A stretch of 64,000 bases of DNA from a virus (lineage: Duplodnaviria > Caudoviricetes). The translations under genes and the position numbers were made by a program. The number at the start of each line of letters is the position of its first letter. Positions within the stretch are counted from its first letter, which is position 1. This document shows positions 1-64,000 of this stretch, one piece after another. The notes under the pieces are model-generated. The model saw nothing but the letters and a program-made list of their open reading frames with translations. It ran no database searches and had not been told where the DNA came from. The stretch is taken from IMG/VR virus record IMGVR_UViG_3300032319_001025, positions 64,001 to 128,000 of that record. One strand, written 5' to 3'.

Positions 1-194
1 CCAGAAGATACCATGCTCTCGCATAATTGTGCGTGCCAATTAATTTGGCCGCCAGCCATTACAAGAATAGGATTGTCAATGGTAATTTTATGAAGTCCAG
101 ACTTCACTATTAATTTTTTGTCAAACGAAAGACTAAAATTACTAAAAACATCCTTATCTATTCTTTTTGTTTTTTTAACAATAACCTGCCGCAT
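1..194 (-). CDS. hypothetical protein, partial (runs off window start)
   Basis: My translation: ATG at 194, immediately after the stop of 196..636, reads MRQVIVKKTKRIDKDVF... open to base 1. Confidence 0.65.
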   Translation of the reverse strand, partial: MRQVIVKKTKRIDKDVFSNFSLSFDKKLIVKSGLHKITIDNPILVMAGGQINWHAQLCESMVSS

Positions 195-195
195 T

Positions 196-636
196 TTATC
201 CTACTTTCAATGCCTTGGAAATTTCATCTGCGGAATATAAATGCATTTTAGATTCACTAAGTAAACTTTTTAATTGTGGAAAAAACTCTTCTATCAATTG
301 CACATCTTCTGAGTCTAAACCGTAATTTCTTCCACCTTCGTAAGTATGAAGTGCTTCTAACATAAAGTTAATTCCGTGATCGGTAAAATAAAACAATTTG
401 CTTTTAGCTCTTTCAACTGTTGTATAAGTTGGCAAAGGTCCAGACAATTCTTCGAAAGAATTAAAAAGTCTAGTAAAATCTTTATATTTTAATTCGAGTT
501 TTACTGTATCAGGATCGCTAGCTATTTTATTCATTATTTCTTTAGTTTTATACTTAACCATGTTTTTAAGCAATAGTTTCAAAACTAATTGTTCATGAGG
601 AATTAATGAAGCTACATGATATTTTTTGTCTGACAC
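196..636 (-). CDS. hypothetical protein
   Basis: 146-aa ORF, GTG start preceded by GAGG. Confidence 0.7.
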   Translation of the reverse strand: MSDKKYHVASLIPHEQLVLKLLLKNMVKYKTKEIMNKIASDPDTVKLELKYKDFTRLFNSFEELSGPLPTYTTVERAKSKLFYFTDHGINFMLEALHTYEGGRNYGLDSEDVQLIEEFFPQLKSLLSESKMHLYSADEISKALKVG

Positions 637-808
637 TTGAACCTCGTATTTTTACTTATTATTAATAAATATACCAAAAAAGTCAACAGTTACAAAAATT
701 TACACAATAAAAATATTATTGTATTATATATAAGATTATGATAGAATATACACTGTTGTACAAATATTTAATAAAAACAATAACTTAGGGTTTTTAAAAA
801 GGCTAGAA

Positions 809-1003
809 ATGAAAATTTTAAATTTAAGAATTTTATTAGCATTTTTAAGCGCTGGTTACGCAGTTGCTGGTTTGGGCGTTTTTTTAACTTCTTTAATTTA
901 TATGGATTTTAAGATAAGTATTGCAACTTTAGCAGCTTTGTTAATTTATGCGTTTTTTGTAAACGATACCATTAGGCTTTACAAAGAAAGCCAAAAACAG
1001 TAG
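809..1003 (+). CDS. small two-TM membrane protein
   Basis: 64 aa, two hydrophobic stretches, charged C-terminal tail. Confidence 0.6.
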   Translation: MKILNLRILLAFLSAGYAVAGLGVFLTSLIYMDFKISIATLAALLIYAFFVNDTIRLYKESQKQ

Positions 1004-1006
1004 TAT
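978..1006 (+). promoter_or_regulatory. sigma-70-like promoter for the tail operon
   Basis: TTTACA(978-983)-N17-TAGTAT(1001-1006), then AAGGAG RBS before ATG 1029. Confidence 0.5.
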
Positions 1007-1028
1007 ATTAGCATAATAAGGAGATATC

Positions 1029-1421
1029 ATGGAAAAGTTTGTCCAGTTTAGCGTTTCTGAAAAAGGTGAAAATAGCGGCAGAGATTATTCTGGAGTTTTT
1101 AAAGTTAAAACTCTTTTAACAAGATCTGATATGTTTTTGTCCGACCAAAGACGCAGGGATATTTTAGGACCCAACGGAGAAACAGCTTTAGATGCTTTGA
1201 AAGCAGAAGCATTCATGCTAGGTCAGTTATATGTAAGAATCGTCGAGGCCCCCAAATTTTGGAGCGAATCAAATTTTGGACTAGAGCTAGAGGACGTGAA
1301 CGTTATTAGTGCATTATTTAGCAAGTGCATGGAAATTGAAAATGAAAGAAAAACTGGTTTGTCAAAAAAAGCTGATGATGCTAAACAATCTTTAATTAAA
1401 AAAGATGAAACAAAAGAATAA
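1029..1421 (+). CDS. tail assembly chaperone (gpG-like)
   Basis: Size, acidic helical character and position two genes before the tape measure; strong RBS. Confidence 0.6.
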   Translation: MEKFVQFSVSEKGENSGRDYSGVFKVKTLLTRSDMFLSDQRRRDILGPNGETALDALKAEAFMLGQLYVRIVEAPKFWSESNFGLELEDVNVISALFSKCMEIENERKTGLSKKADDAKQSLIKKDETKE

Positions 1422-1427
1422 TGAAAA

Positions 1428-1865
1428 GTGGATTCAAAAACTTTAAAAGCTATTCAAATATTGGCTATTAACGCCATTGAAAACCCTTCATATGAAGACC
1501 AGTTTAGATTTATTTGTAGATGGTTTTCGAAAACATTTTCTATACCATTAAACAAAGTAGACGAGTTCCTTGAAGAAGAAATATTACAAGCCTGGTTCGA
1601 AGAGCGTTTTAAGGAGATGCTGGATAGTGGCGATGATGAGCAGCGCAAAGCTTATGAAGAAATAAGGCAAAATATTTTATACGAAGAAGAACTAAAAACT
1701 GCAGAAGATGAGGACGAAGAGTGGGTAAAAGAAATGCAGCGTCAAGTTGAAGAAGATCAAAAAAAGCAACAATCTCAAAGCCTTCCTGAAGAACTTAATC
1801 TATTAGACATACCAGAACAAGGCGATTTAAGCGATTTGTCATTTATTGATGACATTGAAAGCTAA
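1428..1865 (+). CDS. second tail assembly chaperone-like protein (gpT position)
   Basis: Very acidic 145-aa ORF directly upstream of the tape measure. Confidence 0.5.
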   Translation: MDSKTLKAIQILAINAIENPSYEDQFRFICRWFSKTFSIPLNKVDEFLEEEILQAWFEERFKEMLDSGDDEQRKAYEEIRQNILYEEELKTAEDEDEEWVKEMQRQVEEDQKKQQSQSLPEELNLLDIPEQGDLSDLSFIDDIES

Positions 1866-1888
1866 TAGTCTATTAATTTTAATTACTT

Positions 1889-3883
1889 ATGCCTAATGAA
1901 CATAGTATAATTATTAATCTAACTCTTGATGCGCAAAAATCTCAAGAAGTTTTAAAAACTTTTAAAGAGTTTAATGATAGTTTTAAAGGTTTAAGCATAT
2001 CTTTAGATGAGCTTGACAAAAAAGGTCTAAACACGTTTGACAAGCTTTTAAATATTCTAAGTTCTTCCAGAACAGGCGACGCAACTAAAAAAGTTCAAGA
2101 ATTAAGTAGTGCATTAAAAGATCTTTTTGTTTCTGCTGGTGGCATAGCAGGTGTAAGCGGCGCAGATGGTGAGCAAAGAGAGGACAAGGACAAGGACAAG
2201 GACAAGGACAAGGACAAGGACAAGGACAAGGACAGCCAAGGGTCTGCAAAAGGTGGTCCAAATCAATTTCCAGGCGGAATGTCATCTTTACTAAGGATGA
2301 TGGGATTAGGTCCTGTTTCGGGTATGATGCTTGGTGGCGCTGCAGCAATGGCTGCCGCTCCAATGTTAATAAGTCAAACATCTGGACTTGTAAATTATTA
2401 TAGAACTATAGAATCTATTGTAACGGCTGGATCCCAAGACGTTCTAAGAAGACCTTATAGAGAGGCAATATCTGGAGATATAACTTTAGAACTATTAAGA
2501 AGCTCTAAAGTAGGAATTGGCACTGAAAGAGCCAAAATTTTAGAAGACATTAAAATGGGTCAAGGCGACCTTACAAAACAATATAATGAAGCTTTTCAAG
2601 CCGCAATAACTCAAGGATCGCCATTAGCTGCATTTCAAGCCATGTTTAATATACGTGGCGATGCATTAATGAATGCATTAGTTGGATATGCAAGACAGGG
2701 GCAAGAAATTGATGTAGCAAGATACGGTGAAGCAGGAAGATACGCTGGAATGGAACAAGCTCTTTACCAACCTTTTAACAGAACTTTTCAGCTTTATGGA
2801 TACGGAGCAACAAAAAATATTTTAAGGGCTTTCCAAGGAGCTGGAAGAACTCAAGAAGAAGTTTTGGCTGCTCAACAATACGCTGCAGCAGCTGGATTAG
2901 GAATTACAGGAATTAACGTTGAAAATACAGCGCTGGCTAGAAGGTTTGGATTTTCTGGTACAGCCGAACAAGCAGTTGCAATGTTTGGAGACCCTAGAAC
3001 TACAGGAACAAGAAACGCTTTGTTTGGCGCAATTAATATGATGATGGGAGGACCAGTAGGCGCGCCTGGAACAGAGCTTTTTTCTGATTTGGCTGCTCAA
3101 AGAATGATGCAGTTTTTACCGTATGGAAACGTTCAAGTATCTCAAGCTTTAGCACCTCTTACCGCTGCTGCTGGATATTTAGAAACGTCAGGTCTTACGC
3201 CAGGCCAGCAAGCTGCTCAACAACAAAGAGTATCTGGATATCTTGAATCTCAAACTCAAAAAGGCGGAGTTGCTGATATAGCTGGCGTTAAAACTTTATT
3301 TAATTTAGGTATTAAAAATCAAGCTCAAGCAGAATATGTATTAGATCTTTTTAGAAAAGGAAGATCAAGCGATGCTATTAAATATTTGAAAAATTTAGGT
3401 ATTACTACAACAGTCGAAGAATTAAGAGAAAGCGAAGCTGAAATACTGAAGCCTCTTGTAAGATCCGCTTACGCTCCTTATGGAGATACATCAAAAATGA
3501 CTGTATCGCCTCTTACCTTTGCGACAGTAAAAGGAGGGGCTACAGCTGAAAGAGAAGCTGAAGCAATATCAGCTGCAACTTTTGGAATTGAAACTCCAGA
3601 AACCGCTGCGGTAGCTGGTAGAGCAATTGCCCCAGGCACAGAAGTTGGTATGGCGGCTTTTAAGCAAGTAATGGATGCTGTTAAATTAGCGGATCAAAGA
3701 GGAATTAATGTTGTTCAGTTTTTGGTAAACGCTTACGCTACAATGTCAAAAGAGCTAAGCTCTCAACTTGAAACTTTACCAAGCGGATCGCCTAAAAATT
3801 TTAGCGGAACAAATCAAAAACAGCTATTACCAAAGGGCGCATCTAAAGGTTCTGAAGATATTTTGCAAAAACGTGGTAAATAA
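1889..3883 (+). CDS. tape measure protein (short)
   Basis: Ala/Gly/Gln-rich helical 664 aa, N-terminal 'IIINLTLDA', located between chaperones and hub. Confidence 0.65.
   Translation: MPNEHSIIINLTLDAQKSQEVLKTFKEFNDSFKGLSISLDELDKKGLNTFDKLLNILSSSRTGDATKKVQELSSALKDLFVSAGGIAGVSGADGEQREDKDKDKDKDKDKDKDKDSQGSAKGGPNQFPGGMSSLLRMMGLGPVSGMMLGGAAAMAAAPMLISQTSGLVNYYRTIESIVTAGSQDVLRRPYREAISGDITLELLRSSKVGIGTERAKILEDIKMGQGDLTKQYNEAFQAAITQGSPLAAFQAMFNIRGDALMNALVGYARQGQEIDVARYGEAGRYAGMEQALYQPFNRTFQLYGYGATKNILRAFQGAGRTQEEVLAAQQYAAAAGLGITGINVENTALARRFGFSGTAEQAVAMFGDPRTTGTRNALFGAINMMMGGPVGAPGTELFSDLAAQRMMQFLPYGNVQVSQALAPLTAAAGYLETSGLTPGQQAAQQQRVSGYLESQTQKGGVADIAGVKTLFNLGIKNQAQAEYVLDLFRKGRSSDAIKYLKNLGITTTVEELRESEAEILKPLVRSAYAPYGDTSKMTVSPLTFATVKGGATAEREAEAISAATFGIETPETAAVAGRAIAPGTEVGMAAFKQVMDAVKLADQRGINVVQFLVNAYATMSKELSSQLETLPSGSPKNFSGTNQKQLLPKGASKGSEDILQKRGK
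2183..2234 (+). repeat. perfect (GACAAG)8+GACA microsatellite encoding (DK)8D
   Basis: Counted directly in the sequence. Confidence 0.95.
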
Positions 3884-5832
3884 TGAATTCACCAGTTTAC
3901 GAAATTAAAATGTCATCATCCGATTCGCATCAAACAAGCCCATCTTGGATGGTTTGTTTTGTTAGAAACAGCGAAGTTTCTATATCATCATCTTTGCCAA
4001 GTTTTCAAAATGCTTCCCAGAGAGGCTCTTTTAAAAATGATTTTATTGTTACCAAAAACGATTGTGTATCTATCAATATAACAAATTCTAAAAGTTCACC
4101 ATCTAAAAACTGTTCATTGGGAATGAAAGTTACAGACATTAATTATCAAAATGCGATAGCTGCTGGTGATTGGGTATTTGTTTGGATTAATAACAATGAA
4201 GAAAAAATAAACGAACTTTACGATATTTTATCTGGGTCAAAATTTGAAAATTTTAAAACTTTAACAGATGTAGGTTCTGGGTTAAAATTTTTTGGTAGGG
4301 TGCTAAGCGTATCAAGTTCTACAAACATATCTTCTAATGGTATTAAAACGGTATTTCAAACTATAAATTGTCAATCTTTTTTAGAATTAATGTCCTCTAT
4401 TTATTTTGCCTATACCTTAACAAGCCTTGCAAGTTTAAAAAATACTCAAGAAAATATTGCTTTTGATTTAAGAAAACAAACTATATTTAAAAATGCATCA
4501 GATGACTTTTTTAATACAGTTGCCGTTGGAAACGGTATCATAGGAAGACCTATAGATTTAGTAACTTCAGATTTTTTACTTTTTTTATTGGGATATCCAA
4601 ATTTTCTTGGTGAAACTCAAATATCTTTCTCAGAACCTATAAAGTTACCAAATTTTGTTTGTCAGGTTTTGGGAAGAGAAAATGCAAAAGAGGTATGGGA
4701 AATATACAGTATAATATCTGGTATACAAAAATATAAATCAGGAATTGCAAATAATTCTACAGATCTGATGGTTCCAGAAAACATTACTAAAGGCAGTAAT
4801 AACGTTTTATATTTAACAGATACCAGAACTTTAACAGAATATACATTTCAAAGACCTCCGATATGGACAAATGAAACATTATGGAACGTTTTAAGTCAAT
4901 TCCATGACAGTATGGTAAATGAAATGTTTTCAAGCTTGAGAATAAATCCAGAAGGTCAAATAGGGCCAGTTTTTACTGTACGCGAAAAACCTTTTAGTAC
5001 TGGATTAATAAATTTTATAGAAAAGGGTTCTCTACAGATTGGAATTAATTCTAGTCCAATACAAAAAAATACATCGATTTCATCTTCTAATCCATTTAAT
5101 AATGAAAACGATCAAAAAATTAATAATCAGTTGGATGAATCCCTAACAAAAAAAAGAACAATGTTTTATAATTTACCAAGATGGAAAATGCCGTTGAGTA
5201 TGGTAAAAAACTTAAATACTTATACATCAGATGGGGATAGGATTAATTTTGTTCAGGTTTGGGGGAGAAACGGCTCTGACTTAGCCTCTTCTTTAAATCC
5301 TGAAAGTAAAATTTCTTCTAGCATAACTAACTATAATTTTGTTGAAGACAGAAAAGATATACAAAAAAATGGGTTGAGGGCCGATGTATCCGTAACAAAC
5401 TTCCCTTTATTGCTTCAAACAAACGTTAATTTTTATACAGTGTGCGCCAAAAAAAGAGCAGATTGGTTATTCAATGGCCACTTAAAATTATCTGGAACTG
5501 TAAGCTGCTTCGGAATACAAGATCCTATAGCAGAAGGTGACAACATTGAAATAGACGGGGTTCTATACCATATAGAATCTGTTAATCATAATTGTTCCAT
5601 TTCTCCTGGCGGGATTAAAACTTTTAGTACAAATATTCAATTAACAAATGGATTAATTTCGAGGTTCTTAAATGATAGCCAGCCTCCCATATATCCATTA
5701 CAATTAGGTTTAACTCCAGAACAAAATAATATTAGTTTTAATAATAATGAAACTATTTCAAGTAAATTTATAAAAGAAAATCCAGGCACAATAATTCAAG
5801 ATAACGCAATATTAAGAATAGACGAGGAATAA
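3883..5832 (+). CDS. baseplate hub protein (gp27/gpD-like)
   Basis: Follows tape measure with TAATG overlap; C-terminal 'SGTVSCFG..IAEGDNI...LYHIESVNH....FSTNIQL' is typical of hub proteins. Confidence 0.65.
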   Translation: MNSPVYEIKMSSSDSHQTSPSWMVCFVRNSEVSISSSLPSFQNASQRGSFKNDFIVTKNDCVSINITNSKSSPSKNCSLGMKVTDINYQNAIAAGDWVFVWINNNEEKINELYDILSGSKFENFKTLTDVGSGLKFFGRVLSVSSSTNISSNGIKTVFQTINCQSFLELMSSIYFAYTLTSLASLKNTQENIAFDLRKQTIFKNASDDFFNTVAVGNGIIGRPIDLVTSDFLLFLLGYPNFLGETQISFSEPIKLPNFVCQVLGRENAKEVWEIYSIISGIQKYKSGIANNSTDLMVPENITKGSNNVLYLTDTRTLTEYTFQRPPIWTNETLWNVLSQFHDSMVNEMFSSLRINPEGQIGPVFTVREKPFSTGLINFIEKGSLQIGINSSPIQKNTSISSSNPFNNENDQKINNQLDESLTKKRTMFYNLPRWKMPLSMVKNLNTYTSDGDRINFVQVWGRNGSDLASSLNPESKISSSITNYNFVEDRKDIQKNGLRADVSVTNFPLLLQTNVNFYTVCAKKRADWLFNGHLKLSGTVSCFGIQDPIAEGDNIEIDGVLYHIESVNHNCSISPGGIKTFSTNIQLTNGLISRFLNDSQPPIYPLQLGLTPEQNNISFNNNETISSKFIKENPGTIIQDNAILRIDEE

Positions 5833-5844
5833 AAAGAGGTATTT

Positions 5845-6588
5845 ATGGAAGGCTTAGAATTAGGAAAGCTTTTGTTGGGGCAAGTAATAGAGGTACTGCC
5901 GCCAAGTGATGAAAGAAATTTTTATAAATATCAGCACGTTTATAAAGTAAAATTAAAGTTAGATCTTTTTGCCCAAACAAACTATTATTGCATTAAAACT
6001 GATGCATTTGGTTCTACAGTTAATTTTAAAGATGAAATATTAGATGTTGGTGCTAAAGTTTTTGTTACATTCTTAAATGAAGATTTTAGTTTTGGTATTA
6101 TTTTGGGCGCTAGCAGGTTCTTCCCTTCACCAACAGATTCCAGCTTAGGAAAACATACAAAAACCGTATTTAATGATGTAGAAGAACATGTATCTAAAGA
6201 AGGTAATTATTCTGTAAAATCGCTAACTACAGGGGTAAATGTTCAAGTAAATACTAAAAGTATAGTATTAGATGATGCATCTGGAGATAAAATTACAATA
6301 GATAAAGAAAATAAAAAAATAACTATACAGTGTGAAACATGGAGTGTAGAAGTTAAAGGTAATGCAACTATAAATGTTTCTAAAAATGCTGAAATTACAG
6401 CCAAAAACATAAACGTAACTGCAAACGGCAATACTAATTTAACTTCTTCTGGGGTGACGCAAGTAACAGCTTCATTAGTGCAGATAAACGGCGGATCTGG
6501 CGGCGTTATGACAGATAATTTAAACCCTGTTGTAGATTTTATAACTGGAGTTCCATCAATTGGTGTTCCAAACGTTAGATCTGGTTGA
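5845..6588 (+). CDS. baseplate central spike (gpV/gp5-like)
   Basis: N-terminal OB-like part ('VGAKVFVTFLN..IILG'), C-terminal beta-helix repeats ('VKGNATINVSKNAEITAKNINVTANGN'). Confidence 0.75.
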   Translation: MEGLELGKLLLGQVIEVLPPSDERNFYKYQHVYKVKLKLDLFAQTNYYCIKTDAFGSTVNFKDEILDVGAKVFVTFLNEDFSFGIILGASRFFPSPTDSSLGKHTKTVFNDVEEHVSKEGNYSVKSLTTGVNVQVNTKSIVLDDASGDKITIDKENKKITIQCETWSVEVKGNATINVSKNAEITAKNINVTANGNTNLTSSGVTQVTASLVQINGGSGGVMTDNLNPVVDFITGVPSIGVPNVRSG

Positions 6589-6594
6589 TTTTTT

Positions 6595-7278
6595 ATGCCA
6601 ATAATTGGTACTAAATTAGGTATTTTGATTAGGAAAAAAATGATAGAGAACATTTCTGCACTTAGCGGAAAAAGCCCCTCTGACCAACCTAATCCTGAAT
6701 ATTTTAATAATTTTTGTATTGGTCTTGGTAACGGTATAGCTAAAGAAACGCATTTAATTGTTTTTAAAACCGTTGATACTGGATTAATTAATCCTTTAGG
6801 CGGTACTGGTATCGGAACTGGAAAGGGCATTAAATTTAATAGTGATTACATGGTCAAAACGGCATACGAAAAGATACGTTCGGAAGTGATAAGGATGTTT
6901 GGGCATACAACCCATGCTCCATATCCGCCGCCAGCAAAAAATTCTGGCGAATATCTTGTGGCTATTTTAAAAGCTATAGCAGATTCCATAAAAGAGGTAT
7001 ATTCAACAGATTTAATTTTAAATTCAGTTCATTATCCAGTTTGTACTGGTATAGGTTTTATAAAAGAAGGCGGTTTTAGCGGCTTAGTAGAAATAAATAT
7101 AAAAAATTCAATAATTTCAATAATTCCGTCATTTAAAGGTGAGTTTTGGCCAAACTTTGCTGAAATTATTGCAAGCTCTTACGTTGATGCAGTACATAAT
7201 CATTCAACAGCTAAAGTCGTAATAGTAGGTGCTGGTGCGGCACCAGGTAAAGGCACTGGATTTGGTAAAGTAACTTAA
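6595..7278 (+). CDS. virion/baseplate protein
   Basis: In operon after the spike; two internal repeats ending in G-T-G-x-G. Confidence 0.55.
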   Translation: MPIIGTKLGILIRKKMIENISALSGKSPSDQPNPEYFNNFCIGLGNGIAKETHLIVFKTVDTGLINPLGGTGIGTGKGIKFNSDYMVKTAYEKIRSEVIRMFGHTTHAPYPPPAKNSGEYLVAILKAIADSIKEVYSTDLILNSVHYPVCTGIGFIKEGGFSGLVEINIKNSIISIIPSFKGEFWPNFAEIIASSYVDAVHNHSTAKVVIVGAGAAPGKGTGFGKVT

Positions 7279-7300
7279 TTTTATTAATATAGAGACATTT

Positions 7301-9886
7301 ATGAGCAATATTTATAACAGTGAAAATCCTATACCACTTGAAAGTGAACAAACGCAATCAGCCGCGCCTTTTATACAAGATCCGCAGGTTCCAACTGACA
7401 ATATCGACAAAGTATTAAATATTGAAAATGAAATAACTGAAAAAACATTAGTTAGCGATCTTTTTTACAATTTTGCATCAATAGACGGTTTAGACTTTAG
7501 AAAAATATATCCATATAGTTTTGTAATTTATGATGAAGAATCTGGTAGTGGCAGAGAAATATTTCTACCACTTCCGCCAAGCGCATTTACAATGGATATA
7601 CCATCCGCAACTCAATTAACGGTTACTTTAGGCGGTATAGTAGAGGAAAGCAACGGGGCACCATTAAGAACCATTAATATATCTGGAAGCACTGGAATAA
7701 TAAACTCCAAAGATTTTATATTGCCAATAGAGCAGGATGGTTTTTTAAAGCCAGACCCAGCAGGAGACAATAGGACCAGCGATTCGCCCGATGGTTCATC
7801 GTCAGATTTTTTAAGTCTTGCAACTGATTATGCAATTAAAACCGCTGTAGGAACAGCTTCTGGTGCTCTTTCTAACACATTAGGCCAACTTCAAAGCACA
7901 TATAATTCTATTGCAAACGCAATTCAAAAAACAGTTAGACCCTTTGGTGGTTCAATAAATTTTTATCCATTAAACAAGTCTGATAATGACATTCAGAAAA
8001 AAACTGGATTTTATTGGTTTCATTCATTATTGAGATTTTTTGAATATTATCTACATATTAAAAAAACTGAAGAAGGTAAGAAAATACGTTTAATCTTTAA
8101 CGTTTATAAAGATAGGCAGTTTTTTTATGTTACTATTAATAATTTTAGATGGCAAAAAATACCAGGTAGCATAGAGTACAACTACTCTATCAGTTTGACT
8201 GCATGGAAAAAGGTTCAGCCTAATACAATTAAACAAGGCGATTCTATTGTACCTGTATCCTCAAGCTTTAATATTTTTGACACTTTAAGACAAGGAATAA
8301 CAGGGGTCCGACAGATTGTTTTATCTTTGCAGAAAGTTTTTTATGCGGCTAATCAAGATATTTATGAGAACGTTCTAGTACCACTCAGCGAAATCAATCT
8401 TTTGATTAAAGACAAGGCTGGTTTATCTAAAACGTGTGGCGATTTCTTTGATCAATTTGAAAATGGATCGTTTAAAAATTCTGTTTCTAGATATGTCAAA
8501 TCAAATGAAGTTTTGTACAATGAATTAATTCAGGTAAGTACTAAAACTAATTATGTTTATGGCAGCCCTCAATCAAATAGTACCGCTTCTTTAGATAAAG
8601 ATAATAAAAATCTAAGCTCTAGCCAATCTCAAACCAATATTTTACCAGAGGACATGATTAAAAATCCTTATAAATATTGGAATTTTTATGATGAAATTCC
8701 CATAGATTCCTTACAGTTAGATCAAAAAACGAGAAGTGCGATTAATTCTAAGGTAAACGCTGTAAGAAGTTTTACTATTTATGACTTAAAGAAAAGGAAA
8801 GAAAAATTAGAATTATTTTCTAAAACTTTTTCCGAATCTGCTGTTAAAGACAAGGGCCTTAACCTGAATGAAGTCTCTCTATCTGCGCAGCTTAATAGCT
8901 TAATAATGATTTGTGACGTTTTAATTAACTATTACAAGAATCAGCCTAAAAACGTATCAAACGATTATTATAATTATTATGTAGATTATGCGGTTTCTAA
9001 TGGTCTAGATTTAACCAAAGCAAGATCTAAATTTTTTGTACCATTTCCAGTCGGAGTCACATTAGAATCTTTAGCGGTTCAATATTTAAAAGATGCTGGC
9101 AGATGGCTAGAAATAGCCGCCTTAAACGGACTAAAAGCACCTTATGTAGATGAAGAAGGCTTTGATTTATATTTAAAATCTAACGGCAATCAATCAACTA
9201 TACTGTTATCTACTAGAGAAAACTTATATGTTGGTCAAGTTGTTACGATTTCATCTGACACGGAGCAAAACAAAAAAATTAAAATCAAAGAGATAACAGA
9301 ATTTTCAAAAAATGAGTATCTAATATCATTTGAAGGGGAACTGGATTTATCAATATATAAGCTGCCTGATAATGCTAAAATACATGCTTATTTACCAAAT
9401 ACTGTAAATTCAGATATGTTGATAGCAATACCTTCAAACTCTACACCAATTAATCAAAACCAAGTAAACTTAGGTCCTGGGCTTGATCAATTAAATAGTG
9501 TTGCTCAAATGTCCAAGATAGATTTGCTATTAACTAATAATGGTGACATAGCATTAACTCCTGGCGGTGATATTAGAAGAGCGACGGGATTTACAAATCT
9601 TTCTCAGGCAGCAAAAATAAAGCTATTAACAAGACAGGGTTCAATGTTACATAGACCTAATTTTGGTAACCCTCTACAGGATGGGATATCAATAGCTAAT
9701 TTTGATGCAAAAAAATATTTATCTCAACTAAATCAAACATTTGGTCAAGATCAAAGATTTACTGGTATATTATTTAGTAATATAAAAGTTGCAGGCCCAG
9801 CCGTTGACGTAACCTTGTTGATAGGTACAAGTAATGCTGGTGTCAACCTGCCAATTACTACAACGGTTCCAATTAGCAATGTTTAA
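7301..9886 (+). CDS. baseplate fusion protein: tube-initiator-like N-terminus + LysM-like + C-terminal gp25/gpW domain
   Basis: 'TLESLAVQYLKDAGRWLEIAALNGL' (LysM/gpX-like); 'GDIAL..GGDI....GFTNLSQA....LLTRQGSMLHRPNFG' (gp25-like); directly upstream of J. Confidence 0.65.
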   Translation: MSNIYNSENPIPLESEQTQSAAPFIQDPQVPTDNIDKVLNIENEITEKTLVSDLFYNFASIDGLDFRKIYPYSFVIYDEESGSGREIFLPLPPSAFTMDIPSATQLTVTLGGIVEESNGAPLRTINISGSTGIINSKDFILPIEQDGFLKPDPAGDNRTSDSPDGSSSDFLSLATDYAIKTAVGTASGALSNTLGQLQSTYNSIANAIQKTVRPFGGSINFYPLNKSDNDIQKKTGFYWFHSLLRFFEYYLHIKKTEEGKKIRLIFNVYKDRQFFYVTINNFRWQKIPGSIEYNYSISLTAWKKVQPNTIKQGDSIVPVSSSFNIFDTLRQGITGVRQIVLSLQKVFYAANQDIYENVLVPLSEINLLIKDKAGLSKTCGDFFDQFENGSFKNSVSRYVKSNEVLYNELIQVSTKTNYVYGSPQSNSTASLDKDNKNLSSSQSQTNILPEDMIKNPYKYWNFYDEIPIDSLQLDQKTRSAINSKVNAVRSFTIYDLKKRKEKLELFSKTFSESAVKDKGLNLNEVSLSAQLNSLIMICDVLINYYKNQPKNVSNDYYNYYVDYAVSNGLDLTKARSKFFVPFPVGVTLESLAVQYLKDAGRWLEIAALNGLKAPYVDEEGFDLYLKSNGNQSTILLSTRENLYVGQVVTISSDTEQNKKIKIKEITEFSKNEYLISFEGELDLSIYKLPDNAKIHAYLPNTVNSDMLIAIPSNSTPINQNQVNLGPGLDQLNSVAQMSKIDLLLTNNGDIALTPGGDIRRATGFTNLSQAAKIKLLTRQGSMLHRPNFGNPLQDGISIANFDAKKYLSQLNQTFGQDQRFTGILFSNIKVAGPAVDVTLLIGTSNAGVNLPITTTVPISNV

Positions 9887-9890
9887 ATTG

Positions 9891-9923
9891 TTGATTTAAT
9901 TGTTTTTTTTGGTTTAACTTAAT
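9891..9923 (+). promoter_or_regulatory. candidate late promoter TTGATTT-N17-TAACTTAAT (copy 1)
   Basis: Same motif and spacing at 19516-19548. Confidence 0.5.
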
Positions 9924-9958
9924 ATATTAAATATAAGTACAATTTATTTAGGAAGTAG

Positions 9959-12900
9959 ATGGCTAATTTACCTCAACTTGTTACGAGAGAACAGCTAATA
10001 GGTCTTATTGTTGATTCAATGCTTTCCAGGCTTGAAGACGTAAACGATCTAAATCCAGGCTCAACTCTTAGTCAGATTGCTGAATCAGTCGGTCAGGTTA
10101 TGTACAAACCTTATGCCGATGTTATCAGTATGGTTGACGCTTTATCTGTTGATAGAGCGATTGGCGAAGCTCTACAGCGGCTAGCATTAGATAAGAATGT
10201 ACCAATTTTTCCAGCACTGCCTTCTTCTGGTAACATTAATATAACCGATTTAACATTTAGCAAAATTCAAAGCAGCGTCTACTCTGGTCAGCCAGCTCCT
10301 GTTGCTGGTTCTTTAGTGGTATATGTTTCTGACGCATCGCAGTTTTTATCTTCTGGTACTATATATATAGGAAGAGGTACTGACAATTCGGAAGGTCCTC
10401 TAGCTTATACATCCATAACTCCACAATCTGGTGGAACATATTATGCCATAAATCTAAGCCCGACTTCTCCAACTGTTAAATTTCATAATATTGGCGAAAC
10501 TGTAGTTATGGGGCAGGGCGGCAATAGAACTATTCCTGCTGGAACAATAGTTCAAACACCTCAAGGGCAATTAAGCACTAGCGTTTCGTTTTTTACTACT
10601 TTGCCAGCAACAATACTAGATGGTGAAGTAACCGTTGAGAACATACCAGTAGTATCGCAACAAACTGGAACTATTGGAAACGTGCCAAAAAATGCGATTC
10701 AATTAGTATTAAATTTAGGATTCTCTGCGTCATCCACAAATCCATTACCGTTTACTAATGGTAGAGATGCTGATTCGGACGAAAACATCAGGCAAAGAAT
10801 TAAAGATTACGAACAGTTAAAAGCTAAAGGTACTTCTGAATCAATAAGAGCCGCAAGCTTAAACATTACATCGCCAGATGAACTTAAAACCACCACATCA
10901 AGTAGCGTTGTTAATTATTCTGACACCAGTGCAGCACTTGTATTTGATGATGGCACAGGATATGAACCTATCTTTACTGGCGTTGGACTCGAGACTGTTG
11001 TAGCAGAAGCTCTGGGCGGAGAAACTAATTTACAATTAAGAAACATCCCAATAGCTCAAGCCAGATTAAAAACAGACGTAGGGTATCCGTATAGTGTTCC
11101 AGACTTGTACAGCTTAAGTGTTTCTGTTAATGGCGTTGCAACGACGCATCAATTTAAAAGTTCCGATTTTAAAGTAGCAACTGCAGCTACAGCATTAGAA
11201 GTTGCTTCATCAATTAACGCAAATGCTAATATAAACTTTTCCGCTAATACTTCAGATGGCGGCAAAAATGTTGTTATCTTTCCGAAAGATCCAACATTAA
11301 ACAATATAAAGGTCAATACCTTATCAAGCAATGACGCAAACTCATATTTAAAATTCCCAACAGACAATGAAGAGTTTACGTTAAGGCTTTATAAAAACGA
11401 TGAGCTTTTATATCAAGATGGTTTACCAGCCCAGCTTTATACCAAATCTAAATCTCTGTGGTCAACTGGTATTATACCTAATGATACATTGATATATAAT
11501 GTTGACAGCACACAAGATATTACAGTAACGCTGACAAATATAAATTTTCAAAGAATTAATCCTACATCTACAGTAAACTCAACTGAAAGCATTGATATCT
11601 GGGTTGAAGTATTTAATAGCTTGATGCCTGGAGTAACAGCTTCGGTTGATGGAGATAAAATAAAATTTGCTAGTAACAAAGGGCTAAATGATTTAGCCAG
11701 AATAGAAATTGTTGGCGGTACATTAGCAAGCAAGATCTTTGACACAAGTGCAGCATTGATATCAGAAGGTCAAAGTTCCGATTACACATTAAATAGAAAT
11801 ACTTCGCAGGTAGGTCTCTCAGTAAGCGTACAAGAGGGAGATTCTATTACAGCAGGCTCTAAATTTACAAGAGCTAAGATTTTAAGTACAAGCTTGCCTA
11901 ATGGTGTATCAACTAGTGGAAACTTATGGTTTATTTTAGATGGAGGCGCTGAAGTAATTCCAAGCGGTATTAGGGGTACAACACAAATTAAGTTTACTTT
12001 GTCTGGAACCACAGTAACTCTTAATGGCAGAAACATACTCAACACATCTATAGCTGAAGGTTTTGAAAGCGTTAAAGCTGGCGACTGGATACTCGTTTGG
12101 ACAAATGGTTCAGATGGTCTACAAACTAATCCTGGATTCTGGCGAATTGAAACAGCAGAGACTGGTCAGCTTACTTTTAGTAATGCTTTAGGTGCTACAA
12201 CTGGATGGATAACGAATCCACCAATTAATAAGATTTTATTTACTAGAAGTCTAGCACCAATTCAAAAGGTTTCTTACACAGGGCCAGCAACTTTAGCTTC
12301 TTTAGAATCTCAAATCAGAAGTCAGCTTTTAGGTTCAAATGTAGATGCTGTTGGTAGCAAGCTTAGAATATCAACTGCTACATTAGATAGCACTGGAGAA
12401 ATACTTTGCATAGCTGCAGATGAGAGCGCAGCGTCATTATTGTTAACTACTGGAACTGTAATCAAAAATACAACTTCACATGTAGGCTTTAATATAACAG
12501 ATGATTTAAATTACGGTATACCTTCCTTTACTCATGATACTTTATCAGCTTTAAATTTAGCTACTTCTGAATTTACTCCAACATTAGACTACATAGATTT
12601 AAATGGCGATACTTTTGATTACATAGAATTTTTAGATAAATTTAATACTGCGAACGAATCTAACGTATCTGAATCAAACAAGAATAGAAGAATTTTTGTT
12701 AAGAATTACGACAGTTTAACTGGCGCTGTAACTGGTTTAATTCCAAATTACATGCAGACTGGCCAAAGCATCCCTCAAGTTAGTGATAGATTCTTTTTAA
12801 GGAAGTCATATCAATTTGATTGTGAAGACACAGTTAATGTTACGATTGATGGGAACTCTGAAACTAAATACTATTCTTTACCAGTTTCAAGGAACTTGCT

Positions 12901-15900
12901 AGTTAGCAACGCAATAGTCCCAACCACGACATCTTTTAGTGCTGACGATGCTCAATCCGATTTAACTTTAAATGATGTAAATTCGTTTAACGGTTTTGAC
13001 TTTGCAGATTTCAAAGTTTGGAGAAAAGCCCATTACAATATTACAAATATAATAACTGGGCTAGATATTAATGTTCATTCTGCTAGCTTTGGTCCATCTG
13101 GCAATCTAACAAGATTCGGATTTTTATATCCAACAGATACCACTCAAACAAGTTTATCGTACACTATTGATGTAAGCGATACTGTAGATATCGGAATCGT
13201 TTTACCCGTTAAAGATTTAAGATTACCCACGTGGGATGGCACCAGTGCATTTACTGTCTCAGTATTGCCTGGTGTCAACGGTGAAGAATACGTAACCTAT
13301 CAATACAGAGTTGGAACCCAACCTAGTTTTGTTACCACATCTAATGTTAGCACAGATGATATAGTAATGATAAGCGGGTATTCAGATTTATTAAATAATA
13401 ATAAAGATTTAACCGCAATTGTAACTTCCGTTACACCAACATCTTTTACTATTAAACGACAAATAGGTTCAGCTACAAGCGATGCTTTAGCTTTTGATTC
13501 AATCGATATTGACGGAACTGTATCGGGCGGATTTCCATCTGGCAAAATCACTTTGACATATAGCGGCACACATAATATATCAACTGGTAACAGAATCGGT
13601 CTATATGATACAACAGCATTATCATTAAACCCGACTTCAAGACCAGCTAATAGTACGTATTTCGTATCAAGTGTTTCAGGCTCTACAATCATTGTGCCTA
13701 TCAATACATCTATTCCAGGCGGTACAATAACAAGTGCTACATTAAACGGTGCGACATTTAAAGTTTACACAAATGTCACTAACTTAGCCGCTGGTGATTT
13801 AATTAAGTTTAGAAATATTGGTGCAAGCTTTTCAAATAAAATTTATCAAGTTTCAAACGTTGGTGTAGGATACTTTGAATGTACAATAAATAACACTGCT
13901 GGAACTTTTAGTATTGTTGCTGCAACACGTTATGATTTCCAATCTTACGGTGCAGACGTAACCAATGCTTCAACGATTTCATCCGTATCGAGGTCTGGAT
14001 CAACAGTAACGGTAACGTTATCTGCCGCACCGCCATACACACCATCAACTGGTGATTTAGTACAAATATCTGGATTAAACGTTCAGGATTGGAGTAGTGT
14101 CACAACTTATGTTATAGGCGATGTCATAGAGTATAACTCTTTATTGTACAAATCACTGCAAAATGCAAACCTAAATAATCCACCAGACATAAGCCCAACC
14201 TTCTGGACCTTGACGGATGAAAATCTTGAGGGCGTATTCATAGTAACAAATACTGGCCCGTTAACATTTACCTATAAGTATAGGTCAACTGCTGGATCTT
14301 CTTCTGCTACTGGCGGAACAGCTACAAAAATGAAATCTGTAGCTAAGCTTGCTAGATGTATTGGCGGAAGCTCGAGTTACTTACAAATCATGTCAGTAGG
14401 CGCTACAGCGCAAGAAATTATTGACTATGTAGCTAATAATATTAGCGATATCATTTCTATTACAAATGTTACTGGCGGTAGCACAAGCGCAACTGTTTCA
14501 GTAAGTACTGAAAACTCTTCACAATACTTAACTGGTAATATAACAAACTATAGAACAACCAAAAGCTCACGAAAAGTTGTTTTTACTACTTCTGCAGTAG
14601 TACCAAAAGGAAGCACAATAACTGTTTCTGGCATTTCATCGGATTATAATAAGACTTATACAGTATTAGATAGCGTTGCTTCTGGCGGCGGAAGCTTGAT
14701 AACTTGCCAGTCAGAGAAAACAGCAGCTACAACTGGAAACAATGCGGTTGCTGGTACATATCTTGGAACCTTACCGTATGTAATGTTATATGACGGTGCA
14801 AATAGCATTTCGACTAGCGATTTAACAATTAACCCACAATTCAATTTAAAACAAGCTTGGACCGATGCTCCTGAAATTGGCGAAGAGCTTTGTATTGTCG
14901 CAGCGAATAAAGAACATCTATATCGTTTTTGGAATAGACTAATTGTTAGCGGTATTAAAAACGTAGCAAACGTAGAAAACCCAAAATATAATGAAGAGTT
15001 ACAAATCTCTAGTCAAAAATTAGGTACTGAAGGCTCGGTTGAAGTTTTAAGCGGAACAGCTAATTCAGCAACTGTAGCTTTAGTCGGTTCTGGCAAATCG
15101 CAAAACAATAGATTGGGCCTAATAACTATCCCATATCAATTGCGTCAAGGTTTAGTACCAGGAAACTGGATATCGTTAAGCCAAACAATTCAAGAGAAAA
15201 AGACAAACGGCTTTGATGATACAACTGTAATTAGTGTTTCAACTACATCTTCTATAGCTACTGTATCTATTGCATCTGGTTCTGGACAATTTATAACAAA
15301 ACGCAGTACTAGTATAAATAATACTACAGTCTTTAAAGTTGAGCGTCACGGTAATTTCACAGCTTTCGTTAAAATTGATGGAACCTCACCTGCATTATAT
15401 ACCGCAGGGGTTCAAGAAGGCGACTGGGTAAGAATCGCAAACGTTTTACCTCAAACATGGAATATCGGAAAATCATATATAGTTGGAAATAAAGTAAAAT
15501 ATGGTATTTCTGAAACAAGATATGTATCTATCCAAAATGGTTCTGGACAACAGCCAGACATTTCGCCAGCCTATTGGAAACAATATAGCGATTATTCAGT
15601 AAACCTATCTTATTCTACTGGTGATTACGTTCTTTATAGCGGAAGGTTATGGATTGCTTTAGCTTCTAGTACGCCAGCTTCCCCAGTTATTCCAGGAAAT
15701 GACGCAACGGTTTGGAAGAACTTTGAGTTTGATGTTGGTAATGCTGGTGTATATCAAGTTGTTAGAGTTTACAATCAAGATACCTTCTGGGTAGAAGGTG
15801 ATTTGGTTGAAGAAGTCACTCAAATACTAGACCCAGCGGATATGACTTTTTATAGTTATGATTCAATAATGCCTGGAGATATCTTAGTTGTATCTGGTGA

Positions 15901-16663
15901 CGTATTGGGTCAAAAAAATATTGGCCAGTATGAAGTTCTAGATGATGCAGTTGATGGCTCATCTTTGTTCCCATCTGCTTCAACTGTTTATACAAAAGCA
16001 TTTACCGAAAACGCATCTTTAAAACCATTAAGCAATAAGACTGATCAATTCTTCTTTTTAGAAAAAACACCAGTCAAGCTTTACAAAAAGATTTTATCTG
16101 TCGGACCCGCTGAAGGCAGTTTAGCTAACGTGCTAGTAGACTCGCCTGAGTTAATAACAAGACTGACAAGCTCGAGCGGTGCTTATCTGACAATGCTAAA
16201 CAAGCTTAACTACGATACCAATATACACCATGGTATTGATGGCTATCAGTATTACACTGGCTTGATGCAAGAAGTCAACAAAGTAATATACGGCGATCCA
16301 ACTTCTGTGATCCAATATCCTGGATATAAAGCTGCTGGTGCTAACGTTGATATTAAACCTGCTATTATCAAAAAGATAACAATGTCGTTGAGCGTCAGAA
16401 TTAAAACCGATCTCACATATTCAGAAGTTCAAGATTCTGTTAAAGCCGCTGTAGCTGGATATATTGCAACTCTAGGTGTTGGTGAAAGCGTATCTTTATC
16501 TGGAGTTATAGCTACAGCAACAAACTTAGAAGGAATCGTATCGGTTGTTATAACTGACCCCACATTTGCTTTGGGTAGCGATTTAATTAAAGTTAACCCT
16601 GATGAGAAAGCTTTAGTAATTAATCCAGCCACGGATATAACTGTTACCATAACAGGTACTTAA
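9959..16663 (+). CDS. giant baseplate J-like wedge protein with inserted modules and CBM5/12-like repeats
   Basis: J-type N-terminus ('DLNPGSTL..IAE', 'GEALQRLA', 'IPAGTIV', 'GTIGNV', 'NGRDADSDENIRQRI') and C-terminus ('YIATLGVGESV..S.VI....LEGIVSV'). Confidence 0.8.
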   Translation: MANLPQLVTREQLIGLIVDSMLSRLEDVNDLNPGSTLSQIAESVGQVMYKPYADVISMVDALSVDRAIGEALQRLALDKNVPIFPALPSSGNINITDLTFSKIQSSVYSGQPAPVAGSLVVYVSDASQFLSSGTIYIGRGTDNSEGPLAYTSITPQSGGTYYAINLSPTSPTVKFHNIGETVVMGQGGNRTIPAGTIVQTPQGQLSTSVSFFTTLPATILDGEVTVENIPVVSQQTGTIGNVPKNAIQLVLNLGFSASSTNPLPFTNGRDADSDENIRQRIKDYEQLKAKGTSESIRAASLNITSPDELKTTTSSSVVNYSDTSAALVFDDGTGYEPIFTGVGLETVVAEALGGETNLQLRNIPIAQARLKTDVGYPYSVPDLYSLSVSVNGVATTHQFKSSDFKVATAATALEVASSINANANINFSANTSDGGKNVVIFPKDPTLNNIKVNTLSSNDANSYLKFPTDNEEFTLRLYKNDELLYQDGLPAQLYTKSKSLWSTGIIPNDTLIYNVDSTQDITVTLTNINFQRINPTSTVNSTESIDIWVEVFNSLMPGVTASVDGDKIKFASNKGLNDLARIEIVGGTLASKIFDTSAALISEGQSSDYTLNRNTSQVGLSVSVQEGDSITAGSKFTRAKILSTSLPNGVSTSGNLWFILDGGAEVIPSGIRGTTQIKFTLSGTTVTLNGRNILNTSIAEGFESVKAGDWILVWTNGSDGLQTNPGFWRIETAETGQLTFSNALGATTGWITNPPINKILFTRSLAPIQKVSYTGPATLASLESQIRSQLLGSNVDAVGSKLRISTATLDSTGEILCIAADESAASLLLTTGTVIKNTTSHVGFNITDDLNYGIPSFTHDTLSALNLATSEFTPTLDYIDLNGDTFDYIEFLDKFNTANESNVSESNKNRRIFVKNYDSLTGAVTGLIPNYMQTGQSIPQVSDRFFLRKSYQFDCEDTVNVTIDGNSETKYYSLPVSRNLLVSNAIVPTTTSFSADDAQSDLTLNDVNSFNGFDFADFKVWRKAHYNITNIITGLDINVHSASFGPSGNLTRFGFLYPTDTTQTSLSYTIDVSDTVDIGIVLPVKDLRLPTWDGTSAFTVSVLPGVNGEEYVTYQYRVGTQPSFVTTSNVSTDDIVMISGYSDLLNNNKDLTAIVTSVTPTSFTIKRQIGSATSDALAFDSIDIDGTVSGGFPSGKITLTYSGTHNISTGNRIGLYDTTALSLNPTSRPANSTYFVSSVSGSTIIVPINTSIPGGTITSATLNGATFKVYTNVTNLAAGDLIKFRNIGASFSNKIYQVSNVGVGYFECTINNTAGTFSIVAATRYDFQSYGADVTNASTISSVSRSGSTVTVTLSAAPPYTPSTGDLVQISGLNVQDWSSVTTYVIGDVIEYNSLLYKSLQNANLNNPPDISPTFWTLTDENLEGVFIVTNTGPLTFTYKYRSTAGSSSATGGTATKMKSVAKLARCIGGSSSYLQIMSVGATAQEIIDYVANNISDIISITNVTGGSTSATVSVSTENSSQYLTGNITNYRTTKSSRKVVFTTSAVVPKGSTITVSGISSDYNKTYTVLDSVASGGGSLITCQSEKTAATTGNNAVAGTYLGTLPYVMLYDGANSISTSDLTINPQFNLKQAWTDAPEIGEELCIVAANKEHLYRFWNRLIVSGIKNVANVENPKYNEELQISSQKLGTEGSVEVLSGTANSATVALVGSGKSQNNRLGLITIPYQLRQGLVPGNWISLSQTIQEKKTNGFDDTTVISVSTTSSIATVSIASGSGQFITKRSTSINNTTVFKVERHGNFTAFVKIDGTSPALYTAGVQEGDWVRIANVLPQTWNIGKSYIVGNKVKYGISETRYVSIQNGSGQQPDISPAYWKQYSDYSVNLSYSTGDYVLYSGRLWIALASSTPASPVIPGNDATVWKNFEFDVGNAGVYQVVRVYNQDTFWVEGDLVEEVTQILDPADMTFYSYDSIMPGDILVVSGDVLGQKNIGQYEVLDDAVDGSSLFPSASTVYTKAFTENASLKPLSNKTDQFFFLEKTPVKLYKKILSVGPAEGSLANVLVDSPELITRLTSSSGAYLTMLNKLNYDTNIHHGIDGYQYYTGLMQEVNKVIYGDPTSVIQYPGYKAAGANVDIKPAIIKKITMSLSVRIKTDLTYSEVQDSVKAAVAGYIATLGVGESVSLSGVIATATNLEGIVSVVITDPTFALGSDLIKVNPDEKALVINPATDITVTITGT

Positions 16664-16664
16664 A

Positions 16665-19055
16665 ATGGATAACACTAAATTATTTAGGCAGTATTTATCC
16701 AACTACATAGATGGACCAAATATTAATGCCATTCTTTATGCTTTTGGCGAAGCATATAATATTTTAGAACAGAACGGCGTAGCAGTAACAGATCAGCTAA
16801 CAATATCGACAGCTTCCGAAAGATACCTTGATAGATTATTAAGCGACTTAGCTATTACTAGACCGCCAGAGCTTGGTATTTCTGATTACTATTTTAGAAA
16901 AATAGGTATAAACATAACGGCATCTAAACAGATAACCAGTTCGTTACATTCAATACTGGAAATATTTTATGGTCCTGATTTTGTGCGGGGCAGCACGATC
17001 TGTACAAAAAGCGAACCATATGATCTATCAGGAAATCCAGATTTAAGTCTTATATTTGAAGACGGCGAAGTTAGAACGCTAGTGTTTTATTCAGCTAATT
17101 TTAGTAACGTGTTTCAAGCTACAGCTCAAGAAGTAGCTAACGTTATTAATGTTTGGATTAAAAATCAAAATTTAAACGCTTATGCAACTGTTGAAACAGA
17201 TTTTGACACAGGATTAAAATATGTAAAACTATACGGTGGAGCAAAAGGACCTTATAGTTTGATTCAAGTTTGGGGCGGAAGAGCACAATCGATATTAGAG
17301 TTTCCAACGATGCGTGATACTAAACTGGCACCGTTAAATACTACGACTTGGCAGATAACTAAAAATAACGAAACAACTATTAGAGTTAGATGGGACGGCG
17401 GACCGAAACCTAGCTTAGATAAAGTACTTATTGATGATAGAGTTTTAATTTATGGCACACCGTTTCAAAATGCTAATTCCGAATTAATAGGTTCGTTCAC
17501 TATAACGAACGTTAGCCCTCCTCAGAGCATTCCTAACGCAGATTCTGGATGGTTTGAATTCAAAGCTGTTTTACAAGATTTAAAAAACTCAACCCCTAAT
17601 GCATATCCACCACCAAATAGCCCTGGAAATATATATAGTTACACAGTAAATCAAACTGTTTACGATGATTTAAAGTTCTTTTTAGCTAGAAAAAATACGC
17701 CTTATTCAACAAAAAGATATGCTTTAGCTTTTGAACCTGCGGCCAACCTACTTAAAATATATTTACCAGCCACAACAACGATATTAGAAAGAGATTTGAT
17801 TGGTGCATCTCATTTGCACATGCTATATAACTATAGCGACTTTGATGGAACGTTTGGCGATCTATTAGATGATAATAAGAAAATTGAAATACTGAACACT
17901 TATTCTATTAGATACTATCAAGGAAGAGCTGACAACTCAGCTACTGGCGGAACGGTTACGTTACCTGGACCTACAGTTTTAAACATTTCTGAAATTTACA
18001 GAGAAAACGGTTATGTAACTATTATAACCGAAACCCCTCATGGACTTATTGGCGAAAATGAATGGCAAAACGGGATAGACTACACTGCTGGAACAATTAA
18101 GGTTTATAATAATTTTAATTGGTTAGCGTTACAAAACAGCGGGCCGTCATATGGTGGATCTAAACAGCCTGACGCAAATAGTCTTTTTTGGCAACAACAA
18201 GAGCCTACTAAAAACTATACAACAAGTACAATAATAGTAAATGCAACTGGTTTAATAGTTGACGATCCAGTAAATTCATTTTTAGGACCCTACACATTTG
18301 ATTCGCAGAGCAATTACACGTTAGCTAGTGGTACTGGTTTTATAAGATCGAAAATAAACGCTGGCGAAATTAAAACTAATATTTTAGTAACTGGAGGGTT
18401 TTCCCAGCCTGAAGGTTATTTAATGTTCGACCTTAATGAAAACTCTCAAGAAGGTCCTGTAAAGTATTTATACAGTCAGCAACAAAAATCTAATATTATC
18501 ACTAACATAGTTAACATTTCAAGAATTACAAATAAAGTAACTGTAACAACCAACGCTCCTCATAATGCAGTTCCTGGCTCTCAAGTAGTGATAAGCGGTA
18601 CTACTACTTTTAATGGTGTTTGGACTGTAACAAATGTACCGTCATCTAATGTTTATGATTTTGTACATACTTCATCTGGAAGTGCTATTGAGACATCTGG
18701 AGTAAGCACCACGTTAATTGAAGAGAACACTTATTTGTTAACTTTAGAATCAGGCTATCAGTTTAAAGAAACCCATAACATATTATCAGATTTAGACATT
18801 GTATCTAATCCGCAAGCTTATGTACCTAATATAGACGGCTCTGATTATTGTGCATATCTTACAGGCTCAGCCGATGCAAGAATATATTGTGAAACGTTAT
18901 TAAGAAGAATAATAGCCGCAGGTATAAAACTAGAAGTTATTGTAATCTATCCAAGTGATTTAGGTTTAGGCAATGAAGGCGATGGCACATCGCAATATCA
19001 AGCTGCACCAATATCAGAAGCGGCTACATACGTATGGGCATCTAGCTCAACTTAA
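16665..19055 (+). CDS. baseplate wedge protein (gpI-like) with extra domains
   Basis: 'TASERYLDRL...ITRP...SDYYFRK' N-terminus and 'RRIIAAGIKLEV' C-terminus; follows J. Confidence 0.65.
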   Translation: MDNTKLFRQYLSNYIDGPNINAILYAFGEAYNILEQNGVAVTDQLTISTASERYLDRLLSDLAITRPPELGISDYYFRKIGINITASKQITSSLHSILEIFYGPDFVRGSTICTKSEPYDLSGNPDLSLIFEDGEVRTLVFYSANFSNVFQATAQEVANVINVWIKNQNLNAYATVETDFDTGLKYVKLYGGAKGPYSLIQVWGGRAQSILEFPTMRDTKLAPLNTTTWQITKNNETTIRVRWDGGPKPSLDKVLIDDRVLIYGTPFQNANSELIGSFTITNVSPPQSIPNADSGWFEFKAVLQDLKNSTPNAYPPPNSPGNIYSYTVNQTVYDDLKFFLARKNTPYSTKRYALAFEPAANLLKIYLPATTTILERDLIGASHLHMLYNYSDFDGTFGDLLDDNKKIEILNTYSIRYYQGRADNSATGGTVTLPGPTVLNISEIYRENGYVTIITETPHGLIGENEWQNGIDYTAGTIKVYNNFNWLALQNSGPSYGGSKQPDANSLFWQQQEPTKNYTTSTIIVNATGLIVDDPVNSFLGPYTFDSQSNYTLASGTGFIRSKINAGEIKTNILVTGGFSQPEGYLMFDLNENSQEGPVKYLYSQQQKSNIITNIVNISRITNKVTVTTNAPHNAVPGSQVVISGTTTFNGVWTVTNVPSSNVYDFVHTSSGSAIETSGVSTTLIEENTYLLTLESGYQFKETHNILSDLDIVSNPQAYVPNIDGSDYCAYLTGSADARIYCETLLRRIIAAGIKLEVIVIYPSDLGLGNEGDGTSQYQAAPISEAATYVWASSST

Positions 19056-19064
19056 AGGTTTTTT

Positions 19065-19511
19065 ATGATCAGTAAAATTATAACAGGACCGTCACTACTA
19101 ATAAAAATAAAACCAGAAAACGGTTTTGAACAAACTATTGGGTATGCTACAGATTTGCAATTAAATGTTGCACAGGGTCAAAAAGAAATCTTTGGTGTTG
19201 ATAGTCCATTTCCATTTGAAATAGCTCAAGGTGCCGCCCCTTCTTTGGTTCGCGGGACCATGGCTGTATACGTTTTAAAAGGTACGAACTTAGAAACCAT
19301 AGGGCTAGTTCCATATAGAAGCGATGATTCTAAAGAAACTATATCCCCAAATTCTAAGTACATTGATATCAATATATATGATAGAGCTTCTAAAACTTTA
19401 ATATATGGTATTAAAAACTGCAAAGTTTCCTCATATACAATTTCTGTGTCAACTAGAAATGTTTTGCGATGTTCGCTTACATTTAGTGGTATATTATTAG
19501 AGCCAGGATAA
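19065..19511 (+). CDS. tail-tube-fold protein
   Basis: 148 aa; 'IGYATDLQL...EIFGVDS..P.EI...VRGT..V' and 'IKNCKVSSY..S' pattern of myophage tube proteins. Confidence 0.55.
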   Translation: MISKIITGPSLLIKIKPENGFEQTIGYATDLQLNVAQGQKEIFGVDSPFPFEIAQGAAPSLVRGTMAVYVLKGTNLETIGLVPYRSDDSKETISPNSKYIDINIYDRASKTLIYGIKNCKVSSYTISVSTRNVLRCSLTFSGILLEPG

Positions 19512-19515
19512 CTTA

Positions 19516-19548
19516 TTGATTTTGCTATTTTTTTAATAATAACTTAAT
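19516..19548 (+). promoter_or_regulatory. candidate late promoter TTGATTT-N17-TAACTTAAT (copy 2)
   Basis: Same motif and spacing as 9891-9923; intergenic. Confidence 0.5.
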
Positions 19549-19570
19549 CTGATAAGTAAATACACAATTT

Positions 19571-22500
19571 ATGTCGGTTAAACGAAGATTAAAATTTTAC
19601 AGCGGTATTCGTCTTGATATACCACATATTCGTTCGCTAGAATCATCTGTATCTTATGATTTCGATTCGGCTTTGCGTGGTGTTATAACTGGCATATCTA
19701 GTCCATATGTTGTTAGAGGTTTTGATTTTGTTAATGCAACTGGACTACAAGCATCCAATCTTCAAATCAATGTTGCAAATAGCGTTATCTTACATAGCAC
19801 CGCTAGTGAAAGCGGTACAATCTTACAAGTACCTTCAACAGAATCAGTTCAAACATTAAATGCTTTAAACTCTAATGTTATCGGATCATTTCAAAATGGC
19901 GTAATCAACTACGTAGCTTTAGATTACAGAAGAGTTACTGACGAAAACTCAATCGATCAAACTGCTGGATGGTCACCCTCTGAAAAAATAGAGTTTCAAA
20001 GAACAGTGCCCATTTCTTCGGTGCTTGAATATAAGTTTGTAATTACAACTTCTGGCTTCGGCAACCTTTTACCTTTATATATAGTCGGCGTTGATTCAAA
20101 TGGATTTGTAACTTTTGTCACAAACTCTAAGCCTTCTCTATTTAGACTTGGTTCAGGTGGAGCTAATCCTAATCCGTTTAATTCTTTTGCTTTTGGAAAC
20201 CTAACCAATCCACAATCAGGCAACAGAAGAGAATATATTTACACTGGTTCAAGCACTACAAATCCTGTAAGTGTTTCTCCTGGTGATGATGCTAATGCTT
20301 TTGATTATGGTGACTGGTCTATTCATTCATTAAAAGAATGGATGGATGCAGTAATGACCAGGTTTAAAGAAATAACTGGTTCTGCATATTGGTACATAGA
20401 TAGCAACTTACCTTATGGTCCTGCAAGTTCTTTAAGTTTAGCTAACGTTTGGTTTGATTCTGGCGCTGGATCAGTAATGACTGGTGCTGGAAATATTGCA
20501 TACAATTATGTATTGCAAGCTGACTTAGCTTCTGGTTGGTCAACAGGTGTAACGTCTGGTGATTCGTATATTAAAGGTTCTTTGTCTGGTGCTACTGCTG
20601 TATTAAACTCTGTAATAAGCGATGCGACTTACGATTATTTATTAGTAACTGATGTTATAGGTAGTTTTGATTACGGCACTCCAGAACCTATCGTTAATAG
20701 AAGAATATTTAGACATAATTCGAGCTTATTTAATTTAACTACTTTCACTAGTGGCGGCTCGAGATATGCAATTTATCAAAGAATTCCAGTTTCAACTGCG
20801 ACTACTGTTGCAGCTACATTAGCTTCTGGACCTGGAACAGATGAGTATACAGTTACTTCAGCAGGCCATGGTTTATCTAATGGTAATATAGTTTGCATTA
20901 TAAACGGTACAAATAAAAAAGTAGTTTACGTACAAAATGCTGCGGCCAATACCTTCACTTTTAAAACGAAATACTTAAATGGTGTTGCAGTAGGTGCAAT
21001 TACACTGGCTAAAGTAACAGCTCAAGTAGACCAAAGCAAACATCCTTTTAAGTATAACTACACTTCTGGTGCAAGTTTTGATTTAGAAGTTAAAGACGCT
21101 AGCCCAGAAGCATATAATACATTTGACATATCTGCAAGTGCTTATTCTCCAGTTGATTTTGTTTACTCAATTGGTTCTAGTAGTTTGCCTGCACCTATTG
21201 ATGGTTCCGGCCCTATTATTTTTGATGGTGAAGTAACAAGTTCAAATGTTTCACCAGTTGGTGATTTGCCAGCAGGCGCTACATCTAATCCATATAACGG
21301 CCCAGTAAGTTGGGATAGCGACATATACATTAAAGGTATTGTAGGCAATAGATATTTTAAAGTACCTTCAACTGCTACCGCAGACCCTGCTGGAACTGCT
21401 GACATTTACGGAGCTGGCACTGCTTACTTAGAAAATGGTGAAGTAGCCTATATAGTTTTAGATAGAAATCAACCCGTAAGTAGCAGTCAATTGTTTTCAT
21501 GTGTTGCTGGCGGCCCAATAGTCGGATCTTCTACGCCAGTTGATTCTAGTGGTAATCCATTAGTAGCTGGCGACTTTGTTAAGTTTGCAAACGAAAGCGA
21601 TCAATACTGGCTAAAAATTGACAGTATTATAGGAAATACAATAACTGTAGTAAACGACAGCGGCGGAGCAGTTTCAACATTACAAAGACCTGCTAATAGC
21701 GGAGTTCTTTTGTATTCTAAAGGTTCTTACAGTACTGTTTATGTTGCACCACATTGGCAAGTAAATGCTAGCATTGATACTTACTGGTTAGCAGTTAGAA
21801 GAGACTTCTCTGGTGTTTCAAAAGTTTACTTTAGAGCATTAGAATTACAGCCTGGTGAATCAAGAACTATAAATGATAATCAATCAAATAATATTTTGAT
21901 TTATACTGGAGCTGGAACTGAAGCCGCTACCTCGCCTAACTATAGTCAAATAGATAACGGCCAATGGAGTAAAACCCAAACTCTAAAACTTCAATCATCA
22001 AACGCTATTGATACTTACAGCAAGCAAATAAGCTTTGTTGCAGCACCAAATCTTGGCTTCCAAAAAGAAGATAAACTCCAAGATGCTTCGGGCAATTTAT
22101 ATACTATTGAATCACTATTAACTAGTAAGACTGTTATAGTTAAAGAAGACGTTTCTGCATTAGTTAGTGGTGCGACCATAACTTATTATAGAATTAACTA
22201 CGCTATTGGCGAATCAGATAATTTGACACTAGCTGCTAGAAAAGAAGACAGGGAACTTGCAAAAGTTAATACTGAACTTTCAAGACCTGTATACGATGAA
22301 TCTGTCTATGTTCAAGACATGCCTTTAACTCTAAATCCAGGTAAAAATCTTAAGTCTGGAAGTTTTGTATATATTGGTACTCAAAATGCTCCAACCGCAC
22401 TAGCTTGGGTATTGTATGGTACTAGTGCTCAAACAGAAACTATTGAAGGTTCTTCAATAACAATGCCTGGAGGTTCTGTTTTTGGTGCAGGTAATTCATT

Positions 22501-23557
22501 AGTTCATATTTATAGCTCTGGTACAAATGGTGGATTTACTCACGGCTCTACAGTTTATCAAAATGGCGTGGCAATAGGTACTGTTAATAATGTTGCAAAT
22601 CCTGATTTTACAGCCCCTGCCATTTTAGCAACAAACTCTGTTGAAATGGTTTTACCGCCAAATAGAAGAACACAGGTTGTTAATGGCTCTACTTACTTAA
22701 CTTGGCCATCTAATTCGTTCTACAGTAAAGGCGATAGCTATTTATCTGGAGAAGATTTATTAGTTATTGCTAACGATAGCATTAGAGAAGCTAATATTGA
22801 CTATACTGAGACATTTGGCGGACCTAAAGCTAAAATTAGGATTGATAGAGACTTACCAGCCAATACAAGAATCAGGTTTAGGTCTTTAGGAACAGTTGGT
22901 TCTCCAGTTCACTCGAGCGGTGCTGGTATTATCGATTTACAATCTTCTTATAGTGCTGGCAACACAATTAATACATCTCTTTCAAACCCAGTTACTGTTA
23001 CAGCGACTGGAGCTGATACCGCTATTTCATTGACTGGTAATTTAGAAATCAATGGTGGCGGAACTAACGGTATATTTGGTAACACCGATCAAAATTTTGT
23101 AATTGGCGATGAAACAAATAAGCCAGCAGAATCTTGGACAGCTAAAGAATTTGTAAAAACTCATGCAAACTGGGCTAGCTCAGCGTGGTCTAATAAAACA
23201 GCGGTTCAAGTAACAACTAACAGTTCTCCTACTATTGTAACAGGTTCTGGTATTACAGTTAACACCAGTACAGTTGTTAGAGTTTGCATGACTGCTGTTG
23301 GCAGATCGAATACCAGTACTGGATATGCCTCGTTTAGAATTGAAGGTATGTTTAAACGAGAAGCTGGAAACGTTGTAGCAATTGGTTCGCCGATTAGTAC
23401 TATTATAGGTCAAGAAAATGATGGTACTTCCACCTCATTTATTTTTGGCGTTATGAATCCCGATACAATTTACGGTATATTAATTGGTAATCCATCTGTT
23501 CAGTTTAACTGGGCAACAACTATTGAATGGCAAGCAGTTAAAGATAGTGCTCCTTAA
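19571..23557 (+). CDS. large baseplate/tail fibre structural protein
   Basis: 1328 aa, Ser/Thr/Gly/Asn-rich beta composition, position between wedge and fibres. Confidence 0.65.
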   Translation: MSVKRRLKFYSGIRLDIPHIRSLESSVSYDFDSALRGVITGISSPYVVRGFDFVNATGLQASNLQINVANSVILHSTASESGTILQVPSTESVQTLNALNSNVIGSFQNGVINYVALDYRRVTDENSIDQTAGWSPSEKIEFQRTVPISSVLEYKFVITTSGFGNLLPLYIVGVDSNGFVTFVTNSKPSLFRLGSGGANPNPFNSFAFGNLTNPQSGNRREYIYTGSSTTNPVSVSPGDDANAFDYGDWSIHSLKEWMDAVMTRFKEITGSAYWYIDSNLPYGPASSLSLANVWFDSGAGSVMTGAGNIAYNYVLQADLASGWSTGVTSGDSYIKGSLSGATAVLNSVISDATYDYLLVTDVIGSFDYGTPEPIVNRRIFRHNSSLFNLTTFTSGGSRYAIYQRIPVSTATTVAATLASGPGTDEYTVTSAGHGLSNGNIVCIINGTNKKVVYVQNAAANTFTFKTKYLNGVAVGAITLAKVTAQVDQSKHPFKYNYTSGASFDLEVKDASPEAYNTFDISASAYSPVDFVYSIGSSSLPAPIDGSGPIIFDGEVTSSNVSPVGDLPAGATSNPYNGPVSWDSDIYIKGIVGNRYFKVPSTATADPAGTADIYGAGTAYLENGEVAYIVLDRNQPVSSSQLFSCVAGGPIVGSSTPVDSSGNPLVAGDFVKFANESDQYWLKIDSIIGNTITVVNDSGGAVSTLQRPANSGVLLYSKGSYSTVYVAPHWQVNASIDTYWLAVRRDFSGVSKVYFRALELQPGESRTINDNQSNNILIYTGAGTEAATSPNYSQIDNGQWSKTQTLKLQSSNAIDTYSKQISFVAAPNLGFQKEDKLQDASGNLYTIESLLTSKTVIVKEDVSALVSGATITYYRINYAIGESDNLTLAARKEDRELAKVNTELSRPVYDESVYVQDMPLTLNPGKNLKSGSFVYIGTQNAPTALAWVLYGTSAQTETIEGSSITMPGGSVFGAGNSLVHIYSSGTNGGFTHGSTVYQNGVAIGTVNNVANPDFTAPAILATNSVEMVLPPNRRTQVVNGSTYLTWPSNSFYSKGDSYLSGEDLLVIANDSIREANIDYTETFGGPKAKIRIDRDLPANTRIRFRSLGTVGSPVHSSGAGIIDLQSSYSAGNTINTSLSNPVTVTATGADTAISLTGNLEINGGGTNGIFGNTDQNFVIGDETNKPAESWTAKEFVKTHANWASSAWSNKTAVQVTTNSSPTIVTGSGITVNTSTVVRVCMTAVGRSNTSTGYASFRIEGMFKREAGNVVAIGSPISTIIGQENDGTSTSFIFGVMNPDTIYGILIGNPSVQFNWATTIEWQAVKDSAP

Positions 23558-23566
23558 TAGGTATTT

Positions 23567-24724
23567 ATGGGTATTTTAAGTAAAATTAAAGGTTTTATAA
23601 AGTTATCAGAAGTTGCAGCTGATAGTGCTCAAACTTTATTGGATACCTCTGTAAACCAAGATGCTAATACCGTTATTATTCAAACCGCAAGCGCACTTGA
23701 AGATGCTTTAAGAAAACAAAGCTTATTGTTACTTTCTACTGGAAATGTAACTTGGGCATCTAACAAAATTACACCAGATGTTGGTGTAGATATGACTGTT
23801 AAGCTTTTTCAAAACTCTAACGGTCAAACTATCAACTTAAATTTAAGCTATGCAAATTTCTCATCTGGAGTTTCATTGCCAAACGATGGGGACGTTCTTT
23901 ATTTAGAATTAAACCGAAGCCTATTAACATCTGGAACTATTAGTATATATAATGGTGGTGGAAGCACTGGACAAAGAGCTGTGGTAGGCTCTGGAATGCC
24001 GCCTTTGGTAAACAATCAATCTGGCGGATTTCAAGGCACTATCTGTATTCCTATTGCTGTTAGACAAGGAACTAATCTTTGGTGGGTGCCTAGTAATTTT
24101 TATTGGGCTACAGGAACTGTTGGTACTTTAGGCACACCTGGTTCTACTACTGCTGTTCCAGTGGGTAGTGTTTTTTCTTTTGCTGGTTCCGTAACACCTA
24201 CAGGGTATCTACTCTGTAATGGCGATATTATACCCAACGGAGTTGGTACGGTTCAAGGAGTAACTGCAAACTGGAGTGCTTTATACGCAGTTATTGGCTC
24301 TACATACGGAGTAGCAGGGCAATTACCTGATATGCGAAGAAGAGTCGCTATGGGTGCTGGTGGCTCAGGAACTGGGACTATCGGGAACGCTATTGGTAAT
24401 ACAGGTGGCGAAGAAAACCACACTTTAACTGCTTCTGAATTAGCCAGTCATACCCATACTGGTAGCAATCAATATGTAAGAGTTGGGCCAAACAATGTTT
24501 CGCCGCCAACACCAGGACAGACATTTCTTCAATACGGTTCTGTTCCTACATGGACAGCAAACTGGTACAATAGTGGCGGTGGTGGTGGAACTGGCTCTCC
24601 TAGTGATAAGGGTGTTTTTGTTCAGGGCGCATCGGATGATTACACTCAAAAACTACCAAATGGAGCTTCTGGGCATAATAACATTCAACCTTCTTTAGTT
24701 TTAAATTATATTATTAAGGCTTAA
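23567..24724 (+). CDS. tail fibre protein with phage tail collar domain
   Basis: 'VPVGSVFSFAG..TPTGYLLCNG...ALYAVIGSTYG...LPDMR', 'GGEENHTLT..EL.SHTH', 'HNNIQPSLVLNYIIK'. Confidence 0.85.
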   Translation: MGILSKIKGFIKLSEVAADSAQTLLDTSVNQDANTVIIQTASALEDALRKQSLLLLSTGNVTWASNKITPDVGVDMTVKLFQNSNGQTINLNLSYANFSSGVSLPNDGDVLYLELNRSLLTSGTISIYNGGGSTGQRAVVGSGMPPLVNNQSGGFQGTICIPIAVRQGTNLWWVPSNFYWATGTVGTLGTPGSTTAVPVGSVFSFAGSVTPTGYLLCNGDIIPNGVGTVQGVTANWSALYAVIGSTYGVAGQLPDMRRRVAMGAGGSGTGTIGNAIGNTGGEENHTLTASELASHTHTGSNQYVRVGPNNVSPPTPGQTFLQYGSVPTWTANWYNSGGGGGTGSPSDKGVFVQGASDDYTQKLPNGASGHNNIQPSLVLNYIIKA

Positions 24725-24726
24725 TT

Positions 24727-25716
24727 ATGGCAGAGATTAAAACAGAAAAAATTAGAGTTGGTTCAGGAGATTTAACTTCCAGTACTTATTCTACTATTTC
24801 TTCAGGGACTGCTGCGCCTAGCGGTGGAAATGACGGGGATATTTATTTTAGGGTATCAAATTCAAGTTCGGATATTTATTTTAAGCGTGGTGGATCTTGG
24901 CTTTCTATATCTACAAATTTTGCTACATCAACATTAAATAATCTTATTGCACCAACTGCTATCAATGCCAGTTTATTATTTGGTTTTGATGGCGGTGCAG
25001 ATATCGGTGCTTCTGGGGCAAGCAGACCTAATAATGTTTATGTTAAAAACAGTATTAACTTGAATAGCTTAACTGCAAGTTCTTTATTGCAAACTGATGG
25101 GTCTAAAAACTTAGCGTCACTAGCAAATGGTACAAATGGTCAAATAATGACCATAGCATCTGGTGTACCATCATGGCAAAATCCTCCTGCTACTGCTGTT
25201 CCAACTGGTTCTGTAATAACATATGCTGGTACTAGTGCTCCTACTGGTTGGTTATTATGTAATGGAAATACAGTTCCGAATGGAGTAGGTACTGTTCAGG
25301 GTGTAACTGCAGATTTTAGTGCTTTATATGCAGTAGTTGGATCTACTTACGGTGCTGCTGGTAAATTACCGAATTGCCAAGGCGTATTTGTTCGGGGTAA
25401 CGGCACTCAAACTATAGGGGCCAAAACTTACACAGGAACACTTGGTACTTATCAAAACGATACTACGGCCATAAATGGAATAAGCATGGCAAGCGACGGA
25501 GATCATTTCCATCAAATTTTATGGAACACTTCTTTAGGCGGGCCAGCAAGAAACGGTCAAGTTGTAACTAACGTCGCAAATACACAATATGTAAACTCAG
25601 GAATCCCCGACAACACAAATATTATCGCAAATGCGGGAATCCACACCCATACCTTAACAGGAGATTCTGAAACTAGAGCGGCAAATCTTGCTTTAAACTA
25701 TATCATTAAATACTAG
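24727..25716 (+). CDS. tail fibre protein with phage tail collar domain
   Basis: 'VPTGSVITYAG.SAPTGWLLCNG', 'LPNCQGVFVRG', H-x-H motifs, 'ETRAANLALNYIIKY'. Confidence 0.85.
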   Translation: MAEIKTEKIRVGSGDLTSSTYSTISSGTAAPSGGNDGDIYFRVSNSSSDIYFKRGGSWLSISTNFATSTLNNLIAPTAINASLLFGFDGGADIGASGASRPNNVYVKNSINLNSLTASSLLQTDGSKNLASLANGTNGQIMTIASGVPSWQNPPATAVPTGSVITYAGTSAPTGWLLCNGNTVPNGVGTVQGVTADFSALYAVVGSTYGAAGKLPNCQGVFVRGNGTQTIGAKTYTGTLGTYQNDTTAINGISMASDGDHFHQILWNTSLGGPARNGQVVTNVANTQYVNSGIPDNTNIIANAGIHTHTLTGDSETRAANLALNYIIKY

Positions 25717-25719
25717 TTT

Positions 25720-26166
25720 ATGATCAGCAAAGACGAAATTTTAATGGGTAGAGATAAGCAATATCCTGATGAATACACTGAAGAAATATCCAATAACGTT
25801 GATCAGTTATTAGAAATAATGAATCAAGTCCGTAAAGCTTATAATAAGCCTATGATAGTAGCCTCTGGCTGGAGACCTTCCGCAATTAATGAAGGAACAT
25901 CTAACGCAGCTAAGAATTCTAATCATTTAAAAGGTCTTGCAGTAGATATTAAAGATACGGATGGAAGTCTTTGGAAATGGGTCCTAATGAATTTAGGGCT
26001 AATGAAAAAATTAGGGATATATTTTGAAGACAAGAGATGGACCCCAACTTGGGTTCATTTTCAAATTGTACCACCTAAGTCTAAAAAAAGAATCTACGTA
26101 CCTTCAACCGCACCTGCTAAAGCTGAGGATATTTGGGACGGGAAATACGATCCAAAATATAATTAG
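25720..26166 (+). CDS. endolysin, peptidase M15 (Zn D-Ala-D-Ala peptidase fold)
   Basis: 'SGWR', 'SNHLKGLAVDI' (SxHxxGxAxD) and 'WVHFQ' zinc ligands. Confidence 0.85.
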   Translation: MISKDEILMGRDKQYPDEYTEEISNNVDQLLEIMNQVRKAYNKPMIVASGWRPSAINEGTSNAAKNSNHLKGLAVDIKDTDGSLWKWVLMNLGLMKKLGIYFEDKRWTPTWVHFQIVPPKSKKRIYVPSTAPAKAEDIWDGKYDPKYN

Positions 26167-26168
26167 CT

Positions 26169-26387
26169 ATGTATCGAACAATCGAAAGCTGTCGAGCTGT
26201 CATCCAAAAATATTTGGGTAGATATGGAACTTTGGCACCGCATGAAGCCGAAGAACTAGAAAGAGCCTACCAGGAAATAAAGGATATACAGAAAAATTGT
26301 ACACATAGTTTTAACGAGTTTACATGCTTTTCATCTAAAATAATGCAGTGTAAATATTGTATGCTTAAAATGGATGATTACGGCTGA
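26169..26387 (+). CDS. hypothetical protein (Cys/His-containing)
   Basis: 72 aa, last + strand gene before the convergent junction. Confidence 0.55.
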   Translation: MYRTIESCRAVIQKYLGRYGTLAPHEAEELERAYQEIKDIQKNCTHSFNEFTCFSSKIMQCKYCMLKMDDYG

Positions 26388-26614
26388 TATTTAATATTCA
26401 GTTTCTTTTCTATTACTTTAAGTCTTGCTTCAATCAATTCAGCCCTAATTCTTTTGATTATCATCCATCGATGGTTAAAATCCATTTCCTCTTGGATTTT
26501 TCTTATATTATATAAAGCTGTTATATTAAATAACACCGAAATCAATAAGCCAATATATAAAAAGTTGCTTCCTATCCTAGTTCCTTTAACCTTCTTGTTC
26601 TTTTTATTTGACAT
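26378..26614 (-). CDS. single-TM membrane protein
   Basis: Basic N-terminus, hydrophobic segment, short coiled coil. Confidence 0.6.
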   Translation of the reverse strand: MSNKKNKKVKGTRIGSNFLYIGLLISVLFNITALYNIRKIQEEMDFNHRWMIIKRIRAELIEARLKVIEKKLNIKYQP

Positions 26615-26622
26615 TTTTTAAA

Positions 26623-26847
26623 TCAATCCTGCTGATCGTTTTCTCTTTCTTTAATTACTGATTTTTCAACACCCCTTAAAGCTCTTAGCTCAATTGAAGA
26701 TAATACAAAATCCCAAGTTCCTTTTGGCATATCTTTTGGACGTTTTTCCACCGCTTCTCTGCAGTATCCAGCTATCTCTTCCAAACAAGATTGAAGTTCT
26801 TTTACTAGTTCTTTATTAGTCATTTTAACTCCATATTTAATCTTCAT
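26623..26847 (-). CDS. hypothetical protein
   Basis: Packed - strand ORF; true start is likely the internal MTNKEL after GGAG. Confidence 0.6.
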   Translation of the reverse strand: MKIKYGVKMTNKELVKELQSCLEEIAGYCREAVEKRPKDMPKGTWDFVLSSIELRALRGVEKSVIKERENDQQD

Positions 26848-27106
26848 AAACCATTCTGAATTTTAAATCTTCTTCGTATTCAAAATGATTAAAATTGTCT
26901 ATTCTAAGCCTACCAGAGCTATTGCTTTTATTGATATATTCTACTAATACCGATTTATCTAACGGATGATGTTTTTCTTTAAATTCTTTCCATGAATACC
27001 AGCCGTCGGCTTCTTTTAATCCGCAATACAAGCTTTGACATTCGTATTTAACACTAGTAAACAATGCATCTACTTTCATTTGAGATGAACATATTTGGCA
27101 TTTCAT
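26837..27106 (-). CDS. hypothetical protein with N-terminal zinc ribbon
   Basis: CxxC...CxxxxC; GAGGT RBS. Confidence 0.65.
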   Translation of the reverse strand: MKCQICSSQMKVDALFTSVKYECQSLYCGLKEADGWYSWKEFKEKHHPLDKSVLVEYINKSNSSGRLRIDNFNHFEYEEDLKFRMVYED

Positions 27107-27126
27107 AAATACCTCAATATATACTT

Positions 27127-27321
27127 CTATTTATTGTAATCCAGCCATTCATAAACCCATGGCTTTTTCCAACTTTTATCAACTTCAAATCTTCCTAAAA
27201 CTATACTAAGAGCATCTTTATATATGTCTTCTGTGTAAGGAACATTGTTTTCTTTGCAGTATTCCATAGCCAATTCTTGGGTCAGGTCCTCAATAGATTC
27301 AGTGATTTTACCGTTAGCCAT
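27127..27321 (-). CDS. hypothetical protein
   Basis: GGAG RBS, 64 aa. Confidence 0.6.
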   Translation of the reverse strand: MANGKITESIEDLTQELAMEYCKENNVPYTEDIYKDALSIVLGRFEVDKSWKKPWVYEWLDYNK

Positions 27322-27493
27322 ATACTACTCCGTTAATTCATTCTAGGCTCAGAATCTTTGTAAAGACCTTCTTTTACGCTTCTCGGTAGAGACTCAAAAT
27401 TATAATAAAACAAAAAATAACTAAAAACACTTTAGTTTTAAAAATCATTGATTATTTTGTGATCTAATTCATACCAATTTGTTTTTTTAACTT

Positions 27494-27754
27494 TTATTGC
27501 CATAAGGCCTCTTCAACTTTTACTTTTAAATTTCCTGCGCACACACCTTGGTGCCATACGGCGTATAACGCTTCTTTTATTTTTTCGTTTTCTTTTAAAA
27601 GCCGTTCTGCAAGTTCTGTGTCTTTTTGACCTTGTTCGTAGCCAGCCTCAAACATGGCAATTTCACATCCGGTTGGCGCTTTTAAAGTTGGAAAAAATTT
27701 AGCCAGACTGTTTTGCCAAAATTCAACAGCTTTATTTTTTACGTCGTTTTCCAT
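27494..27754 (-). CDS. hypothetical protein
   Basis: 86 aa, overlaps upstream gene. Confidence 0.6.
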   Translation of the reverse strand: MENDVKNKAVEFWQNSLAKFFPTLKAPTGCEIAMFEAGYEQGQKDTELAERLLKENEKIKEALYAVWHQGVCAGNLKVKVEEALWQ

Positions 27755-28151
27755 GTTTTAACCCTTTTTTAAAAGTTTTTTGTTTTTTATTAATTTTATG
27801 TTTTTTACTTAAAACTTTTTTAAGCGTTAAAAACAGGTTTTTTAAGTCCCATTTTAATGTAACAAGCGGGGCATAAAACAAATTAATAGTTTTGTTTATA
27901 AAGCCAGTCTTTAACATAAAAGGGTTATAAAACCTAGAAAGACCATTTTTTGCTTGCCACATGCCAACAAGCAAACCTTGAACATTTTTAGGGTTGCTAT
28001 AAAAGCAATCGCTTTTATTATTTTTAAAAATAGATTTTAATTGACTCCAAAATTCATCGCTAGTTAAAAACTCGTTTTCTTCTTTGTGGGCCAAATAAAT
28101 GCCGGTATATTTGTATATGTAACTTTTTAATTTTAAAATTACTTTTTTCAT
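27732..28151 (-). CDS. hypothetical protein
   Basis: 139-aa basic ORF in operon. Confidence 0.6.
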   Translation of the reverse strand: MKKVILKLKSYIYKYTGIYLAHKEENEFLTSDEFWSQLKSIFKNNKSDCFYSNPKNVQGLLVGMWQAKNGLSRFYNPFMLKTGFINKTINLFYAPLVTLKWDLKNLFLTLKKVLSKKHKINKKQKTFKKGLKHGKRRKK

Positions 28152-28207
28152 TATTATAACTTCCTGTTTACTTTATAATGAACAGCTTGTTACAGTGAAC
28201 AGTGGTT

Positions 28208-28954
28208 TCATCTGTTTTCCATATTTTTTAATAGTTTACCGCTAAGTACGGCTGTTGCTTGTGATGTGCCAGTTAAAGGTTTACCGTTTTGATCTTCTAC
28301 CCTCTCGCCTAAAGCCCAGTTTGTAACTGCGTGACCATAGTTAGAATGGCCCATTTTCTTACCTTCTGCGCTTAAGCTGCCAACTACGTAAAGGTTTTTA
28401 TTAGGCTTTAAACAAGCTGGAAAAAAGTTACATTTTTCATCTAAATTTGAACCATTGTTACCAGCAGCCACTACAACCTTGATATTTGAACTAAGAGCTT
28501 TCTTAACAACTTGATCTTCGCTAAGGCTGTAGCTTTCACCGCCACCACTAAAATTTATTAGGGCAGCTTTTAATTCAATTGCGTATTCAATTCCTTGAAG
28601 TTCTTTTCTTAAGTTACTAGAGAAAAAAAGTGATGTGGACAAATAATATTTAACTGAAAGAATACAGTATTTTTTCTTGTTAAAGCTTTTAATGATTTGC
28701 CAAGCAACGTTAGTTCCGTGACCGTTATAGTCAAAAAGACCTTCTCCAGTGTAATCTCTGTGACCATTAACACAAAGGTAAGGTGTAACTTTATTATCTT
28801 TAAAGTTAATACCAGTATCAAGAACTACAACTGGGATTCTTTTGTCGGTAAATTTTGACAGATAAAGCATTTCGGTTGCTTGATCGTTATCAAAAGCAAA
28901 TGAAACATTGGTTAATGTTAGGATTATTAGTAATGCTAATTTAACGTTTCCCAT
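28208..28954 (-). CDS. exported subtilisin-like serine protease (S8)
   Basis: Triad motifs VVVLDTG, GHGT, GTSQATA and oxyanion AAGN; start reassigned to ATG 28954 giving signal peptide MGNVKLALLIILTLTNVSFA. Confidence 0.85.
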   Translation of the reverse strand: MGNVKLALLIILTLTNVSFAFDNDQATEMLYLSKFTDKRIPVVVLDTGINFKDNKVTPYLCVNGHRDYTGEGLFDYNGHGTNVAWQIIKSFNKKKYCILSVKYYLSTSLFFSSNLRKELQGIEYAIELKAALINFSGGGESYSLSEDQVVKKALSSNIKVVVAAGNNGSNLDEKCNFFPACLKPNKNLYVVGSLSAEGKKMGHSNYGHAVTNWALGERVEDQNGKPLTGTSQATAVLSGKLLKNMENR

Positions 28955-29501
28955 TCTTAAGTCCCTTCCTGAGTATGAATATATCATACAGGGACTTTTT
29001 AACAATTTCAAGTGGGAAAGGCAGCGATTTTTTAAGTAAATCTACGATTTTATTAACTTTTTTAAGACTTCTAGACTCTACTTCAATAAATACCCTCTTA
29101 TCGTTAACTACTTGATATACGCTGACATTTGTATCAAACCTGTCTAAAAATAATACAGTATATCTTTTCTTTAAGTTTTTCGGCTTCTTACCGTATTCTG
29201 CTGTTTTAAGCTTAATAGCTTGGTCTACATCAATCACATCTAGGTCGATTTCTAGTCTATCTAGATTATCGCCTTTATCGCACTTTTTAACGGTCATTTG
29301 ACCTTTGCCTTTTTTACTCTTCTCCATTTGTCTTACTCGGACAAAATCTACTGCTGGAGCTGGCCAATAATAATCAGTTCTTTCATCAGTAATAGTATGA
29401 ATAGGTTTAAATAGGTTTCTGCAAAAGTCGTCAATCTTCTTTAAACTATTGCAACCTTTAACTAGTAGCTTTACTTCTATTTCCCTATTCTTGTATCCCA
29501 T
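28941..29501 (-). CDS. CYTH / triphosphate tunnel metalloenzyme (class IV adenylate cyclase-like)
   Basis: EIEVK (ExExK), RVRQ, TVKK, EID, KKRY, FIEVE motifs. Confidence 0.8.
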   Translation of the reverse strand: MGYKNREIEVKLLVKGCNSLKKIDDFCRNLFKPIHTITDERTDYYWPAPAVDFVRVRQMEKSKKGKGQMTVKKCDKGDNLDRLEIDLDVIDVDQAIKLKTAEYGKKPKNLKKRYTVLFLDRFDTNVSVYQVVNDKRVFIEVESRSLKKVNKIVDLLKKSLPFPLEIVKKSLYDIFILRKGLKNGKR

Positions 29502-29709
29502 TAACAACCTTCTCTAGTTCAGCCATTGTAGCTTTAAGTTTTGTTAATTTTTTACTTAAATCATTATTGATTGCAATTAATTTCTTATAATTATTAATAG
29601 CATTAGAATAGTTATATTTAACAATATCGTCTTTTAATCCATGGGCAAAGGTACGGGCTATTTCAATATCCTGAGTTACTTCTCCAATTTGTGATACTAG
29701 TTTATCCAT
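29485..29709 (-). CDS. hypothetical coiled-coil protein
   Basis: 74 aa in operon. Confidence 0.55.
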   Translation of the reverse strand: MDKLVSQIGEVTQDIEIARTFAHGLKDDIVKYNYSNAINNYKKLIAINNDLSKKLTKLKATMAELEKVVNGIQE

Positions 29710-29712
29710 AAG

Positions 29713-29931
29713 TTAGTCAAACTTTTCAATTTCTTTTGTTTCAGCAAAAATTTTTTCACCATTTTTAAAAAACATATGAAAATCAAACGTATTTGGATAA
29801 TGCTTTAATAGCCAATAAGCTTCTTTTCTAATAGATTTCGGTATTTTTGGGGTTTTCTTAGGGTCTATTAGGTTTAATAGAAACCTTCGTGTATTTAATA
29901 TTGCATTTGTTCTTTCATCAGGTAAAGTCAT
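29713..29931 (-). CDS. BPSL0761-like conserved phage protein
   Basis: 'MTLPDERT.A....R.FL..L....TP.IP..IR.EA..LLKHYP' recognisable signature; AAGGAG RBS. Confidence 0.7.
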   Translation of the reverse strand: MTLPDERTNAILNTRRFLLNLIDPKKTPKIPKSIRKEAYWLLKHYPNTFDFHMFFKNGEKIFAETKEIEKFD

Positions 29932-29995
29932 AATAAACTCCTTTAACTGGTATAATTATTGCACAATAAATCTTTATTGTAAAGATATTAGGTTT

Positions 29996-30265
29996 TTATG
30001 CCTGACCGTCTTCAACTGCCCCTCTTTCTTGTTTGCAGTTTTCGCAAGGGCATGAGTTTTTATAGTTTTTATCTAGAATTTCTGGATGAATCAGGTTTGC
30101 AATACCTTTTGTAATAAAAAGTATGGGTACTGTAATTAATCCAGCAGTAGCGGATATGATTGAGGTTAAAGTTCTTTTTACAAAAACAATTGGTAAAACC
30201 AAAAAAACCCCAAACAATTCAATTGATGCCGCTATAATCTCTCTTGTTTTCAATGTATTATTCAT
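29996..30265 (-). CDS. membrane protein with C-terminal CxCxxC
   Basis: Two hydrophobic segments. Confidence 0.6.
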   Translation of the reverse strand: MNNTLKTREIIAASIELFGVFLVLPIVFVKRTLTSIISATAGLITVPILFITKGIANLIHPEILDKNYKNSCPCENCKQERGAVEDGQA

Positions 30266-30435
30266 TTCTTACTTTCCCAGTTATTAAAGAACCATTTATT
30301 AAATTGATTCAGGGTCATCCTGCTCAAGCCAACAAAATGATTTTTATAGTCTCTGTATAGATTATTTTTAAATTCCACCTTTAATTCGTTTTGCTTTTTA
30401 GCATGTTTTTTAATTGTTTCTTTAGACTTTTTCAT
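30262..30435 (-). CDS. small hypothetical protein (57 aa, below ORF-track cutoff)
   Basis: MKKSKETIKKH...WESKK*, ATGA-coupled to the next gene. Confidence 0.55.
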   Translation of the reverse strand: MKKSKETIKKHAKKQNELKVEFKNNLYRDYKNHFVGLSRMTLNQFNKWFFNNWESKK

Positions 30436-30437
30436 TA

Positions 30438-30653
30438 CTACTTTCTATACAATTTCTTAGTTGAGCTGACCTCTGGAGTAGCGTTTACATTAGCGTCAAA
30501 TGCCTTAACATTTGATACGTTTTTGTTCTTGTCTGTAAAACTAAACATCATGCCAGTATGATCGGGAGAATAATCAATATCAACAGATTCTGAAACAGAA
30601 TTAGTTTTAATGTACTCAAGGGCAAGTTCTAGATCTTTTAGTTTAATTCTCAT
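30438..30653 (-). CDS. hypothetical protein
   Basis: 71 aa in operon. Confidence 0.6.
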   Translation of the reverse strand: MRIKLKDLELALEYIKTNSVSESVDIDYSPDHTGMMFSFTDKNKNVSNVKAFDANVNATPEVSSTKKLYRK

Positions 30654-30680
30654 TGTCTTTTCTTTCTTTTAAATCCTTTT

Positions 30681-30920
30681 TCATACTATAATCCACCACT
30701 CTTCTTTATTCCTCATTAAAATTGGCACCCTATCACTTTTTGCTCCTGCACCGTCTTCTTCGCAAATCTGACCGTCTATTAATTGTAAATAGTGTTCTCC
30801 ACTTTCATCATTGTAACATGAATTTTGAAGTTTATTGCCATTCAAAAAAGCTTGCATAACCTCTTTTGGGTTTTTAAGGGGCTTTGATTTCCATGTCATG
30901 CTATAATTTCCCTTTTTCAC
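30681..30920 (-). CDS. hypothetical protein
   Basis: ORF in operon. Confidence 0.55.
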   Translation of the reverse strand: MKKGNYSMTWKSKPLKNPKEVMQAFLNGNKLQNSCYNDESGEHYLQLIDGQICEEDGAGAKSDRVPILMRNKEEWWIIV

Positions 30921-31254
30921 CTTTTACTTCAAGTTCTGTTACATAGAATTGCTTAAAAGGTGATTTTACCAAATTATATTCTCTTATTAATATTTCTAAT
31001 TCACCAAATTCCGAATAATCTAAATTTATTTTTTTACCACTATTAAAAGAAAATGTTAAACCATTTCCGTCGTTTTCTAAACTTGCAGCCATTTTACCTT
31101 TTACCTTATTTGTCCATTTATTGTCAAGCTTAGAGTAAAAAAGTTTTAAAATGTAATGATGCGGAAAATTTTCTTTGCCGCCAAAGGTGTTAATTATTTT
31201 TTCTTTTAATGAATAAATTGAGTCAGTGTTATCTTTTAAATATTTTTTAACCAT
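30901..31254 (-). CDS. hypothetical protein
   Basis: 117 aa in operon. Confidence 0.6.
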   Translation of the reverse strand: MVKKYLKDNTDSIYSLKEKIINTFGGKENFPHHYILKLFYSKLDNKWTNKVKGKMAASLENDGNGLTFSFNSGKKINLDYSEFGELEILIREYNLVKSPFKQFYVTELEVKGEKGKL

Positions 31255-31255
31255 A

Positions 31256-31477
31256 TTAACTATCCTTATTATAGTTTATTCCTCGTTTTATAGCTTCAAT
31301 TACTTGTTTTTTTACAACTTTTTTGTGTATTCTAAACTTTTTAGATTTAATTTCTTTAAGAAAATATTTTTCTACCCACAAAGGTATTTGAAAAATAGGC
31401 TCGCCTTCTGGTGCAACAATATAAAATCTTCCAGGCGTTTCTTCCCCGTACTTATTTTTATAATTATTTGGGTTCAT
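31256..31477 (-). CDS. hypothetical protein
   Basis: 73 aa directly after the helicase. Confidence 0.55.
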   Translation of the reverse strand: MNPNNYKNKYGEETPGRFYIVAPEGEPIFQIPLWVEKYFLKEIKSKKFRIHKKVVKKQVIEAIKRGINYNKDS

Positions 31478-31487
31478 TTTTTATTAA

Positions 31488-33152
31488 TTAGTCTCCTTGA
31501 AGCAAATCCTCATCATCCATTCTAAAATCTGGATAATCAGTATCTTTAATTTCCTGGACTAAATTTTTAATAGATTCTGCACTAGCCATCTGCTGTTCTT
31601 CAACATGAACAATATTGTCTTTTTTATGCTTCATTATATCAGCTGGCGAAAACTTTTGTAAAGATTCTATATTAGCAATCTTATTAGCTGCTGCGTAAGC
31701 ATCAGCCTCTTTTGAAGACTTAGTATATACTGAACCGCATTTAAGGCCCAATCCGTGAGTTCTGCATTGCTCGAGTTTAGTTTCTGAAACGAAAGCGTTA
31801 CCAGTTTGAGACAGCCTGCTCTTAGAAATATAGAACTTAATGATTTTGCTTTCTTTATTATCAACCGACCTATTGATAGTTATTACGTTATCGGCACCCT
31901 GAACAATATTGTATGCTTCTGCAACATCTTCCATCTCGAGCATTCTATCTAAATCTCCACGGTTAATTTTGGCACCTTCTCTGTTAGCTTGAACTGGGAA
32001 TAACCCGTGGAAATTATAGTGTTTTGTAATAGTATAAAACTGATCGTAAACAAAACTTCTTTCTTCCCATACAGAAGAAGGCTTATTAGAAAAATGTCTC
32101 GATCGCAATTTCGCTGGATAATCAACAACTAGCAGGTCATAGCCTTTACCGACTTGAGAAATAAGCTTTTCTTGACGTTTTTCAATAATTGCTATTACGT
32201 TTTCAACATACATTTCGCTAGGTTTGGTATGCGGTATATACGTTAAAAACTCATTAAATTGATGTGAAGCTACTTCTAATTTCTTTTGAAGCTCTAAGTC
32301 ATGTGAAACCCTGGAAAGGTCTATACCGCTTATTGCGCAGAAGTTTTCAAAGAATCTGGTTTTAATATCATCAGCTTTTTGCTCATGGGTAATCAATAAC
32401 ACTCTTTTGCCCATTTTAATGTTGGCACTAATAATACTTAAAACTGTACTGGTCTTACCAGAGTTCGAAGCTCCGATAAGAACCGTACAGTCACCCTTAG
32501 ACAAGCCGCCCGTAGTTAATTGGTTAAAGTCGTTGGCATCACTTAAAGAAGCGTTTTTAGGTGTCTTAGCTGAACCTGGAATAAGTAGATCATCAAACAA
32601 TGGGTGACCTATAGTGACGCAATCTTTTAAACCTTCTGTTCGCCTTTCAAAGAAAGATATCGGATCAAGAAAGTTAACAGTGTCATCTGGATTGAATGAT
32701 GTATTATTTAAATCTCTTAGTTGTTTATGTAAAGTATCTGAAGCAGCCTGGTAATCATGCTTATTAAATAAAGTTTCACCTGTAAGCAATAGGTTTTTAA
32801 GTTTAATGATTCTAATCCAAGTAGTTAAATCTAGGCACATTAGATCCATGCCTACCTGATTAGTTGCGGCTAAACATTTATCAATATGAGCAAAATATTT
32901 CTGCTGAGTTCTAGCATCTGGATGAATTCTTACAAATTGCTGTTTAAGTTCTTCTGGTTTGATAAGTCTTTTTACTTCAAGCCTGTCATATAACTCGTAA
33001 AGAACCTTGGCTACAGCTTGAGTATCTGGATGCTGAAACCACCTGTGATTAATATACGTTCTACAATTTAGAAAGAATGAGTATTCTTTAAGGCAATAAC
33101 CTATAATCGAATCTTGCCAAATCTCTGAAAACTTTAATACAATTTCATCCAT
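31488..33152 (-). CDS. dnaB: replicative DnaB/gp41-like SF4 helicase
   Basis: Walker A GASNSGKT, 'LITHEQ', Walker B 'LLVVDY', 'QANREG', 'ADNVITINR', 'KSR'. Confidence 0.85.
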   Translation of the reverse strand: MDEIVLKFSEIWQDSIIGYCLKEYSFFLNCRTYINHRWFQHPDTQAVAKVLYELYDRLEVKRLIKPEELKQQFVRIHPDARTQQKYFAHIDKCLAATNQVGMDLMCLDLTTWIRIIKLKNLLLTGETLFNKHDYQAASDTLHKQLRDLNNTSFNPDDTVNFLDPISFFERRTEGLKDCVTIGHPLFDDLLIPGSAKTPKNASLSDANDFNQLTTGGLSKGDCTVLIGASNSGKTSTVLSIISANIKMGKRVLLITHEQKADDIKTRFFENFCAISGIDLSRVSHDLELQKKLEVASHQFNEFLTYIPHTKPSEMYVENVIAIIEKRQEKLISQVGKGYDLLVVDYPAKLRSRHFSNKPSSVWEERSFVYDQFYTITKHYNFHGLFPVQANREGAKINRGDLDRMLEMEDVAEAYNIVQGADNVITINRSVDNKESKIIKFYISKSRLSQTGNAFVSETKLEQCRTHGLGLKCGSVYTKSSKEADAYAAANKIANIESLQKFSPADIMKHKKDNIVHVEEQQMASAESIKNLVQEIKDTDYPDFRMDDEDLLQGD

Positions 33153-33178
33153 TGATTTTGTTCTTTAATAATTTTTAT

Positions 33179-33388
33179 TTACTTGGAATACCAAGCATTT
33201 TTAACAGCTTCTACATCAGATTTTAACATAGAATGAGCTTTTTTGTTACAAATTCTGCACTTAACTGGATATTTAGGCGGCATTGTAGTTACTACGGGTT
33301 CGTTTTTAATAAGCTCATAATATCCACCACATACACAATGGTCTGTATAAATATATGTGCTTTCCATTTTAATCCAATCAAATCCCAT
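33179..33388 (-). CDS. small zinc-ribbon protein
   Basis: CxCGG...PPKY..KCxxC; GGAGG RBS. Confidence 0.65.
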   Translation of the reverse strand: MGFDWIKMESTYIYTDHCVCGGYYELIKNEPVVTTMPPKYPVKCRICNKKAHSMLKSDVEAVKNAWYSK

Positions 33389-33397
33389 ATATTCCTC

Positions 33398-34084
33398 CTA
33401 ATAAGTAAAGCTTGAAAAATCAAAATCTATTTTTTTAGACTCATTTTTAAGCCATTCAGTATAATCAATATTATACTTTTTGCAAATAAGTCTGGCTTTT
33501 TTACGTACATCGCTAGAAACGTGTTTTGTAGTAGCATAATAACATAAATCTTTTTTGTATTTCAAAGGATTTTCATAAAATTTATCTTTAAGTTTTTTTA
33601 ACTCTAAAGATTTGTTTTTATTGATTTTTTTATCTTTATGTCCCAAAAACTCAGTTTCTACATTAACGTCTTCTTGATTATAGACCAACTGATTTTTTAT
33701 CAAAGTTGGGTTGGCATCAAAACTGACTATTGAGATATCACTGACGTTAAACTTTTTAGCTATCCATTTTGTAAAATTAACCATTCGTTGGTTGATATAC
33801 CTAATCATCGTAAGGTAATCTTTTTTTTCTCGAGTCTTTCTTTTAGAATGTGCCCAGAATATTAAACCGTAAATCCTTATTACGTTATTGACATCCTCTA
33901 TTTCAAATCCATTCATGGCAAACAAATACTTGGATTTCATGTAATGTTTTCTAGTCAGATAAGATACTATCTTATTAAAGTTTTGATCGTTTAATAAAGA
34001 ATAATCAACCTTTTTGAAATACTTTTTAAGTATGTTACTTCTTAGGTAAACATCTTCAAAATTGTCTTTAATGTTTTTTCTCAT
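33398..34084 (-). CDS. hypothetical protein (weak sigma region-2-like segment)
   Basis: 228 aa between primase and helicase. Confidence 0.6.
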   Translation of the reverse strand: MRKNIKDNFEDVYLRSNILKKYFKKVDYSLLNDQNFNKIVSYLTRKHYMKSKYLFAMNGFEIEDVNNVIRIYGLIFWAHSKRKTREKKDYLTMIRYINQRMVNFTKWIAKKFNVSDISIVSFDANPTLIKNQLVYNQEDVNVETEFLGHKDKKINKNKSLELKKLKDKFYENPLKYKKDLCYYATTKHVSSDVRKKARLICKKYNIDYTEWLKNESKKIDFDFSSFTY

Positions 34085-34085
34085 C

Positions 34086-35078
34086 TCAATCTTTCAAGTA
34101 TATAACAGTACTTAGCTGGTCTAGCCTTCTAGCTCTTTTAAAAGCTTCTAAACATTCTTCAAATGTGCATTCCCCGAAATCAGCTTTTTTACCTTCCAAT
34201 CTACATCTTTCTTTTGCCGAACTTGGAACATCAATCTTATAAACTGGAATCCTAATTTTAGACTGGAGCTTACGCATTTCTGGAGCTGCGTCTTCATCTA
34301 AAGCTAAATAAATTTTTTGCGGTTTCTTTTCCATTATAATCTGTAATTGTTTATCACTTATTATTTTACCCATAGTTGACACTGCATTTCCACATAAATC
34401 AAATTTAATTGCATCTATAGGACCTTCTGTAATTATAACAAACTCATTTTCTTTAACATTATCTATAAACATCACAGAAGAAGCTCTTTGAAATCCAGTA
34501 TTATTAAGCATTTTAGGTACAACGTCTTTACGGATAGTCCTGGCCTGCCATCCGATACAGGTATTTTCTTGAAAAACGGGGAATATAATTCTTTCATTTA
34601 GGTAATTAAACCATATTTTATATTTTTCCCCTATTGACTGAGCTATACCTCTTGACTGTAGATATAATACTCCTGGCATCGATGCTGGACTGTTTAATGT
34701 TTCAGTAAAAACCAACGGCCATTCTACTGGATAGACCTTTTCCTCATCGTGTAATGACGGTTTATTATCGTCATTTAAAGATAGTTTAAGCTCTACTTTT
34801 TCGCTATATTCTTTGTTTCCTTCATTATACAGCCTATCCATTGCGTCTTTAGATGTTATTTTAGCTGTCTTCATTAACCATTTATAAAATGGATGAGGGC
34901 CTTTAAATTCACAGGAACCCCTATAACAAATAGTATACCCGTTTGCTTTTAATATAGATAATTTATCTGACTGATTACAATCAGGGCATGTTGTGTAGAT
35001 AGTTCTTGTTCTTTCTTTAAAATCAAGACCTTCTTCAACAATTATCTGTTTAATTCTTTCAGGTGTTAAACTGGCCAT
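34086..35078 (-). CDS. dnaG: DNA primase (Zn finger + TOPRIM)
   Basis: CPDC..C..C zinc finger, 'YLQSRGI', 'RIIFP', 'GWQAR', 'ITEGPIDA', 'LALDEDA'. Confidence 0.88.
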   Translation of the reverse strand: MASLTPERIKQIIVEEGLDFKERTRTIYTTCPDCNQSDKLSILKANGYTICYRGSCEFKGPHPFYKWLMKTAKITSKDAMDRLYNEGNKEYSEKVELKLSLNDDNKPSLHDEEKVYPVEWPLVFTETLNSPASMPGVLYLQSRGIAQSIGEKYKIWFNYLNERIIFPVFQENTCIGWQARTIRKDVVPKMLNNTGFQRASSVMFIDNVKENEFVIITEGPIDAIKFDLCGNAVSTMGKIISDKQLQIIMEKKPQKIYLALDEDAAPEMRKLQSKIRIPVYKIDVPSSAKERCRLEGKKADFGECTFEECLEAFKRARRLDQLSTVIYLKD

Positions 35079-35153
35079 TTTTAGTTTTCCTAATTTTAAC
35101 TTTGTTTAATTTAAATCATTTTCAAAAATATATAAATAGTCCCTAACGTCAAT

Positions 35154-35405
35154 TCAATCCATTTCATCTATCTTTTCTTCAATCAATGCATCTAGCTCTT
35201 CTTCGTCTTCTTTGGAAAGCGGTACATCATTAAGAATTTTAGTTTCAAAATCTTCTAGTAACCAAACACCTATACCCCTATTTCCGTCTGCATCTGAACC
35301 ATAGCTCGGGTCATAAGTATAAATAGCTCTCAAACTTACATTAACTTCAGTTTTAGATTTCAATTCAAAAACAAACTCCTTTTCTATCTCTTTAATTTTT
35401 TTCAT
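35154..35405 (-). CDS. hypothetical protein
   Basis: 83 aa, 'YGSDADGNRG' motif. Confidence 0.6.
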   Translation of the reverse strand: MKKIKEIEKEFVFELKSKTEVNVSLRAIYTYDPSYGSDADGNRGIGVWLLEDFETKILNDVPLSKEDEEELDALIEEKIDEMD

Positions 35406-35584
35406 AAAACTTCATTTTTAACTTTTTTAATTTCAGTTTTATTTAATTTAAATGATTTTAGAAAAATACGTAAATCTTTAACTAAATAAAAAATAACTAG
35501 AAAACCAGTTAAATAAAAAACTAAACTAAACACACACATAAAAATTATTAAAATCGGTAATACCATAAGTACCTCCAAGCTCAT
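35402..35584 (-). CDS. small membrane protein
   Basis: Long hydrophobic N-terminus; ATGA overlap with next gene. Confidence 0.55.
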   Translation of the reverse strand: MSLEVLMVLPILIIFMCVFSLVFYLTGFLVIFYLVKDLRIFLKSFKLNKTEIKKVKNEVL

Positions 35585-35603
35585 AGTACCATAGTTTTAT
35601 TTT

Positions 35604-35632
35604 TTGACAAAATAATAAAAAACGTTTAATAT
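35604..35632 (+). promoter_or_regulatory. sigma-70 promoter, leaderless
   Basis: TTGACA(35604-09)-N17-TAATAT(35627-32), 6 nt to ATG 35639. Confidence 0.7.
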
Positions 35633-35638
35633 GTATAC

Positions 35639-35941
35639 ATGATACATCAGTTAATACCAGCTTTTTGTGGCCTAATATTTAGTACTCAAGTCAATGCATG
35701 TTCTACTGCACTAAAACAGGCTACGGTAGAAACAAATGGGTTAATAACTAAAAAGGTTAACCAGTATAAATACGAGGTAGAAAACCTAGAAACCGTTAAA
35801 TCTTTTAAAAATGACTACACAGCAACAGTTTTTTATTTAGGAACAATTGCCTATAAGCAAGAGGCTGTTGTAAATTGGGGGAACGTTACGGTTAGGGTAA
35901 AGCAAAATAGTGTGACTGCGGGAATAAGATGGAGATTTTAA
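35639..35941 (+). CDS. small exported protein with C-terminal outer-membrane beta-signal
   Basis: Lone + strand gene with own promoter; signal-like N-terminus; ends TAGIRWRF. Confidence 0.65.
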   Translation: MIHQLIPAFCGLIFSTQVNACSTALKQATVETNGLITKKVNQYKYEVENLETVKSFKNDYTATVFYLGTIAYKQEAVVNWGNVTVRVKQNSVTAGIRWRF

Positions 35942-35992
35942 TAGCGATTGTCTTTACCTGGGCTTTGATAGTGTTCTTTTATTGTGAATAGA

Positions 35993-36319
35993 CTATTTTA
36001 ATAGTAGACACCCTAGTATCATTAGGGTCACCCCAATCATTTGTTTGCTATTTAAAGAAACTCCGCACAATACAATAGGCATTAAAATCCATATTAAAGA
36101 TACTCCGACATCCCAAATAGCCGCTAAAAAATATACTTGGCTAGGATTGCTATTTGATTTAGCAATTAAACCCCACGACAGACCTAAAATTAAAGCACAC
36201 ATCGCACTTAAATACGGGTAATAAGGGGACTGTCTAAGCGGAGCGTAGGTTGCGCCAGCATACAAAACTGTTGTTAAATAACCCAAAAATAACAATAACA
36301 ATTGAATTTTACTAACCAT
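35993..36319 (-). CDS. four-TM DMT/SMR-like membrane protein
   Basis: 108 aa, four hydrophobic helices, 'GVSLNSKQMIGVTLMILG' EamA/SMR-like ending. Confidence 0.6.
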   Translation of the reverse strand: MVSKIQLLLLFLGYLTTVLYAGATYAPLRQSPYYPYLSAMCALILGLSWGLIAKSNSNPSQVYFLAAIWDVGVSLIWILMPIVLCGVSLNSKQMIGVTLMILGCLLLK

Positions 36320-36324
36320 TTAAT

Positions 36325-36597
36325 TTAGGGCTTTTCTGACAAAAGTTTATATCTCAAGGTTTCTAATACTGATAAAAGTTCTATTAATATACCTTCTTTT
36401 TTAGATTTGTCTTGTTCTTGACTCCAAAGATGCATCAAATTAAAAATGCCCTCTCTTTCGCTATCAGAAATGTTTTGTGAAGTAGCGTAATGAGCAGCAT
36501 AAAGAGCTGTTGCAACCGAAACACCAGACTCTATCATTTTACCAGCAATTATATTAGCTTGTTGAATTAACTTAACATCTAAATATGAATATGTCAT
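36325..36597 (-). CDS. hypothetical protein
   Basis: 90 aa in operon. Confidence 0.6.
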   Translation of the reverse strand: MTYSYLDVKLIQQANIIAGKMIESGVSVATALYAAHYATSQNISDSEREGIFNLMHLWSQEQDKSKKEGILIELLSVLETLRYKLLSEKP

Positions 36598-36598
36598 T

Positions 36599-37048
36599 TT
36601 ATTCTCTAGCTAATTTGCATTTAGAGCACTGTTCATATGAATCTTGTAATCCATGAACAATTTCATATTCATGTTTGCATTCTTCAGATTCTTCGAACCC
36701 ATTTAAAAATTCAAATTCGTAATGAAATCTTACCGCTTCAACATCTGTGAGAAGAGCGGCCTGTTTTTCGCCTTCCCTATTTTGATATTGAATAGCCACG
36801 GCCTGATAAGCTGTTTTTTCTTTATTTTCATTTTCCTTTATAACTTCTGGATTTATCAATTCTACAATTTCATTTTCACTAACTTTTAACAAAATAATCC
36901 GCTTATTAAGTCCAACTTTTGGAGCTGCAAGACTGGAATTGCCGTTTTCTTTAAGAGTTCTAACCAAGGAATCTAACTTTTTATTTAAACTAACATTGAA
37001 GCTTTTAACTTTTGCTGGTTTTGATTTAAATTTTTTATCTGCTTTCAT
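36599..37048 (-). CDS. peptide deformylase-like protein, catalytically degenerate
   Basis: 'SSLAAPKVG' (GxGLAAxQ), 'LINPEVI', no EGCLS, 'HYEFEFLNG' instead of QHExxHLxG. Confidence 0.7.
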   Translation of the reverse strand: MKADKKFKSKPAKVKSFNVSLNKKLDSLVRTLKENGNSSLAAPKVGLNKRIILLKVSENEIVELINPEVIKENENKEKTAYQAVAIQYQNREGEKQAALLTDVEAVRFHYEFEFLNGFEESEECKHEYEIVHGLQDSYEQCSKCKLARE

Positions 37049-37058
37049 TGTTTTTCCT

Positions 37059-37235
37059 TTAATCGGTTTCAGGGTTTTGTTCCTCTAACATTGTTTCCAT
37101 CATTAAAATGTGTTCAAATTCTTCTTCTGTTGCCATGTTTTTTTGATTATATGTAGATATTTTTTCGTACAAATTTCTAACTGCTTCCTTCTTTGTCATC
37201 AGACCGTAATTGTATTCAATACATATTCTACACAT
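37059..37235 (-). CDS. small hypothetical protein (58 aa)
   Basis: My translation MCRICIEYNYGLMTKKEAVRNL...; fills the gap in the operon. Confidence 0.55.
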   Translation of the reverse strand: MCRICIEYNYGLMTKKEAVRNLYEKISTYNQKNMATEEEFEHILMMETMLEEQNPETD

Positions 37236-37581
37236 GTTTAACTTTTTTCTTTCTAATTTTCTTTCTAATTACAAGGCCGAATCTGTCTTTTGTTGATATA
37301 TAATAACCTTTTTTTGGATTAGAGAAAAGCTCTTTTAATAAATAATCTGATAAATGTTCACCAAAAGCCAGATAAAAGACCTCCTCTATCTGAAATGATA
37401 AATCTAAATCCCAGCCGTCTTTTTTAAAATGATTGTCAATTTCTTTAACAGCTTTCTTAGCAGCTTGTGTAAACTTTTTATTGTTCTTAGTTGAAAAATA
37501 GTTTTTATTAACTTTTAAAACCACTTCTTTTGAATTACTGGTTTTACTTTTCTTTTTTGTTTTCATTTTAAACACCTCCAA
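37228..37581 (-). CDS. hypothetical basic protein
   Basis: GGAGG precedes internal MKTKKK (likely true start). Confidence 0.6.
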   Translation of the reverse strand: MEVFKMKTKKKSKTSNSKEVVLKVNKNYFSTKNNKKFTQAAKKAVKEIDNHFKKDGWDLDLSFQIEEVFYLAFGEHLSDYLLKELFSNPKKGYYISTKDRFGLVIRKKIRKKKVKHV

Positions 37582-37603
37582 TATTTTTATTATTTATATG
37601 TTA

Positions 37604-37861
37604 TCATTTATTGTATTTACCGCACAATGCAAAATATCTATTATCTTCAATTTTTTTAAACTTTTTTAGGCATGGTAGGTCTTTATATAAGACCTTGCAC
37701 CTACCTTTTGCTTTTTCCATGACTTCTTGATCATGTTCATTCCATTTAACCCTATCTAAAGTTACGTTTTTAGTAACTGGACAAGATCCTGCGTAACTAT
37801 ATGAATAAATTAAAAAAAATAATAAAAATAAATATCTCATGTTAATTACCAGAACTTCCAA
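37604..37861 (-). CDS. small exported Cys-rich protein
   Basis: Signal peptide MRYLFLLFFLIYSYSYA, four Cys. Confidence 0.6.
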   Translation of the reverse strand: MEVLVINMRYLFLLFFLIYSYSYAGSCPVTKNVTLDRVKWNEHDQEVMEKAKGRCKVLYKDLPCLKKFKKIEDNRYFALCGKYNK

Positions 37862-38270
37862 AAGATTTAGAACCTCTTTCAGAGCAACTTAAATCTTTAG
37901 ATTCTACCAGTTCAACCTTTGCTACGGGTAAAATAATTAACTGTGCTACCTTATCGCCAATTTTATAGTGTAAATCTTCCTCTGTCAAATTAAGTTTTCT
38001 GAGCCTAACTTTGATACTATCTCTATATCCAGGATCAATTACACCGACAGAATTGGCTAACATGCAGTCATAATTAGATATACTAGATCTTGGAAACAAT
38101 AAGCCTACATGATTTTCTGGTATCTCAATAGCTATACCAGTATCAAATTCAATATACAGATCGTTTTCTTTTAAAAATACCATGGCATGTAAATCTAGCC
38201 CAGCATCTCCTGGATTAGCCTGTTTAGGTATTTCAGCGTCTGGATGGGTTTTTTTAATTTTAATTTTCAT
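37842..38270 (-). CDS. dut: trimeric dUTPase
   Basis: AGLDL, PRSS, GVIDPGYR, AQL, RG.KSFGSSG motifs; start reassigned to MKIKIKK. Confidence 0.92.
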   Translation of the reverse strand: MKIKIKKTHPDAEIPKQANPGDAGLDLHAMVFLKENDLYIEFDTGIAIEIPENHVGLLFPRSSISNYDCMLANSVGVIDPGYRDSIKVRLRKLNLTEEDLHYKIGDKVAQLIILPVAKVELVESKDLSCSERGSKSFGSSGN

Positions 38271-38538
38271 TATCGATGTCGTATAGATAGCTTTTAGGTC
38301 TTGGGGTAAACATGTCATTTTCATCCAAAAGGTCCCAATTCTCTACATCGTTATTTTTAATTAAAAAATTATACAACTTATCAATACGCCAAGGTCTTCC
38401 CATTGATCCTAAATTCCAATATTCAATGTTAAAATAACTGCCTACAGCATCTTTGCCAGTGTATTTTACAATTCTTATGCAAATATCTTTAAATTTTTTA
38501 TGTTTGTAAAACTCATTTGGTATGAATATGTCTTCCAT
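38260..38538 (-). CDS. hypothetical protein
   Basis: 92 aa in operon. Confidence 0.6.
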   Translation of the reverse strand: MEDIFIPNEFYKHKKFKDICIRIVKYTGKDAVGSYFNIEYWNLGSMGRPWRIDKLYNFLIKNNDVENWDLLDENDMFTPRPKSYLYDIDNEN

Positions 38539-38548
38539 AAATATCCTA

Positions 38549-38752
38549 TTAATAATTACTTGCAGCCCGCTCTTCAGTAATAAGTTTAAGCTTAGGTTTG
38601 CTTTTACGTTTTGTTCTTTTAAGTTTTTTAGTTACTTTACGTGCAACTTTTTTAATATCTTTTTTATGATCATAAACGGCCAAAGACATTTCAATAAAAC
38701 TAAAAACAGTTATAAAAACCAGCATTATAGTATCGTACATTTGATAATTCAT
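38549..38752 (-). CDS. single-TM protein with basic tail
   Basis: 67 aa. Confidence 0.6.
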   Translation of the reverse strand: MNYQMYDTIMLVFITVFSFIEMSLAVYDHKKDIKKVARKVTKKLKRTKRKSKPKLKLITEERAASNY

Positions 38753-38761
38753 GATCTTTTG

Positions 38762-39050
38762 TCCTTTTTAAGTAACCTAACTACATTTTTAAACTTGCTA
38801 TCTAGTTCGCATTGTCTTCCATGTACCATAACTTTACCTCTACCTTCTACATGTAGAAAAACAGTATTTTTAAAATGAAAGCAATGCCGATGATTACTTT
38901 AATTGCAACATAGGCGAAAAATAATTTCCAAAAAATTGATGCTTCCTTTTTAAGTAACCTAACTACATTTTTAAACTTGCTATCTAGTTCGCATTGTCTT
39001 CCATGTACCATAACTTTACCTCTACCTTCTACATGTAGAAAAACAGTATT
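38762..39050. repeat. 107-bp perfect direct repeat (38762-38868 and 38944-39050)
   Basis: Base-by-base comparison, offset 182. Confidence 0.95.
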
Positions 39051-39164
39051 ATTATGATCATTAATTTGTAAAACCGTTCCTGATTCGCCATCTAAAAAAA
39101 TGTAAAAACTTGAAAAATCTAATTTGCCAAAACCGTATACTTTAATTTTATCGTTTTCATTCAT
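38847..39164 (-). CDS. hypothetical protein with chimeric C-terminal TM segment
   Basis: Start reassigned to ATG 39164; C-terminus derives from a copy of 39790-39871. Confidence 0.55.
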   Translation of the reverse strand: MNENDKIKVYGFGKLDFSSFYIFLDGESGTVLQINDHNNTVFLHVEGRGKVMVHGRQCELDSKFKNVVRLLKKEASIFWKLFFAYVAIKVIIGIAFILKILFFYM

Positions 39165-39171
39165 AACCAAT

Positions 39172-39199
39172 ATTATACAGAAAATTGATAAAAAATCAA
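39172..39199 (-). promoter_or_regulatory. sigma-70 promoter, leaderless
   Basis: TTGATT-N16-TATAAT, 7 nt to ATG 39164; overlaps ATTGAT-N5-ATCAAT palindrome. Confidence 0.55.
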
Positions 39200-39215
39200 T
39201 ATAGCTAAATTTTAA

Positions 39216-39758
39216 TTAATTCAATGGTTTACTGATATCAAAAATAAATTTATCTATTGCGGTTTCTTTATAAAGACTAAATGGTGTTACCATATAATAC
39301 ATTACGTCATCGGGATTAGGTGAATGCTCAAGCCCAGCACAATGACCTAATTCGTGCCATACTACAGATTCTAATATTTGATTTTCAAAAGCGGTTGGAA
39401 AAAGCTCTATAACGCAAGTTTCTTGTTGTACATATGCTTGCCCAGCAATATTTAAACCGTTTTTAGAATCGCTTTCACTATGATCAACCATTTTAAATGT
39501 TATTTTTTGGTGATTTACAATGTCTTCAGTAAAAGATAAAAAAGGTTTTGAATTTCTTGAGTTTAAATCGTTTATTAAACTTATTATATTGCTTTTGTCG
39601 TTTTCAGTAAAATTTTCAAACCCTTCAATTTTAGCTGGCCAAGAAATACAATTTTTTCCGCAACTTACCAAATTAAAAACCGCAAGAATAAAAATAAGTC
39701 TAACGGCAATATAAGCTAATTTTAAGCTTAAAATGACTTCTTTTTTGTTTTTTGTCAT
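39216..39758 (-). CDS. matrixin-like (M10) zinc metalloprotease lipoprotein
   Basis: HELGHCAGLEH (HExxHxxGxxH), Met-turn 'DVMY', lipobox LVSC. Confidence 0.85.
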   Translation of the reverse strand: MTKNKKEVILSLKLAYIAVRLIFILAVFNLVSCGKNCISWPAKIEGFENFTENDKSNIISLINDLNSRNSKPFLSFTEDIVNHQKITFKMVDHSESDSKNGLNIAGQAYVQQETCVIELFPTAFENQILESVVWHELGHCAGLEHSPNPDDVMYYMVTPFSLYKETAIDKFIFDISKPLN

Positions 39759-39783
39759 ATTGTATACAGTAATTAAAGTTTAT

Positions 39784-39873
39784 TTATTTTATTTTTAAAA
39801 TGAAAGCAATGCCGATGATTACTTTAATTGTAACATAGGCGAAAAATAATTTCCAAAAAATTGATGCTTCCAT
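39784..39873 (-). CDS. 29-aa single-TM micropeptide
   Basis: MEASIFWKLFFAYVTIKVIIGIAFILKIK*; TTTACT-N18-TATAAT ends 5 nt before its ATG. Confidence 0.55.
   Translation of the reverse strand: MEASIFWKLFFAYVTIKVIIGIAFILKIK
39790..39871. repeat. 82-bp repeat, second copy at 38865-38946 (1 mismatch)
   Basis: Offset 925; T39831 vs C38906. Confidence 0.92.
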
Positions 39874-39939
39874 ATCTTATTATATGGTTAATTGTCTCTA
39901 AAAGTAAACTGTTATTCTAAAATACATTACTATTTAAAG

Positions 39940-40173
39940 TTAGTCGTTTTCCCTGTTGTATTCTGAAAACCACATTAAAACAAAACTAATAACAGCCAAT
40001 AAAGATGCAACAATGTAACTTTGCAAGCTTTTACCTACAATTTCATACAAAAGAGAGCCTGCTCCAGCTCCAAGAGCTACCCCAATAAGTCTACTTATAG
40101 ACCCGAAAAAAGATCTTTTAAAAGCTCTTTTGTTTATTTTTTTGACACTAATTTTTTTCATTGACGTTATCAA
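39940..40173 (-). CDS. two-TM membrane protein
   Basis: Gly-rich hydrophobic helices. Confidence 0.6.
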   Translation of the reverse strand: MITSMKKISVKKINKRAFKRSFFGSISRLIGVALGAGAGSLLYEIVGKSLQSYIVASLLAVISFVLMWFSEYNREND

Positions 40174-40412
40174 TCTACATAAACAATATTTTTATATTTA
40201 AAATAGATATAAAGTCTTGGACTAACAATAAATGGTGGGGGCATTTTAAGGATTTTTTCTATACATTCCTCTTTCTGAGAAGAGTGTAAATCGTCAGCTT
40301 GCTTAGATTCTTCGCAGTAGTCTGTTTGTTTCATTTGCCATATATAATAAGCTTCTGATATAGCAATATGAAATAAAAAACCAAACATAAAAATCCTTAA
40401 AAGCCTTCTCAT
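40170..40412 (-). CDS. exported/membrane hypothetical protein
   Basis: N-terminal hydrophobic segment. Confidence 0.55.
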   Translation of the reverse strand: MRRLLRIFMFGFLFHIAISEAYYIWQMKQTDYCEESKQADDLHSSQKEECIEKILKMPPPFIVSPRLYIYFKYKNIVYVD

Positions 40413-40415
40413 AGG

Positions 40416-41309
40416 TTAATTCCTGTCATAGTCATTAAAAGAATCGTCTTCTAATCCAATACCATAACTATCTTTTTCTTCTGGTGCTGTAGTAGCAGCT
40501 TTACGTTTAGATGAATCAAGGGTTTCGCCAAAGCATTCAACACCAATAATCATATCTTTTATTTGGTCTAATACCATCCCATCTGTACTTTTAATCCATA
40601 GTTTAAGGTCTATATTAGAAATGTCTTGAAAAAAACTTTTGATATAAGCTTCTCGAGCAGAATCGTCTGGTTTACCTACCTCAATGACTTTTGCAAATCT
40701 ACTAGGTCTATTTTTAATAGAGTTAGGTATTCTGTCTAAATGGTTAGTAGTAGCTAGATAATATATACTAGGAACCTGTAAATCACCGTCTAAAAGGGAC
40801 AAAAAATCCGATCCTTTGCAATATCTGTCAAATTCTTCAAATACGCAAACTATAGGAGTTTCGCCTTGAATAGAATGTAAAATCTTTACTGCTTCAGAAA
40901 AGGCGTGGGGATCTGGATTATAAATAGCTATTCCTCCCATATCAACTACGCTAGAAATAACTTTAAATACAGTGCATGTTTTACCAGTTCCAGGCTCTCC
41001 GTGCATAATAGAGCCACGTTTATATACAAGACCGAATTTATCAAATTTACTTTTAGTCTCTTTTTTCCAAAAAGTCTCTATATCAGAGATGATGGAAGCG
41101 GTCACCATTGTTGGAAGATCGATATATTTAGATGTAAGTACATCTTTTACTACAAAACTAATTTCCCCAGCCATATTAACGTTTACTGTGTAAATATTAG
41201 GGGGCAATCCTGGTAATAAAGTGGGATTTCCAATTGGTTGATATAAACCGTCTTTTGTAATAAATTGAGTGTATTTTTCAGTTTTTTCTAGTTTTCTTCT
41301 TGTTCTCAT
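40416..41309 (-). CDS. AAA+ ATPase (single ring, BCS1-like)
   Basis: GEPGTGKT, Walker B VFEEFD, SRH 'ATTNHLDRI...IKNRPSRF'. Confidence 0.85.
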   Translation of the reverse strand: MRTRRKLEKTEKYTQFITKDGLYQPIGNPTLLPGLPPNIYTVNVNMAGEISFVVKDVLTSKYIDLPTMVTASIISDIETFWKKETKSKFDKFGLVYKRGSIMHGEPGTGKTCTVFKVISSVVDMGGIAIYNPDPHAFSEAVKILHSIQGETPIVCVFEEFDRYCKGSDFLSLLDGDLQVPSIYYLATTNHLDRIPNSIKNRPSRFAKVIEVGKPDDSAREAYIKSFFQDISNIDLKLWIKSTDGMVLDQIKDMIIGVECFGETLDSSKRKAATTAPEEKDSYGIGLEDDSFNDYDRN

Positions 41310-41338
41310 ATCAAGCCCCTTACGATTAAAAATAAAAA

Positions 41339-41467
41339 TTATTTATTATTACAAGTTCTGCAAATTTTACAATAATATCTTTTGTTTTCTGGTATGTCTT
41401 TTCCAGAATCAGCATGTTCTGTTTCTTTTTTGCATTTCTTACATTTAATTATCAGTTTTTTATTCAT
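41339..41467 (-). CDS. 42-aa zinc-ribbon peptide
   Basis: My translation with CKKC...H...CKIC; ATGA overlap with upstream gene. Confidence 0.5.
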   Translation of the reverse strand: MNKKLIIKCKKCKKETEHADSGKDIPENKRYYCKICRTCNNK

Positions 41468-41664
41468 TTTTTTGCTAGATCCTTTAGTAAATGCATGCCG
41501 TTTTCAAAAAAATCAACAAACTCACCTTTTATAATAGTTTCTACCCAATTGTCGTCATTTTTTTTTCTGTCAAGCTTTTCAGCAAAAACTCTAGCTTTAT
41601 TTAAGCTTTCAAAAGATTTTACTCTTGGGGAACACTCTTTAACATAAAAAACAAAATATTTCAT
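41464..41664 (-). CDS. hypothetical protein
   Basis: 66 aa directly after recA, GAGGT RBS. Confidence 0.6.
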   Translation of the reverse strand: MKYFVFYVKECSPRVKSFESLNKARVFAEKLDRKKNDDNWVETIIKGEFVDFFENGMHLLKDLAKK

Positions 41665-41665
41665 G

Positions 41666-42727
41666 TTACCTCACATCAAGCGCGTAGACCTCTCTAAGCA
41701 TGTCTTGGGCAAGCTCTTTATTTTCTTTTAATGCGGCCAAACAATTAGCAATACCTCTCCATGTATGGTCTTTGTATTGATATGTTTGATTATTAGGTCT
41801 TTGCAGTACACCGCTATTTCTAGCTAGCACAAACACTTCTTCATGGGTGTTTACAATACCGTTGTGATAATCAAGTGTAAATTCTGCGGTTCTACCAGAA
41901 ACACCAATTGAACTTTCTTCAACTCTAAAACGAATTTTATGTCCAGTTTTTTCAGCTTTATCCATAAAGTCTTTACGTTCTTCATCTAAAAACTCTTCGC
42001 CAGTTAGAGTCACCCGACCATCTTTAGATCGATTAGGTTCAATATAGATGAAGAATTCTGCCATATGCTTAGAAGCCCAAGCTCCAGCCATTTTAACAGT
42101 TTTACCGCGCATTTGCTCTTTTTGATCAAGTTCAGCTCTAACGTGAGTTGTCATAAGAAGGGCAATTTTATGCTTTCTAATGATTGGAAGAATACGCTTT
42201 AATCCGTCTTGCAATGTTGCAGCTTCATCACCAATCTGCTGAGTCATTACAGACGTAGCATTCATGGCTCGCCGCCCTTGAATACCCTTTAATGAATCGA
42301 TAATAATCATTTTAATCTTAGCACCTTCTTGACATAAAGCACTGATATCATTCTCAATTCTATCAAAAATATGCTCTGGTTGATTAACGTCATAAACAAC
42401 AAATCGTTCAGAATCAATTCCCCACACTTTATGCTGAGCAGAATTAGCCTGAATTTCACCTCTTAATTCAGTATTAAACGTGATTGCAATGGCTTCTGGG
42501 TCATCCTGATGCATCTGACCTACCATAGCATTACAAATAATTGATTTACCGCCTTTAGGGGGTCCATAAAGAATTGCGGCATATCCGTAAGGCAAACCAT
42601 GTCCAGGTACTCCAAAGGCCCAATTAACGCTTGGAGAAGGTGATTGCGAGCAGTTAATCAACGGATCATAATTATCCTGTACTGCACCTTCCATATTCCT
42701 AAGTTTTGACATGAATTTATTGCTCAT
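41666..42727 (-). CDS. recA: RecA/UvsX-like recombinase
   Basis: GLPYG, YGPPKGGKS, IIIDSL, 'KMAGAWASKHMA' (GG.ALKF), GGAGGT RBS. Confidence 0.88.
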   Translation of the reverse strand: MSNKFMSKLRNMEGAVQDNYDPLINCSQSPSPSVNWAFGVPGHGLPYGYAAILYGPPKGGKSIICNAMVGQMHQDDPEAIAITFNTELRGEIQANSAQHKVWGIDSERFVVYDVNQPEHIFDRIENDISALCQEGAKIKMIIIDSLKGIQGRRAMNATSVMTQQIGDEAATLQDGLKRILPIIRKHKIALLMTTHVRAELDQKEQMRGKTVKMAGAWASKHMAEFFIYIEPNRSKDGRVTLTGEEFLDEERKDFMDKAEKTGHKIRFRVEESSIGVSGRTAEFTLDYHNGIVNTHEEVFVLARNSGVLQRPNNQTYQYKDHTWRGIANCLAALKENKELAQDMLREVYALDVR

Positions 42728-42748
42728 GTTACCTCCAAAATTAATTTA

Positions 42749-42777
42749 ATTATAAACTTTAAATAAAGTTATTTCAA
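42749..42777 (-). promoter_or_regulatory. sigma-70 promoter of recA
   Basis: TTGAAA-N17-TATAAT on - strand. Confidence 0.75.
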
Positions 42778-42780
42778 TGA

Positions 42781-43353
42781 TTAATAATCTTCTTCGGGCG
42801 CACCCATTAAATTATTAGCAGGTGCTCCAATGGTGCCATTGAAGTTTGGTGTGGGCATTCCAGATCTTCTTTCCCAGATAGATCTAGATGCGTTATAAGC
42901 TCTAACAAAACTTCTAGCTTTGTTTTCAAGAAGACTTTTAACAGCGGTTAATTGATTGATCTTATCAAGAAAAACTGAGCACTCTGGATCTCTAGAAATA
43001 AGAGCGTTCCTAAAATCCTCGTTTGCTTTCATACCACTATTTTTATAACGGTTAACTTCATCTGGCATCTTATCTAAGATAACCGTAGACTTAGCTAATT
43101 CGTAATGTTTTTGGGCTACCAATATTTCATACTCAATCCAAGAAATATATTTAGTAGTCAAATTACATACAGTATTAAAATACCCCATTAATTCTGGTGC
43201 AGTTAATGGGGATACAATACTAACTTCATTTAGCCTACCTTCCGCCTTGTATATTTCATCCATTTCCAGCTTTAAAGGCGGAAGGTTAGGTGTGCCACGG
43301 GGAATGACTAGAGTTTTAAACTCTAATTCCTTTGTAGGAATATTTGTGCTCAT
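42781..43353 (-). CDS. helical protein, possible recombination mediator (UvsY-like)
   Basis: Position between ssb and recA; all-helical composition. Confidence 0.4.
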   Translation of the reverse strand: MSTNIPTKELEFKTLVIPRGTPNLPPLKLEMDEIYKAEGRLNEVSIVSPLTAPELMGYFNTVCNLTTKYISWIEYEILVAQKHYELAKSTVILDKMPDEVNRYKNSGMKANEDFRNALISRDPECSVFLDKINQLTAVKSLLENKARSFVRAYNASRSIWERRSGMPTPNFNGTIGAPANNLMGAPEEDY

Positions 43354-43356
43354 GTT

Positions 43357-44430
43357 TTATTGCCCAAAGATATTAGCGAATTCCTCATCAGACATAGCGT
43401 TTACATCGCTGCCAACGGCTAGTTCTGTTTTGCCAACAACTACTTGTTTTTCAACTTGTTGTTTTCTTGGTGTTGCAGTCTGCTGTTGAACGCTATTAGA
43501 AGCCCATCCTTCTGGAAGATTAGGTGTAGAAACCTGAAAGCTTCCATCTGGAGTATTTTCAATACGTCCAACTGCTTTAGCAGTGGTGCCTGGAATCTGT
43601 GTTTCCAAAGGATTCTGAACTTCTGGATTAGCTTGTTTTTCACGCATAAAAATGCGGTCAGCAAGCTCGGCTCTCAATTCTGCTGGAGTAGCAACTAGAG
43701 AAGCTGCATCTTCTAAGCTAATAGTACGGTACAGATTTCCAACATCAAATGCTGTAGTCTGAAGAGACTGAATAGCATCTGGCGAAAGAACGTGACGTTT
43801 TAAGCTAAAAGAAGCTCCATTTTGTTCATAAACAAGCTCAGCACCATAGCTGGTATCTTTAGAGCCAGGATATGGCTGAATTTTTTTAATTTTAAGCCAA
43901 GCACCTTCAACTCCGGTAATATCAATACCAAGAGTTTTATGGGTAGATTGAATTACGTGGTCTACCGATTGCCAAGCTTTGTATGGAATACCTAGTACGC
44001 CAATCTGGTTAGATTGACTAATAGCATTCATAAAAAATGCTTTTTGTACTTTAAATGGAAATACTTTTTCCATCCAAAATTTTTTAGCTTGCTCTTCCGT
44101 GGCTTTTCCTGCAGCTACTGCATCTTTAACAAGTTTATATTTAGCCATGTTTTCAGTTACCATATCGCAAACAGGGCAATGAACTTTAACTAATTTAGTT
44201 TTATTGTCTTTAACTTCTAGGCATCGGAACATATTAACTCTTCCGTTGCTTGTTCTAAATCCACCGTGAAAAGCATAAAATTTGCTATACTGACCTTTTT
44301 CAGCAAGGCTAAAAAGTGGGGGCAAAATTCTATACATATTATCCCCAGCTTCAAGCTTGTGCCAAGTCTGTTTAGATCCAGTGGCATTACCAAATCGGGT
44401 AGCACCGACTTTAAAGTTTTCGTTACTCAT
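43357..44430 (-). CDS. single-stranded DNA-binding protein (gp32-like)
   Basis: 'KLEAGDN.YRILPP', H..C...CPVC zinc site, 'FFMNAI', acidic C-terminus 'MSDEEFANIF'. Confidence 0.7.
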   Translation of the reverse strand: MSNENFKVGATRFGNATGSKQTWHKLEAGDNMYRILPPLFSLAEKGQYSKFYAFHGGFRTSNGRVNMFRCLEVKDNKTKLVKVHCPVCDMVTENMAKYKLVKDAVAAGKATEEQAKKFWMEKVFPFKVQKAFFMNAISQSNQIGVLGIPYKAWQSVDHVIQSTHKTLGIDITGVEGAWLKIKKIQPYPGSKDTSYGAELVYEQNGASFSLKRHVLSPDAIQSLQTTAFDVGNLYRTISLEDAASLVATPAELRAELADRIFMREKQANPEVQNPLETQIPGTTAKAVGRIENTPDGSFQVSTPNLPEGWASNSVQQQTATPRKQQVEKQVVVGKTELAVGSDVNAMSDEEFANIFGQ

Positions 44431-45220
44431 TTGTTTCTTCTCCTTTAGTTTCTAATTCAGATGTTTCTGTTGTTTCTTTAGTGGCTTTCGCTCTTTTACT
44501 TGGTTTCCTTATTTTTGATTTTACATCAACCAATAAGCTTTTTACAAGATCAATTCCTAACTCGACTTCACCATCATTAGTTATCTCGTCCAGATCAATA
44601 ACCTGAACTGGTCTAGGAAGATAGTTTGTATCTAGCTCCCCTCTGTAATTATAGATAACTACTGGAAGAACATTTCCGTCAAATCTTCTTTCTAGTGCTT
44701 TTTCAGTAATTTGTTTTTTAAGATAAATAGCGTTTAAAGAATCTCCGTAAGTTTTTTCCATTACGGTTTCCATAGATTTTCTAAGATCTTGATTATAATA
44801 GGCTTCTTGTGTGTTTAAAGTAGGAATAGGAAGCTGAATAATTCCTAATTCGCTTTTTAGATTAACAATTTCTCCAACTAAAGTTGAATGTTCGTACTGT
44901 GAATAATGTTCTCTTGCTAGTTTTGTTTTAAGAGTATTATAAAGCCTGTCTAACAGGGATGTATGGCTTAAAGAAAGTGTCTCAAAATTCTCGTCAGCAA
45001 TTTTAGCAAACTGTTCTGATTGTTTACCTCTAACCGCAACTAAAACCGCGCTTTTTGTAACCTCTTCAAAATATTGTTTTTTAAGTGTTTCTGCTGCAGC
45101 TTTAGCAGCTCTTACATTACCTTCTGCACCAACTCTAATACTTGGTGGAACACTGTTTAAACTAATATTAGCCTCTGCGTTTTTTTCAATAAATTGATTT
45201 AATATTTCTTTAATAGTCAT
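44423..45220 (-). CDS. hypothetical protein, possible degenerate dNMP-kinase fold
   Basis: See finding; 265 aa, first gene after promoter. Confidence 0.55.
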   Translation of the reverse strand: MTIKEILNQFIEKNAEANISLNSVPPSIRVGAEGNVRAAKAAAETLKKQYFEEVTKSAVLVAVRGKQSEQFAKIADENFETLSLSHTSLLDRLYNTLKTKLAREHYSQYEHSTLVGEIVNLKSELGIIQLPIPTLNTQEAYYNQDLRKSMETVMEKTYGDSLNAIYLKKQITEKALERRFDGNVLPVVIYNYRGELDTNYLPRPVQVIDLDEITNDGEVELGIDLVKSLLVDVKSKIRKPSKRAKATKETTETSELETKGEETNE

Positions 45221-45248
45221 TTTTTACCTCTTACTAATTATTACCTGT

Positions 45249-45277
45249 ATTGTAGTTTATTTTTAAGTTTAAATCAA
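45249..45277 (-). promoter_or_regulatory. sigma-70 promoter
   Basis: TTGATT-N17-TACAAT. Confidence 0.7.
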
Positions 45278-45321
45278 GTTTCATGTTTTATTCTATAAGT
45301 TTCTATTGCTTTATTGAACTG

Positions 45322-45633
45322 TTAAAATAAATACCATGAAAAATCATCATCTAGGTGTATAATACTCATGCACTCAAATTGTTTAAGATTATAATTTTGG
45401 GTGTAAGTATTATTACCTAAATCAATACGGTTACCTTTTACTGTTTTTACTGGTATTACAGTATTTTTATCTTGAGACCAGTTTTTAATTACATACATTG
45501 TACCAATCGGTACATTTTTAATGTCTGGCAACATAAACGTACCTGACTCCATGAATATAATTTTAAAGCCTGTACGGTCACTTATAATTTTATGGTTACC
45601 TTTTATAGTTGCTTTATCTATATTATATTTCAT
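45322..45633 (-). CDS. stand-alone tail-fibre-tip-like beta domain
   Basis: 'TFMLP....IG..YVIKN......V....G..ID......L.QFE.MSII.....WY.F' pattern. Confidence 0.5.
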   Translation of the reverse strand: MKYNIDKATIKGNHKIISDRTGFKIIFMESGTFMLPDIKNVPIGTMYVIKNWSQDKNTVIPVKTVKGNRIDLGNNTYTQNYNLKQFECMSIIHLDDDFSWYLF

Positions 45634-45905
45634 TATTTAACCCTTAATTGAGTATAGTGAATATCTTTAATAAATGGCAATAATATTTCAGAGGCTAAAA
45701 CTTCTTTAGCTTTTTTAAGCTCAAAATGTTCTCTGGTAGCGTCAACTAATGAGACTTTATGGCCAAGAACGGTAAAAGTTTTTTCTGGCTGTTCTTTGGC
45801 GTGGTTTTCTAATTCTTTTTTAATTGGCTCGAGCTGTTTTTCAAGTTCTTCCATTTGTCTTTTTAGGGATAGGTATTGTTCTAATGAAATCTCAATATTG
45901 TTCAT
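45633..45905 (-). CDS. coiled-coil hypothetical phage protein
   Basis: GAGGT RBS; TGcTATGAT extended -10 upstream. Confidence 0.65.
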   Translation of the reverse strand: MNNIEISLEQYLSLKRQMEELEKQLEPIKKELENHAKEQPEKTFTVLGHKVSLVDATREHFELKKAKEVLASEILLPFIKDIHYTQLRVK

Positions 45906-45973
45906 AATTACCTCACTATGGTTTAATCATAGCAAAAATAATTAATCTAACAATAACGCAAAGTTTGTGCCAA

Positions 45974-48900
45974 TTAAGCTGTTTTATATCTGTCTTCTTC
46001 TTTTTCGCTGGTAAGACTTATGACCTTATCTAATTGAAATCGTTTATTATTTGCAAAATAATACGCAATAACTAGTTTATCTTGAAATCCATGAGGTGCT
46101 TCTGACACTTCGGAATCATACGGCGGCCAGAGTACTTCTTTAGTAAAGACACCGTTAAAATCTATTATAAGTTCTGTAGCTTGTTTTGTTTTGTTTTTAT
46201 ATGTAAAGCATCTTTCTTTTACTACATATCCAATTCCAGCATATACAATATTTTTATATATTTTACCGTTTTTTTGAGCTTCTTTTGCTGCTTCAAGTTC
46301 TTGACCGCTTAAAACTTGTACACCATTTTCTGTATACCAAGAAAATCCTTTTTTGATCCCATACCTATTAGACATTATTAACGGTCTAACGTCCTCACTG
46401 TAAATACTAATAAGTTCTTTTTTCATTAAAAATTTACCCAAAGAAGTTACACCTATTAGCTCTTCTGGAACAGATTTTATAGATTCTTTCCTTATTTCAG
46501 CTTTTAATTTTTCAAATTCATATAATTTATTTTCAATGTCTATGTTTGGGTCAGGTAGAATAGAATCTAATACACCAGTAATGATAAGCTTCCTGCTTAT
46601 ACCAGAGTTTACCGCGCTTCTAATACCTTTTTCTTTAGAGTGGTTTTTAATAACATAATCTTCTAAGTTTGAATATGGAGAATTAGCTATAAGCTGATTA
46701 AAAGCTTTTTCACCAACGCCGTTAATTATAGAAAACGGCGCTACAAGCTTGTCGCCAACAATTTTGTAATCACCGCCAGAATTATTAATATCGGGCATTC
46801 TGATAGAATCAGAAATATATGGCCAAAACTTGTGGGCAAGCTCATCCTTGCTCGAGTTTGATAAGACTGACTTCCACCAATCTAATGGATAGTTTGTTTT
46901 TAAGTACATACACGCATAGGCGACATAAGCATATGAAATTGCATGAGATTTATTAAAACTATAACGAGAAGATGCCATTATCTGTTCTATTAAAAGCTTA
47001 ACTTGATCTTCAGACCAACCTCGATCTAAGCACGAATCTTTTAATCTTTTGGTTGCTACTGAAAGTAACTTCTCGTCTTTTTTACCAATGGCTCTTCTAA
47101 CGTCTTCAGCTTGTTCAGCTGTAAAACCAGCAAGCTCTCTAAAAATTTGAATTGTTTGTTCTTGGAACAAATTAATACCCACGGTGTCTTTTAAAATAGG
47201 TTCTAGGTCTTTATGTATATAAGTAATCGATTCGCCGTTTTTTCGCGCTACATAAACTTCAGCTAAAGTTCTACCATCTCCAAATGGTGCATCAAGAGTT
47301 CCTGGTCTTGCCAATGATGTAATAGATGCTAAATCTTCTATGCTTTTAGGTTTAATACTAATAAGAAAAGGTTTAACGGTTTCTGTATCAAACTGAAACA
47401 CAGTTTCTGTTCTACCGATCTGAAATGACCCAAAAGATTTTTCACAATGTGGTAGATTCCATGGATCTATTTTAATGTTTAATCTTTCTTTTATTGACTC
47501 TAAGCACCCTTGAATATCGACAAGAGTATTTAATCCTAAAAGATCGTATTTTACTAATCCAGCTAATTCAACTGACTTTGGCGAGAATCCAGTTAAAACA
47601 ACATCGTTGATTTTAATTACTGGGCAATAATTTTGTATGGGTTCATTAGCGATTACGACTCCGCAAGCATGGCTGCTTTTTTGACGTATAATACCTAGCA
47701 TTTCAGTAACAGATTGCCAAATCTTGGGATTGTTTTTAGCGTATTTTTTTAATTCTTGGTTTTGCTCTATAAGACCTTGGTGATAGTTTCCATTAGAATC
47801 CGTAAACCCTTTAACGAATTCTTTACTGTCAACTCCTTGTGGTTCAGATGGTAGGGATTTACACAATTTTTCGGTTTCGTTTGTAACTGTACCAAGTATG
47901 GCTCTTTCTGCATCTTTAATAGATGACTTAAGCTTTAATAAGCTGTCTGTAGAAATTCTGCAAAAACCGTCTTTATATTTGCTTTGTAAATACTCAATAA
48001 CTCTATCTCTACCTGTAGCTGAAATATCAATATCAACGTCAGGTAAAGTATTAGCTTTAATACGTCCAAGAGTTAAAAATCGTTCGAAGGATAAATTATG
48101 TTTTAATGGATTAACCGCACTAACTCCTAAAAGATAAAGCAATAATGAACCGCCAGCACTACCTCTAACGTTAATTAAAATATTGTTTTCTTTACAAAAA
48201 TTAGCCATATCTTCTACTGTAAAAAAATATGACAAAAGATTCATTTTTCCATTTTTTGCTAGAATGTCGATTTCCATTTTTAATCTATCTAGCATTTCTT
48301 TATTCGACCAATCCATGCGTCCATGTCGGTCAATCTTAACTTTAAGTTCTTTTAGCCAATCTGTATTGATTTCTGGTAAAACCCATCTATCTGAATTTGT
48401 TTCTATATTAAATTCGTTAAAATTGGATGCAAAATCATAAGAATTATCTACAAGTTCTTCAATATCTTTATCTGATAAGTTTAACGTGTGCTTTAGTTCT
48501 TCAGCAGCTTCATCGGTGCTTATGATATGATAAGATTGATGAAATTTCCAAAGTTCTTGTCCATTGCCAAGTCTGGCATCTTGAGTAAGTTTTTGCTCTT
48601 TCCATGCAAAATGTGAATCCAAAGAAATAATGGCTTTATCACCATATTTTTTAGCCATTTCAAGAACAAACTTGTTTGCTACCTTTTGAATATCTCCATC
48701 GATAGCAATATTGTTGCAACCAATCGGAACAAACTCGCCTGGAGTTATTATTTTACCTTCTGGGCTTTTTTTAGGAGATTTCCAATTATGAGTAATTTGG
48801 TGGGGAAACACTTCAACAAAAAAATTATTTGGTCCTGCAAGTTCTCTTAGCATGCAGTATGCTTTTTCAGCTAGTTTAGGTTCGCTTGTATTAAATTTAG

Positions 48901-49423
48901 TATAAATCATTGATTGTACTGCGCCAACTAAACAACTAGAACCTAAAGTTATATGGCCAGATATCTTTTGAAGCTCTTCCCATTTCAAAACTGGCTTTCT
49001 TTCTCCAAATTTAACTACAGCTCTTTCTTCCATTAATGGAGTTAATTGACAAAAATATCTGTACGCTACTACGTCTTTAAAATGAATAGTTAAATGTACG
49101 TAATGATTTTTTAATTTAGATTCTACTTTTTGACGTTTTTTTTCTAGATTTTTTTCATCTATAGTTTTTTCATAGTATTCTCTATAAAAATCTAAAAATG
49201 GAGTTTCTACGTATGCTTCAATTCCAAGAATTGGCTTTACATTTAATTTTTTGCAGAGGTAAAAAAGTTCCATTGCTGAATTCATGTTTCCATGTTCAGT
49301 TAGGGTTACATGTGTAGCTCCAAGCTCAATATTTCTTTTGATTATTTGTTGTACAGTAGCAGCCCCGTCCAGGCTATAATGAGAATGGGAATGTGGAGAA
49401 ATTAATTGTTTGAATTTAGCCAT
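45974..49423 (-). CDS. dnaE: DNA polymerase III alpha subunit (family C)
   Basis: PHP 'HSHSHYSLDG', 'RGSAGGSL', 'PDVDID', 'HACGVVI', 'KYDLLGL', 'FQEQ', 'YSFNKSHA'. Confidence 0.95.
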   Translation of the reverse strand: MAKFKQLISPHSHSHYSLDGAATVQQIIKRNIELGATHVTLTEHGNMNSAMELFYLCKKLNVKPILGIEAYVETPFLDFYREYYEKTIDEKNLEKKRQKVESKLKNHYVHLTIHFKDVVAYRYFCQLTPLMEERAVVKFGERKPVLKWEELQKISGHITLGSSCLVGAVQSMIYTKFNTSEPKLAEKAYCMLRELAGPNNFFVEVFPHQITHNWKSPKKSPEGKIITPGEFVPIGCNNIAIDGDIQKVANKFVLEMAKKYGDKAIISLDSHFAWKEQKLTQDARLGNGQELWKFHQSYHIISTDEAAEELKHTLNLSDKDIEELVDNSYDFASNFNEFNIETNSDRWVLPEINTDWLKELKVKIDRHGRMDWSNKEMLDRLKMEIDILAKNGKMNLLSYFFTVEDMANFCKENNILINVRGSAGGSLLLYLLGVSAVNPLKHNLSFERFLTLGRIKANTLPDVDIDISATGRDRVIEYLQSKYKDGFCRISTDSLLKLKSSIKDAERAILGTVTNETEKLCKSLPSEPQGVDSKEFVKGFTDSNGNYHQGLIEQNQELKKYAKNNPKIWQSVTEMLGIIRQKSSHACGVVIANEPIQNYCPVIKINDVVLTGFSPKSVELAGLVKYDLLGLNTLVDIQGCLESIKERLNIKIDPWNLPHCEKSFGSFQIGRTETVFQFDTETVKPFLISIKPKSIEDLASITSLARPGTLDAPFGDGRTLAEVYVARKNGESITYIHKDLEPILKDTVGINLFQEQTIQIFRELAGFTAEQAEDVRRAIGKKDEKLLSVATKRLKDSCLDRGWSEDQVKLLIEQIMASSRYSFNKSHAISYAYVAYACMYLKTNYPLDWWKSVLSNSSKDELAHKFWPYISDSIRMPDINNSGGDYKIVGDKLVAPFSIINGVGEKAFNQLIANSPYSNLEDYVIKNHSKEKGIRSAVNSGISRKLIITGVLDSILPDPNIDIENKLYEFEKLKAEIRKESIKSVPEELIGVTSLGKFLMKKELISIYSEDVRPLIMSNRYGIKKGFSWYTENGVQVLSGQELEAAKEAQKNGKIYKNIVYAGIGYVVKERCFTYKNKTKQATELIIDFNGVFTKEVLWPPYDSEVSEAPHGFQDKLVIAYYFANNKRFQLDKVISLTSEKEEDRYKTA

Positions 49424-49461
49424 TTGTTTACCTGCGATAATATTACCACAGATTTACAAAT

Positions 49462-49695
49462 TTACATATTATTTTTAACTTTTCTTAAAGAGGATTCTAG
49501 GATTTGCTTGTAAGCTTCGGGAGTTAAATTCAAAACCCTACATATGAATTTTACTGGAGCGCCTTCAGGATATTTTTCTAATGCCATATTAAGACTATTG
49601 AGCAATTTTTTATTGCAAATAAAATCGACATCTTCTGAAAGACGTGCTTTATCGTTTTCTGAAACGTATGACATTTGTAAAATTTTTTCTAGCAT
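49462..49695 (-). CDS. stand-alone sigma-70 region 4.2-like HTH protein
   Basis: 'ICRVLNLTPEAYKQILESSLRKVK' vs RpoD '[24 protein letters not shown]'. Confidence 0.6.
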   Translation of the reverse strand: MLEKILQMSYVSENDKARLSEDVDFICNKKLLNSLNMALEKYPEGAPVKFICRVLNLTPEAYKQILESSLRKVKNNM

Positions 49696-50080
49696 CTATC
49701 TTCTTCTGTATTTCGTTAATCTTTTTCTGTACTTGTTCTAGTAATAATATATCACAATTTATAGATTTTCTTTTTTCATCTATAAATTTAATGAAAAATT
49801 TTTTACTTGAAACTATCGTTTTGAATTCCCTAATAGACACTATTGTTGATTTGTTGCTTTTTAAATTATTGATAACATTAGATAAATTTACTAAATCTCT
49901 TTCGGCATTTTTAAGATCAATCTCTTCGCGTGCTATGCGAGTTTTGATTGTTCTAAATTTACAAAAAGTTTCCTCAAAACTAATATAGAGCTTAATTAAT
50001 TCGGCATCGTCTGTATCTGGTATCCAAATTTTTTTTGACATTTTATTTCTCATTGCCGTCAATTCTTTTTCTATAGTCAC
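49649..50080 (-). CDS. coiled-coil hypothetical protein
   Basis: Heptad-rich ORF in operon. Confidence 0.6.
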   Translation of the reverse strand: MTIEKELTAMRNKMSKKIWIPDTDDAELIKLYISFEETFCKFRTIKTRIAREEIDLKNAERDLVNLSNVINNLKSNKSTIVSIREFKTIVSSKKFFIKFIDEKRKSINCDILLLEQVQKKINEIQKKIDARKNFTNVIRFRKR

Positions 50081-50405
50081 ATTCTTTACAGAAAGAATAA
50101 GTTTTATTTAATAAAATCAATATTTCTACGTTAAAAGCTTTACACTTTTCACATTGTAACATATTAGCTTGCGGCTTTTCATTAAAAAGCTCTTCTTCTA
50201 ACGCTCTTCTGTTTTTACGTACCTGTTTTTTTTCCTTATGTTTTTTAACAAAATTTTCATTTTGTAAACAATACTCTTCGTATTTTCTTAAACGGGAAAC
50301 TTCTTTTTTAAGCTCTCTTACTATTTTCTGCAAGCTACGTATTTCGCCGTGAAAATCTTCTTTTTCTTCTTTAAATGACCGATATCGCTTATCTTTTTTA
50401 AACAA
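50043..50405 (-). CDS. coiled-coil + C-terminal zinc ribbon protein
   Basis: CEKC...CKEC. Confidence 0.6.
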   Translation of the reverse strand: MFKKDKRYRSFKEEKEDFHGEIRSLQKIVRELKKEVSRLRKYEEYCLQNENFVKKHKEKKQVRKNRRALEEELFNEKPQANMLQCEKCKAFNVEILILLNKTYSFCKECDYRKRIDGNEK

Positions 50406-50550
50406 AGCAGAATCCTTTTATAAAATACATATAAAAGATTAAGATAACGACATAATAAATAATAATATAATGATTACAATTATTTATATTGTTTTTTGAT
50501 GTGTGTTATAGGAAATTTGTGGTAGTAATGAGATAATTTTATAAAAGTTC

Positions 50551-52155
50551 TTACTTTATTCTCCAATGGCCTCTAATTGAGTTTATTAGCTGTCTAGAGC
50601 CATTCTTATAAACTAGGCAGGAGGTATGTAGCCATGATGAAGGTCCTTGGTTGTAATCAAGCTTTAAATGACTAGAAGTGCCTACTTGCCAAGCACCGCG
50701 CAAAATCATTGGGGTATGGGCGTGGCCGCTTACAGAATTACCATAAGCGTTTTCCATGGCTTTTAAAGAACCCCTGGAACCGTTAGCACCTTTATCACCG
50801 TGACATCCAAGTTCAATACCAGAAATTTTATAATCCTGGTCTCTTTTTAACCAAAGAACTTTTTCTGGATTTTTAATTTTTACAATTTTTTCCATTGCAT
50901 ATTGTAAAGGATTTTTACCTTCTAGCATAGCAGCGGCCAATAAACACCCTAAATAGTGATTTTGTGGATCTTCAATATACTTACCTTTTTGTAGGTAATG
51001 TTTTGATAAAAAGTCATGATGATTGCTATCTACAATAATCACTTTTCTTGCTTTATCGCTCCATTTATCAATAAACTTTCCAACAGCTTTTAGTTCATCT
51101 AAAAGACTTAATTTGTTTTCCATGGCCAATCTAGCTCTGTTTATTTTATTATGTTCTTCATGGTGATTAATCGATACGCCAGAAAACATATCATGAAGAA
51201 TAACATCTTTGCATCCAGTATAATCAAAAACTTCTTCCCAAGCTTTTTCAGCAGATTCGTCAGTTTCAGTAACGTGAGAATCTCCCAAAACAAAAGCTTC
51301 TGGACTTAATTTAGTTACATTTTTTTCCGAATAAGAAAGCCCTAAATCAACAAACTCACCTTTTGAATTGGACTGAATTTGTCTGTAATGATAAATATCG
51401 TCATTTTCGATTTCTACAATTACTGCCCCCATTACATGATCGTGGTGCGCAATATAAGATGTTCTAGCATTCATGTATTTTCTAGGCAGATATTCTGATT
51501 TAGTAATAGCTCCAGTAGTCATTAAAACATGTGGCATTTTTTCATTAGATGTTGGTGCGGTCAATAATCTTTGTTTTGGCGACGCATAAACAAAACTTCC
51601 TGATCTTTGTCCTATCCTTGCAAGGCTTGTAACTGGATCAATTTGTTTTGCAGTTAGCTTGATTGTACTAATAAAAAAGTTAGAATTTAAAGCGATATCA
51701 GCAAATACTATATGTTCATTTTTAATGATTGGATCTATAGCAACATTAATTCTTGAGCCAGGATCACTAGAAAGCAATATCAGAAGCTTAGCTTTATTTA
51801 CTTTGCAATAATTTTTAATAGACTTGTAAAAATTTTTATCAACAGAGCAACCTGTTACTGCTGTAGTAATAACAAATTTTTTATGAGTTTGGATGTCTTT
51901 TTTAATTGCAGTAAGTTTTTCATTTTTAAAAAAATCTGCATCAAGAACAGATGTTAAAAATTTAGAATAGTCTTTTGCTACCAACTCTTTTAGAGAGGAG
52001 AAATTGCCAAAATAACATTTAATCCTATCTCTACTAATGCCAGCTTTAATTAAATCTGCACGTGATGGATGGAACCCGAGCTTATTAGCTAGTTTGATAT
52101 AAGTATTAATTATGCGTGTAGCCTGAGAAGAAGAACTTTTATTAGTTTTGCTCAT
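50551..52155 (-). CDS. calcineurin-like metallophosphoesterase with N-terminal DNA-binding-like repeat
   Basis: GDSH, HDMFSG, SNHH, HGD, GHAH motifs; N-terminal 'LGFHPSR.....GISR..I..YFGNF'. Confidence 0.7.
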   Translation of the reverse strand: MSKTNKSSSSQATRIINTYIKLANKLGFHPSRADLIKAGISRDRIKCYFGNFSSLKELVAKDYSKFLTSVLDADFFKNEKLTAIKKDIQTHKKFVITTAVTGCSVDKNFYKSIKNYCKVNKAKLLILLSSDPGSRINVAIDPIIKNEHIVFADIALNSNFFISTIKLTAKQIDPVTSLARIGQRSGSFVYASPKQRLLTAPTSNEKMPHVLMTTGAITKSEYLPRKYMNARTSYIAHHDHVMGAVIVEIENDDIYHYRQIQSNSKGEFVDLGLSYSEKNVTKLSPEAFVLGDSHVTETDESAEKAWEEVFDYTGCKDVILHDMFSGVSINHHEEHNKINRARLAMENKLSLLDELKAVGKFIDKWSDKARKVIIVDSNHHDFLSKHYLQKGKYIEDPQNHYLGCLLAAAMLEGKNPLQYAMEKIVKIKNPEKVLWLKRDQDYKISGIELGCHGDKGANGSRGSLKAMENAYGNSVSGHAHTPMILRGAWQVGTSSHLKLDYNQGPSSWLHTSCLVYKNGSRQLINSIRGHWRIK

Positions 52156-52188
52156 AGTTCCACCCTTTTTTAAACACTTAACTTTAAA

Positions 52189-52827
52189 TTATTTCGATTC
52201 CGAACTATTTTTAAAGTTATATACATTAAGTACAGTAAAGCTACTTGTTTCTTTCTTTCCGTCTTTTAATTCTACTTCATTAGTAAAAGTATCTCCAGCC
52301 TTTAGCCCTAAAAGCTTTGGTCTCAAAGCGTCCTCTTTAGGTACTTCGGAAATCTGTACTGGTCTATAGTTAGATACAGTTACAGTTCCTTGAGCTGTAG
52401 AAACTTCGTGTTTTAAAATTAAAACGGACTCTTCGCTGGATTCTGTAGTATCCACCAATAGTCCAGATGACTTCAAGGATTCCATTTTTTCTTTTTCATT
52501 GGCTTCATCTATAGCTCTAAGCTCGGCCATAATTTCATTGTCTTCAATTAGTTTATGCTTAACTAAAACTTTAGTAAAAGCTGTTAGTAACTTGCCAAGA
52601 CTGATTACTGTTTGCTCTAGGGCCAGGTTTTGATCTACAATAGCTTTTAAAGCAGACTGAGCATTAGTAGCAAGGTTTGAAACTTTTTGATCTGTTGTAT
52701 CAACCTTTGTAGTAAGCTCTTGAACGTTTGATTGTAATGAAGAGGTTTTGCCTTCAAGTACAGTATTTTTAGCTTTAACTTCAAATACCGATTCTTCTAA
52801 CTTTACTAATGTATCTGTTTGACTCAT
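52189..52827 (-). CDS. coiled-coil protein with FKBP/Gre-type C-terminal domain
   Basis: Long heptads then 'LLGLKAGDTF..EV.......FTVLNVY'. Confidence 0.55.
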   Translation of the reverse strand: MSQTDTLVKLEESVFEVKAKNTVLEGKTSSLQSNVQELTTKVDTTDQKVSNLATNAQSALKAIVDQNLALEQTVISLGKLLTAFTKVLVKHKLIEDNEIMAELRAIDEANEKEKMESLKSSGLLVDTTESSEESVLILKHEVSTAQGTVTVSNYRPVQISEVPKEDALRPKLLGLKAGDTFTNEVELKDGKKETSSFTVLNVYNFKNSSESK

Positions 52828-52836
52828 TTTTTACTC

Positions 52837-53565
52837 CTAATCTTCTCTTACGTTTCTATTTTTTTGCTGAGCTAAACTGATAGCAGCAGCTAATATTTGA
52901 CTTTCTTGTGATTGACCGCCAGAAAAATTTGCGAAGGATTTTGCAGCTTGGGTCTGCATAAGCTGATTCATAACATCCTGTGTAGGCTGTGGTATTCTAT
53001 CTGGGTTGTTTATTTGTGCATAGTTTTGCCCAGTAGCTTTAGAAACATTCGAACTTTTTTGTAATTCTAATTCAGTTTTCGATTTAGGTTTTCTTGCTTC
53101 TTGAGGTCTTTGGTCATTTTTGATTTGATTTCTTTTTCTGACCATTTTTTTAATAGGCTGGCTTGATTGCTGATTTGTGTTAGAAGTAATTTTTTTAGCT
53201 ACCATTTTAAGAGCAATCATTTCATCTGGTGTAAGCCCTAAAGAAGATTTATTATTTTTTTGATGTTGAGCTTGTGGCTTTTGTATTACAGCAGGTTCAC
53301 TACTTGACCTAATTCCTAGAAGTTCTTCTAGCTTGGAAACTATAAAATTTTTAATTTCTTTTTCAACTTCTTTTTTAATTGATTCTTCTACATTATCTTC
53401 ATCAAAAAAAGATGCTGTAAGCAAAGATTCAAAAAGCTTTGCTTTTGATATTCTTTTAAAAGCTTCATTTTTTAAATACTCATGTGAAGAATCGGAAGAC
53501 TCGTCTTCTTCCATTAATTCTTCTTCTGTATTTAATTCGTATTCGTCATCAAAAATATTTGACAT
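52837..53565 (-). CDS. hypothetical protein (acidic N-terminus, Gln-rich)
   Basis: 242 aa. Confidence 0.65.
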   Translation of the reverse strand: MSNIFDDEYELNTEEELMEEDESSDSSHEYLKNEAFKRISKAKLFESLLTASFFDEDNVEESIKKEVEKEIKNFIVSKLEELLGIRSSSEPAVIQKPQAQHQKNNKSSLGLTPDEMIALKMVAKKITSNTNQQSSQPIKKMVRKRNQIKNDQRPQEARKPKSKTELELQKSSNVSKATGQNYAQINNPDRIPQPTQDVMNQLMQTQAAKSFANFSGGQSQESQILAAAISLAQQKNRNVRED

Positions 53566-53589
53566 AATGTTACCTATTGATGGATATTA

Positions 53590-54186
53590 TTACAAATTAA
53601 ATGCGTCTTGTAAAGACAATTCCGAGTTGTTGTTTTTTTGCAAATTATTTAAAGTACATAAGCCATAATATGCTAAGGCTATCGCATCCGCTTCGTTATT
53701 ATCCTTGAGTATAAGCTCTTTTTTGAAAGTTTCGTTTACCCAATTGACAACTAAGTGCTTAGTCGTTATTTTCCCTCTTTTTTTCTTATTTCTTACATCT
53801 TTGTTGTGTATTTTTTGTTCTTTGTTTAGCCTTATTTTAAGTAAGCTTCTCCAAGCGGAAGTGTCTACGTAATTTACTTTTTCTGAATAATTTTTATCCA
53901 GTATTCTTTTTAATATTCCATAATGAAGGAACTCGAGTTCTTTTTGGGAATGCCTGTTAATTCCTCTATTTGTCTGCTCTATGTAAATTTCATTTACATT
54001 GTAATCTTCAATTAATTTTACTACAAAGTTAGCAAGAATTATTGATTCTTCTATATAGTTGTATTCATTAACAATATTGGTATGTTTCTTGCAATCAACA
54101 TTAAAAGTTCCAGATGACAGGATATTGCCATCTTTCATAATGGCAAATCCCGTGTGTTTACTTACATCTAGACCTAATACTATCAA
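53590..54186 (-). CDS. ruvC: RuvC-like Holliday junction resolvase
   Basis: 'VLGLDVSKHTGFA', 'IYIEQ', 'SAWRS', 'NEADAIALA'. Confidence 0.8.
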   Translation of the reverse strand: MIVLGLDVSKHTGFAIMKDGNILSSGTFNVDCKKHTNIVNEYNYIEESIILANFVVKLIEDYNVNEIYIEQTNRGINRHSQKELEFLHYGILKRILDKNYSEKVNYVDTSAWRSLLKIRLNKEQKIHNKDVRNKKKRGKITTKHLVVNWVNETFKKELILKDNNEADAIALAYYGLCTLNNLQKNNNSELSLQDAFNL

Positions 54187-54476
54187 GCAAGTTTCCCTCT
54201 ATTTTTAAGAACATCTAGAATCAATTGTCTTTTTAGTTTATTAGCTTTCAAAGGCTCGGTGTAAGTCTGATTGCAAACTTTAAGTTGTTCTTTCAAAGAT
54301 TGTAAATCCTGATCTTCGCTTCTGGCTTCTTCAATTTCCATTGAATATTTTGTTAACGTAACAATTTTTTCTTTTAAATCTGAATCTGGCATCGTAAATA
54401 CTTCATCTGCAAATGTTGCGTCCAAATCTTTAACTTTATCCAAAAGATTTTTTTTAGTTCTTCCTTTTTTTGACAT
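54183..54476 (-). CDS. coiled-coil hypothetical protein
   Basis: Start reassigned to MSKKGR after AGGAG. Confidence 0.65.
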   Translation of the reverse strand: MSKKGRTKKNLLDKVKDLDATFADEVFTMPDSDLKEKIVTLTKYSMEIEEARSEDQDLQSLKEQLKVCNQTYTEPLKANKLKRQLILDVLKNRGKLA

Positions 54477-54489
54477 ATTATTCTCCTTT

Positions 54490-56163
54490 TTACACAATAT
54501 AGCTGTTTTTACCGTCAAATTCAACATTAATTAATTTTTCAAAAGATTCTTTCATTTCAGTAGAATGGTCAACTATAAGTATTAAACCATTAATATTCTT
54601 TTTAATTGTTTCCATTGCACATCTTTTTGTTTCTATATCTAAACCATCCATTGCTTCATCTAGTGCTACCCAATTGAATTTGATTCCCGATCTATTTCTT
54701 ATAATTTCGCTTATGGCTAAATCAAAACATAATTCTAATGCACATATTTGTCCGCCAGACAATGTTTTAATTTGTATTTCTTTTTCAAGTTTTTGCAATC
54801 TAATAGTAATGTTATTTTTGATGTTTCCATTTTTGTTTATCTGGGATGAGTCAATAGAAACTGAAAAAGTGGACAAGTTTGGTATTTCTGATATTAAAGA
54901 ATTAACTCTTGTTTCTAGCTCTTGCAGTAACTCATCGAAAATAAAACCTAAAAAACCTTGATTGCTTAATATTTTTAAACAATGTGAATATCTTTCAATT
55001 TCGGATTTAATCTGTTTTTGTTTGCCTTCTTTTAGTTCAATATCTTTAAGTACGGATATATATTTATTTTTCTTTTCTGTCAAAACGCTTAATACGTTTT
55101 TAGCCATATTAAGTTTTTCAATAATTTCTTTGGCTCTGGAAGATTCATTTCCAGTTTTTTGTACAATTTTGTCATACTCTGATTGTAAATCGTTTAAATT
55201 AATAGATAACTTGTCTGATTCTAGTATTGATTGTTCGTTTTCTTCTATTTGTTTTTTTAAGGTAGAAATAAATATTTTTTTACGTTCAATAATATCTTCA
55301 TTTTTTTTCCAAAATTGCAAGCATGTCGGACATTTTTCATCTTGCATGTGTTCTAGTTCATTTTCTATAATTTTAATTTTTGATTTAAAATCAATGTTTT
55401 GCTGTTTTTTGGTATAAGCTTGGTTAATAATTGAACCAATTTTTGATATTTCTAATTTTATTTGATTTAATTTATTAGTATTTTCAATAAGTTCTTTATT
55501 GGCTTTTATAGAATCAATTTCTTGTTTATAGTTAATGTAAGATTGCTCAGCATTTTTGTATTCTTCTTCATCAACCTTCCAGCTATCTAAATTAAATTTT
55601 AAAAACTGCAGTTCTCTATCAAAAGATTCTAAATTTAAATTTTTTGAATCATGTTGGTTTTTGATATTACTATAGGCTGTATCTATATCGGACAGTTGTA
55701 GCATTTCTCTTAATAAGGTTTTTTTCTCACTATCTGGAGATCTTAAAAACGACCCTGGTTCTCTTTGTGGTCTATACGTAAGGATTTTTAAAAAGTCGGA
55801 ATTAACTCCTAATACTTTATCTAATTTTTCTTGAGCGGAAGTTCCAGTAAAAGTTTCTCCAGATACGGTTAATTGCAATTTTGGATTCCTGACTATCTCT
55901 ATGATTTCATTGTTGTTTTTTAATTGTAACTTGACATAAAAAGATTTTGAATTCCAATTTTTTAGCTCTGTTGCTGGCAAATCACAAAAACCTAGTGCGT
56001 AGGCTATCGCCATAAGAATAGAACTTTTACCCGATCCTGAAGATATTTGTTCATTCTTGTATTTTCCAGATATTAATACGGCACCAGATTCTGGAAATTC
56101 AATTTCTGTTTTTTCTTTGAAAGAACGAAATCCTTCAAGTTCTATTTTTGATAGAGAAAACAT
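54490..56163 (-). CDS. sbcC: SbcC/Rad50/gp46-like SMC ATPase
   Basis: 'GFRSF', Walker A GSGKSS, CPTC zinc hook, LSGGQ, LDE, VDH. Confidence 0.9.
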   Translation of the reverse strand: MFSLSKIELEGFRSFKEKTEIEFPESGAVLISGKYKNEQISSGSGKSSILMAIAYALGFCDLPATELKNWNSKSFYVKLQLKNNNEIIEIVRNPKLQLTVSGETFTGTSAQEKLDKVLGVNSDFLKILTYRPQREPGSFLRSPDSEKKTLLREMLQLSDIDTAYSNIKNQHDSKNLNLESFDRELQFLKFNLDSWKVDEEEYKNAEQSYINYKQEIDSIKANKELIENTNKLNQIKLEISKIGSIINQAYTKKQQNIDFKSKIKIIENELEHMQDEKCPTCLQFWKKNEDIIERKKIFISTLKKQIEENEQSILESDKLSINLNDLQSEYDKIVQKTGNESSRAKEIIEKLNMAKNVLSVLTEKKNKYISVLKDIELKEGKQKQIKSEIERYSHCLKILSNQGFLGFIFDELLQELETRVNSLISEIPNLSTFSVSIDSSQINKNGNIKNNITIRLQKLEKEIQIKTLSGGQICALELCFDLAISEIIRNRSGIKFNWVALDEAMDGLDIETKRCAMETIKKNINGLILIVDHSTEMKESFEKLINVEFDGKNSYIV

Positions 56164-57191
56164 TACTTTTTTAGTCTATCACAGAATTCTTCAAAAGTCG
56201 AATTGCTACACCCCGCGGAAAGCCTGAAGTATTCATCTGTCATACCAGCTCCAGCGCCTTTTTTAACCTTAACCCCAAAATTGTCCATCATATGTTTAAA
56301 ACCATCTGAACCATCTTTAGTTTTACACCAAATAAACATTCCATTGTTTTTTTTATTTAAAATATCAAAAGTTAAATCATTTTTTAAACTTATTAATTTA
56401 TCCCATCTTCTTTTTAATTCTTTTGCCCCATATGAAAAACAATCGTTTCCGCTTTTATTTTCTAAAAGCTCGCTTTGAATGCCTAAAATAAGCCTTGCGC
56501 GCTCTTGAGCTTCATTGCTTGTCCCCACGGTTGTATTTTCTACATAATCTTCCATTATAGAAGCTATTTCAGGATCTCTTACTATTCCCCAACCTATTCT
56601 TGTAGCAGCATGTCCAGTGCTCTTAGATAGACTGAAAGCCATAATATCCATGTCATTCAATACTGTATTTTCTAGATATTGTGGCCATTGATATGATAAA
56701 TCGTATATCTTTTGCTTTGTAGAAGATTCCGAAACTCTTAATTCGTTATCTGGGTTGTTTGGTGTAGTAATAAGCTCAATCGGGTTTAAGCTTTTGTCGC
56801 TATCGTCATCTACTAATTTTAGTTTAGAAATTCTTACAAAATCTGGAAACCTGAAATAATATGGTTTTTTAACAATAACTGAATCATTACCGTATTTTTT
56901 ATAGTATGCGTACATTGCAGCCAATAAAATATGAGTAACTCCGTTACCAACTATTATATGTTTTTCTTCTGCATTAGCGTTACCAGCAGCTTTATGTATT
57001 CTTCTGATAGTTTCTTTCATTTCTTCGGTAGTATTAAAAATATAATCCATTCCGAAGTTTGGAGGAAAGCTTAATTTAGAATATTCAATTCCGTGGGGGG
57101 TCATAGATAGATCTAAGTTTTTCCAATAATCTTCTAAAAACTTAGGAGATCCTTTGGCTAAATCTAAAATTGTTTTATTCGTCTGGTTCAT
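56163..57191 (-). CDS. PLP-dependent fold-type-I enzyme, alliinase/TAA1 (tryptophan aminotransferase-related) family
   Basis: 'G.P..LE.YW', 'IHKAAGNA', 'IIVGNG.T', 'IELITTPNNPD', 'YDLSYQWPQY', 'SKSTGHAATRIGW' (PLP Lys), C-terminal 'FRLS'. Confidence 0.8.
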   Translation of the reverse strand: MNQTNKTILDLAKGSPKFLEDYWKNLDLSMTPHGIEYSKLSFPPNFGMDYIFNTTEEMKETIRRIHKAAGNANAEEKHIIVGNGVTHILLAAMYAYYKKYGNDSVIVKKPYYFRFPDFVRISKLKLVDDDSDKSLNPIELITTPNNPDNELRVSESSTKQKIYDLSYQWPQYLENTVLNDMDIMAFSLSKSTGHAATRIGWGIVRDPEIASIMEDYVENTTVGTSNEAQERARLILGIQSELLENKSGNDCFSYGAKELKRRWDKLISLKNDLTFDILNKKNNGMFIWCKTKDGSDGFKHMMDNFGVKVKKGAGAGMTDEYFRLSAGCSNSTFEEFCDRLKK

Positions 57192-57429
57192 TTGTGTCTG
57201 CTCTGCTTTTGTCGTTTCTTTCGCCCATCAATTCTTCAACATTATGTATTCTTTCAACGGCCCTACTCATTGCGCCGTTATCTAATCTTTCATAAACAAC
57301 TGTAGTACCAACTTTAGGTACAAACAAAGAAGGTTCATTACATTTTTTACATGGCATAGTTTTTTCTCTTTTAGGCAATGATGCCTTAAAAGTGCCATGA
57401 GTATTACATTTATAAGTAAACCAGCCCAT
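57175..57429 (-). CDS. FmdB-like zinc-ribbon protein
   Basis: 'FTYKCNTHGTF...PCKKC'. Confidence 0.6.
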   Translation of the reverse strand: MGWFTYKCNTHGTFKASLPKREKTMPCKKCNEPSLFVPKVGTTVVYERLDNGAMSRAVERIHNVEELMGERNDKSRADTNEPDE

Positions 57430-59186
57430 TATTCTCTAAGACCAGCACCTTTTTCAAAACGCCTTACGAATCTTTCTTCTTCCTTATCTGATTGATCATC
57501 TCTTTTAAATGCTATTAAGCCGCCCATTGTACCTAAAAGCGAGGCTATAGACATACTATTTCTAATGGCTTCTAGTACAGCGGGGGCAGAATCTAGAACA
57601 TCAATTCTGTCTCTCCATTCATACTCAGAAAGATCAAAAGTTTGATCATCTTTTTGTAATAGTTGACCAATCATACTATCTATTTCTTGTTCGTTAAATC
57701 CATAGTTTTTATATAATATTTTTACTGGTTCAACTAAAGCATCCGAAAGAATATTAATTGCAATTTTCCTACATTCATTTTTTTCTTTTCTACCAAGTTC
57801 TAGTAAGTCTGCTGCAATTCTAACTAGTGTGTAACCTCCGCCTGGCACAGCACCGTATTTAACGGCTCCTCTAATTGCCATCCAAGCATCTTCTGCTCTG
57901 TCTCTTTTTTCTCGAGTTTCACCTTGGCTTAATCCGTAAATATTTAAACGTGCAATCCCACTAGTTAATTTTCCTATTCTAACGTCTAATTCGTGTGCTT
58001 CATATTGGCTTTCTGGTTTTTCTCTTCTTAACTTTAGCTCTTGAACTCTAGTTTCAATTAAGCTTTCATCCTCATCCACCATTATTGAACTTCTAAATCT
58101 TCCAACCTCAATATTTTTTACACGATTTCTTTTAATTAAAAAATCGATGTTCATGTCTATAAGAGGTCTGTCGATTGGGTTAAACACAGGAGACCCAGTA
58201 TATGCTTGTAAATCGTAAAGCTGCTCAGTTCTTGAATTTATTGTAGCAGATTGTGTGGTTACAATTGGAAAAACTTTAAATGTCCCTTTATTCCAGTTAA
58301 GATGCAAATCTCCAACTACACTATCAGAAAACCCGTGCGAAACTACTACAATTCCTGTTGTAAGATGTGAATTTTCTGCAAAATATTGACCAATTTTGTT
58401 CATTGGTTCTAAGATTTGAGAAATATCATTAATAGTACCGTCAAATAAAAGAACAAGAGGTTTTTCTAGAACAACCATTGTTCCGCTTTTATCATTAATA
58501 AACCCAGTTGAAAAATTTCTACAAGATTCTTCGTACCCTTTATCTAGGGTATATCCAGATATTTTTTCAATTTCATACTTAGATGGGCCTGTTGCTTCAA
58601 TAATAGTGATATTGCCCTCATCACCTACAGTATTAAAAGATTCAATGATTGCATCAGCAAGTTCTTTATCCCCATTTGCTGATAGTGTGGCAACTTTATG
58701 TAGAATAGATTCTGAATTTTCACCATCAACTTTAATTTTATAAGAATCTATAACTTCGGAAATATAAGGGATTAGGTTCTGTAATTCCCTGACTATTTTT
58801 TGGGGGCTAAGTTTTGGATTTTTTTCAACTAATTTAGAAGTTCTTTTGGTAATACTTTCAGCAAGAATTGTAGCTGTAGTGGTTCCATCTCCAGCTTCGG
58901 AAGCTGTTCTGACAGCAGCATCTCTAACAGCCTCTAACACCAACTGTTGAGTTGCGGATTCATAACCTAAATTTTTAATAACAGTAACACCGTCTTTTGT
59001 CATTATAGGTTTTAATCCAATTTCTGGTCTTTCAATTAAAACCTGTCTTCCTCCAGGTCCAAGTGTAGCTCCAACCATTTTTGCAATGTGTTCCATCGTT
59101 TCTAAAACAATGTTTTTAAGTTCTTGACCTGGTGCAACCATTACTTTAGAAGCAGATTTTGGTTTATTAACTTGAAAAAGACTCAT
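57429..59186 (-). CDS. groEL: phage chaperonin GroEL
   Basis: TLGPGG, TKDGVTV, GDGTTTAT, 'EKRDRAEDA', G.VPGGG; no GGM tail. Confidence 0.93.
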   Translation of the reverse strand: MSLFQVNKPKSASKVMVAPGQELKNIVLETMEHIAKMVGATLGPGGRQVLIERPEIGLKPIMTKDGVTVIKNLGYESATQQLVLEAVRDAAVRTASEAGDGTTTATILAESITKRTSKLVEKNPKLSPQKIVRELQNLIPYISEVIDSYKIKVDGENSESILHKVATLSANGDKELADAIIESFNTVGDEGNITIIEATGPSKYEIEKISGYTLDKGYEESCRNFSTGFINDKSGTMVVLEKPLVLLFDGTINDISQILEPMNKIGQYFAENSHLTTGIVVVSHGFSDSVVGDLHLNWNKGTFKVFPIVTTQSATINSRTEQLYDLQAYTGSPVFNPIDRPLIDMNIDFLIKRNRVKNIEVGRFRSSIMVDEDESLIETRVQELKLRREKPESQYEAHELDVRIGKLTSGIARLNIYGLSQGETREKRDRAEDAWMAIRGAVKYGAVPGGGYTLVRIAADLLELGRKEKNECRKIAINILSDALVEPVKILYKNYGFNEQEIDSMIGQLLQKDDQTFDLSEYEWRDRIDVLDSAPAVLEAIRNSMSIASLLGTMGGLIAFKRDDQSDKEEERFVRRFEKGAGLRE

Positions 59187-59200
59187 AATTATTACCTTTA

Positions 59201-59314
59201 TTTATTTTTATAAACTGAAACAACTTCAACAGCTTTCCAAATAAAAACCCAAAAACTAACTATTCCACTAATATAATAAATAGCTCTTAGTTTTTCCATT
59301 GTATCGTGATTCAT
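59201..59314 (-). CDS. 37-aa single-TM peptide
   Basis: My translation MNHDTMEKLRAIYYISGIVSFWVFIWKAVEVVSVYKK*; GAGGT RBS. Confidence 0.5.
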
Positions 59315-59329
59315 AAATACCTCAATGGG

Positions 59330-59358
59330 ATTTTACAATAATAACAAACATTAATCAA
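59330..59358 (-). promoter_or_regulatory. sigma-70 promoter of the groEL operon
   Basis: TTGATT-N17-TAAAAT. Confidence 0.65.
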
Positions 59359-59984
59359 GTAAAAGCTTTTTTACCAAGAATCGTTATTGCTTTCTCATCG
59401 CCATCAAACCATTTATCTTTCAATTTATAGTACATATCATACATTTCTTTACTCATTATGTTGTTTTTGAAAAGTTCGTAAAGATTTGTAAATATTGGCT
59501 GTATTCCAGAATCATCATTTTCTCTGGCAAACCATCCAGGAGATACGTTATATTCATTTTGATTTATCTTAGGTCTGAAATCGTTTTTCCAACCAATTGA
59601 ATCTTTTGGTTTTTCTTCACAGTGGTTAGCTAAAAAAATTCTAAAACATCTAATTATTCTATCTGAATAAAATTTTTGACGCTCACTGCCAGTGTTTTTG
59701 CTTGAATCATAATAATGTTTTGTAATTCTTGCAATAAAACCAGCATCTTCTAAATATTTAATATGCCTTTGAACTGTTCTTAAGCTTAATTGCAAAACTT
59801 CTGCAATCATTTTATCGTGAAATTTTACATCACCATTGTTATTGTAACTTCTTACTTCAAGTAAATGCAGAATAAGCTTACTTTTAGGGTGTAATTCGTT
59901 CTCATCCTTAAACCTATCAGTCATCGATAAGAACTTTTGTTTAAACTTACCATCGGTAAATTTAGAAAAGCCAATTTTAAACAT
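59355..59984 (-). CDS. winged-HTH protein (replication-initiator/regulator-like)
   Basis: 'IAEVLQLSLRTVQRHIKYLEDAGFI'; AAGGAG RBS. Confidence 0.7.
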   Translation of the reverse strand: MFKIGFSKFTDGKFKQKFLSMTDRFKDENELHPKSKLILHLLEVRSYNNNGDVKFHDKMIAEVLQLSLRTVQRHIKYLEDAGFIARITKHYYDSSKNTGSERQKFYSDRIIRCFRIFLANHCEEKPKDSIGWKNDFRPKINQNEYNVSPGWFARENDDSGIQPIFTNLYELFKNNIMSKEMYDMYYKLKDKWFDGDEKAITILGKKAFT

Positions 59985-59996
59985 GACACTCCTTGT

Positions 59997-60078
59997 GTTT
60001 GGCGTGTAAGGGAATATTTATATTATATATACTATAAGAAGAGTATATAAGATATTAAAAAAGTCTTACCCGCCACAC
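59997..60078. repeat. nested inverted repeats around an AT-rich core
   Basis: 14-bp arms 59997-60010 / 60065-60078 (12/14) and 8-bp arms 60026-33 / 60042-49. Confidence 0.7.
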
Positions 60079-60088
60079 TAAGAATGTA

Positions 60089-60448
60089 TCACAAAAAATT
60101 CTTATTTATAAATTTTTTTAAAAGAAAAAAAGGCAAGTTGTTTTTGACTCTAAAAGACACAAAGCTTTTAAGTAAATTTCTTTTTCTTTTAAGTGCTTCA
60201 TTTTTTTGATGAATATCTCTAAGATACAGGTAAAGGTTTGAAGATATTTGTTCGATTATTAATTCTTTATCACCGTTTAAAACTGATAAAAAAGTTTTAT
60301 CAACTGGTAAGTAGATTGTGTTAAATATTTTTCTTCCATCACCGATGTACACAGTCATGTAACTTTTTTTATCCCAATATACGGTAGCTCTAAGATTTAA
60401 ATATTTCACAGTTGTAAAAGGAACTGTAACCATAACACGATTAGTCAT
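60089..60448 (-). CDS. hypothetical protein
   Basis: GGAGG RBS. Confidence 0.6.
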   Translation of the reverse strand: MTNRVMVTVPFTTVKYLNLRATVYWDKKSYMTVYIGDGRKIFNTIYLPVDKTFLSVLNGDKELIIEQISSNLYLYLRDIHQKNEALKRKRNLLKSFVSFRVKNNLPFFLLKKFINKNFL

Positions 60449-60635
60449 TTTTATATCCTCCCCTTAAAAAAAGTTCTTCAATCATAAGTTCATCTTCAAT
60501 ACGTTCTTTTTTATCTTTTAATTTAAAGTATAAAAGATGGTTTTTTGTGGTAATTTCTAAATCTTTGTTGGCAAGTTTAGAAATTATTCTATTTATTTTT
60601 AATAGCTTTTGTTTAAGTGTTTGTATTGTATCCAT
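60441..60635 (-). CDS. hypothetical coiled-coil protein
   Basis: First gene of the - strand arm. Confidence 0.55.
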   Translation of the reverse strand: MDTIQTLKQKLLKINRIISKLANKDLEITTKNHLLYFKLKDKKERIEDELMIEELFLRGGYKND

Positions 60636-60641
60636 GATTTA

Positions 60642-60724
60642 ATGGTATATATAATTAATATTCTTGTAAATAACGCAAAATTCATACCAAATAACTTTTA
60701 AAGTTTTCTGTTTTACTATATAAT
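60642..60724. promoter_or_regulatory. divergent promoter pair
   Basis: Minus: TTTACA-N17-TACCAT (60670..60642), 6 nt to ATG 60635; plus: TATAAT 60719-24, 8 nt before ATG 60733. Confidence 0.6.
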
Positions 60725-60732
60725 GACAACAA

Positions 60733-62145
60733 ATGACTATTAAGGAACCAGTAAAAATTTATTTACCAGTCGTAGATAATGAAGTTAAGCGTTTTCTTAC
60801 GTTTATGGATAGGTCCGTAAACTATCAAATTTACAAGATAAAAAACAACTTTAGATGGGCATCAGGAGATCCAGAGGGTCATGCGGATAGAATTAAACAA
60901 CTTAAAGAACAATCAGTTAAAACATTGATTTTTAAAGATGATTTTGGTGAATACACTTATAGCGGCTTAGTTTCTGATTTAAAACAAAGGTTTAAATGGG
61001 AATTAAAAAATGAAATATATTATCCAGAACCTAAGCTTATACCTTGGGATAAGCAGCCAGAGTTTGAATTAAGACCGTATCAAAAAGAGGCTGTAGAGGC
61101 TTTAAAAGCTGTCAAACATGGCGCTGTAGAGCTACCAACTGGTAGCGGAAAATCTGCTTGTATAACCGATTTAATCAAGAATTATGGCCTAAAAACTTTA
61201 CTAATGACACCGAGCCGTTCAATAACTGAACAGCTTTATCACGATTTATGTTTAAGATTTGGAAAAAAGAGGGTTGGTAAGTTTAGCGGAACCAAAAAAG
61301 AAGTTAATAAGTTAATAGTGGTGGCTACTGGACAGTCTTTAACAAGACTTAATAAGGAAAGCAAAGAATATCAAGAGCTTTCTAACACTGAAGTTTTTAT
61401 AGCCGATGAATCTCATTCTGTACCAGCAGAAACATTTGAAGCCGTATGTATGGGCGTGGCAGCAAAAGCCCCTTATAGATTCTTCTTTAGTGCAACGCAA
61501 TTAAGAACTGATGGCTCAGAAATGATTTTAAAAGGCATTACAGGGCCAGTTGTATATAGAAAAACCTTTAAAGAGCTTGTTTCAGAAGGATACTTAGCTA
61601 ATCCAAAATTTAGAATTTTTAGAGTTGACTCAAATGGTAACACTAACAGGCAAGATGTTAATCAAGAAACAAGAAAGCAGCTTTTTGAAAACCCAAACGT
61701 AGCAAAGCTTGCAGCTGATATAGCTGATAAATCAGTTCAAGGTGCAAACCGTAAAACCCTTATTATTATTGATGAGTTAGTTCAGTACGATTTACTAAAT
61801 AATTATTTAAAAACCAAACACGAATTTATTTGTGGAGCAACACCGCAAGCAAAAAGAGCTGAAATCATTAAAGATTTTAATGAAGGAAGTTTAATGCTAT
61901 TAATTGGAACTTCTGCAATTAGTACAGGGGTTGACCTTAAGCCTACAAGTTCGTTAATATACCTACAGGGCGGAATGAGCGAAATTCAGGTAAAACAAGC
62001 TATTGGAAGAGGAACTAGAATTTTTCCAGGTAAAACCGATCTGTGGGTCTCTGATTTTATGGTTTTAAACTCTAAGCATATGGAAAGACATACTAAAGTC
62101 AGAATGAAAATTTATGAAACGCTTGGAGAAGTAAAGGTAATTTAA
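60733..62145 (+). CDS. SF2 DNA helicase (UvsW/XPB-like)
   Basis: LRPYQ, PTGSGKS, DESH, SAT, 'STGVD', QAIGRGTR. Confidence 0.9.
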   Translation: MTIKEPVKIYLPVVDNEVKRFLTFMDRSVNYQIYKIKNNFRWASGDPEGHADRIKQLKEQSVKTLIFKDDFGEYTYSGLVSDLKQRFKWELKNEIYYPEPKLIPWDKQPEFELRPYQKEAVEALKAVKHGAVELPTGSGKSACITDLIKNYGLKTLLMTPSRSITEQLYHDLCLRFGKKRVGKFSGTKKEVNKLIVVATGQSLTRLNKESKEYQELSNTEVFIADESHSVPAETFEAVCMGVAAKAPYRFFFSATQLRTDGSEMILKGITGPVVYRKTFKELVSEGYLANPKFRIFRVDSNGNTNRQDVNQETRKQLFENPNVAKLAADIADKSVQGANRKTLIIIDELVQYDLLNNYLKTKHEFICGATPQAKRAEIIKDFNEGSLMLLIGTSAISTGVDLKPTSSLIYLQGGMSEIQVKQAIGRGTRIFPGKTDLWVSDFMVLNSKHMERHTKVRMKIYETLGEVKVI

Positions 62146-62158
62146 TTAGGATTTAATT

Positions 62159-63163
62159 ATGTCTCAAAAAATATTTTATAGATTTGTTGCTGAGATGAGT
62201 GAAATACTCAATAACAGCACGTTTAATTATGATGATCAAAAAAAGCTTTTAAAAAAGCTTTTTGCTGTTGAGAAAAAGTTTAAAGATACTTTACTCTCTA
62301 CTCCAAATGGCAGAAACGTTTATAAATCTTTTATGAAATTCATTCTTAATGATCAAAAAAACATATTGGCAGCTAGGATTTATTTTAGAGAAAGACAAGA
62401 TACTTTTTCAAATAAAATAGCTAAAGCTTTTCATCAAAACAAACCAGAAAAGCTTTTTAAATTTAGAATCAATTATGTATTTGCTGTATGGGCATGTAAA
62501 AATATAAAAAGAAAAAATAAAAAATTATTGAGACTTTTAGAGGATATGAAAACCTTAAGAAACAATCTTTGCGAAATGAATTTACCTTTAGCTATTAATA
62601 GATCTAAGATTTTTTGGTCTAAAATACCAGATTCCCATCTAGAATACATGGATTTAATACAAACCTCGTCCGAAGGTCTTTTAATTGCTATAGATAAATT
62701 TGTGCCCCCATTTAAGTTAGTTTTCCGTTCTGTTGCAATCGGAAGAATGGTTGCTTACATGATTGAGGATAATAGCGAAACAATAATCAAATTATCCCCT
62801 ACTGAAAGAAGAATACTTTATTTAATAAACAAAGCTAAAAACACTGAAAAAGCTGAAAATGAAGATGAAATTCTTAAATTTGTAAAAAAATCGTTTCCAA
62901 ATGTAACTAAAGAACATTTAAATGAATTAATGAACGCATCAAAAACAGTAAACATTGATATTTCAGCAAACAAGAATGAATCAGATAAAGATTCTATGCA
63001 AAAAAAAGAAGCTGACATTTTTTTTAAGTCTTCAAATAATTTAGAAGAAGACATTGTTAATAATGATTTAAAAAGAAAGCTTGTACCAGCAACAAAAAAT
63101 CTTTCAGTTTTAGAAAAAAAGGTATTATCTTTAACATATGGAATTAATTTTTTAAAGGAGTAA
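62159..63163 (+). CDS. sigma-70-family factor lacking region 4.2
   Basis: 'EMNLPLAI', 'DLIQ...GLLIAIDKF', region 3, region 4.1 'LSVLEKKVLSLTYGI' then stop. Confidence 0.8.
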   Translation: MSQKIFYRFVAEMSEILNNSTFNYDDQKKLLKKLFAVEKKFKDTLLSTPNGRNVYKSFMKFILNDQKNILAARIYFRERQDTFSNKIAKAFHQNKPEKLFKFRINYVFAVWACKNIKRKNKKLLRLLEDMKTLRNNLCEMNLPLAINRSKIFWSKIPDSHLEYMDLIQTSSEGLLIAIDKFVPPFKLVFRSVAIGRMVAYMIEDNSETIIKLSPTERRILYLINKAKNTEKAENEDEILKFVKKSFPNVTKEHLNELMNASKTVNIDISANKNESDKDSMQKKEADIFFKSSNNLEEDIVNNDLKRKLVPATKNLSVLEKKVLSLTYGINFLKE

Positions 63164-63166
63164 ATT

Positions 63167-63499
63167 ATGGAAATTTTTAGTTTAAATGACAGAATTGCAA
63201 TAGAACAGCCAGTTTTTACTAAAATTGAAGCTCAAATAACTAATGGTTTTGCAATGAACTCAAATAGAATTAATTTAATTGAATGCAAAGTTGTATGGAA
63301 ATGCAGAATTAATGACAACCTACTACTAGGTCCTGAAGATACCGTCATTCTCAGAGGCGATGCTGGACTGTATCCATGGGCAAAACAAAAGTTTGTACAC
63401 GAAGGAAAAGAAATCGTTCTATGCCCTAAAACGGACATTATTGGATATAAAAAAGGAAATGTTCAATATTATGAACATGTTGAAATAAAAGGAGCATAA
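63167..63499 (+). CDS. groES: divergent GroES-like co-chaperonin
   Basis: 'FSLNDRIAIE' (PLHDRVIV), 'TNGFAM' mobile loop, 'EDTVIL', 'EGKEIVLCPKTDIIG' (DNEEVLIMSESDILA). Confidence 0.6.
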   Translation: MEIFSLNDRIAIEQPVFTKIEAQITNGFAMNSNRINLIECKVVWKCRINDNLLLGPEDTVILRGDAGLYPWAKQKFVHEGKEIVLCPKTDIIGYKKGNVQYYEHVEIKGA

Positions 63500-64000
63500 T
63501 GAATTTTCTTCTTATAGGCGATTTACATGTAAAACCAGATAACATTGAAGAGTCTAATAGATTTATTCAATGGATATCAGGTTTATGTAAAGAAAAATCG
63601 TTAATACCGATATTTATGGGTGACCAATATGATACCCATGGAAATATACGTGTAGAAGTTTTAGATTTTTGGCAAAAAGCATATGATCTTTTTGTTTCAT
63701 CTTATAGTATTGTAGGTAATCACGATATGGATTATTCGTGCGAATTTACCAGCATGCTTTCTAATTCTAAACAGACCAAAGTTATTAATACACCATTTAC
63801 CTTGTCTGAAAGTACAATAACTATACCTTACATCAAGTCTTCTCAAGAATTTACTAATTTAATCAATAATTTAAATGATAAAATTAAATTTGTTTTATGT
63901 CATCAAGAATTTTACGGTGCGCAATATGAAGGCGGATTTTACGCACCAACTGGAGTAAAGCTAGAAGAAATCAAAAAAGACGTTTTATTTATAAGTGGAC
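63499..64000 (+). CDS. sbcD: SbcD/Mre11/gp47-like nuclease, partial
   Basis: My translation MNFLLIGDLHVK...MGDQYD...VGNHD...LCHQE; open to window end. Confidence 0.8.
   Translation, partial: MNFLLIGDLHVKPDNIEESNRFIQWISGLCKEKSLIPIFMGDQYDTHGNIRVEVLDFWQKAYDLFVSSYSIVGNHDMDYSCEFTSMLSNSKQTKVINTPFTLSESTITIPYIKSSQEFTNLINNLNDKIKFVLCHQEFYGAQYEGGFYAPTGVKLEEIKKDVLFISG

Follow-up and report, generated by a model that had tools for sequence, protein, structure and literature searches.

Several sigma factors are known to consist of two subunits, among them SPO1 gp33/gp34, T4 gp55/gp33, SigO-RsoA and Tn916 Sig7-Sig8, and the split sigmas are pairs that jointly supply regions 2 and 4, as is explicit for SigO-RsoA (bioRxiv 10.64898/2026.10.01.756105). 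In T4, the place of sigma region 4 is taken by gp33, which clamps the flap tip and is structurally unrelated to that region (PMC7892883). Here we describe a phage sigma factor that ends after region 4.1 and, encoded at some distance from it, a free-standing 77-aa protein that resembles region 4.2. Domain 4 is the part of a sigma factor that grips the beta-flap tip of RNA polymerase. With a confidence slightly better than even, we propose a two-polypeptide sigma factor split inside domain 4, of which the 77-aa protein would be the detached region-4.2 subunit. We first set out the computational observations, namely that both pieces are homologous to parts of domain 4, that they tile it, that they co-occur and that the gene order is conserved, together with the other functions that the small protein might have.

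Two genes that tile sigma domain 4

The source record is a complete virus of 144,013 bp with direct terminal repeats and a genome GC content of 33-34%; the window, a stretch of 64,000 nucleotides, covers its bases 64001-128000. A gene on the plus strand (62159..63163) encodes a 334-aa protein of the sigma-70 family, identified by PHROG 351 (1.1e-6) and by NCBIfam sigma-70 profiles, and every one of the NCBIfam alignments stops 34-46 positions before the end of the profile. Its last residues, L-S-V-L-E-K-K-V-L-S-L-T-Y-G-I-N-F-L-K-E, are the 'E-x-x-V-L-x-L-x-x-G' helix of region 4.1. We compared the protein by hhalign with a sigma-4 template made from the C-termini of eight canonical phage sigmas, which were found as weak relatives in the sigma search and show the usual R-F-G-L ... 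T-L-K-E-V-G ... R-E-R-I-R-Q-I ... L-R-K-L-R pattern. Residues 294-328 fell on template columns 3-37 (E 8e-4, at a probability of only 24%), and residues 294-334 (63038..63160, plus strand; ...LSVLEKKVLSLTYG...) constitute a region 4.1 stump that is also the docking site in the complex prediction described below. No other sigma-like gene was found in the genome. Directly after the sigma gene lies a 110-aa ORF (63167-63499, plus strand) with no match in Pfam, NCBIfam or PHROGs.

The sigma has at least 273 homologues, and among the 120 listed most are 312-368 aa long. All 35 aligned sequences terminate a few to about 30 residues past the invariant G328, and the sigma of Myxococcus phage Mx1, WNM70309.1, does likewise. 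Within the C-terminal third, L315, E319, K321 and G328 are the only residues that are invariant or nearly so, and their conservation where there is no HTH in cis to pack on may be taken as an independent hint of a partner. In one relative, IMGVR_UViG_3300037424_001778 (locus 9962-12232), the sigma ORF reaches 756 aa because region 2 contains an intein-like insert of about 400 residues, flanked on both sides by normal sigma sequence; here too the C-terminus comes right after the 4.1 helix.

The 77-aa protein is encoded by an intact ORF on the minus strand (49462..49695), and a search of the source genome found its family in a single copy. Its start codon is ambiguous between 49695 and 49674 (minus strand): M1-L2 ... 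M8-S9-Y10 is kept in close homologues, one homologue entry begins at M8, and distant relatives align from about residue 11-18 onward. Because distant relatives begin there, M8 (49674), not M1, may be the true start. An AlphaFold (AF2) model based on a deep alignment (pLDDT 80.4) has helices at residues 13-21, 35-41, 48-54 and 59-76, and the chain ends one residue past the last of these, the recognition helix. Residues 43-77 (49465..49569, minus strand), with helices 48-54 and 59-76, are the HTH equivalent to sigma region 4.2, and hhalign placed them on template columns 41-80 with a probability of 91.5% (E 8.6e-7). The stump lies on columns 3-37, so the two pieces tile the canonical domain 4 with no overlap. 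An earlier note on this DNA had claimed that the small protein is the segment missing from the sigma gene, and both the early ends of the NCBIfam profiles and the position of residues 294-328 on region 4.1 bear this out. Residues 13-42 (49570..49659, minus strand), which column counts mark as a family-specific N-terminal part with the motifs D-x-D-F-I ... N-S-L, lie outside the hhalign match to sigma-4 and have no counterpart in sigma.

Searches with the 77-aa protein alone gave no significant match in Pfam, NCBIfam or PHROG (in Pfam, none at E<=1), and a nucleotide search of the phage collection returned nothing. A word-based search recovered five close homologues with 58-86% identity, and an exhaustive profile search of 1.84 billion representatives yielded a family of 119 proteins at E<=1e-3, nearly all of them free-standing and 64-143 aa long. 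The exhaustive search contained no fusion of a family member to a sigma; a 649-aa match in the family search was discarded as spurious, being an unrelated repeat protein. The family signature is I-x-x-D-P-D-F-I-x-S-x-K-Y-x-N-S-L ... Y-P-x-G-x-x-D-x-x-I-A-x-x-L ... E-E-V-x-x-I-Y ... K-L-R-x-x-M, and the alignment columns of D24, S34, G45 and L55 are nearly invariant. Mx1 is the sole cultured phage with a copy (OR576727.2, 157415-157645, minus strand), which lies directly before the DnaE gene and codes for 80 aa if translation begins at a TTG, or for 76 aa if it begins at an ATG. It is absent from the GenBank annotation, where the stretch between a 142-aa ORF and DnaE is left empty.

Likeness to sigma region 4.2 emerges at the level of this family. 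Pfam Sigma70_r4 (PF04545) matches 14 of the 123 aligned members (best 4.4e-5), the highest count of any Pfam family, HTH_69 equals it with 14 (best E-value only 0.0035), GerE (PF00196) matches 7 (best 3.7e-4), and a Pfam scan assigned the PhyR sigma-like domain to 4. The LuxR/GerE families are close to sigma-4, and Sigma70_r4 matches twice as many members (14 versus 7). Viral proteins of 74-79 aa make up 21 of the nearest 30 clusters in the ESM Atlas, with PF04545 in 63-83% of their members. A PDB search with the family profile found the NarL C-domain as its best match (2.7e-4), followed by WhiG (0.009) and several sigma-28 and FliA chains; a profile of the six close homologues alone reached a designed protein at E 0.12. 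The earlier note had aligned the C-terminal peptide without gaps to RpoD region 4.2, a match that amounts to 7 identities in 31 positions and is not significant by itself, and the likeness behind it holds for the family. Judged from these profiles, the 77-aa protein family is homologous to sigma region 4.2, at family level.

Comparison of structures gave similar but fainter signals. Residues 39-77 of the second model superpose locally, over 36-37 residues and at 1.7-2.3 A, on domain 4 of SigW, SigL and SigF and on DesR, though Z is only 2.2-2.3. The top Foldseek rows for the first model were sigma-A domain 4, yet at E=2; neither of the two models had a Foldseek match at E<=0.001, and no whole-model match to sigma-4 was significant. 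A likeness to portal proteins in a wide fold search (best Z 3.5) was regarded as a common helical arrangement.

These same matches invite the reading that the protein belongs to the LuxR/GerE-sigma-4 class as a small, free-standing HTH transcription factor that binds phage DNA by itself, for example in control of the dnaE operon. Stand-alone HTHs of this type (the NarL C-domain, PDB 1JE8/1A04, and GerE) resemble the 77-aa protein in size and HTH pattern and include its best PDB sequence matches; the GerE protein of B. subtilis has 74 residues. The NarL score, the seven family members matched by GerE and the three consecutive helices of the model, which could make a self-sufficient HTH, would all suit such a factor. 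LuxR/GerE proteins such as NarL and GerE differ, however, in having a fourth helix after the recognition helix that serves dimerisation. That helix is absent from the 77-aa protein, whose chain ends directly after the recognition helix. The strict pairing of the family with a truncated, 4.2-less sigma, together with the predicted docking, would also be left without explanation, and we consider this reading quite unlikely.

Co-occurrence and gene order

Taking the sigma as the starting point, all 16 of 16 IMG/VR records (108-170 kb) carry exactly one member of the small-protein family, against none of the three records that have unrelated sigmas only. With the small protein as the start, the sigma was found in 5 of 6 further records, and the contig with a seventh locus had been found before to bear the sigma; the sole record with the small protein but without the sigma is a fragment estimated to be 33% complete. 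The two genes occur together in every tested genome that is at least 90% complete. The co-occurrence with 4.2-less sigmas that the earlier note had put forward as a check thus appears in both directions (16/16 and 6/7, versus 0/3 with other sigmas). The control was another HTH protein of the same genome, a basic protein of 124 aa with a resolvase-type HTH (HTH_7, 3.6e-4), encoded at genome positions 142065-142439, outside the window. It is the genome's only match to Sigma70_r4, and a weak one (E 0.05); because it is missing from 11 of 12 clade genomes, we rejected it as the partner of the sigma.

The co-occurring genomes all come from a single phage clade that shares its gene order, and for this reason the co-occurrence may reflect only that both are core genes, which does not imply a joint function. 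Inspection by eye of covariation between the sigma stump and the small protein (e.g., position 327 of the sigma versus position 42 of the small protein) revealed no clear pattern in 24 genome pairs, a set that is too small and too closely related for this purpose.

The small gene has its strongest conserved linkage to dnaE. The dnaE-like gene (45974..49423, minus strand) encodes a DNA polymerase III alpha of 1149 aa, with matches among the annotated alpha subunits of phage DNA polymerase III, and it begins 38 nt downstream of the 77-aa gene on the same strand, so that the latter was rightly placed immediately upstream of dnaE by the earlier note. The window, Mx1 and 16/16 related records all have the small gene in this position, directly upstream and on the same strand, and the arrangement spans lineages with only about 30% identity between their DnaE N-termini. 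The gene contexts that we read are those of IMG/VR records and of Mx1. The sigma gene is 12.5 kb away on the opposite strand, and both this separation and the stronger tie of the small gene to dnaE count against the two-subunit reading.

On the other side of the small gene lies a conserved neighbor, a 143-aa ORF (49649..50080, minus strand) that is predicted to be helical, belongs to no known family in Pfam and PHROG searches, and overlaps the start of the 77-aa gene by 47 nt with its 3' end. Most related loci, and Mx1 as well, have a helical ORF of 123-159 aa in front of the small gene. In the majority of the relatives with this ORF, its 3' end runs into the small gene, with an overlap of between a few and about 60 nt. 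The conserved trio of upstream ORF, small gene and dnaE suggests translational coupling. Further upstream, a gene at 50551-52155 (minus strand) encodes a 534-aa protein homologous to PHROG 1745, a metallophosphatase-like 'DNA transfer protein' (8.9e-95), and in Mx1 a 'metallo-dependent phosphatase' occupies the matching position. The minus strand also carries a GroEL homologue (PHROG 5725) at 57429-59186.

The adjacency to dnaE and the conserved trio could be viewed as the mark of a replication accessory of the DnaE-type polymerase, in which the HTH likeness would be incidental. Phage replication modules often keep their gene order without direct interaction, though, and no similarity to a polymerase III accessory subunit appeared in Pfam, PHROG, NCBIfam or PDB searches. 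This reading would also fail to account for the sigma-4.2 homology and the predicted docking to the sigma, and we hold it to be very improbable.

Predicted docking and the DNA-reading residues

Complex prediction with the full-length sigma and the 77-aa protein gave a score of 0.71 (runs of 0.74, 0.71 and 0.67), and the best of three controls reached 0.00. A mark of 0.71 is attained by 58 of 80 solved complexes and by 2 of 110 mismatched pairs, counts that are valid only roughly with the custom alignments used here. The runs share at least 74% of their contacts, and the pLDDT of the partner is at least 72. On the sigma, the predicted interface is confined to residues 307-332, within the 4.1 stump; on the 77-aa protein it comprises residues 19-26, 35-46, 50-57 and 62-77. 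V322 and L325 of the sigma are predicted to pack against I51, L55, Y62, I65 and L66 of the small protein. The two sigma residues may align with V558 and M561 in region 4.1 of E. coli sigma-70, in which case the packing would be canonical. The N-terminal D-x-D-F-I ... N-S-L part is predicted to clasp the stump.

That the sigma and the 77-aa protein bind each other is a prediction, and the passing score may stem from nothing more than the model's memory of an intact sigma-4 fold, into which the two halves fit. Two halves of a well-known fold tend to score well for that reason. The 77-aa protein also has a helix of its own, residues 35-41 (ending at G45), in the position of the third HTH helix, and because of this helix it might fold and act alone.

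The predicted interface would suit an inhibitory binder just as well as a completing one. The small protein could be a regulator with an anti-sigma-like action, either binding the sigma stump so that the sigma is inactive or timed, or sitting as a sigma-4 decoy on the host beta-flap and thereby turning off transcription by host sigma-70, with an AsiA-like effect. The location of its gene in the replication arm among early/middle-type genes is in keeping with such a role, as is the mostly acidic recognition helix of the family (described below), which would suit a decoy that must not bind DNA. Pfam, NCBIfam and PDB profile searches, however, revealed no resemblance to known anti-sigma families, and the 77-aa protein matches exactly the part that is absent from the sigma. 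The sigma family, moreover, never has a 4.2 of its own, so that the sigma alone would have no complete flap-binding domain. We judge a regulator of this kind unlikely.

The -35 contacts on the recognition helix of E. coli sigma are R584, E585, R586, R588 and Q589. At these five reading positions the 77-aa protein has P, E, A, K and Q, and most of the canonical residues are not kept; the change of TRER to TPEA, in which proline and alanine take the place of the arginines, is present as the earlier note had claimed. Across the family, positions 59-64 have the mostly acidic consensus E/E/E/V/E/E, while the family keeps the structural residues and the K-L-R end. The copy in the window is mildly basic (net +2) and retains E, K and Q at three of the five reading positions, which would favor a DNA-binding HTH factor, whereas the acidic residues that most family members have at the DNA-facing positions set the family apart from LuxR/GerE proteins and speak against that reading.

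The genome contains a candidate late-promoter box, CTTAATCT, in 18 copies over 144 kb, 17 of them on the plus strand with the structural genes, and for 16 of the 18 copies an ORF starts no more than 60 nt downstream. No conserved upstream box accompanies it: between -50 and -2, no position has an information content of 0.6 bit or more. The sole copy on the minus strand (50436..50443) is 30 nt before the ORF at 50405, the first in the run formed by a 120-aa ORF, the 143-aa ORF, the small gene and dnaE. A scan for sigma-70-type promoters around the 77-aa gene gave nothing above the shuffled background. The link between this box and the phage sigma is an assumption on our part. The 'new specificity' that had been suggested for the completed domain is doubtful, given the predominance of acidic residues at the family's reading positions and the lack of a -35 box in the candidate late promoter. 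The functional tie to replication that had likewise been raised would have the conserved dnaE adjacency of the small gene as its one argument.

Based on these observations, we return to the two-polypeptide sigma factor as the preferred reading. The phage sigma would supply regions 2 and 3 and the 4.1 helices, and the 77-aa protein would contribute the two HTH helices of region 4.2 plus its family-specific N-terminal clasp (D-x-D-F-I / N-S-L). The last helix of the sigma, with V322 and L325, would insert into the hydrophobic face of the HTH formed by I51, L55, Y62, I65 and L66, and a sigma-4-like domain would thereby be rebuilt from two chains. Such a domain would anchor the sigma on the flap, with a function like that of T4 gp33, rather than read a -35 hexamer. 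Because most of the reading residues are lost and the promoter has a single box, the rebuilt domain would most likely be a flap anchor and not a -35 reader, and we infer a role in late transcription. As for the earlier proposal that the small protein completes sigma domain 4 in trans, the tiling, the co-occurrence and the predicted docking argue for it in silico; of its further parts, kinship with gp33 was rejected and the new specificity is doubtful.

A further idea, which we offer tentatively and think possible but on the whole doubtful, is that domain 4 is drawn from two gene modules, so that an active holoenzyme would form only when both are expressed. The structural arm opens with the gene for the stump, and the 4.2 piece comes from the replication operon that also contains dnaE; the pair might act as a protein-level AND gate that grips the flap without reading a -35 box. 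Late transcription would in this way be tied to the programme of replication, with no sliding clamp involved.

Comparison with known two-subunit sigma factors

A literature search, outside of which most subscription journals lay, found nothing on a 4.2-less phage sigma, on a split within domain 4 or on the Mx1 sigma. The B. subtilis pair SigO-RsoA and the Tn916 pair Sig7-Sig8 are like the phage pair in that the functions of a sigma are carried on two polypeptides that act jointly with RNA polymerase, the binding being predicted in our case, and in that one partner is a small protein from a mobile element or phage. They differ in where the cut falls. In SigO-RsoA and Sig7-Sig8, regions 2 and 4 are on separate proteins, with the cut between domains, while in the phage pair domain 4 itself is cut: the 4.1 helices stay with regions 2 and 3 on the large subunit, and the 4.2 HTH is on the other protein. 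Because the cut is inside domain 4, one folded domain would be assembled from two chains. The genes of the phage pair are also not adjacent, lying far apart on opposite strands, in which they again differ from SigO-RsoA and Sig7-Sig8.

SPO1 gp33/gp34, which we compare by description only, offers a case of two phage proteins that are jointly needed to direct the host polymerase to late genes, a pair described as a two-protein sigma and not as one split within domain 4. If the present reading is true, the cut in mid-domain 4, a small domain of four helices, set beside published two-subunit sigmas that are cut between domains, would show assembly of this domain in trans, and the split has been kept across a large, old phage clade. 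It would also provide a natural system in which the parts of sigma-4 needed for flap binding can be separated from the parts needed for DNA reading. Because the cultured Myxococcus phage Mx1 has both genes, the two-subunit reading is directly testable.

Kinship of the 77-aa protein with T4 gp33, which the earlier note had considered in calling it gp33-like, was rejected: the hhalign probability is 0.8%, and 2.1% against a 20-member gp33 alignment. T4 gp33 (PF16805 Trans_coact, PDB 3TBI) itself scores 5.3e-27 on PF16805, a family that is not among the 25 most often matched by small-protein family members in a Pfam scan. The 77-aa protein has no tail resembling the invariant gp33 C-terminus, and since it ends right after the HTH, a sliding-clamp-binding tail is not evident.

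The likeness to T4 is functional only, the 77-aa protein being a sigma-4.2 homologue. T4 gp55 and gp33 also combine a phage sigma without a working -35-reading domain with a separate small protein that is thought to sit at the beta-flap tip, and T4 late promoters are, like the candidate box here, single -10-like boxes without a -35. T4 gene 33 adjoins genes 59 and 32, and the small gene here is likewise found among replication genes. The two sigmas differ in what they have kept: gp55 lacks regions 3 and 4, whereas the phage sigma described here retains region 3 and 4.1. The T4-type solution is a flap-occupying helper that is separate from the -10-reading subunit. If our reading is true, the pair described here would represent a second, independent route to that solution for -35-less late promoters, taken from a true sigma-4 homologue.

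Follow-up and report, generated by a model that had tools for sequence, protein, structure and literature searches.

Genomic location and gene neighbourhood of ALL

The window analysed here is a 64,000-nucleotide stretch of a 144,013-bp virus record, which carries direct terminal repeats and is rated 100% complete. The carrier is an uncultured myophage distantly related to Myxococcus phage Mx1, and the window contains genes for baseplate, tail-fibre, endolysin, DnaB, primase, UvsX, DnaE, SbcCD, RuvC and GroEL proteins. Surrounded by these structural, lysis and replication genes on a complete parent record, the gene under study, which we call ALL, is phage-encoded, as an earlier note on this DNA had stated. 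Its ATG-started frame fills exactly the interval given in Table 1, and its GC content is 32.8%, compared to 33.7% for the genome.

Table 1. Positions of ALL, its neighbouring genes and selected ALL codons in the window
Feature	Position	Strand	Remarks
SbcC-like recombination ATPase	54490..56163	-	phrog_77, E = 1.2e-41; start codon overlaps the ALL stop codon
ALL, TAA1/alliinase-family (Alliinase_C) PLP enzyme, 342 aa	56163..57191	-	ATG-started ORF
R323, predicted substrate alpha-carboxylate binder	56223..56225	-	invariant in A1, at least 90% of A2
K190, Schiff-base (PLP) lysine, motif SLSK	56622..56624	-	invariant in 91 aligned homologues; aligns with TAA1 K217
N146, D164 and Y167 codons, motifs TPNNPD and DLSYQWPQY	56691..56756	-	invariant columns
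R114, motif PYxxRFP, candidate specificity residue	56850..56852	-	Arg in 91% of phage-type rows
84-aa Zn-ribbon-like protein (cluster c32)	57175..57429	-	3' end overlaps the ALL start by 17 nt
Phage GroEL-type chaperonin, upstream in the string	57429..59186	-	phrog_5725, E = 1.2e-90

ALL is part of a string of overlapping early/replication genes, in the order GroEL, Zn-ribbon-like protein, ALL, SbcC and then RuvC, and both its start and stop codons overlap the adjoining genes. No minus-strand terminator-like site was detected within the string, and the promoter and terminator scans returned counts equal to those of shuffled sequences. ALL is probably co-transcribed with the early/middle replication, recombination and chaperonin genes; no RNA data set was listed for it, and its DNA was seen in the probable source run only. 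More broadly, a DNA-metabolism module with SbcC, RuvC, DnaE, dUTPase and others surrounds the gene.

The neighbours of ALL have counterparts in Mx1. The carrier GroEL is 43% identical to that of Mx1, the SbcC-like protein is homologous to the Mx1 'recombination endonuclease', and the Zn-ribbon-like protein, which has no Pfam family match, has a Mx1 homologue at 30% identity (E = 5e-9). The latter protein is also the conserved upstream neighbour of ALL in G000, L002, L005, L038 and L064.

Sequence motifs and family assignment

Members of the TAA1/alliinase family start plant auxin synthesis and make the allicin of garlic. The motifs GSPKFLEDYW, HKAAGNA, IIVGNGVT, IELITTPNNPD, DLSYQWPQY, SKSTGHAATRIGW, GTSNEAQER and ELKRRWDKL follow one another along ALL. 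The earlier note had listed the motifs of this family that it recognised, and all of them are found in the order it gave, with one variant, SYQWP, where the plant motif reads AYYWP.

The Pfam profile Alliinase_C (PF04864) matches ALL with 204.3 bits (E = 3.4e-60; cut-off 22 bits) over profile positions 2-361 of 363, compared to 47.9 bits for Aminotran_1_2 (PF00155). Given this score, the motif match in the sequence is far above chance. In a phmmer search of PDB sequences, TAA1 (3bwn) came first (E = 1.4e-40, 143 bits), followed by alliinase (2hor, 1lk9; E ~1e-30, 110 bits), and the next aminotransferase appeared at 0.009. The comparison of the two Pfam scores, which the earlier note had proposed as a check, is thus won by Alliinase_C, and its assignment of the protein to the TAA1/alliinase family rather than to generic AspAT or HisC enzymes is confirmed. 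The contrary outcome that it had named, a protein inside the ordinary class I/II aminotransferases with no Alliinase_C match, is clearly not what was observed.

NCBIfam, which has no specific model for the phage-borne clade, gave matches to generic aminotransferases that stay far below threshold, none scoring above 37 bits where the cut-offs are 276-647. The sole PHROGs match is a weak, C-terminal one to phrog_5879 (function unassigned). Automatic pipelines name homologues 'aminotransferase class I/II-fold PLP-dependent enzyme' (NCBI) or, for P0006 and P0013, 'L-tryptophan--pyruvate aminotransferase' (IMG). PADLOC returned no defence or anti-defence match, and such a role was rejected.

Compared to its named relatives, ALL is a compact protein. 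It is about 50 aa shorter than TAA1 (342 vs 391 aa) and much shorter than alliinase (about 430-450 aa), and it begins at the position equivalent to alliinase residue 59, i.e. at the catalytic core. PF04864 and PF00155 are its only Pfam matches; the N-terminal EGF-like domain of alliinase (PF04863) is absent, as it is from TAA1. The whole phage-carried clade is likewise compact (about 300-355 aa) and free of this domain, and the only fused form among the homologues is a long Monosiga protein with PF04863, for which the evidence is weak. The best match in both sequence and fold is to the Arabidopsis tryptophan:pyruvate aminotransferases TAA1/TAR1/TAR2 (3bwn, 3bwo), with 27-29% identity to TAA1 over the columns aligned by Foldseek and about 30-32% identity to plant TAR2 by MAFFT. 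ALL shares with TAA1 the signatures G.P..YW, SPNNPD, D..Y.WP.Y, SK.TGHA..RIGW and RW.

Predicted structure and dimer

The AlphaFold2 (AF2) model of ALL has a pLDDT of 96.6 and a pTM of 0.93. In a Foldseek search, this model matched TAA1 (3bwn/3bwo) with E = 1e-30 and TM 0.87-0.89 and alliinase (1lk9) with E = 8e-27 and TM 0.89, and generic class I enzymes followed at 1e-16. As modelled, ALL has the fold-type I PLP fold, with TAA1 and alliinase as its nearest solved relatives. The PF00155 enzymes AspC, HisC, YbdL, MalY and PatB share this architecture and PLP chemistry with ALL, but are only weakly similar to it by both profile and fold scores. Among the viral protein models of BFVD, none is closer than the generic class I aminotransferase fold, the best match being a giant-virus LL-DAP aminotransferase (TM 0.76, 13% identity).

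When two copies were modelled together, the homodimer scored 0.94, compared to 0.00 for the best control. Among proteins with solved structures, 20 of 30 pairs but just 1 of 23 single chains came up to this mark. At least 97% of contacts are common to the runs, the partner pLDDT is at least 94, and the modelled interface includes residues 40-51, R114 and residues 193-199. ALL is therefore predicted, by model rather than by measurement, to be a homodimer like TAA1, with its active site at the interface. This result may reflect the likeness of ALL to TAA1 and alliinase, because the dimers of those enzymes are solved.

Catalytic and candidate specificity residues

The PLP lysine and the C-terminal Arg, which the earlier note had read as retained, are K190 and R323. 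Together with Y50, N146, D164, Y167 and R198, they are conserved across 21-91 homologues, and R198 (the phosphate Arg) is invariant or nearly so, as are K190, N146, D164, Y167 and R323. The codons of K190, N146, D164 and Y167 were checked against the DNA; the residue roles rest on the alignment and on knowledge of class I aminotransferases. By analogy with those enzymes, we take N146, D164 and Y167 to be the ligands of the cofactor ring and its O3' atom (AspAT N194, D222 and Y225), and R323 presumably acts like AspAT R386 and alliinase R401. Judged by this alignment, all PLP-binding and carboxylate-binding residues are present in ALL.

On the other hand, two stretches differ from TAA1 in a clade-specific manner. 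Where the eukaryotic rows read PYYSSYP, ALL reads PYYFRFP (R114/F115), and the D..Y.WP.Y motif carries Q/N replacements. R114, which also lies inside the modelled dimer interface, is marked here as a candidate for substrate specificity and no more than that. The presence of R114 and the Q/N substitutions suggests a substrate other than that of TAA1.

Garlic and onion alliinase (1lk9, 2hor, 2hox) and plant TAR3/TAR4 belong to the same family as ALL and have the same fold and catalytic residues. ALL might accordingly be a C-S (beta-) lyase. Its substrate would be cysteine, cystine, cystathionine or an S-substituted cysteine or its sulfoxide, and the products would be pyruvate and ammonia together with a thiol, persulfide or sulfenic acid. 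Such a reaction could supply phage processes with sulfur or break down a sulfur metabolite of the host. Alliinase is structurally as close to ALL as TAA1 is, and the bacterial C-S lyases MalY and PatB show that the class I fold switches readily to beta-elimination. Transaminase and beta-lyase are not separable by sequence, because TAA1 and alliinase share their catalytic residues; for lyase activity in the family the substrate must carry a beta leaving group, which makes transamination the default. However, ALL lacks the EGF-like domain of true alliinases and TAR3/4, its sequence score is higher for TAA1, it shows no sign of sulfoxide substrates, and no sulfur-metabolism gene is found among its conserved neighbours. 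We consider a lyase unlikely.

Distribution and variable neighbours

Homologues of ALL were found on 40 IMG/VR contigs from very different phages, and the full set of representative homologues comprises 878 sequences. A tblastn search of 50,697 GenBank phage records with three divergent queries gave no match. In bacteria, a pattern-limited scan matched 2 of 185,579 species genomes, and when 401 genomes were sampled from either phylum concerned, the only strong matches were the two starting genomes, with one additional weak match of 60 bits. Sequences from Bdellovibrionales MAGs form a small clade that appears to be chromosomal. ALL belongs to a large branch of the TAA1/alliinase family carried mainly by phages, and by these sequence searches its homologues appear to be very rare in bacterial genomes. 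No publication describing the phage-borne clade was found.

The surroundings of ALL vary between carriers and include a PD-(D/E)XK nuclease, ClpP, terminase and portal, RNR, CYTH, metallopeptidase and glycosyltransferases. A small ORF is often located upstream, though the ORF of one lineage bears no relation to that of another. No partner gene is conserved across the phage lineages that carry ALL, and in six diverse ALL-bearing phage genomes ALL is the sole BLAST-level gene cluster in common. A link to methionine/SAM was also considered and rejected (MetK in G000 only, 1 of 32 records).

These observations bear on the proposal of the earlier note that the enzyme takes part in DNA or protein modification. 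A step on the way to a hypermodified DNA base, a glycan or amino sugar of the virion, or a secondary metabolite, in a modifying or biosynthetic pathway, would agree with the position of ALL in a DNA-metabolism module beside SbcC, RuvC, DnaE and dUTPase, with the part that PLP enzymes take in phage thymidine hypermodification, and with a glycosyltransferase and a pyruvyl transferase among the ALL neighbours in L029-L031. Yet no such pathway partner recurs beside ALL from one lineage to another, and the strictly conserved Arg R323, predicted to bind the alpha-carboxylate, fits a free amino-acid substrate. We regard such a role as improbable.

The same applies to the IAA-precursor role put forward in the earlier note. 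ALL could be a tryptophan/aromatic aminotransferase that provides the infected cell with indole-3-pyruvate or arylpyruvates, for auxin-type or other signals or to drain aromatic amino acids; TAA1 is the best match, and the IMG labels of P0006 and P0013 name this activity. Those names are automatic, however, and a YUCCA-type FMO (PF00743) was found on 0 of 32 ALL-bearing viral records, 9 of which have a completeness of at least 90%. In addition, the pocket-adjacent motifs differ (PYYFRFP vs PYYSSYP, SYQWPQY vs AYYWPHY), and ALL falls outside the eukaryotic clade. An aromatic aminotransferase is distinctly unlikely, and a phage-borne TAA-YUC pathway was rejected on the basis of the 32 records.

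Phylogenetic position

In the tree, the 81 family rows separate from the 6 class I outgroups with an SH-aLRT of 99, so ALL lies outside the ordinary class I aminotransferases in the phylogeny that the earlier note had suggested as a check. ALL groups with phage and metagenome sequences and not with the eukaryotic TAA/TAR clade. The eukaryotic sequences (plant TAR2, Parmales and Monosiga) form their own clade (SH-aLRT/SH-like support 99), and at least two of the deep branches in the family hold phage sequences. Two constrained searches found better trees, so that the finer branching of this quick tree is unreliable.

The quick rooted tree had suggested that eukaryotes are nested inside the phage diversity. 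This claim was dropped, because the AU test does not reject the alternative, a tree holding all phage and bacterial sequences apart from eukaryotes (p = 0.563), and the constrained tree is slightly better. The earlier note had suggested that a phage copy could bear on horizontal transfer in the family. The question is a real one, and the phage and eukaryotic clades are distinct, but the direction of transfer is not settled by the AU test; and the copy is indeed on a phage but is not a one-off, being one of a large phage-borne clade.

Selection and retention

Compared to the 86%-identical copy in L002, ALL has a dN/dS of 0.08; by this sequence measure, it is under purifying selection. Its identity in relatives (86, 36 and 33%) closely follows that of the flanking SbcC (84, 37 and 34%), which indicates that ALL diverged in step with its flanking genes. 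The position at the syntenic site is kept down to about 35% identity, and monophyly of the syntenic group is not rejected (p-AU = 0.85). ALL behaves as a long-retained lineage gene with a fixed syntenic site between the Zn-ribbon protein and SbcC. It is found at different sites in related lineages, and it is absent from the same syntenic site in Mx1, the closest cultured relative, so ALL is dispensable for a phage of the Mx1 kind.

An inactive or decaying passenger gene would account for the absence from Mx1, and the function of ALL is so far predicted only. This explanation is disfavoured as highly improbable by the intact catalytic residues, the low dN/dS, the kept position, the divergence in step with flanking genes and the fold predicted with high confidence. 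With its place on a complete phage, its dN/dS of 0.08, its absence from the Mx1 site and its different sites in related lineages, ALL has the features of an auxiliary metabolic gene outside the replication/structural core.

Possible function

Based on the results presented above, ALL is almost certainly a functional member of the TAA1/alliinase family on a phage. Family membership, fold, intact catalytic residues, purifying selection, phage carriage and distribution follow from those results, and what is said below on reaction type, substrate and gain for the phage is inferred. ALL would be a working stand-alone homodimeric PLP enzyme from a compact clade found mainly on phages. The stand-alone role is proposed because no neighbour is conserved across lineages and ALL is the only cluster that the six carriers share. 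It would act most likely on the alpha-amino group of a free L-amino acid, and the preferred mechanism is a reversible transamination between amino acid and 2-oxo acid, as in TAA1, an amino-acid:pyruvate aminotransferase of broad range (PMC9231625, PMC9309667). Serving as an auxiliary metabolic gene, ALL may shift the pools of amino acids or 2-oxo acids in the cell during infection. The assignment as an aminotransferase is tentative, falling somewhat short of an even judgement, and the explanation as a whole, which blends this figure with that for a functional family member, is evenly balanced. The partner searches (no conserved gene, MetK on 1 of 32 records, a YUCCA-type FMO on 0 of 32) yielded no metabolic rationale for the phage, which weighs against the preferred explanation.

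Implications for phages and for the TAA1/alliinase family

In published descriptions, the Alliinase_C family is almost confined to plants and some protists (bioRxiv 10.1101/2024.03.19.585368; PMC9309667), and the origin of the TAA genes is disputed (PMC5611494, PMC4754409, PMC10015382). The large, diverse and selected phage clade changes the sampling that underlies this dispute. A further reading, which we consider improbable, is that the entire eukaryotic TAA/alliinase family arose from the phage enzymes, or has in them its closest surviving sister, and that they catalyse a novel PLP reaction that manipulates host metabolism; the substrate would then perhaps be acidic or otherwise non-aromatic and selected by Arg114. 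If that were true, plants would owe the first enzyme of their auxin synthesis to a phage or bacterial gene pool.

For enzymology, the phage clade offers compact, soluble-looking homologues. For phage biology, ALL is a widespread accessory gene, and since it is the sole gene common to otherwise unrelated carriers, its substrate may point to a new means by which phages alter the amino-acid or sulfur metabolism of their hosts.

Family membership and predicted structure

In the Pfam comparison, the putative PLP enzyme ALL matches Alliinase_C (PF04864) end to end (profile positions 2-361 of 363; E = 3.4e-60, 204 bits), as against 48 bits for Aminotran_1_2. This bears out the earlier note, which had assigned ALL to the TAA1/alliinase family rather than to an AspAT or HisC type on the basis of a series of motifs; all of these motifs are found in the order it gave, and the PLP lysine and the C-terminal Arg that it described are present as K190 and R323. 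Similarly, a PDB sequence search with ALL retrieves TAA1 (3bwn, E = 1.4e-40) and garlic alliinase (2hor and 1lk9, approximately 1e-30), and the next true aminotransferase follows at E = 0.009. No EGF-like domain is detected in ALL by Pfam and PDB sequence comparison, and NCBIfam has no specific model for it. Across 91 homologues, including plant, Parmales and other eukaryotic sequences, the residues Y50, N146, D164, Y167 and K190 are invariant, and G14, R198, R262 and R323 are kept in at least 90%.

The AlphaFold2 model of ALL, calculated from a 91-sequence alignment, reaches a pLDDT of 96.6 and a pTM of 0.93. By Foldseek, this model is closest to TAA1 (E = 1e-30, TM 0.87-0.89) and alliinase (E = 8e-27, TM 0.89), with generic class I aminotransferases, kynurenine aminotransferases and C-S lyases ten orders of magnitude behind; in BFVD, nothing is nearer than the generic class I aminotransferase fold. 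When two copies of ALL are modelled together with PLP, the score is 0.94 versus 0.00 for the best control, with at least 97% contact agreement between runs and a pLDDT of at least 94, and the interface comprises residues 40-51, R114 and residues 193-199. Of 30 proteins solved as pairs, 20 reach this mark, as does 1 of 23 that were solved as single chains; since dimers of TAA1 and alliinase have already been solved, the good score may stem only from resemblance to these. Based on the family scores, the predicted fold, the conserved residues and the dimer model, ALL is a true, and apparently competent, member of the TAA1/alliinase family, not an AspC- or HisC-type enzyme.

The carrier phage

The source record of the window, which covers its bases 64001-128000, is 144,013 bp long, has direct terminal repeats and is rated 100% complete in IMG/VR. 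Together with its baseplate, tail, endolysin and replication genes, this upholds the reading of ALL as phage-encoded. The GC content of the ALL gene (32.8%) matches that of the phage genome (33.7%). Among cultured phages, Myxococcus phage Mx1 is its closest relative (DnaE 34% and GroEL 43% identity). The upstream 84-aa ORF overlaps the start of ALL by 17 nt at its 3' end, and the start codon of the SbcC-like gene directly downstream overlaps the ALL stop codon. Most other phage genomes with ALL that were compared also encode homologues of the peptide deformylase and the dUTPase.

Features of the window phage (positions in the window unless marked G000, the whole record)
Feature	Position	Strand	Remarks
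ALL	56163-57191	-	ATG-started ORF, 342 aa
c32, 84-aa Zn-ribbon-like protein	57175-57429	-	C..HG...C..C, then conserved ERLDNG.M.RAVER.HN.EE; without Pfam family match
GroEL-type chaperonin, full length	57429-59186	-	phrog_5725, E = 1e-90; 43% identical to Mx1 GroEL
Baseplate, tail and tail-fibre proteins, endolysin	1-26 kb block	+	
Very large ORFs, 2234 and 1328 aa	9959-16663, 19571-23557	+	tail/baseplate block; 1328-aa ORF without PHROG match
DnaB, primase, UvsX/RecA-like, DnaE-type polymerase	minus-strand block	-	
SbcD-like, SbcC, RuvC, GroEL, DnaD-like	minus-strand block	-	
Peptide deformylase, dUTPase, subtilase, matrixin-like peptidase	minus-strand block	-	
Peptide deformylase, dUTPase	36599-37048, 37842-38324	-	
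Subtilase (Peptidase_S8), small matrixin-type HExxH protein	28208-29011, 39216-39758	-	early region
212-aa protein	52189-52827	-	weak Bd0635-like lipoprotein match (NCBIfam, E = 1.2e-3, far under cut-off)
Sigma-70-like protein	62159-63163	+	weak NCBIfam matches to RpoD, FliA and ECF, all far under cut-offs
MetK	G000:C1:58219-58644	-	outside the window; C-terminal domain match, E = 2e-54, within a 393-aa open frame

Conservation and mobility of the gene

The order GroEL, c32, ALL, SbcC, RuvC is repeated in the IMG/VR contigs L002, L005 and L038 and in the metagenome contigs L048, L059, L064, L072 and L079, which range from 31 to 51% in GC; L072 and L079 cover this order from ALL onwards only, and an unclustered 97-aa ORF takes the place of c32 in L059. 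Across the syntenic contigs, the divergence of ALL tracks that of the flanking SbcC and RuvC (identities to the window copies of 86, 36 and 33% for ALL, 84, 37 and 34% for SbcC, and 83, 43 and 44% for RuvC). Forcing the syntenic copies into one group gives a tree that the AU test does not reject (p-AU = 0.85) and that exceeds the quick free tree by 29 log-likelihood units. A dN/dS of 0.08 was obtained against the copy with 86% identity; dS is approximately 1.2 and hence near saturation. Co-divergence, the forced tree and dN/dS together indicate that ALL is old, vertically kept and constrained within this phage lineage.

In Mx1 (OR576727, 160122-169621), GroEL, a c32 homologue and an SbcC-like gene are directly adjacent, and no alliinase-like gene lies between the c32 homologue and SbcC. 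This clean empty site matches the insertion point of ALL in the window phage. The c32 protein always follows GroEL in the phage group of the window, and its Mx1 homologue has 93 aa (2509-2790 of the Mx1 locus L125; 30% identity, E = 5e-9). In two related uncultured lineages, the GroEL and SbcC genes are near each other and ALL is located elsewhere: after DnaB and ClpP in an Mx1-like genome of 169 kb, and near the contig start in a genome of 135 kb, the DnaE of which has 47% identity to that of the window. Three different insertion sites are thus seen among related lineages. Together with the empty site in Mx1, they show that ALL is an accessory gene with a history of repeated gain, relocation or loss.

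Distribution and phylogeny

A profile-derived pattern scan identified relatives on 40 IMG/VR contigs that belong to many unrelated types; a similar scan of prokaryotes (one genome each of 185,579 species) identified two. One is on an 8.8-kb Bdellovibrionales MAG contig with chromosomal-looking neighbours (a beta-helix protein, a DUF4423 regulator and a GDPD enzyme), and the other is a fragment at a contig end in a Blastocatellia MAG. When 401 genomes from each of these two phyla were searched with the profile, the only strong matches were the two starting genomes, and one additional weak match of 60 bits is probably a generic aminotransferase. Chromosomal-looking homologues among bacteria come from Bdellovibrionales and Bdellovibrionia MAGs only. 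The Bd0635-like NCBIfam model describes a Bdellovibrio predatory-vesicle lipoprotein, and its weak match in the window phage, taken with these MAGs, gives a faint hint of the host lineage.

The compact homologue is found on 15 metagenome loci of at least 6 kb, 13 of which have unmistakable phage genes in common with the viral contigs (terminase, portal, SbcC, RNR and others); the remaining two, L066 and L073, share only a few genes with them and consist mainly of short ORFs. Metagenome loci in which the match is broken into pieces are eukaryotic-looking. On the metagenome contigs L101, L106 and L107, the homologous region forms about three short ORFs in a row, which look like intron-containing genes of eukaryotes (algae or protists) and not like those of a phage. 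In the 50,697 GenBank phage records, tblastn with three divergent phage queries gave no match. In the ESM Atlas, a neighbouring cluster of 53 members is 83% viral, and an exhaustive HMMER search yielded 878 representative homologues at E ≤ 1e-3, most of the top 150 being 290-360 aa long. Some homologues are named 'L-tryptophan--pyruvate aminotransferase' by the IMG automatic annotation. In six carrier genomes of 80-169 kb, each complete or nearly so, ALL is the sole gene cluster in common at the BLAST level.

Two trees were built: a FastTree of 206 rows and a quick IQ-TREE (LG+C20 PMSF) of 87 rows with six class I outgroups. Both set the family apart from ordinary aminotransferases, in agreement with the earlier assignment, and both recover a single eukaryotic clade (plant TAR2, Parmales and Monosiga). 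The window protein falls in a five-member clade with P0002-P0006 within a large compact phage-type group, and Mx1-like and some other viral sequences occupy deeper branches. The rooted quick tree places the eukaryotic sequences within phage diversity; this nesting was not retained, as an alternative with all phage and bacterial rows in one clade (reciprocal monophyly) is not rejected by an AU test (p = 0.563) and gives a slightly better tree. Because constrained searches beat the free search twice, we trust only the coarse picture of distinct clades, with phage lineages on two or more deep branches.

Possible reaction and role

ALL most likely acts by itself, with a free amino acid as substrate, judging from its genomic contexts, since no neighbour is conserved from one phage lineage to another, a YUCCA-type monooxygenase occurs on none of the 32 carriers and MetK only on the window phage, and no fused phage-type form was found. 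A free amino-acid substrate would also fit the strictly conserved carboxylate Arg. The small ORFs upstream of ALL are unrelated from lineage to lineage, and PADLOC returned no match. In L029-L031 (IMG/VR, 114-369 kb, GC 57-61%), a distant homologue has a glycosyltransferase and a polysaccharide pyruvyl transferase as neighbours; in no other lineage does the context hint at glycan chemistry.

In this PLP fold, beta-elimination depends mainly on whether the substrate has a leaving group. TAA1 itself works reversibly as an amino-acid:pyruvate aminotransferase of rather wide substrate range (PMC9231625, PMC9309667). For these two reasons, transamination would be preferred over C-S lyase chemistry; we propose the former tentatively, as a real possibility, and consider the latter unlikely. 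The compact phage clade carries the motif PYxxRFP, with Arg114 in 91% of rows, and eukaryotes have PYYSSYP there. R114 lies two residues past the ring-stacking Tyr, inside the modelled dimer interface. As a lead, the analogy with AspAT position 142 would allow R114 to point into the side-chain pocket, giving preference to an anionic substrate or co-substrate.

PF04864 is described as essentially limited to plants and protists (10.1101/2024.03.19.585368; PMC9309667), and a bacterial origin of TAA is under debate (PMC5611494, PMC4754409, PMC10015382). Full-text literature searches combining alliinase with phage returned nothing relevant. The window phage also carries GroEL, peptide deformylase and MetK, which would fit a general investment in protein production. 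Overall, there is good support for ALL as a real, phage-borne enzyme that represents a compact variant within a known family. Its interest for how the TAA/alliinase family evolved, and for auxiliary metabolism in phages, is moderate to high.

Follow-up and report, generated by a model that had tools for sequence, protein, structure and literature searches.

Sigma factors are normally regarded as single chains in which domain 4 has two tasks, holding on to the beta-flap and recognising the -35 box. A gene in the window, by which we mean the whole 64,000-nucleotide stretch of virus DNA analyzed here, encodes a protein that resembles such a factor and ends before the helix-turn-helix (HTH) responsible for that reading. 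This raises the question of how such a sigma factor would select its promoters, and whether a second protein takes the place of the part that is missing. A preliminary description of the sequence had proposed a late sigma factor, split in two, with a 77-aa protein encoded elsewhere in the window as the -35-reading partner in trans. Coordinates of the features discussed are listed in Table 1.

Table 1. Positions in the window, strands and descriptions of the features discussed in the text.
Feature	Position	Strand	Description
CTTAATTT, one-mismatch variant of the promoter-like motif	7274..7281	+	27 nt upstream of gene start
CTTAATAT, one-mismatch variant of the promoter-like motif	9918..9925	+	41 nt upstream of gene start
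CTTAATCT, promoter-like motif	19543..19550	+	Starts 28 nt and ends 20 nt upstream of 1328-aa ORF (19571-23557)
dnaE, DNA polymerase III alpha	45974..49423	-	1149 aa; conserved downstream neighbour of the small gene (Mx1 syntenic annotation; tblastn in 21 loci)
Free-standing sigma-4/GerE-like HTH protein	49462..49695	-	77 aa; immediately precedes dnaE; candidate for the sigma factor's partner in trans
CTTAATCT, promoter-like motif	50436..50443 (genome 114443)	-	Ahead of operon of 120-aa ORF, 143-aa ORF, 77-aa gene and dnaE
Host-type promoter-like site, TTTAAA, 16 nt, TATAAT	60697..60724	+	8 nt before helicase start; consensus match only, the whole scan being not above shuffles
Superfamily-2 helicase, first gene of the sigma operon	60733..62145	+	Pfam ResIII, DEAD, Helicase_C; same order in Mx1
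Sigma-70-family factor	62159..63163	+	334 aa; N-terminal domain and regions 2, 3 and 4.1; without region 4.2
Codons V192-A-I-G-R196	62732..62746	+	Opposite sigma-70 Y430-A-T-W-W434, region 2.3 melting residues (HMM alignment)
Codons L315-G328, last conserved helix, region 4.1 'LSVLEKKVLSLTYG'	63101..63142	+	Opposite sigma-70 'LTAREAKVLRMRFG'; predicted docking face for the 77-aa protein

Architecture of the sigma factor and the end of its chain

By profile alignment, the 334-aa protein belongs to the sigma-70 family as a divergent homologue, and it is predicted to be a working sigma factor capable of binding core polymerase and of initiation. An HMM scan had been suggested in the preliminary description, and its outcome depended on the query. 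With the single sequence, Pfam returned no sigma domain (Sigma70_r2 included) and PHROGs a weak match to general sigma factors (phrog_351, 1e-6); a profile of 21 family sequences matched the RpoD/SigA chains of the PDB at E = 1.7e-8. Profile positions 125-324 lie opposite residues 364-564 of E. coli sigma-70, and the last aligned point falls exactly at 'LTAREAKVLRMRFG' (the 'RMRFG' position). The protein is thus colinear with RpoD across regions 2, 3 and 4.1 and stops before the -35-reading HTH, as had been described; its C-terminus reads ...LSVLEKKVLSLTYGINFLKE, with six residues after the final conserved G328. In addition, one intein-bearing homologue weakly matches Pfam Sigma70_r2 (0.0028), and the AlphaFold model of the protein (pLDDT 76) matched the SigA structures of Thermus and Taq along its entire length. 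No second sigma region 2 was detectable in the 144-kb genome.

Individual regions can be followed in the family profile alignment and the model. In the core-binding regions 2.1/2.2, the family sequence 'DLIQEGNIGLMKAVDKF' is aligned with 'DLIQASSEGLLEAIDKF' of RpoD. Region 3 aligns to RpoD without a break and is modelled as helices at residues 189-262, followed by a low-confidence 3.2 linker (264-278). Region 4.1 is modelled as two helices (294-312 and 317-327), the second of which is the one aligned with the end of the sigma-70 match; its residues L315, E319, K321 and G328 are invariant or almost so across the family. In region 2.3, RpoD 'FSTYATWWIRQAI' stands opposite 'FRSVAIGRMTLNM' of the family. 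If this HMM alignment is right, the aromatic residues Y430, W433 and W434 are replaced by V192, G195 and R196, and the earlier reading of VAIGR for YATWW holds to the same extent, with I194, G195 and R196 invariant in the family.

The absence of region 4.2 is, from these comparisons, a conserved state of the family and not a local lesion, because the listed homologues, the cluster representatives and the Myxococcus phage Mx1 protein all end at the same place. All 120 listed homologues measure 205-368 aa and none carries a C-terminal HTH; an intact region 4.2 in close homologues, which the preliminary description had named as a sign of a local lesion, was therefore not found among them. The family comprises at least 306 clusters at E <= 1e-30. 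The best 150 of the 306 cluster representatives also lack a C-terminal HTH; most of them end no more than about 13 residues away from the end of the profile and, fragments excepted, the largest distance is about 22 residues. The exceptions among these 150 are 14 long forms, of which the three with Pfam matches have inteins inside region 2. Where sigma copies were paired with their genomes, 20 of the 21 stop 0-14 residues past 'L(K/R)xG', the last one being cut by a contig end.

The surroundings of the stop codon were also inspected. The TAA at 63161-63163 overlaps the AAGGAG of the next gene, whose ATG is at 63167, in agreement with the ribosome-binding site and start described previously. Other frames past the sigma stop are closed. 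The next ORF (110 aa) was rejected as a carrier of region 4.2: it has no Pfam, PHROGs or PDB match and no HTH by sequence, and appears GroES-like by eye. For the view that the gene is a decaying or locally truncated copy without function, only the missing region 4.2 speaks, and family-wide conservation already refutes it: the end point is common to hundreds of homologues at identities down to 31-33%, the reading frame is unbroken, has a ribosome-binding site and is tightly packed within its operon, and some homologues carry inteins in region 2. Inteins generally mark essential conserved sites. Decay can therefore be set aside for practical purposes, as the preliminary description had argued.

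Mx1 is the sole cultured carrier that was found. Its protein WNM70309.1, annotated merely as 'putative RNA polymerase sigma factor' with no remark on the missing region 4.2, is a true homologue (335 aa; 33% identity over 304 residues) with the same end point, and Mx1 shares the gene order helicase, sigma factor, small ORF, phosphoesterase. The sigma factor is not discussed in the Mx1 genome paper, and a literature search returned no description of the family. Carriers have genomes of 34-56% G+C. Going by its relatives, the sigma factor belongs to a large clade of Mx1-like contractile-tailed phages, mostly uncultured, in which the HTH of region 4.2 appears to be lost for good. The host-type site ahead of the helicase (Table 1) is a possible early promoter of the helicase-sigma operon.

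A promoter-like motif close to start codons

The most enriched upstream 8-mer in the genome is CTTAATCT, with 18 copies. Fifteen of them are intergenic, in a genome with about 5% intergenic DNA, and all 15 are co-oriented with the next gene, beginning 12-60 nt before its called start. Since copies end as close as 7-19 nt to start codons, the motif is the proximal element itself and not a -35 box. In form (C-Y-TAATCT) it looks like a -10 hexamer with two extra upstream bases. We infer that the sites are promoters and that the sigma factor reads them. The genes downstream include those for virion structural, tail-spike or fibre-like, and tail-sheath proteins; one copy also stands ahead of the operon with the small gene and dnaE, for which reason the earlier label of a 'late' sigma factor is too narrow.

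Related genomes carry the same motif or variants of it. In an 83%-identical relative, a copy lies at the distance matching that of the copy ahead of the dnaE operon; measured from the sigma gene, copies lie at matching distances downstream (7654 versus 7648 nt) and, on the opposite strand, some 12 kb upstream. A relative with a 43%-identical sigma factor has CCTAATCTTAT as its top upstream motif (29 sites, 25 intergenic and 24 co-oriented), gaCAATCTT is found ahead of starts in a 34%-identical relative, and CCTAATCT is a candidate promoter motif in a relative. The exact 8-mer is not enriched in the distant relatives, which have variants of their own. No conserved element was found upstream of the motif in two genomes, this one and that of the relative with CCTAATCT (information content of at most 0.3 bit per position), and in the relative G018 the motif often follows directly on the stop codon of the preceding gene.

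Simple k-mer counting gave no clear equivalent in Mx1. GGATCTT, which emerged from this counting, is not claimed as one; many of its copies lie in the spacer of TTGAC...TAGTAT host-type promoters. Likewise, TAAATAGT is enriched upstream of genes and was dropped because it has no consistent position or orientation.

The 77-aa protein and its predicted docking

Homologues of the 77-aa protein are present in all 21 long sigma-bearing records, so that its co-occurrence with the truncated sigma factor, a check proposed in the preliminary description, is confirmed; by sequence the protein appears to be a sigma-4/GerE-like HTH. The gene lies just upstream of dnaE in 21 of 21 loci (tblastn); it is 12.5 kb from the sigma gene, and its synteny is tied to dnaE and not to sigma. 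In a collection of 50,697 phage records, Mx1 is the only match to the sigma factor at E <= 1e-3, and likewise the only match to the small protein at E <= 10. The 80-aa partner gene of Mx1, upstream of dnaE at OR576727.2 complement 157455-157697, is unannotated. The co-occurrence is seen within one phage clade, in which any core gene would co-occur.

The affinities of the small protein lie with HTH domains of two kinds. Its profile matched the C-terminal HTH of NarL at E = 0.0025 and region 4 of WhiG at E = 0.16, and Pfam identified Sigma70_r4 in one of 25 members (0.009) and GerE in two. Its Atlas neighbours are viral clusters of 74-79 aa with PF04545 in 63% and 83% of members. With the predicted structure (pLDDT 86), Foldseek found nothing at E <= 0.001 and VIA-align gave Z <= 3.7 overall; for sigma-4 chains (SigW, SigL, SigF, SigA region 4) Z reached only about 2.0-2.2, the aligned 36-39 residues having an rmsd of 2.2-3.0 A. 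Profile-profile comparison revealed no relation between the small protein and the sigma family, and searches for related loci from the small protein or its alignment yielded nothing usable. No fused form was found among longer proteins with the small-protein domain, which is weak evidence by the type of search, and covariation between sigma tail and small protein, inspected by eye in 21 genome pairs, was not informative.

Two features of the family bear on how it could replace region 4.2. We read from the alignment to NarL/GerE-type domains a helix of the protein's own ahead of the HTH ('NSLxKLLERYPDG'), and on this account the split would not be clean at the 4.1/4.2 border. The positions corresponding to R584, R586, R588 and Q589 of sigma-70 (59, 61, 63 and 64) are mostly E/D across the 25 members, as is the stretch 59-64 in general, and 15 of the 25 are acidic (pI 4.5-5.8). 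The window's own protein has P, A, K and Q at these four positions. It belongs to a basic subclade (pI 8.6-9.7) in which K63 and Q64, opposite R588 and Q589 of sigma-70, are retained, and some DNA contact is therefore possible in this phage.

Scans of the whole genome with Sigma70_r2, r4 and r4_2 gave only sub-threshold HTH matches, which fell in two ORFs, one of 124 aa (genome 142065-142439) and one of 209 aa (59355-59984). Both were dropped as partners, as Pfam assigns the former a resolvase-type HTH_7 and the latter an HTH_36/RepL-like winged helix.

A complex prediction of the kind proposed in the preliminary description, here of the sigma factor with the 77-aa protein, gave an ipSAE of 0.67 (runs of 0.69, 0.66 and 0.67), against 0.02 for the best of three controls, these being unrelated proteins and not other HTH proteins. 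Among solved complexes, 58 of 80 reach the ipSAE mark applied, compared with 2 of 110 mismatched pairs. The runs agreed in at least 98% of contacts, and the partner's pLDDT was at least 73. The modelled contacts, V322, L325 and L318 of sigma with I51, L55, Y62, I65, L66 and S69 of the small protein, are the canonical packing of a 4.1 helix on an HTH core. The small protein is accordingly modelled, and predicted, to dock on the last helix of the sigma factor; the score may owe something to memory of solved sigma-4 folds. Of the proposed trans partner, the conserved co-occurrence held up and the docking is supported by the model against controls; the supply of -35 reading is not supported.

Several accounts of the pair were weighed. 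The sigma factor could act alone, in the way of T4 gp55 in basal transcription or of sigma-70 without region 4.2 at extended -10 promoters, its 4.1 stub sitting directly on the beta-flap tip and the 77-aa protein being an unrelated HTH regulator or replication-module factor and a core gene of the clade. One-element promoters would need no -35 reader, the small gene keeps company with dnaE and not with sigma, co-occurrence in one clade does not discriminate, and the failure to find a fused form points weakly the same way. This account is possible but rather unlikely, as it leaves aside the wide margin of the complex model over its controls, the conserved hydrophobic face on the last helix that a full sigma-4 buries against its HTH, and the fact that the nearest named neighbours of the small protein are sigma region 4 families.

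A two-piece sigma factor with bipartite promoters, in which domain 4 is completed in trans by the 77-aa protein and a -35-like element is read by it, is improbable. It would suit the docking model, the sigma-4/GerE-type HTH and the K63 and Q64 of the basic subclade at two base-contact positions. Against it stand the lack of a conserved upstream element in two genomes, the G018 motifs that abut a stop codon, the E/D at base-contact positions in most members, and a motif too near the start codons to be a -35 box; this part of the preliminary description is not supported, and reading of a -35 box by the small protein is unlikely. Still less probable is that the small protein is a region-4.2 look-alike aimed at region 4 of the host primary sigma factor or at the beta-flap, where, much like T4 AsiA or SPO1 Gp33, it would shut off -35-dependent transcription of the host and of early genes. 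Phages are known to make small inhibitors of early transcription that bind region 4 of sigma-A, SPO1 Gp33 among them (PMC13401047), most members have an acidic surface, and docking on a 4.1-type helix would probably extend to that of the host. However, the host helix is already covered by its own HTH, whereas the phage sigma factor offers a free one.

Proposed mechanism and comparison with known systems

At roughly even odds, we favour a -35-independent middle/late sigma factor with a domain-4 piece supplied in trans, which would be an anchor and not a reader of DNA; in function the pair would resemble T4 gp55/gp33. Under this proposal, host RNA polymerase would make the sigma factor early, off the helicase-sigma operon. 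The sigma factor would then redirect the host core enzyme to middle/late promoters that consist of a single proximal element and no -35 box (aaCTTAATCTtwtA here, and in relatives CCTAATCTTAT and gaCAATCTT), an element that would retain T-12, A-11 and T-7 of TATAAT. Its two 4.1 helices are taken to be kept, and the last, amphipathic helix would pack on the HTH of the separate 65-80-aa protein, such that a domain-4-like module is rebuilt from two chains. Without reading bases, this module would occupy the beta-flap and keep the sigma 3.2 linker in order, a role like that of T4 gp33 alongside gp55. As the DNA-contact positions are unconserved and mostly acidic, the module is most likely an anchor. 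The binding of the two proteins and their role on the polymerase are predictions.

A broader claim is more tentative. Domain 4 may be naturally assembled here from two polypeptides, the 4.1 region of sigma and a free 65-80-aa region-4.2-like protein encoded among replication genes; -35 reading would have been given up, and the small subunit would act as a separately timed licence for middle/late one-box transcription in a widespread and almost wholly uncultured clade. A whole sigma family of at least 306 sequence clusters with one cultured member lacks the reading half of domain 4, and a small conserved protein without the DNA-contact residues is predicted to replace the lost half. The promoter and sigma factor would form a compact, portable pair with a possible protein 'key', which could serve as an orthogonal expression switch. 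In addition, Mx1 and Myxococcus xanthus gain a concrete, testable transcription programme, including the 80-aa gene absent from the Mx1 annotation.

Parts of the proposal have counterparts elsewhere. Kumar and colleagues reportedly found in 1993 that initiation by sigma-70 at extended -10 promoters does not require region 4.2. Region 4.2 is dispensable there when the proximal element is extended, as proposed here; that protein is a laboratory truncation, whereas this one is natural, conserved, and combined with VAIGR for YATWW and a candidate partner. In sigma-O/RsoA (YvrI/YvrHa) of Bacillus subtilis, sigma function is likewise divided over two polypeptides that must join, the split reportedly being between a region-4-bearing and a region-2-bearing protein (MacLellan and colleagues, in 2009). 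In contrast, the split here lies inside domain 4 and the small piece is probably no DNA reader. In phage SPO1, too, small phage sigmas cooperate with a small accessory protein, and this protein makes contact with both sigma region 4 and the beta subunit (Gp33, Gp34 and Gp28; PMC13401047). Its Gp33 binds region 4 of host sigma-A and inhibits it (PMC13401047), unlike the role proposed here, and no sequence relation was seen.

The closest parallel is the T4 gp55/gp33/gp45 clamp system, and the likeness claimed is functional only. Both phages have a sigma factor without the -35-reading domain, promoters with a single proximal element (TATAAATA at T4 late promoters; the sites here are inferred promoters), and a small, largely acidic helical protein, encoded among replication genes, which is proposed here to stand in for sigma region 4 at the beta-flap. 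T4 gp33, which on its own does not bind DNA, is described as one that 'clamps onto the flap tip helix as sigma R4' (PMC7892883). No gp55 or gp33 families appeared in PHROG scans. A search of the genome for a DnaN-type clamp domain found none; T4 has the gp45 clamp. Gp55 is minimal, but the sigma factor here is long and group-1-like (1.2-like, 2, 3 and 4.1). Likewise, gp33 is 'not structurally related' to sigma R4, while the small protein here is sigma-4/GerE-like by sequence and is predicted to bind the sigma factor's own 4.1 helix. If the proposal is true, the pair would have arrived independently, by a second route, at the way gp55 and gp33 divide their work, and, because its derivation from an ordinary group-1-like sigma factor would be visible, unlike that of the T4 pair, it could show how such systems originate.

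The sigma gene and its shared end point

The window covers bases 64001-128000 of a virus record that is 144,013 bp long with direct terminal repeats and a G+C content of 33.7%, and is rated 100% complete by CheckV. The sigma gene comes second in a + strand block whose first gene encodes an SF2 helicase; behind the sigma gene lie a small ORF, a calcineurin-type phosphoesterase and the structural genes. Its stop codon overlaps an AAGGAG, the next ATG lies 3 nt beyond, and the alternative frames downstream of the stop are closed.

Coordinates of the sigma gene, the small-protein genes and neighboring features (window positions unless stated)
Feature	Position	Strand	Description
Sigma gene	62159-63163	+	ORF confirmed; 334 aa; C-terminal end LSVLEKKVLSLTYGINFLKE
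Small-protein gene	49462-49695	-	77 aa; ORF directly upstream of dnaE
80-aa ORF of Myxococcus phage Mx1	L006:3965-4207 (+) = OR576727.2 complement 157455-157697		Homology to the 77-aa gene
120-aa ORF	50043-50405	-	Coiled-coil N-terminus, C-terminal CxxC...CxxC pair; first gene after the CTTAATCT copy heading the small-gene/dnaE operon
GroEL-type chaperonin	57429-59186	-	Phage-encoded; Cpn60_TCP1, 1.4e-40
209-aa HTH_36/RepL-like winged helix	59355-59984	-	Adjoins divergent promoter region
110-aa ORF	63167-63499	+	Directly 3' of the sigma gene; GroES-like by eye; no match in Pfam, PHROGs or PDB sequences
124-aa resolvase-type HTH_7 protein	genome 142065-142439	+	Outside the window; just past the capsid gene, downstream of a GGTATAAT site

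When searched singly, the sigma sequence matched no sigma model in Pfam, and PHROG 351 'RNA polymerase sigma factor' was its sole match in PHROGs (1e-6). A profile of 21 family members matches RpoD and SigA chains in the PDB (best E = 1.7e-8); its positions 125-324 correspond to residues 364-564 of E. coli sigma-70, with 'LTAREAKVLRMRFG' as the exact end of the alignment. The AlphaFold model of the protein (pLDDT 76) matched Thermus and Taq SigA across about 340-355 columns. These matches make the protein a long sigma of group-1-like type: behind an N-terminal domain it has regions 2, 3 and 4.1, without the helix-turn-helix (HTH) of region 4.2. This upholds the preliminary description, which reported colinearity with RpoD regions 2.1, 2.2, 3 and 4.1 followed by a stop. 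Its replacement of the YATWW melting motif by VAIGR is also recovered, alignment accuracy permitting: the same profile alignment places 'FRSVAIGRMTLNM' of the family opposite 'FSTYATWWIRQAI' of sigma-70, and the I-G-R triplet does not vary among family members. Some members are labeled 'specialized sigma subunit' by JGI, and the copy in Mx1 is annotated as a 'putative RNA polymerase sigma factor'.

The end point is a property of the family. A word-indexed search gave 273 homologues, with lengths of 205-368 aa among the 120 listed, and all 21 diverse homologues aligned end a few residues past 'LSxLExKVLxLKxGE'. An exhaustive HMM search yielded 306 cluster representatives at E <= 1e-30; among the best 150 of these, fragments aside, most end about 13 residues or less from the profile end and none more than about 22, the exceptions being 14 longer proteins (573-824 aa). 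Three of these gave Pfam hits (P0169, P0236, P0254), and they owe their added length to an intein within region 2. These inteins carry Hint and Intein_splicing domains, one also LAGLIDADG, and lie near the invariant IGR motif (sigma residues about 176-225). In the one cultured relative, Mx1, the copy is 335 aa long (33% identity) and the gene order around it is the same; the stop falls 0-14 residues past 'L(K/R)xG' in 20/21 genome-paired copies, the last being cut by a contig end. Since the end point is shared across the family, including these copies, the truncation is not local. The refuting condition set in the preliminary description, an intact region 4.2 in close homologues, thus leaves the claim of a truncated sigma standing, and gene decay, already doubted from the clean AAGGAG and start of the next gene, is ruled out by conservation. 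Many homologues have a short hydrophobic tail past the last glycine (GEIYGIF, GEMFGLF, GELYGIF) that is absent from the window's sigma.

A small protein that accompanies the sigma

The preliminary description suggested testing whether the 77-aa gene co-occurs with the truncated sigma, and it does so consistently. A word-based search found six close relatives and no more; a profile search detects a homologue in all 21 long sigma-bearing records (E 1e-7 to 1e-31), and dnaE is the next gene, in the same orientation, at 21/21 loci. Mx1 has an unannotated 80-aa homologue in the same place, immediately 5' of the gene for DNA polymerase III alpha, and is the only match for the sigma, and for the small protein, among 50,697 phage records.

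A 25-member profile of the small protein matches the GerE-type HTH of NarL (E = 0.0025) and region 4 of WhiG (E = 0.16). Pfam searches with single members gave scattered weak HTH matches, Sigma70_r4 once, and the ESM Atlas neighbors are viral clusters of 74-79 aa with PF04545 in 63% and 83% of members. With its predicted structure (pLDDT 86), Foldseek gave no match at E <= 0.001, and VIA-align placed sigma-4 chains at no more than Z about 2.0-2.2 over 36-39 residues. From the sequence similarities, the protein is read as a putative free-standing sigma-4/GerE-type domain. The split is not clean at the 4.1/4.2 border, because the small protein brings its own helix ahead of the HTH ('NSLxKLLERYPDG'). 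Many members terminate in (M/L)(K/G)V(E/K)(L/V)D, a tail absent from the window's copy.

Docking of the two proteins was predicted once, using sigma residues 272-334, the small protein and alignments for both. The model scored an ipSAE of 0.67 (runs 0.69, 0.66, 0.67); the three controls, unrelated proteins with no other HTH domains among them, scored 0.02 at most, and 58/80 solved complexes and 2/110 mismatched pairs reach the 0.67 mark. Contact agreement between runs was at least 98% and partner pLDDT at least 73, with sigma V322, L325 and L318 contacting I51, L55, Y62, I65, L66 and S69 in the small protein. When the residues are mapped onto sigma-70, this predicted contact is the packing of the 4.1 helix on the HTH core seen in every solved sigma-4, and the pass may for that reason reflect memory of such structures. 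The model supports the binding in trans envisaged in the preliminary description, with memory as a possible contributor to the score.

Candidate one-box promoters

Genes were called crudely as longest non-overlapping ORFs, and k-mers were counted upstream of them. The most enriched upstream 8-mer in the phage's genome is CTTAATCT, with 18 copies, 17 of them on the + strand. Fifteen of the 18 are intergenic, in a genome with an intergenic share of roughly 5%, and all 15 point toward the next gene, beginning 12-60 nt ahead of its called start. The genes behind them include virion structural, tail-spike or fibre-like and tail-sheath proteins, and one copy precedes the operon containing the small gene and dnaE. 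In the surrounding consensus, aaCTTAATCTtwtA, TAATCT retains T-12, A-11 and T-7 of TATAAT. An 83%-identical relative has CTTAATCT again at matching sigma-gene distances, and a 54% G+C relative has gaCAATCTT ahead of many starts. In G018, a complete relative with a 43% identical sigma, the top upstream motif is CCTAATCTTAT (29 sites, 25 intergenic, 24 co-oriented), often directly after the previous gene's stop codon.

No conserved position was found upstream of the motif in two AT-rich genomes (at most 0.3 bit, -60 to -5). The motif itself cannot be a -35 element, because it ends as near as 7-19 nt to start codons in the window phage. These candidate promoters therefore look one-box. We infer that the motif is read by this sigma, given that no other sigma-like gene was found in the genome, that region 2.3 is changed and that phages of the sigma-bearing clade share the core of the motif.

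Other promoter-like sequences were also observed. In many places across the genome a TATAAT hexamer stands only 5-8 nt ahead of a called start (e.g. window 60719-60735, 26158-26171 (+), 39163-39177 (-)); together with the CTTAATCT copy ending 7 nt before a start, these sites suggest frequent leaderless or near-leaderless mRNAs in the window phage. G018 has a second enriched motif, GGTATAAT(A), with 11 of 19 genome copies upstream of genes, probably a host-type early promoter class. Several Mx1 intergenic sites (e.g. record positions 89332, 89715, 102745, 106817, 107840 (-)) read TTGAC-N6-7-GGATCTT-cccc-TAGTAT, in which a conserved GGATCTT occupies the spacer of a host-type -35/-10 pair; its ATCTT resembles the motif core of the AT-rich relatives.

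Possible role of the small protein and comparison with T4

The preliminary description assigned the small protein to reading the -35 element, which is not borne out and is now improbable. With one box and no conserved upstream position, the candidate promoters would leave a -35 reader nothing to read, and the 25 small proteins mostly have Glu or Asp at the counterparts of R584, R586, R588 and Q589 in sigma-70 (pI 4.5-5.8 in 15/25). Proteins of the window's own subclade are basic, with K63 and Q64 retained, which would leave room for some contact with DNA in this phage. That the sigma acts alone, the small gene being part of the clade's core set but unrelated to it, is a more serious alternative though still an unlikely one; the invariable dnaE neighborhood speaks for it and the predicted docking against it. 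Least likely of these three is an AsiA-like or SPO1 Gp33-like inhibitor of host sigma region 4, for which SPO1 Gp33 provides a precedent (PMC13401047).

No paper was found in the literature on the missing region 4.2, partner gene or promoter of this sigma family. Growth of Mx1 on Myxococcus xanthus makes the system directly testable.

For a truncated sigma that binds the small protein, the closest functional parallel would be T4, in which gp55 reads a single TATAAATA box. T4 gp33, small and acidic, 'clamps onto the flap tip helix as sigma R4' and alone does not bind DNA (PMC7892883). A search of the window phage's genome for DnaN-type clamp domains found none. In contrast to T4, the window phage has a visibly ordinary long sigma, its small protein is sigma-4-like, and the predicted contact is the sigma's own 4.1 helix.
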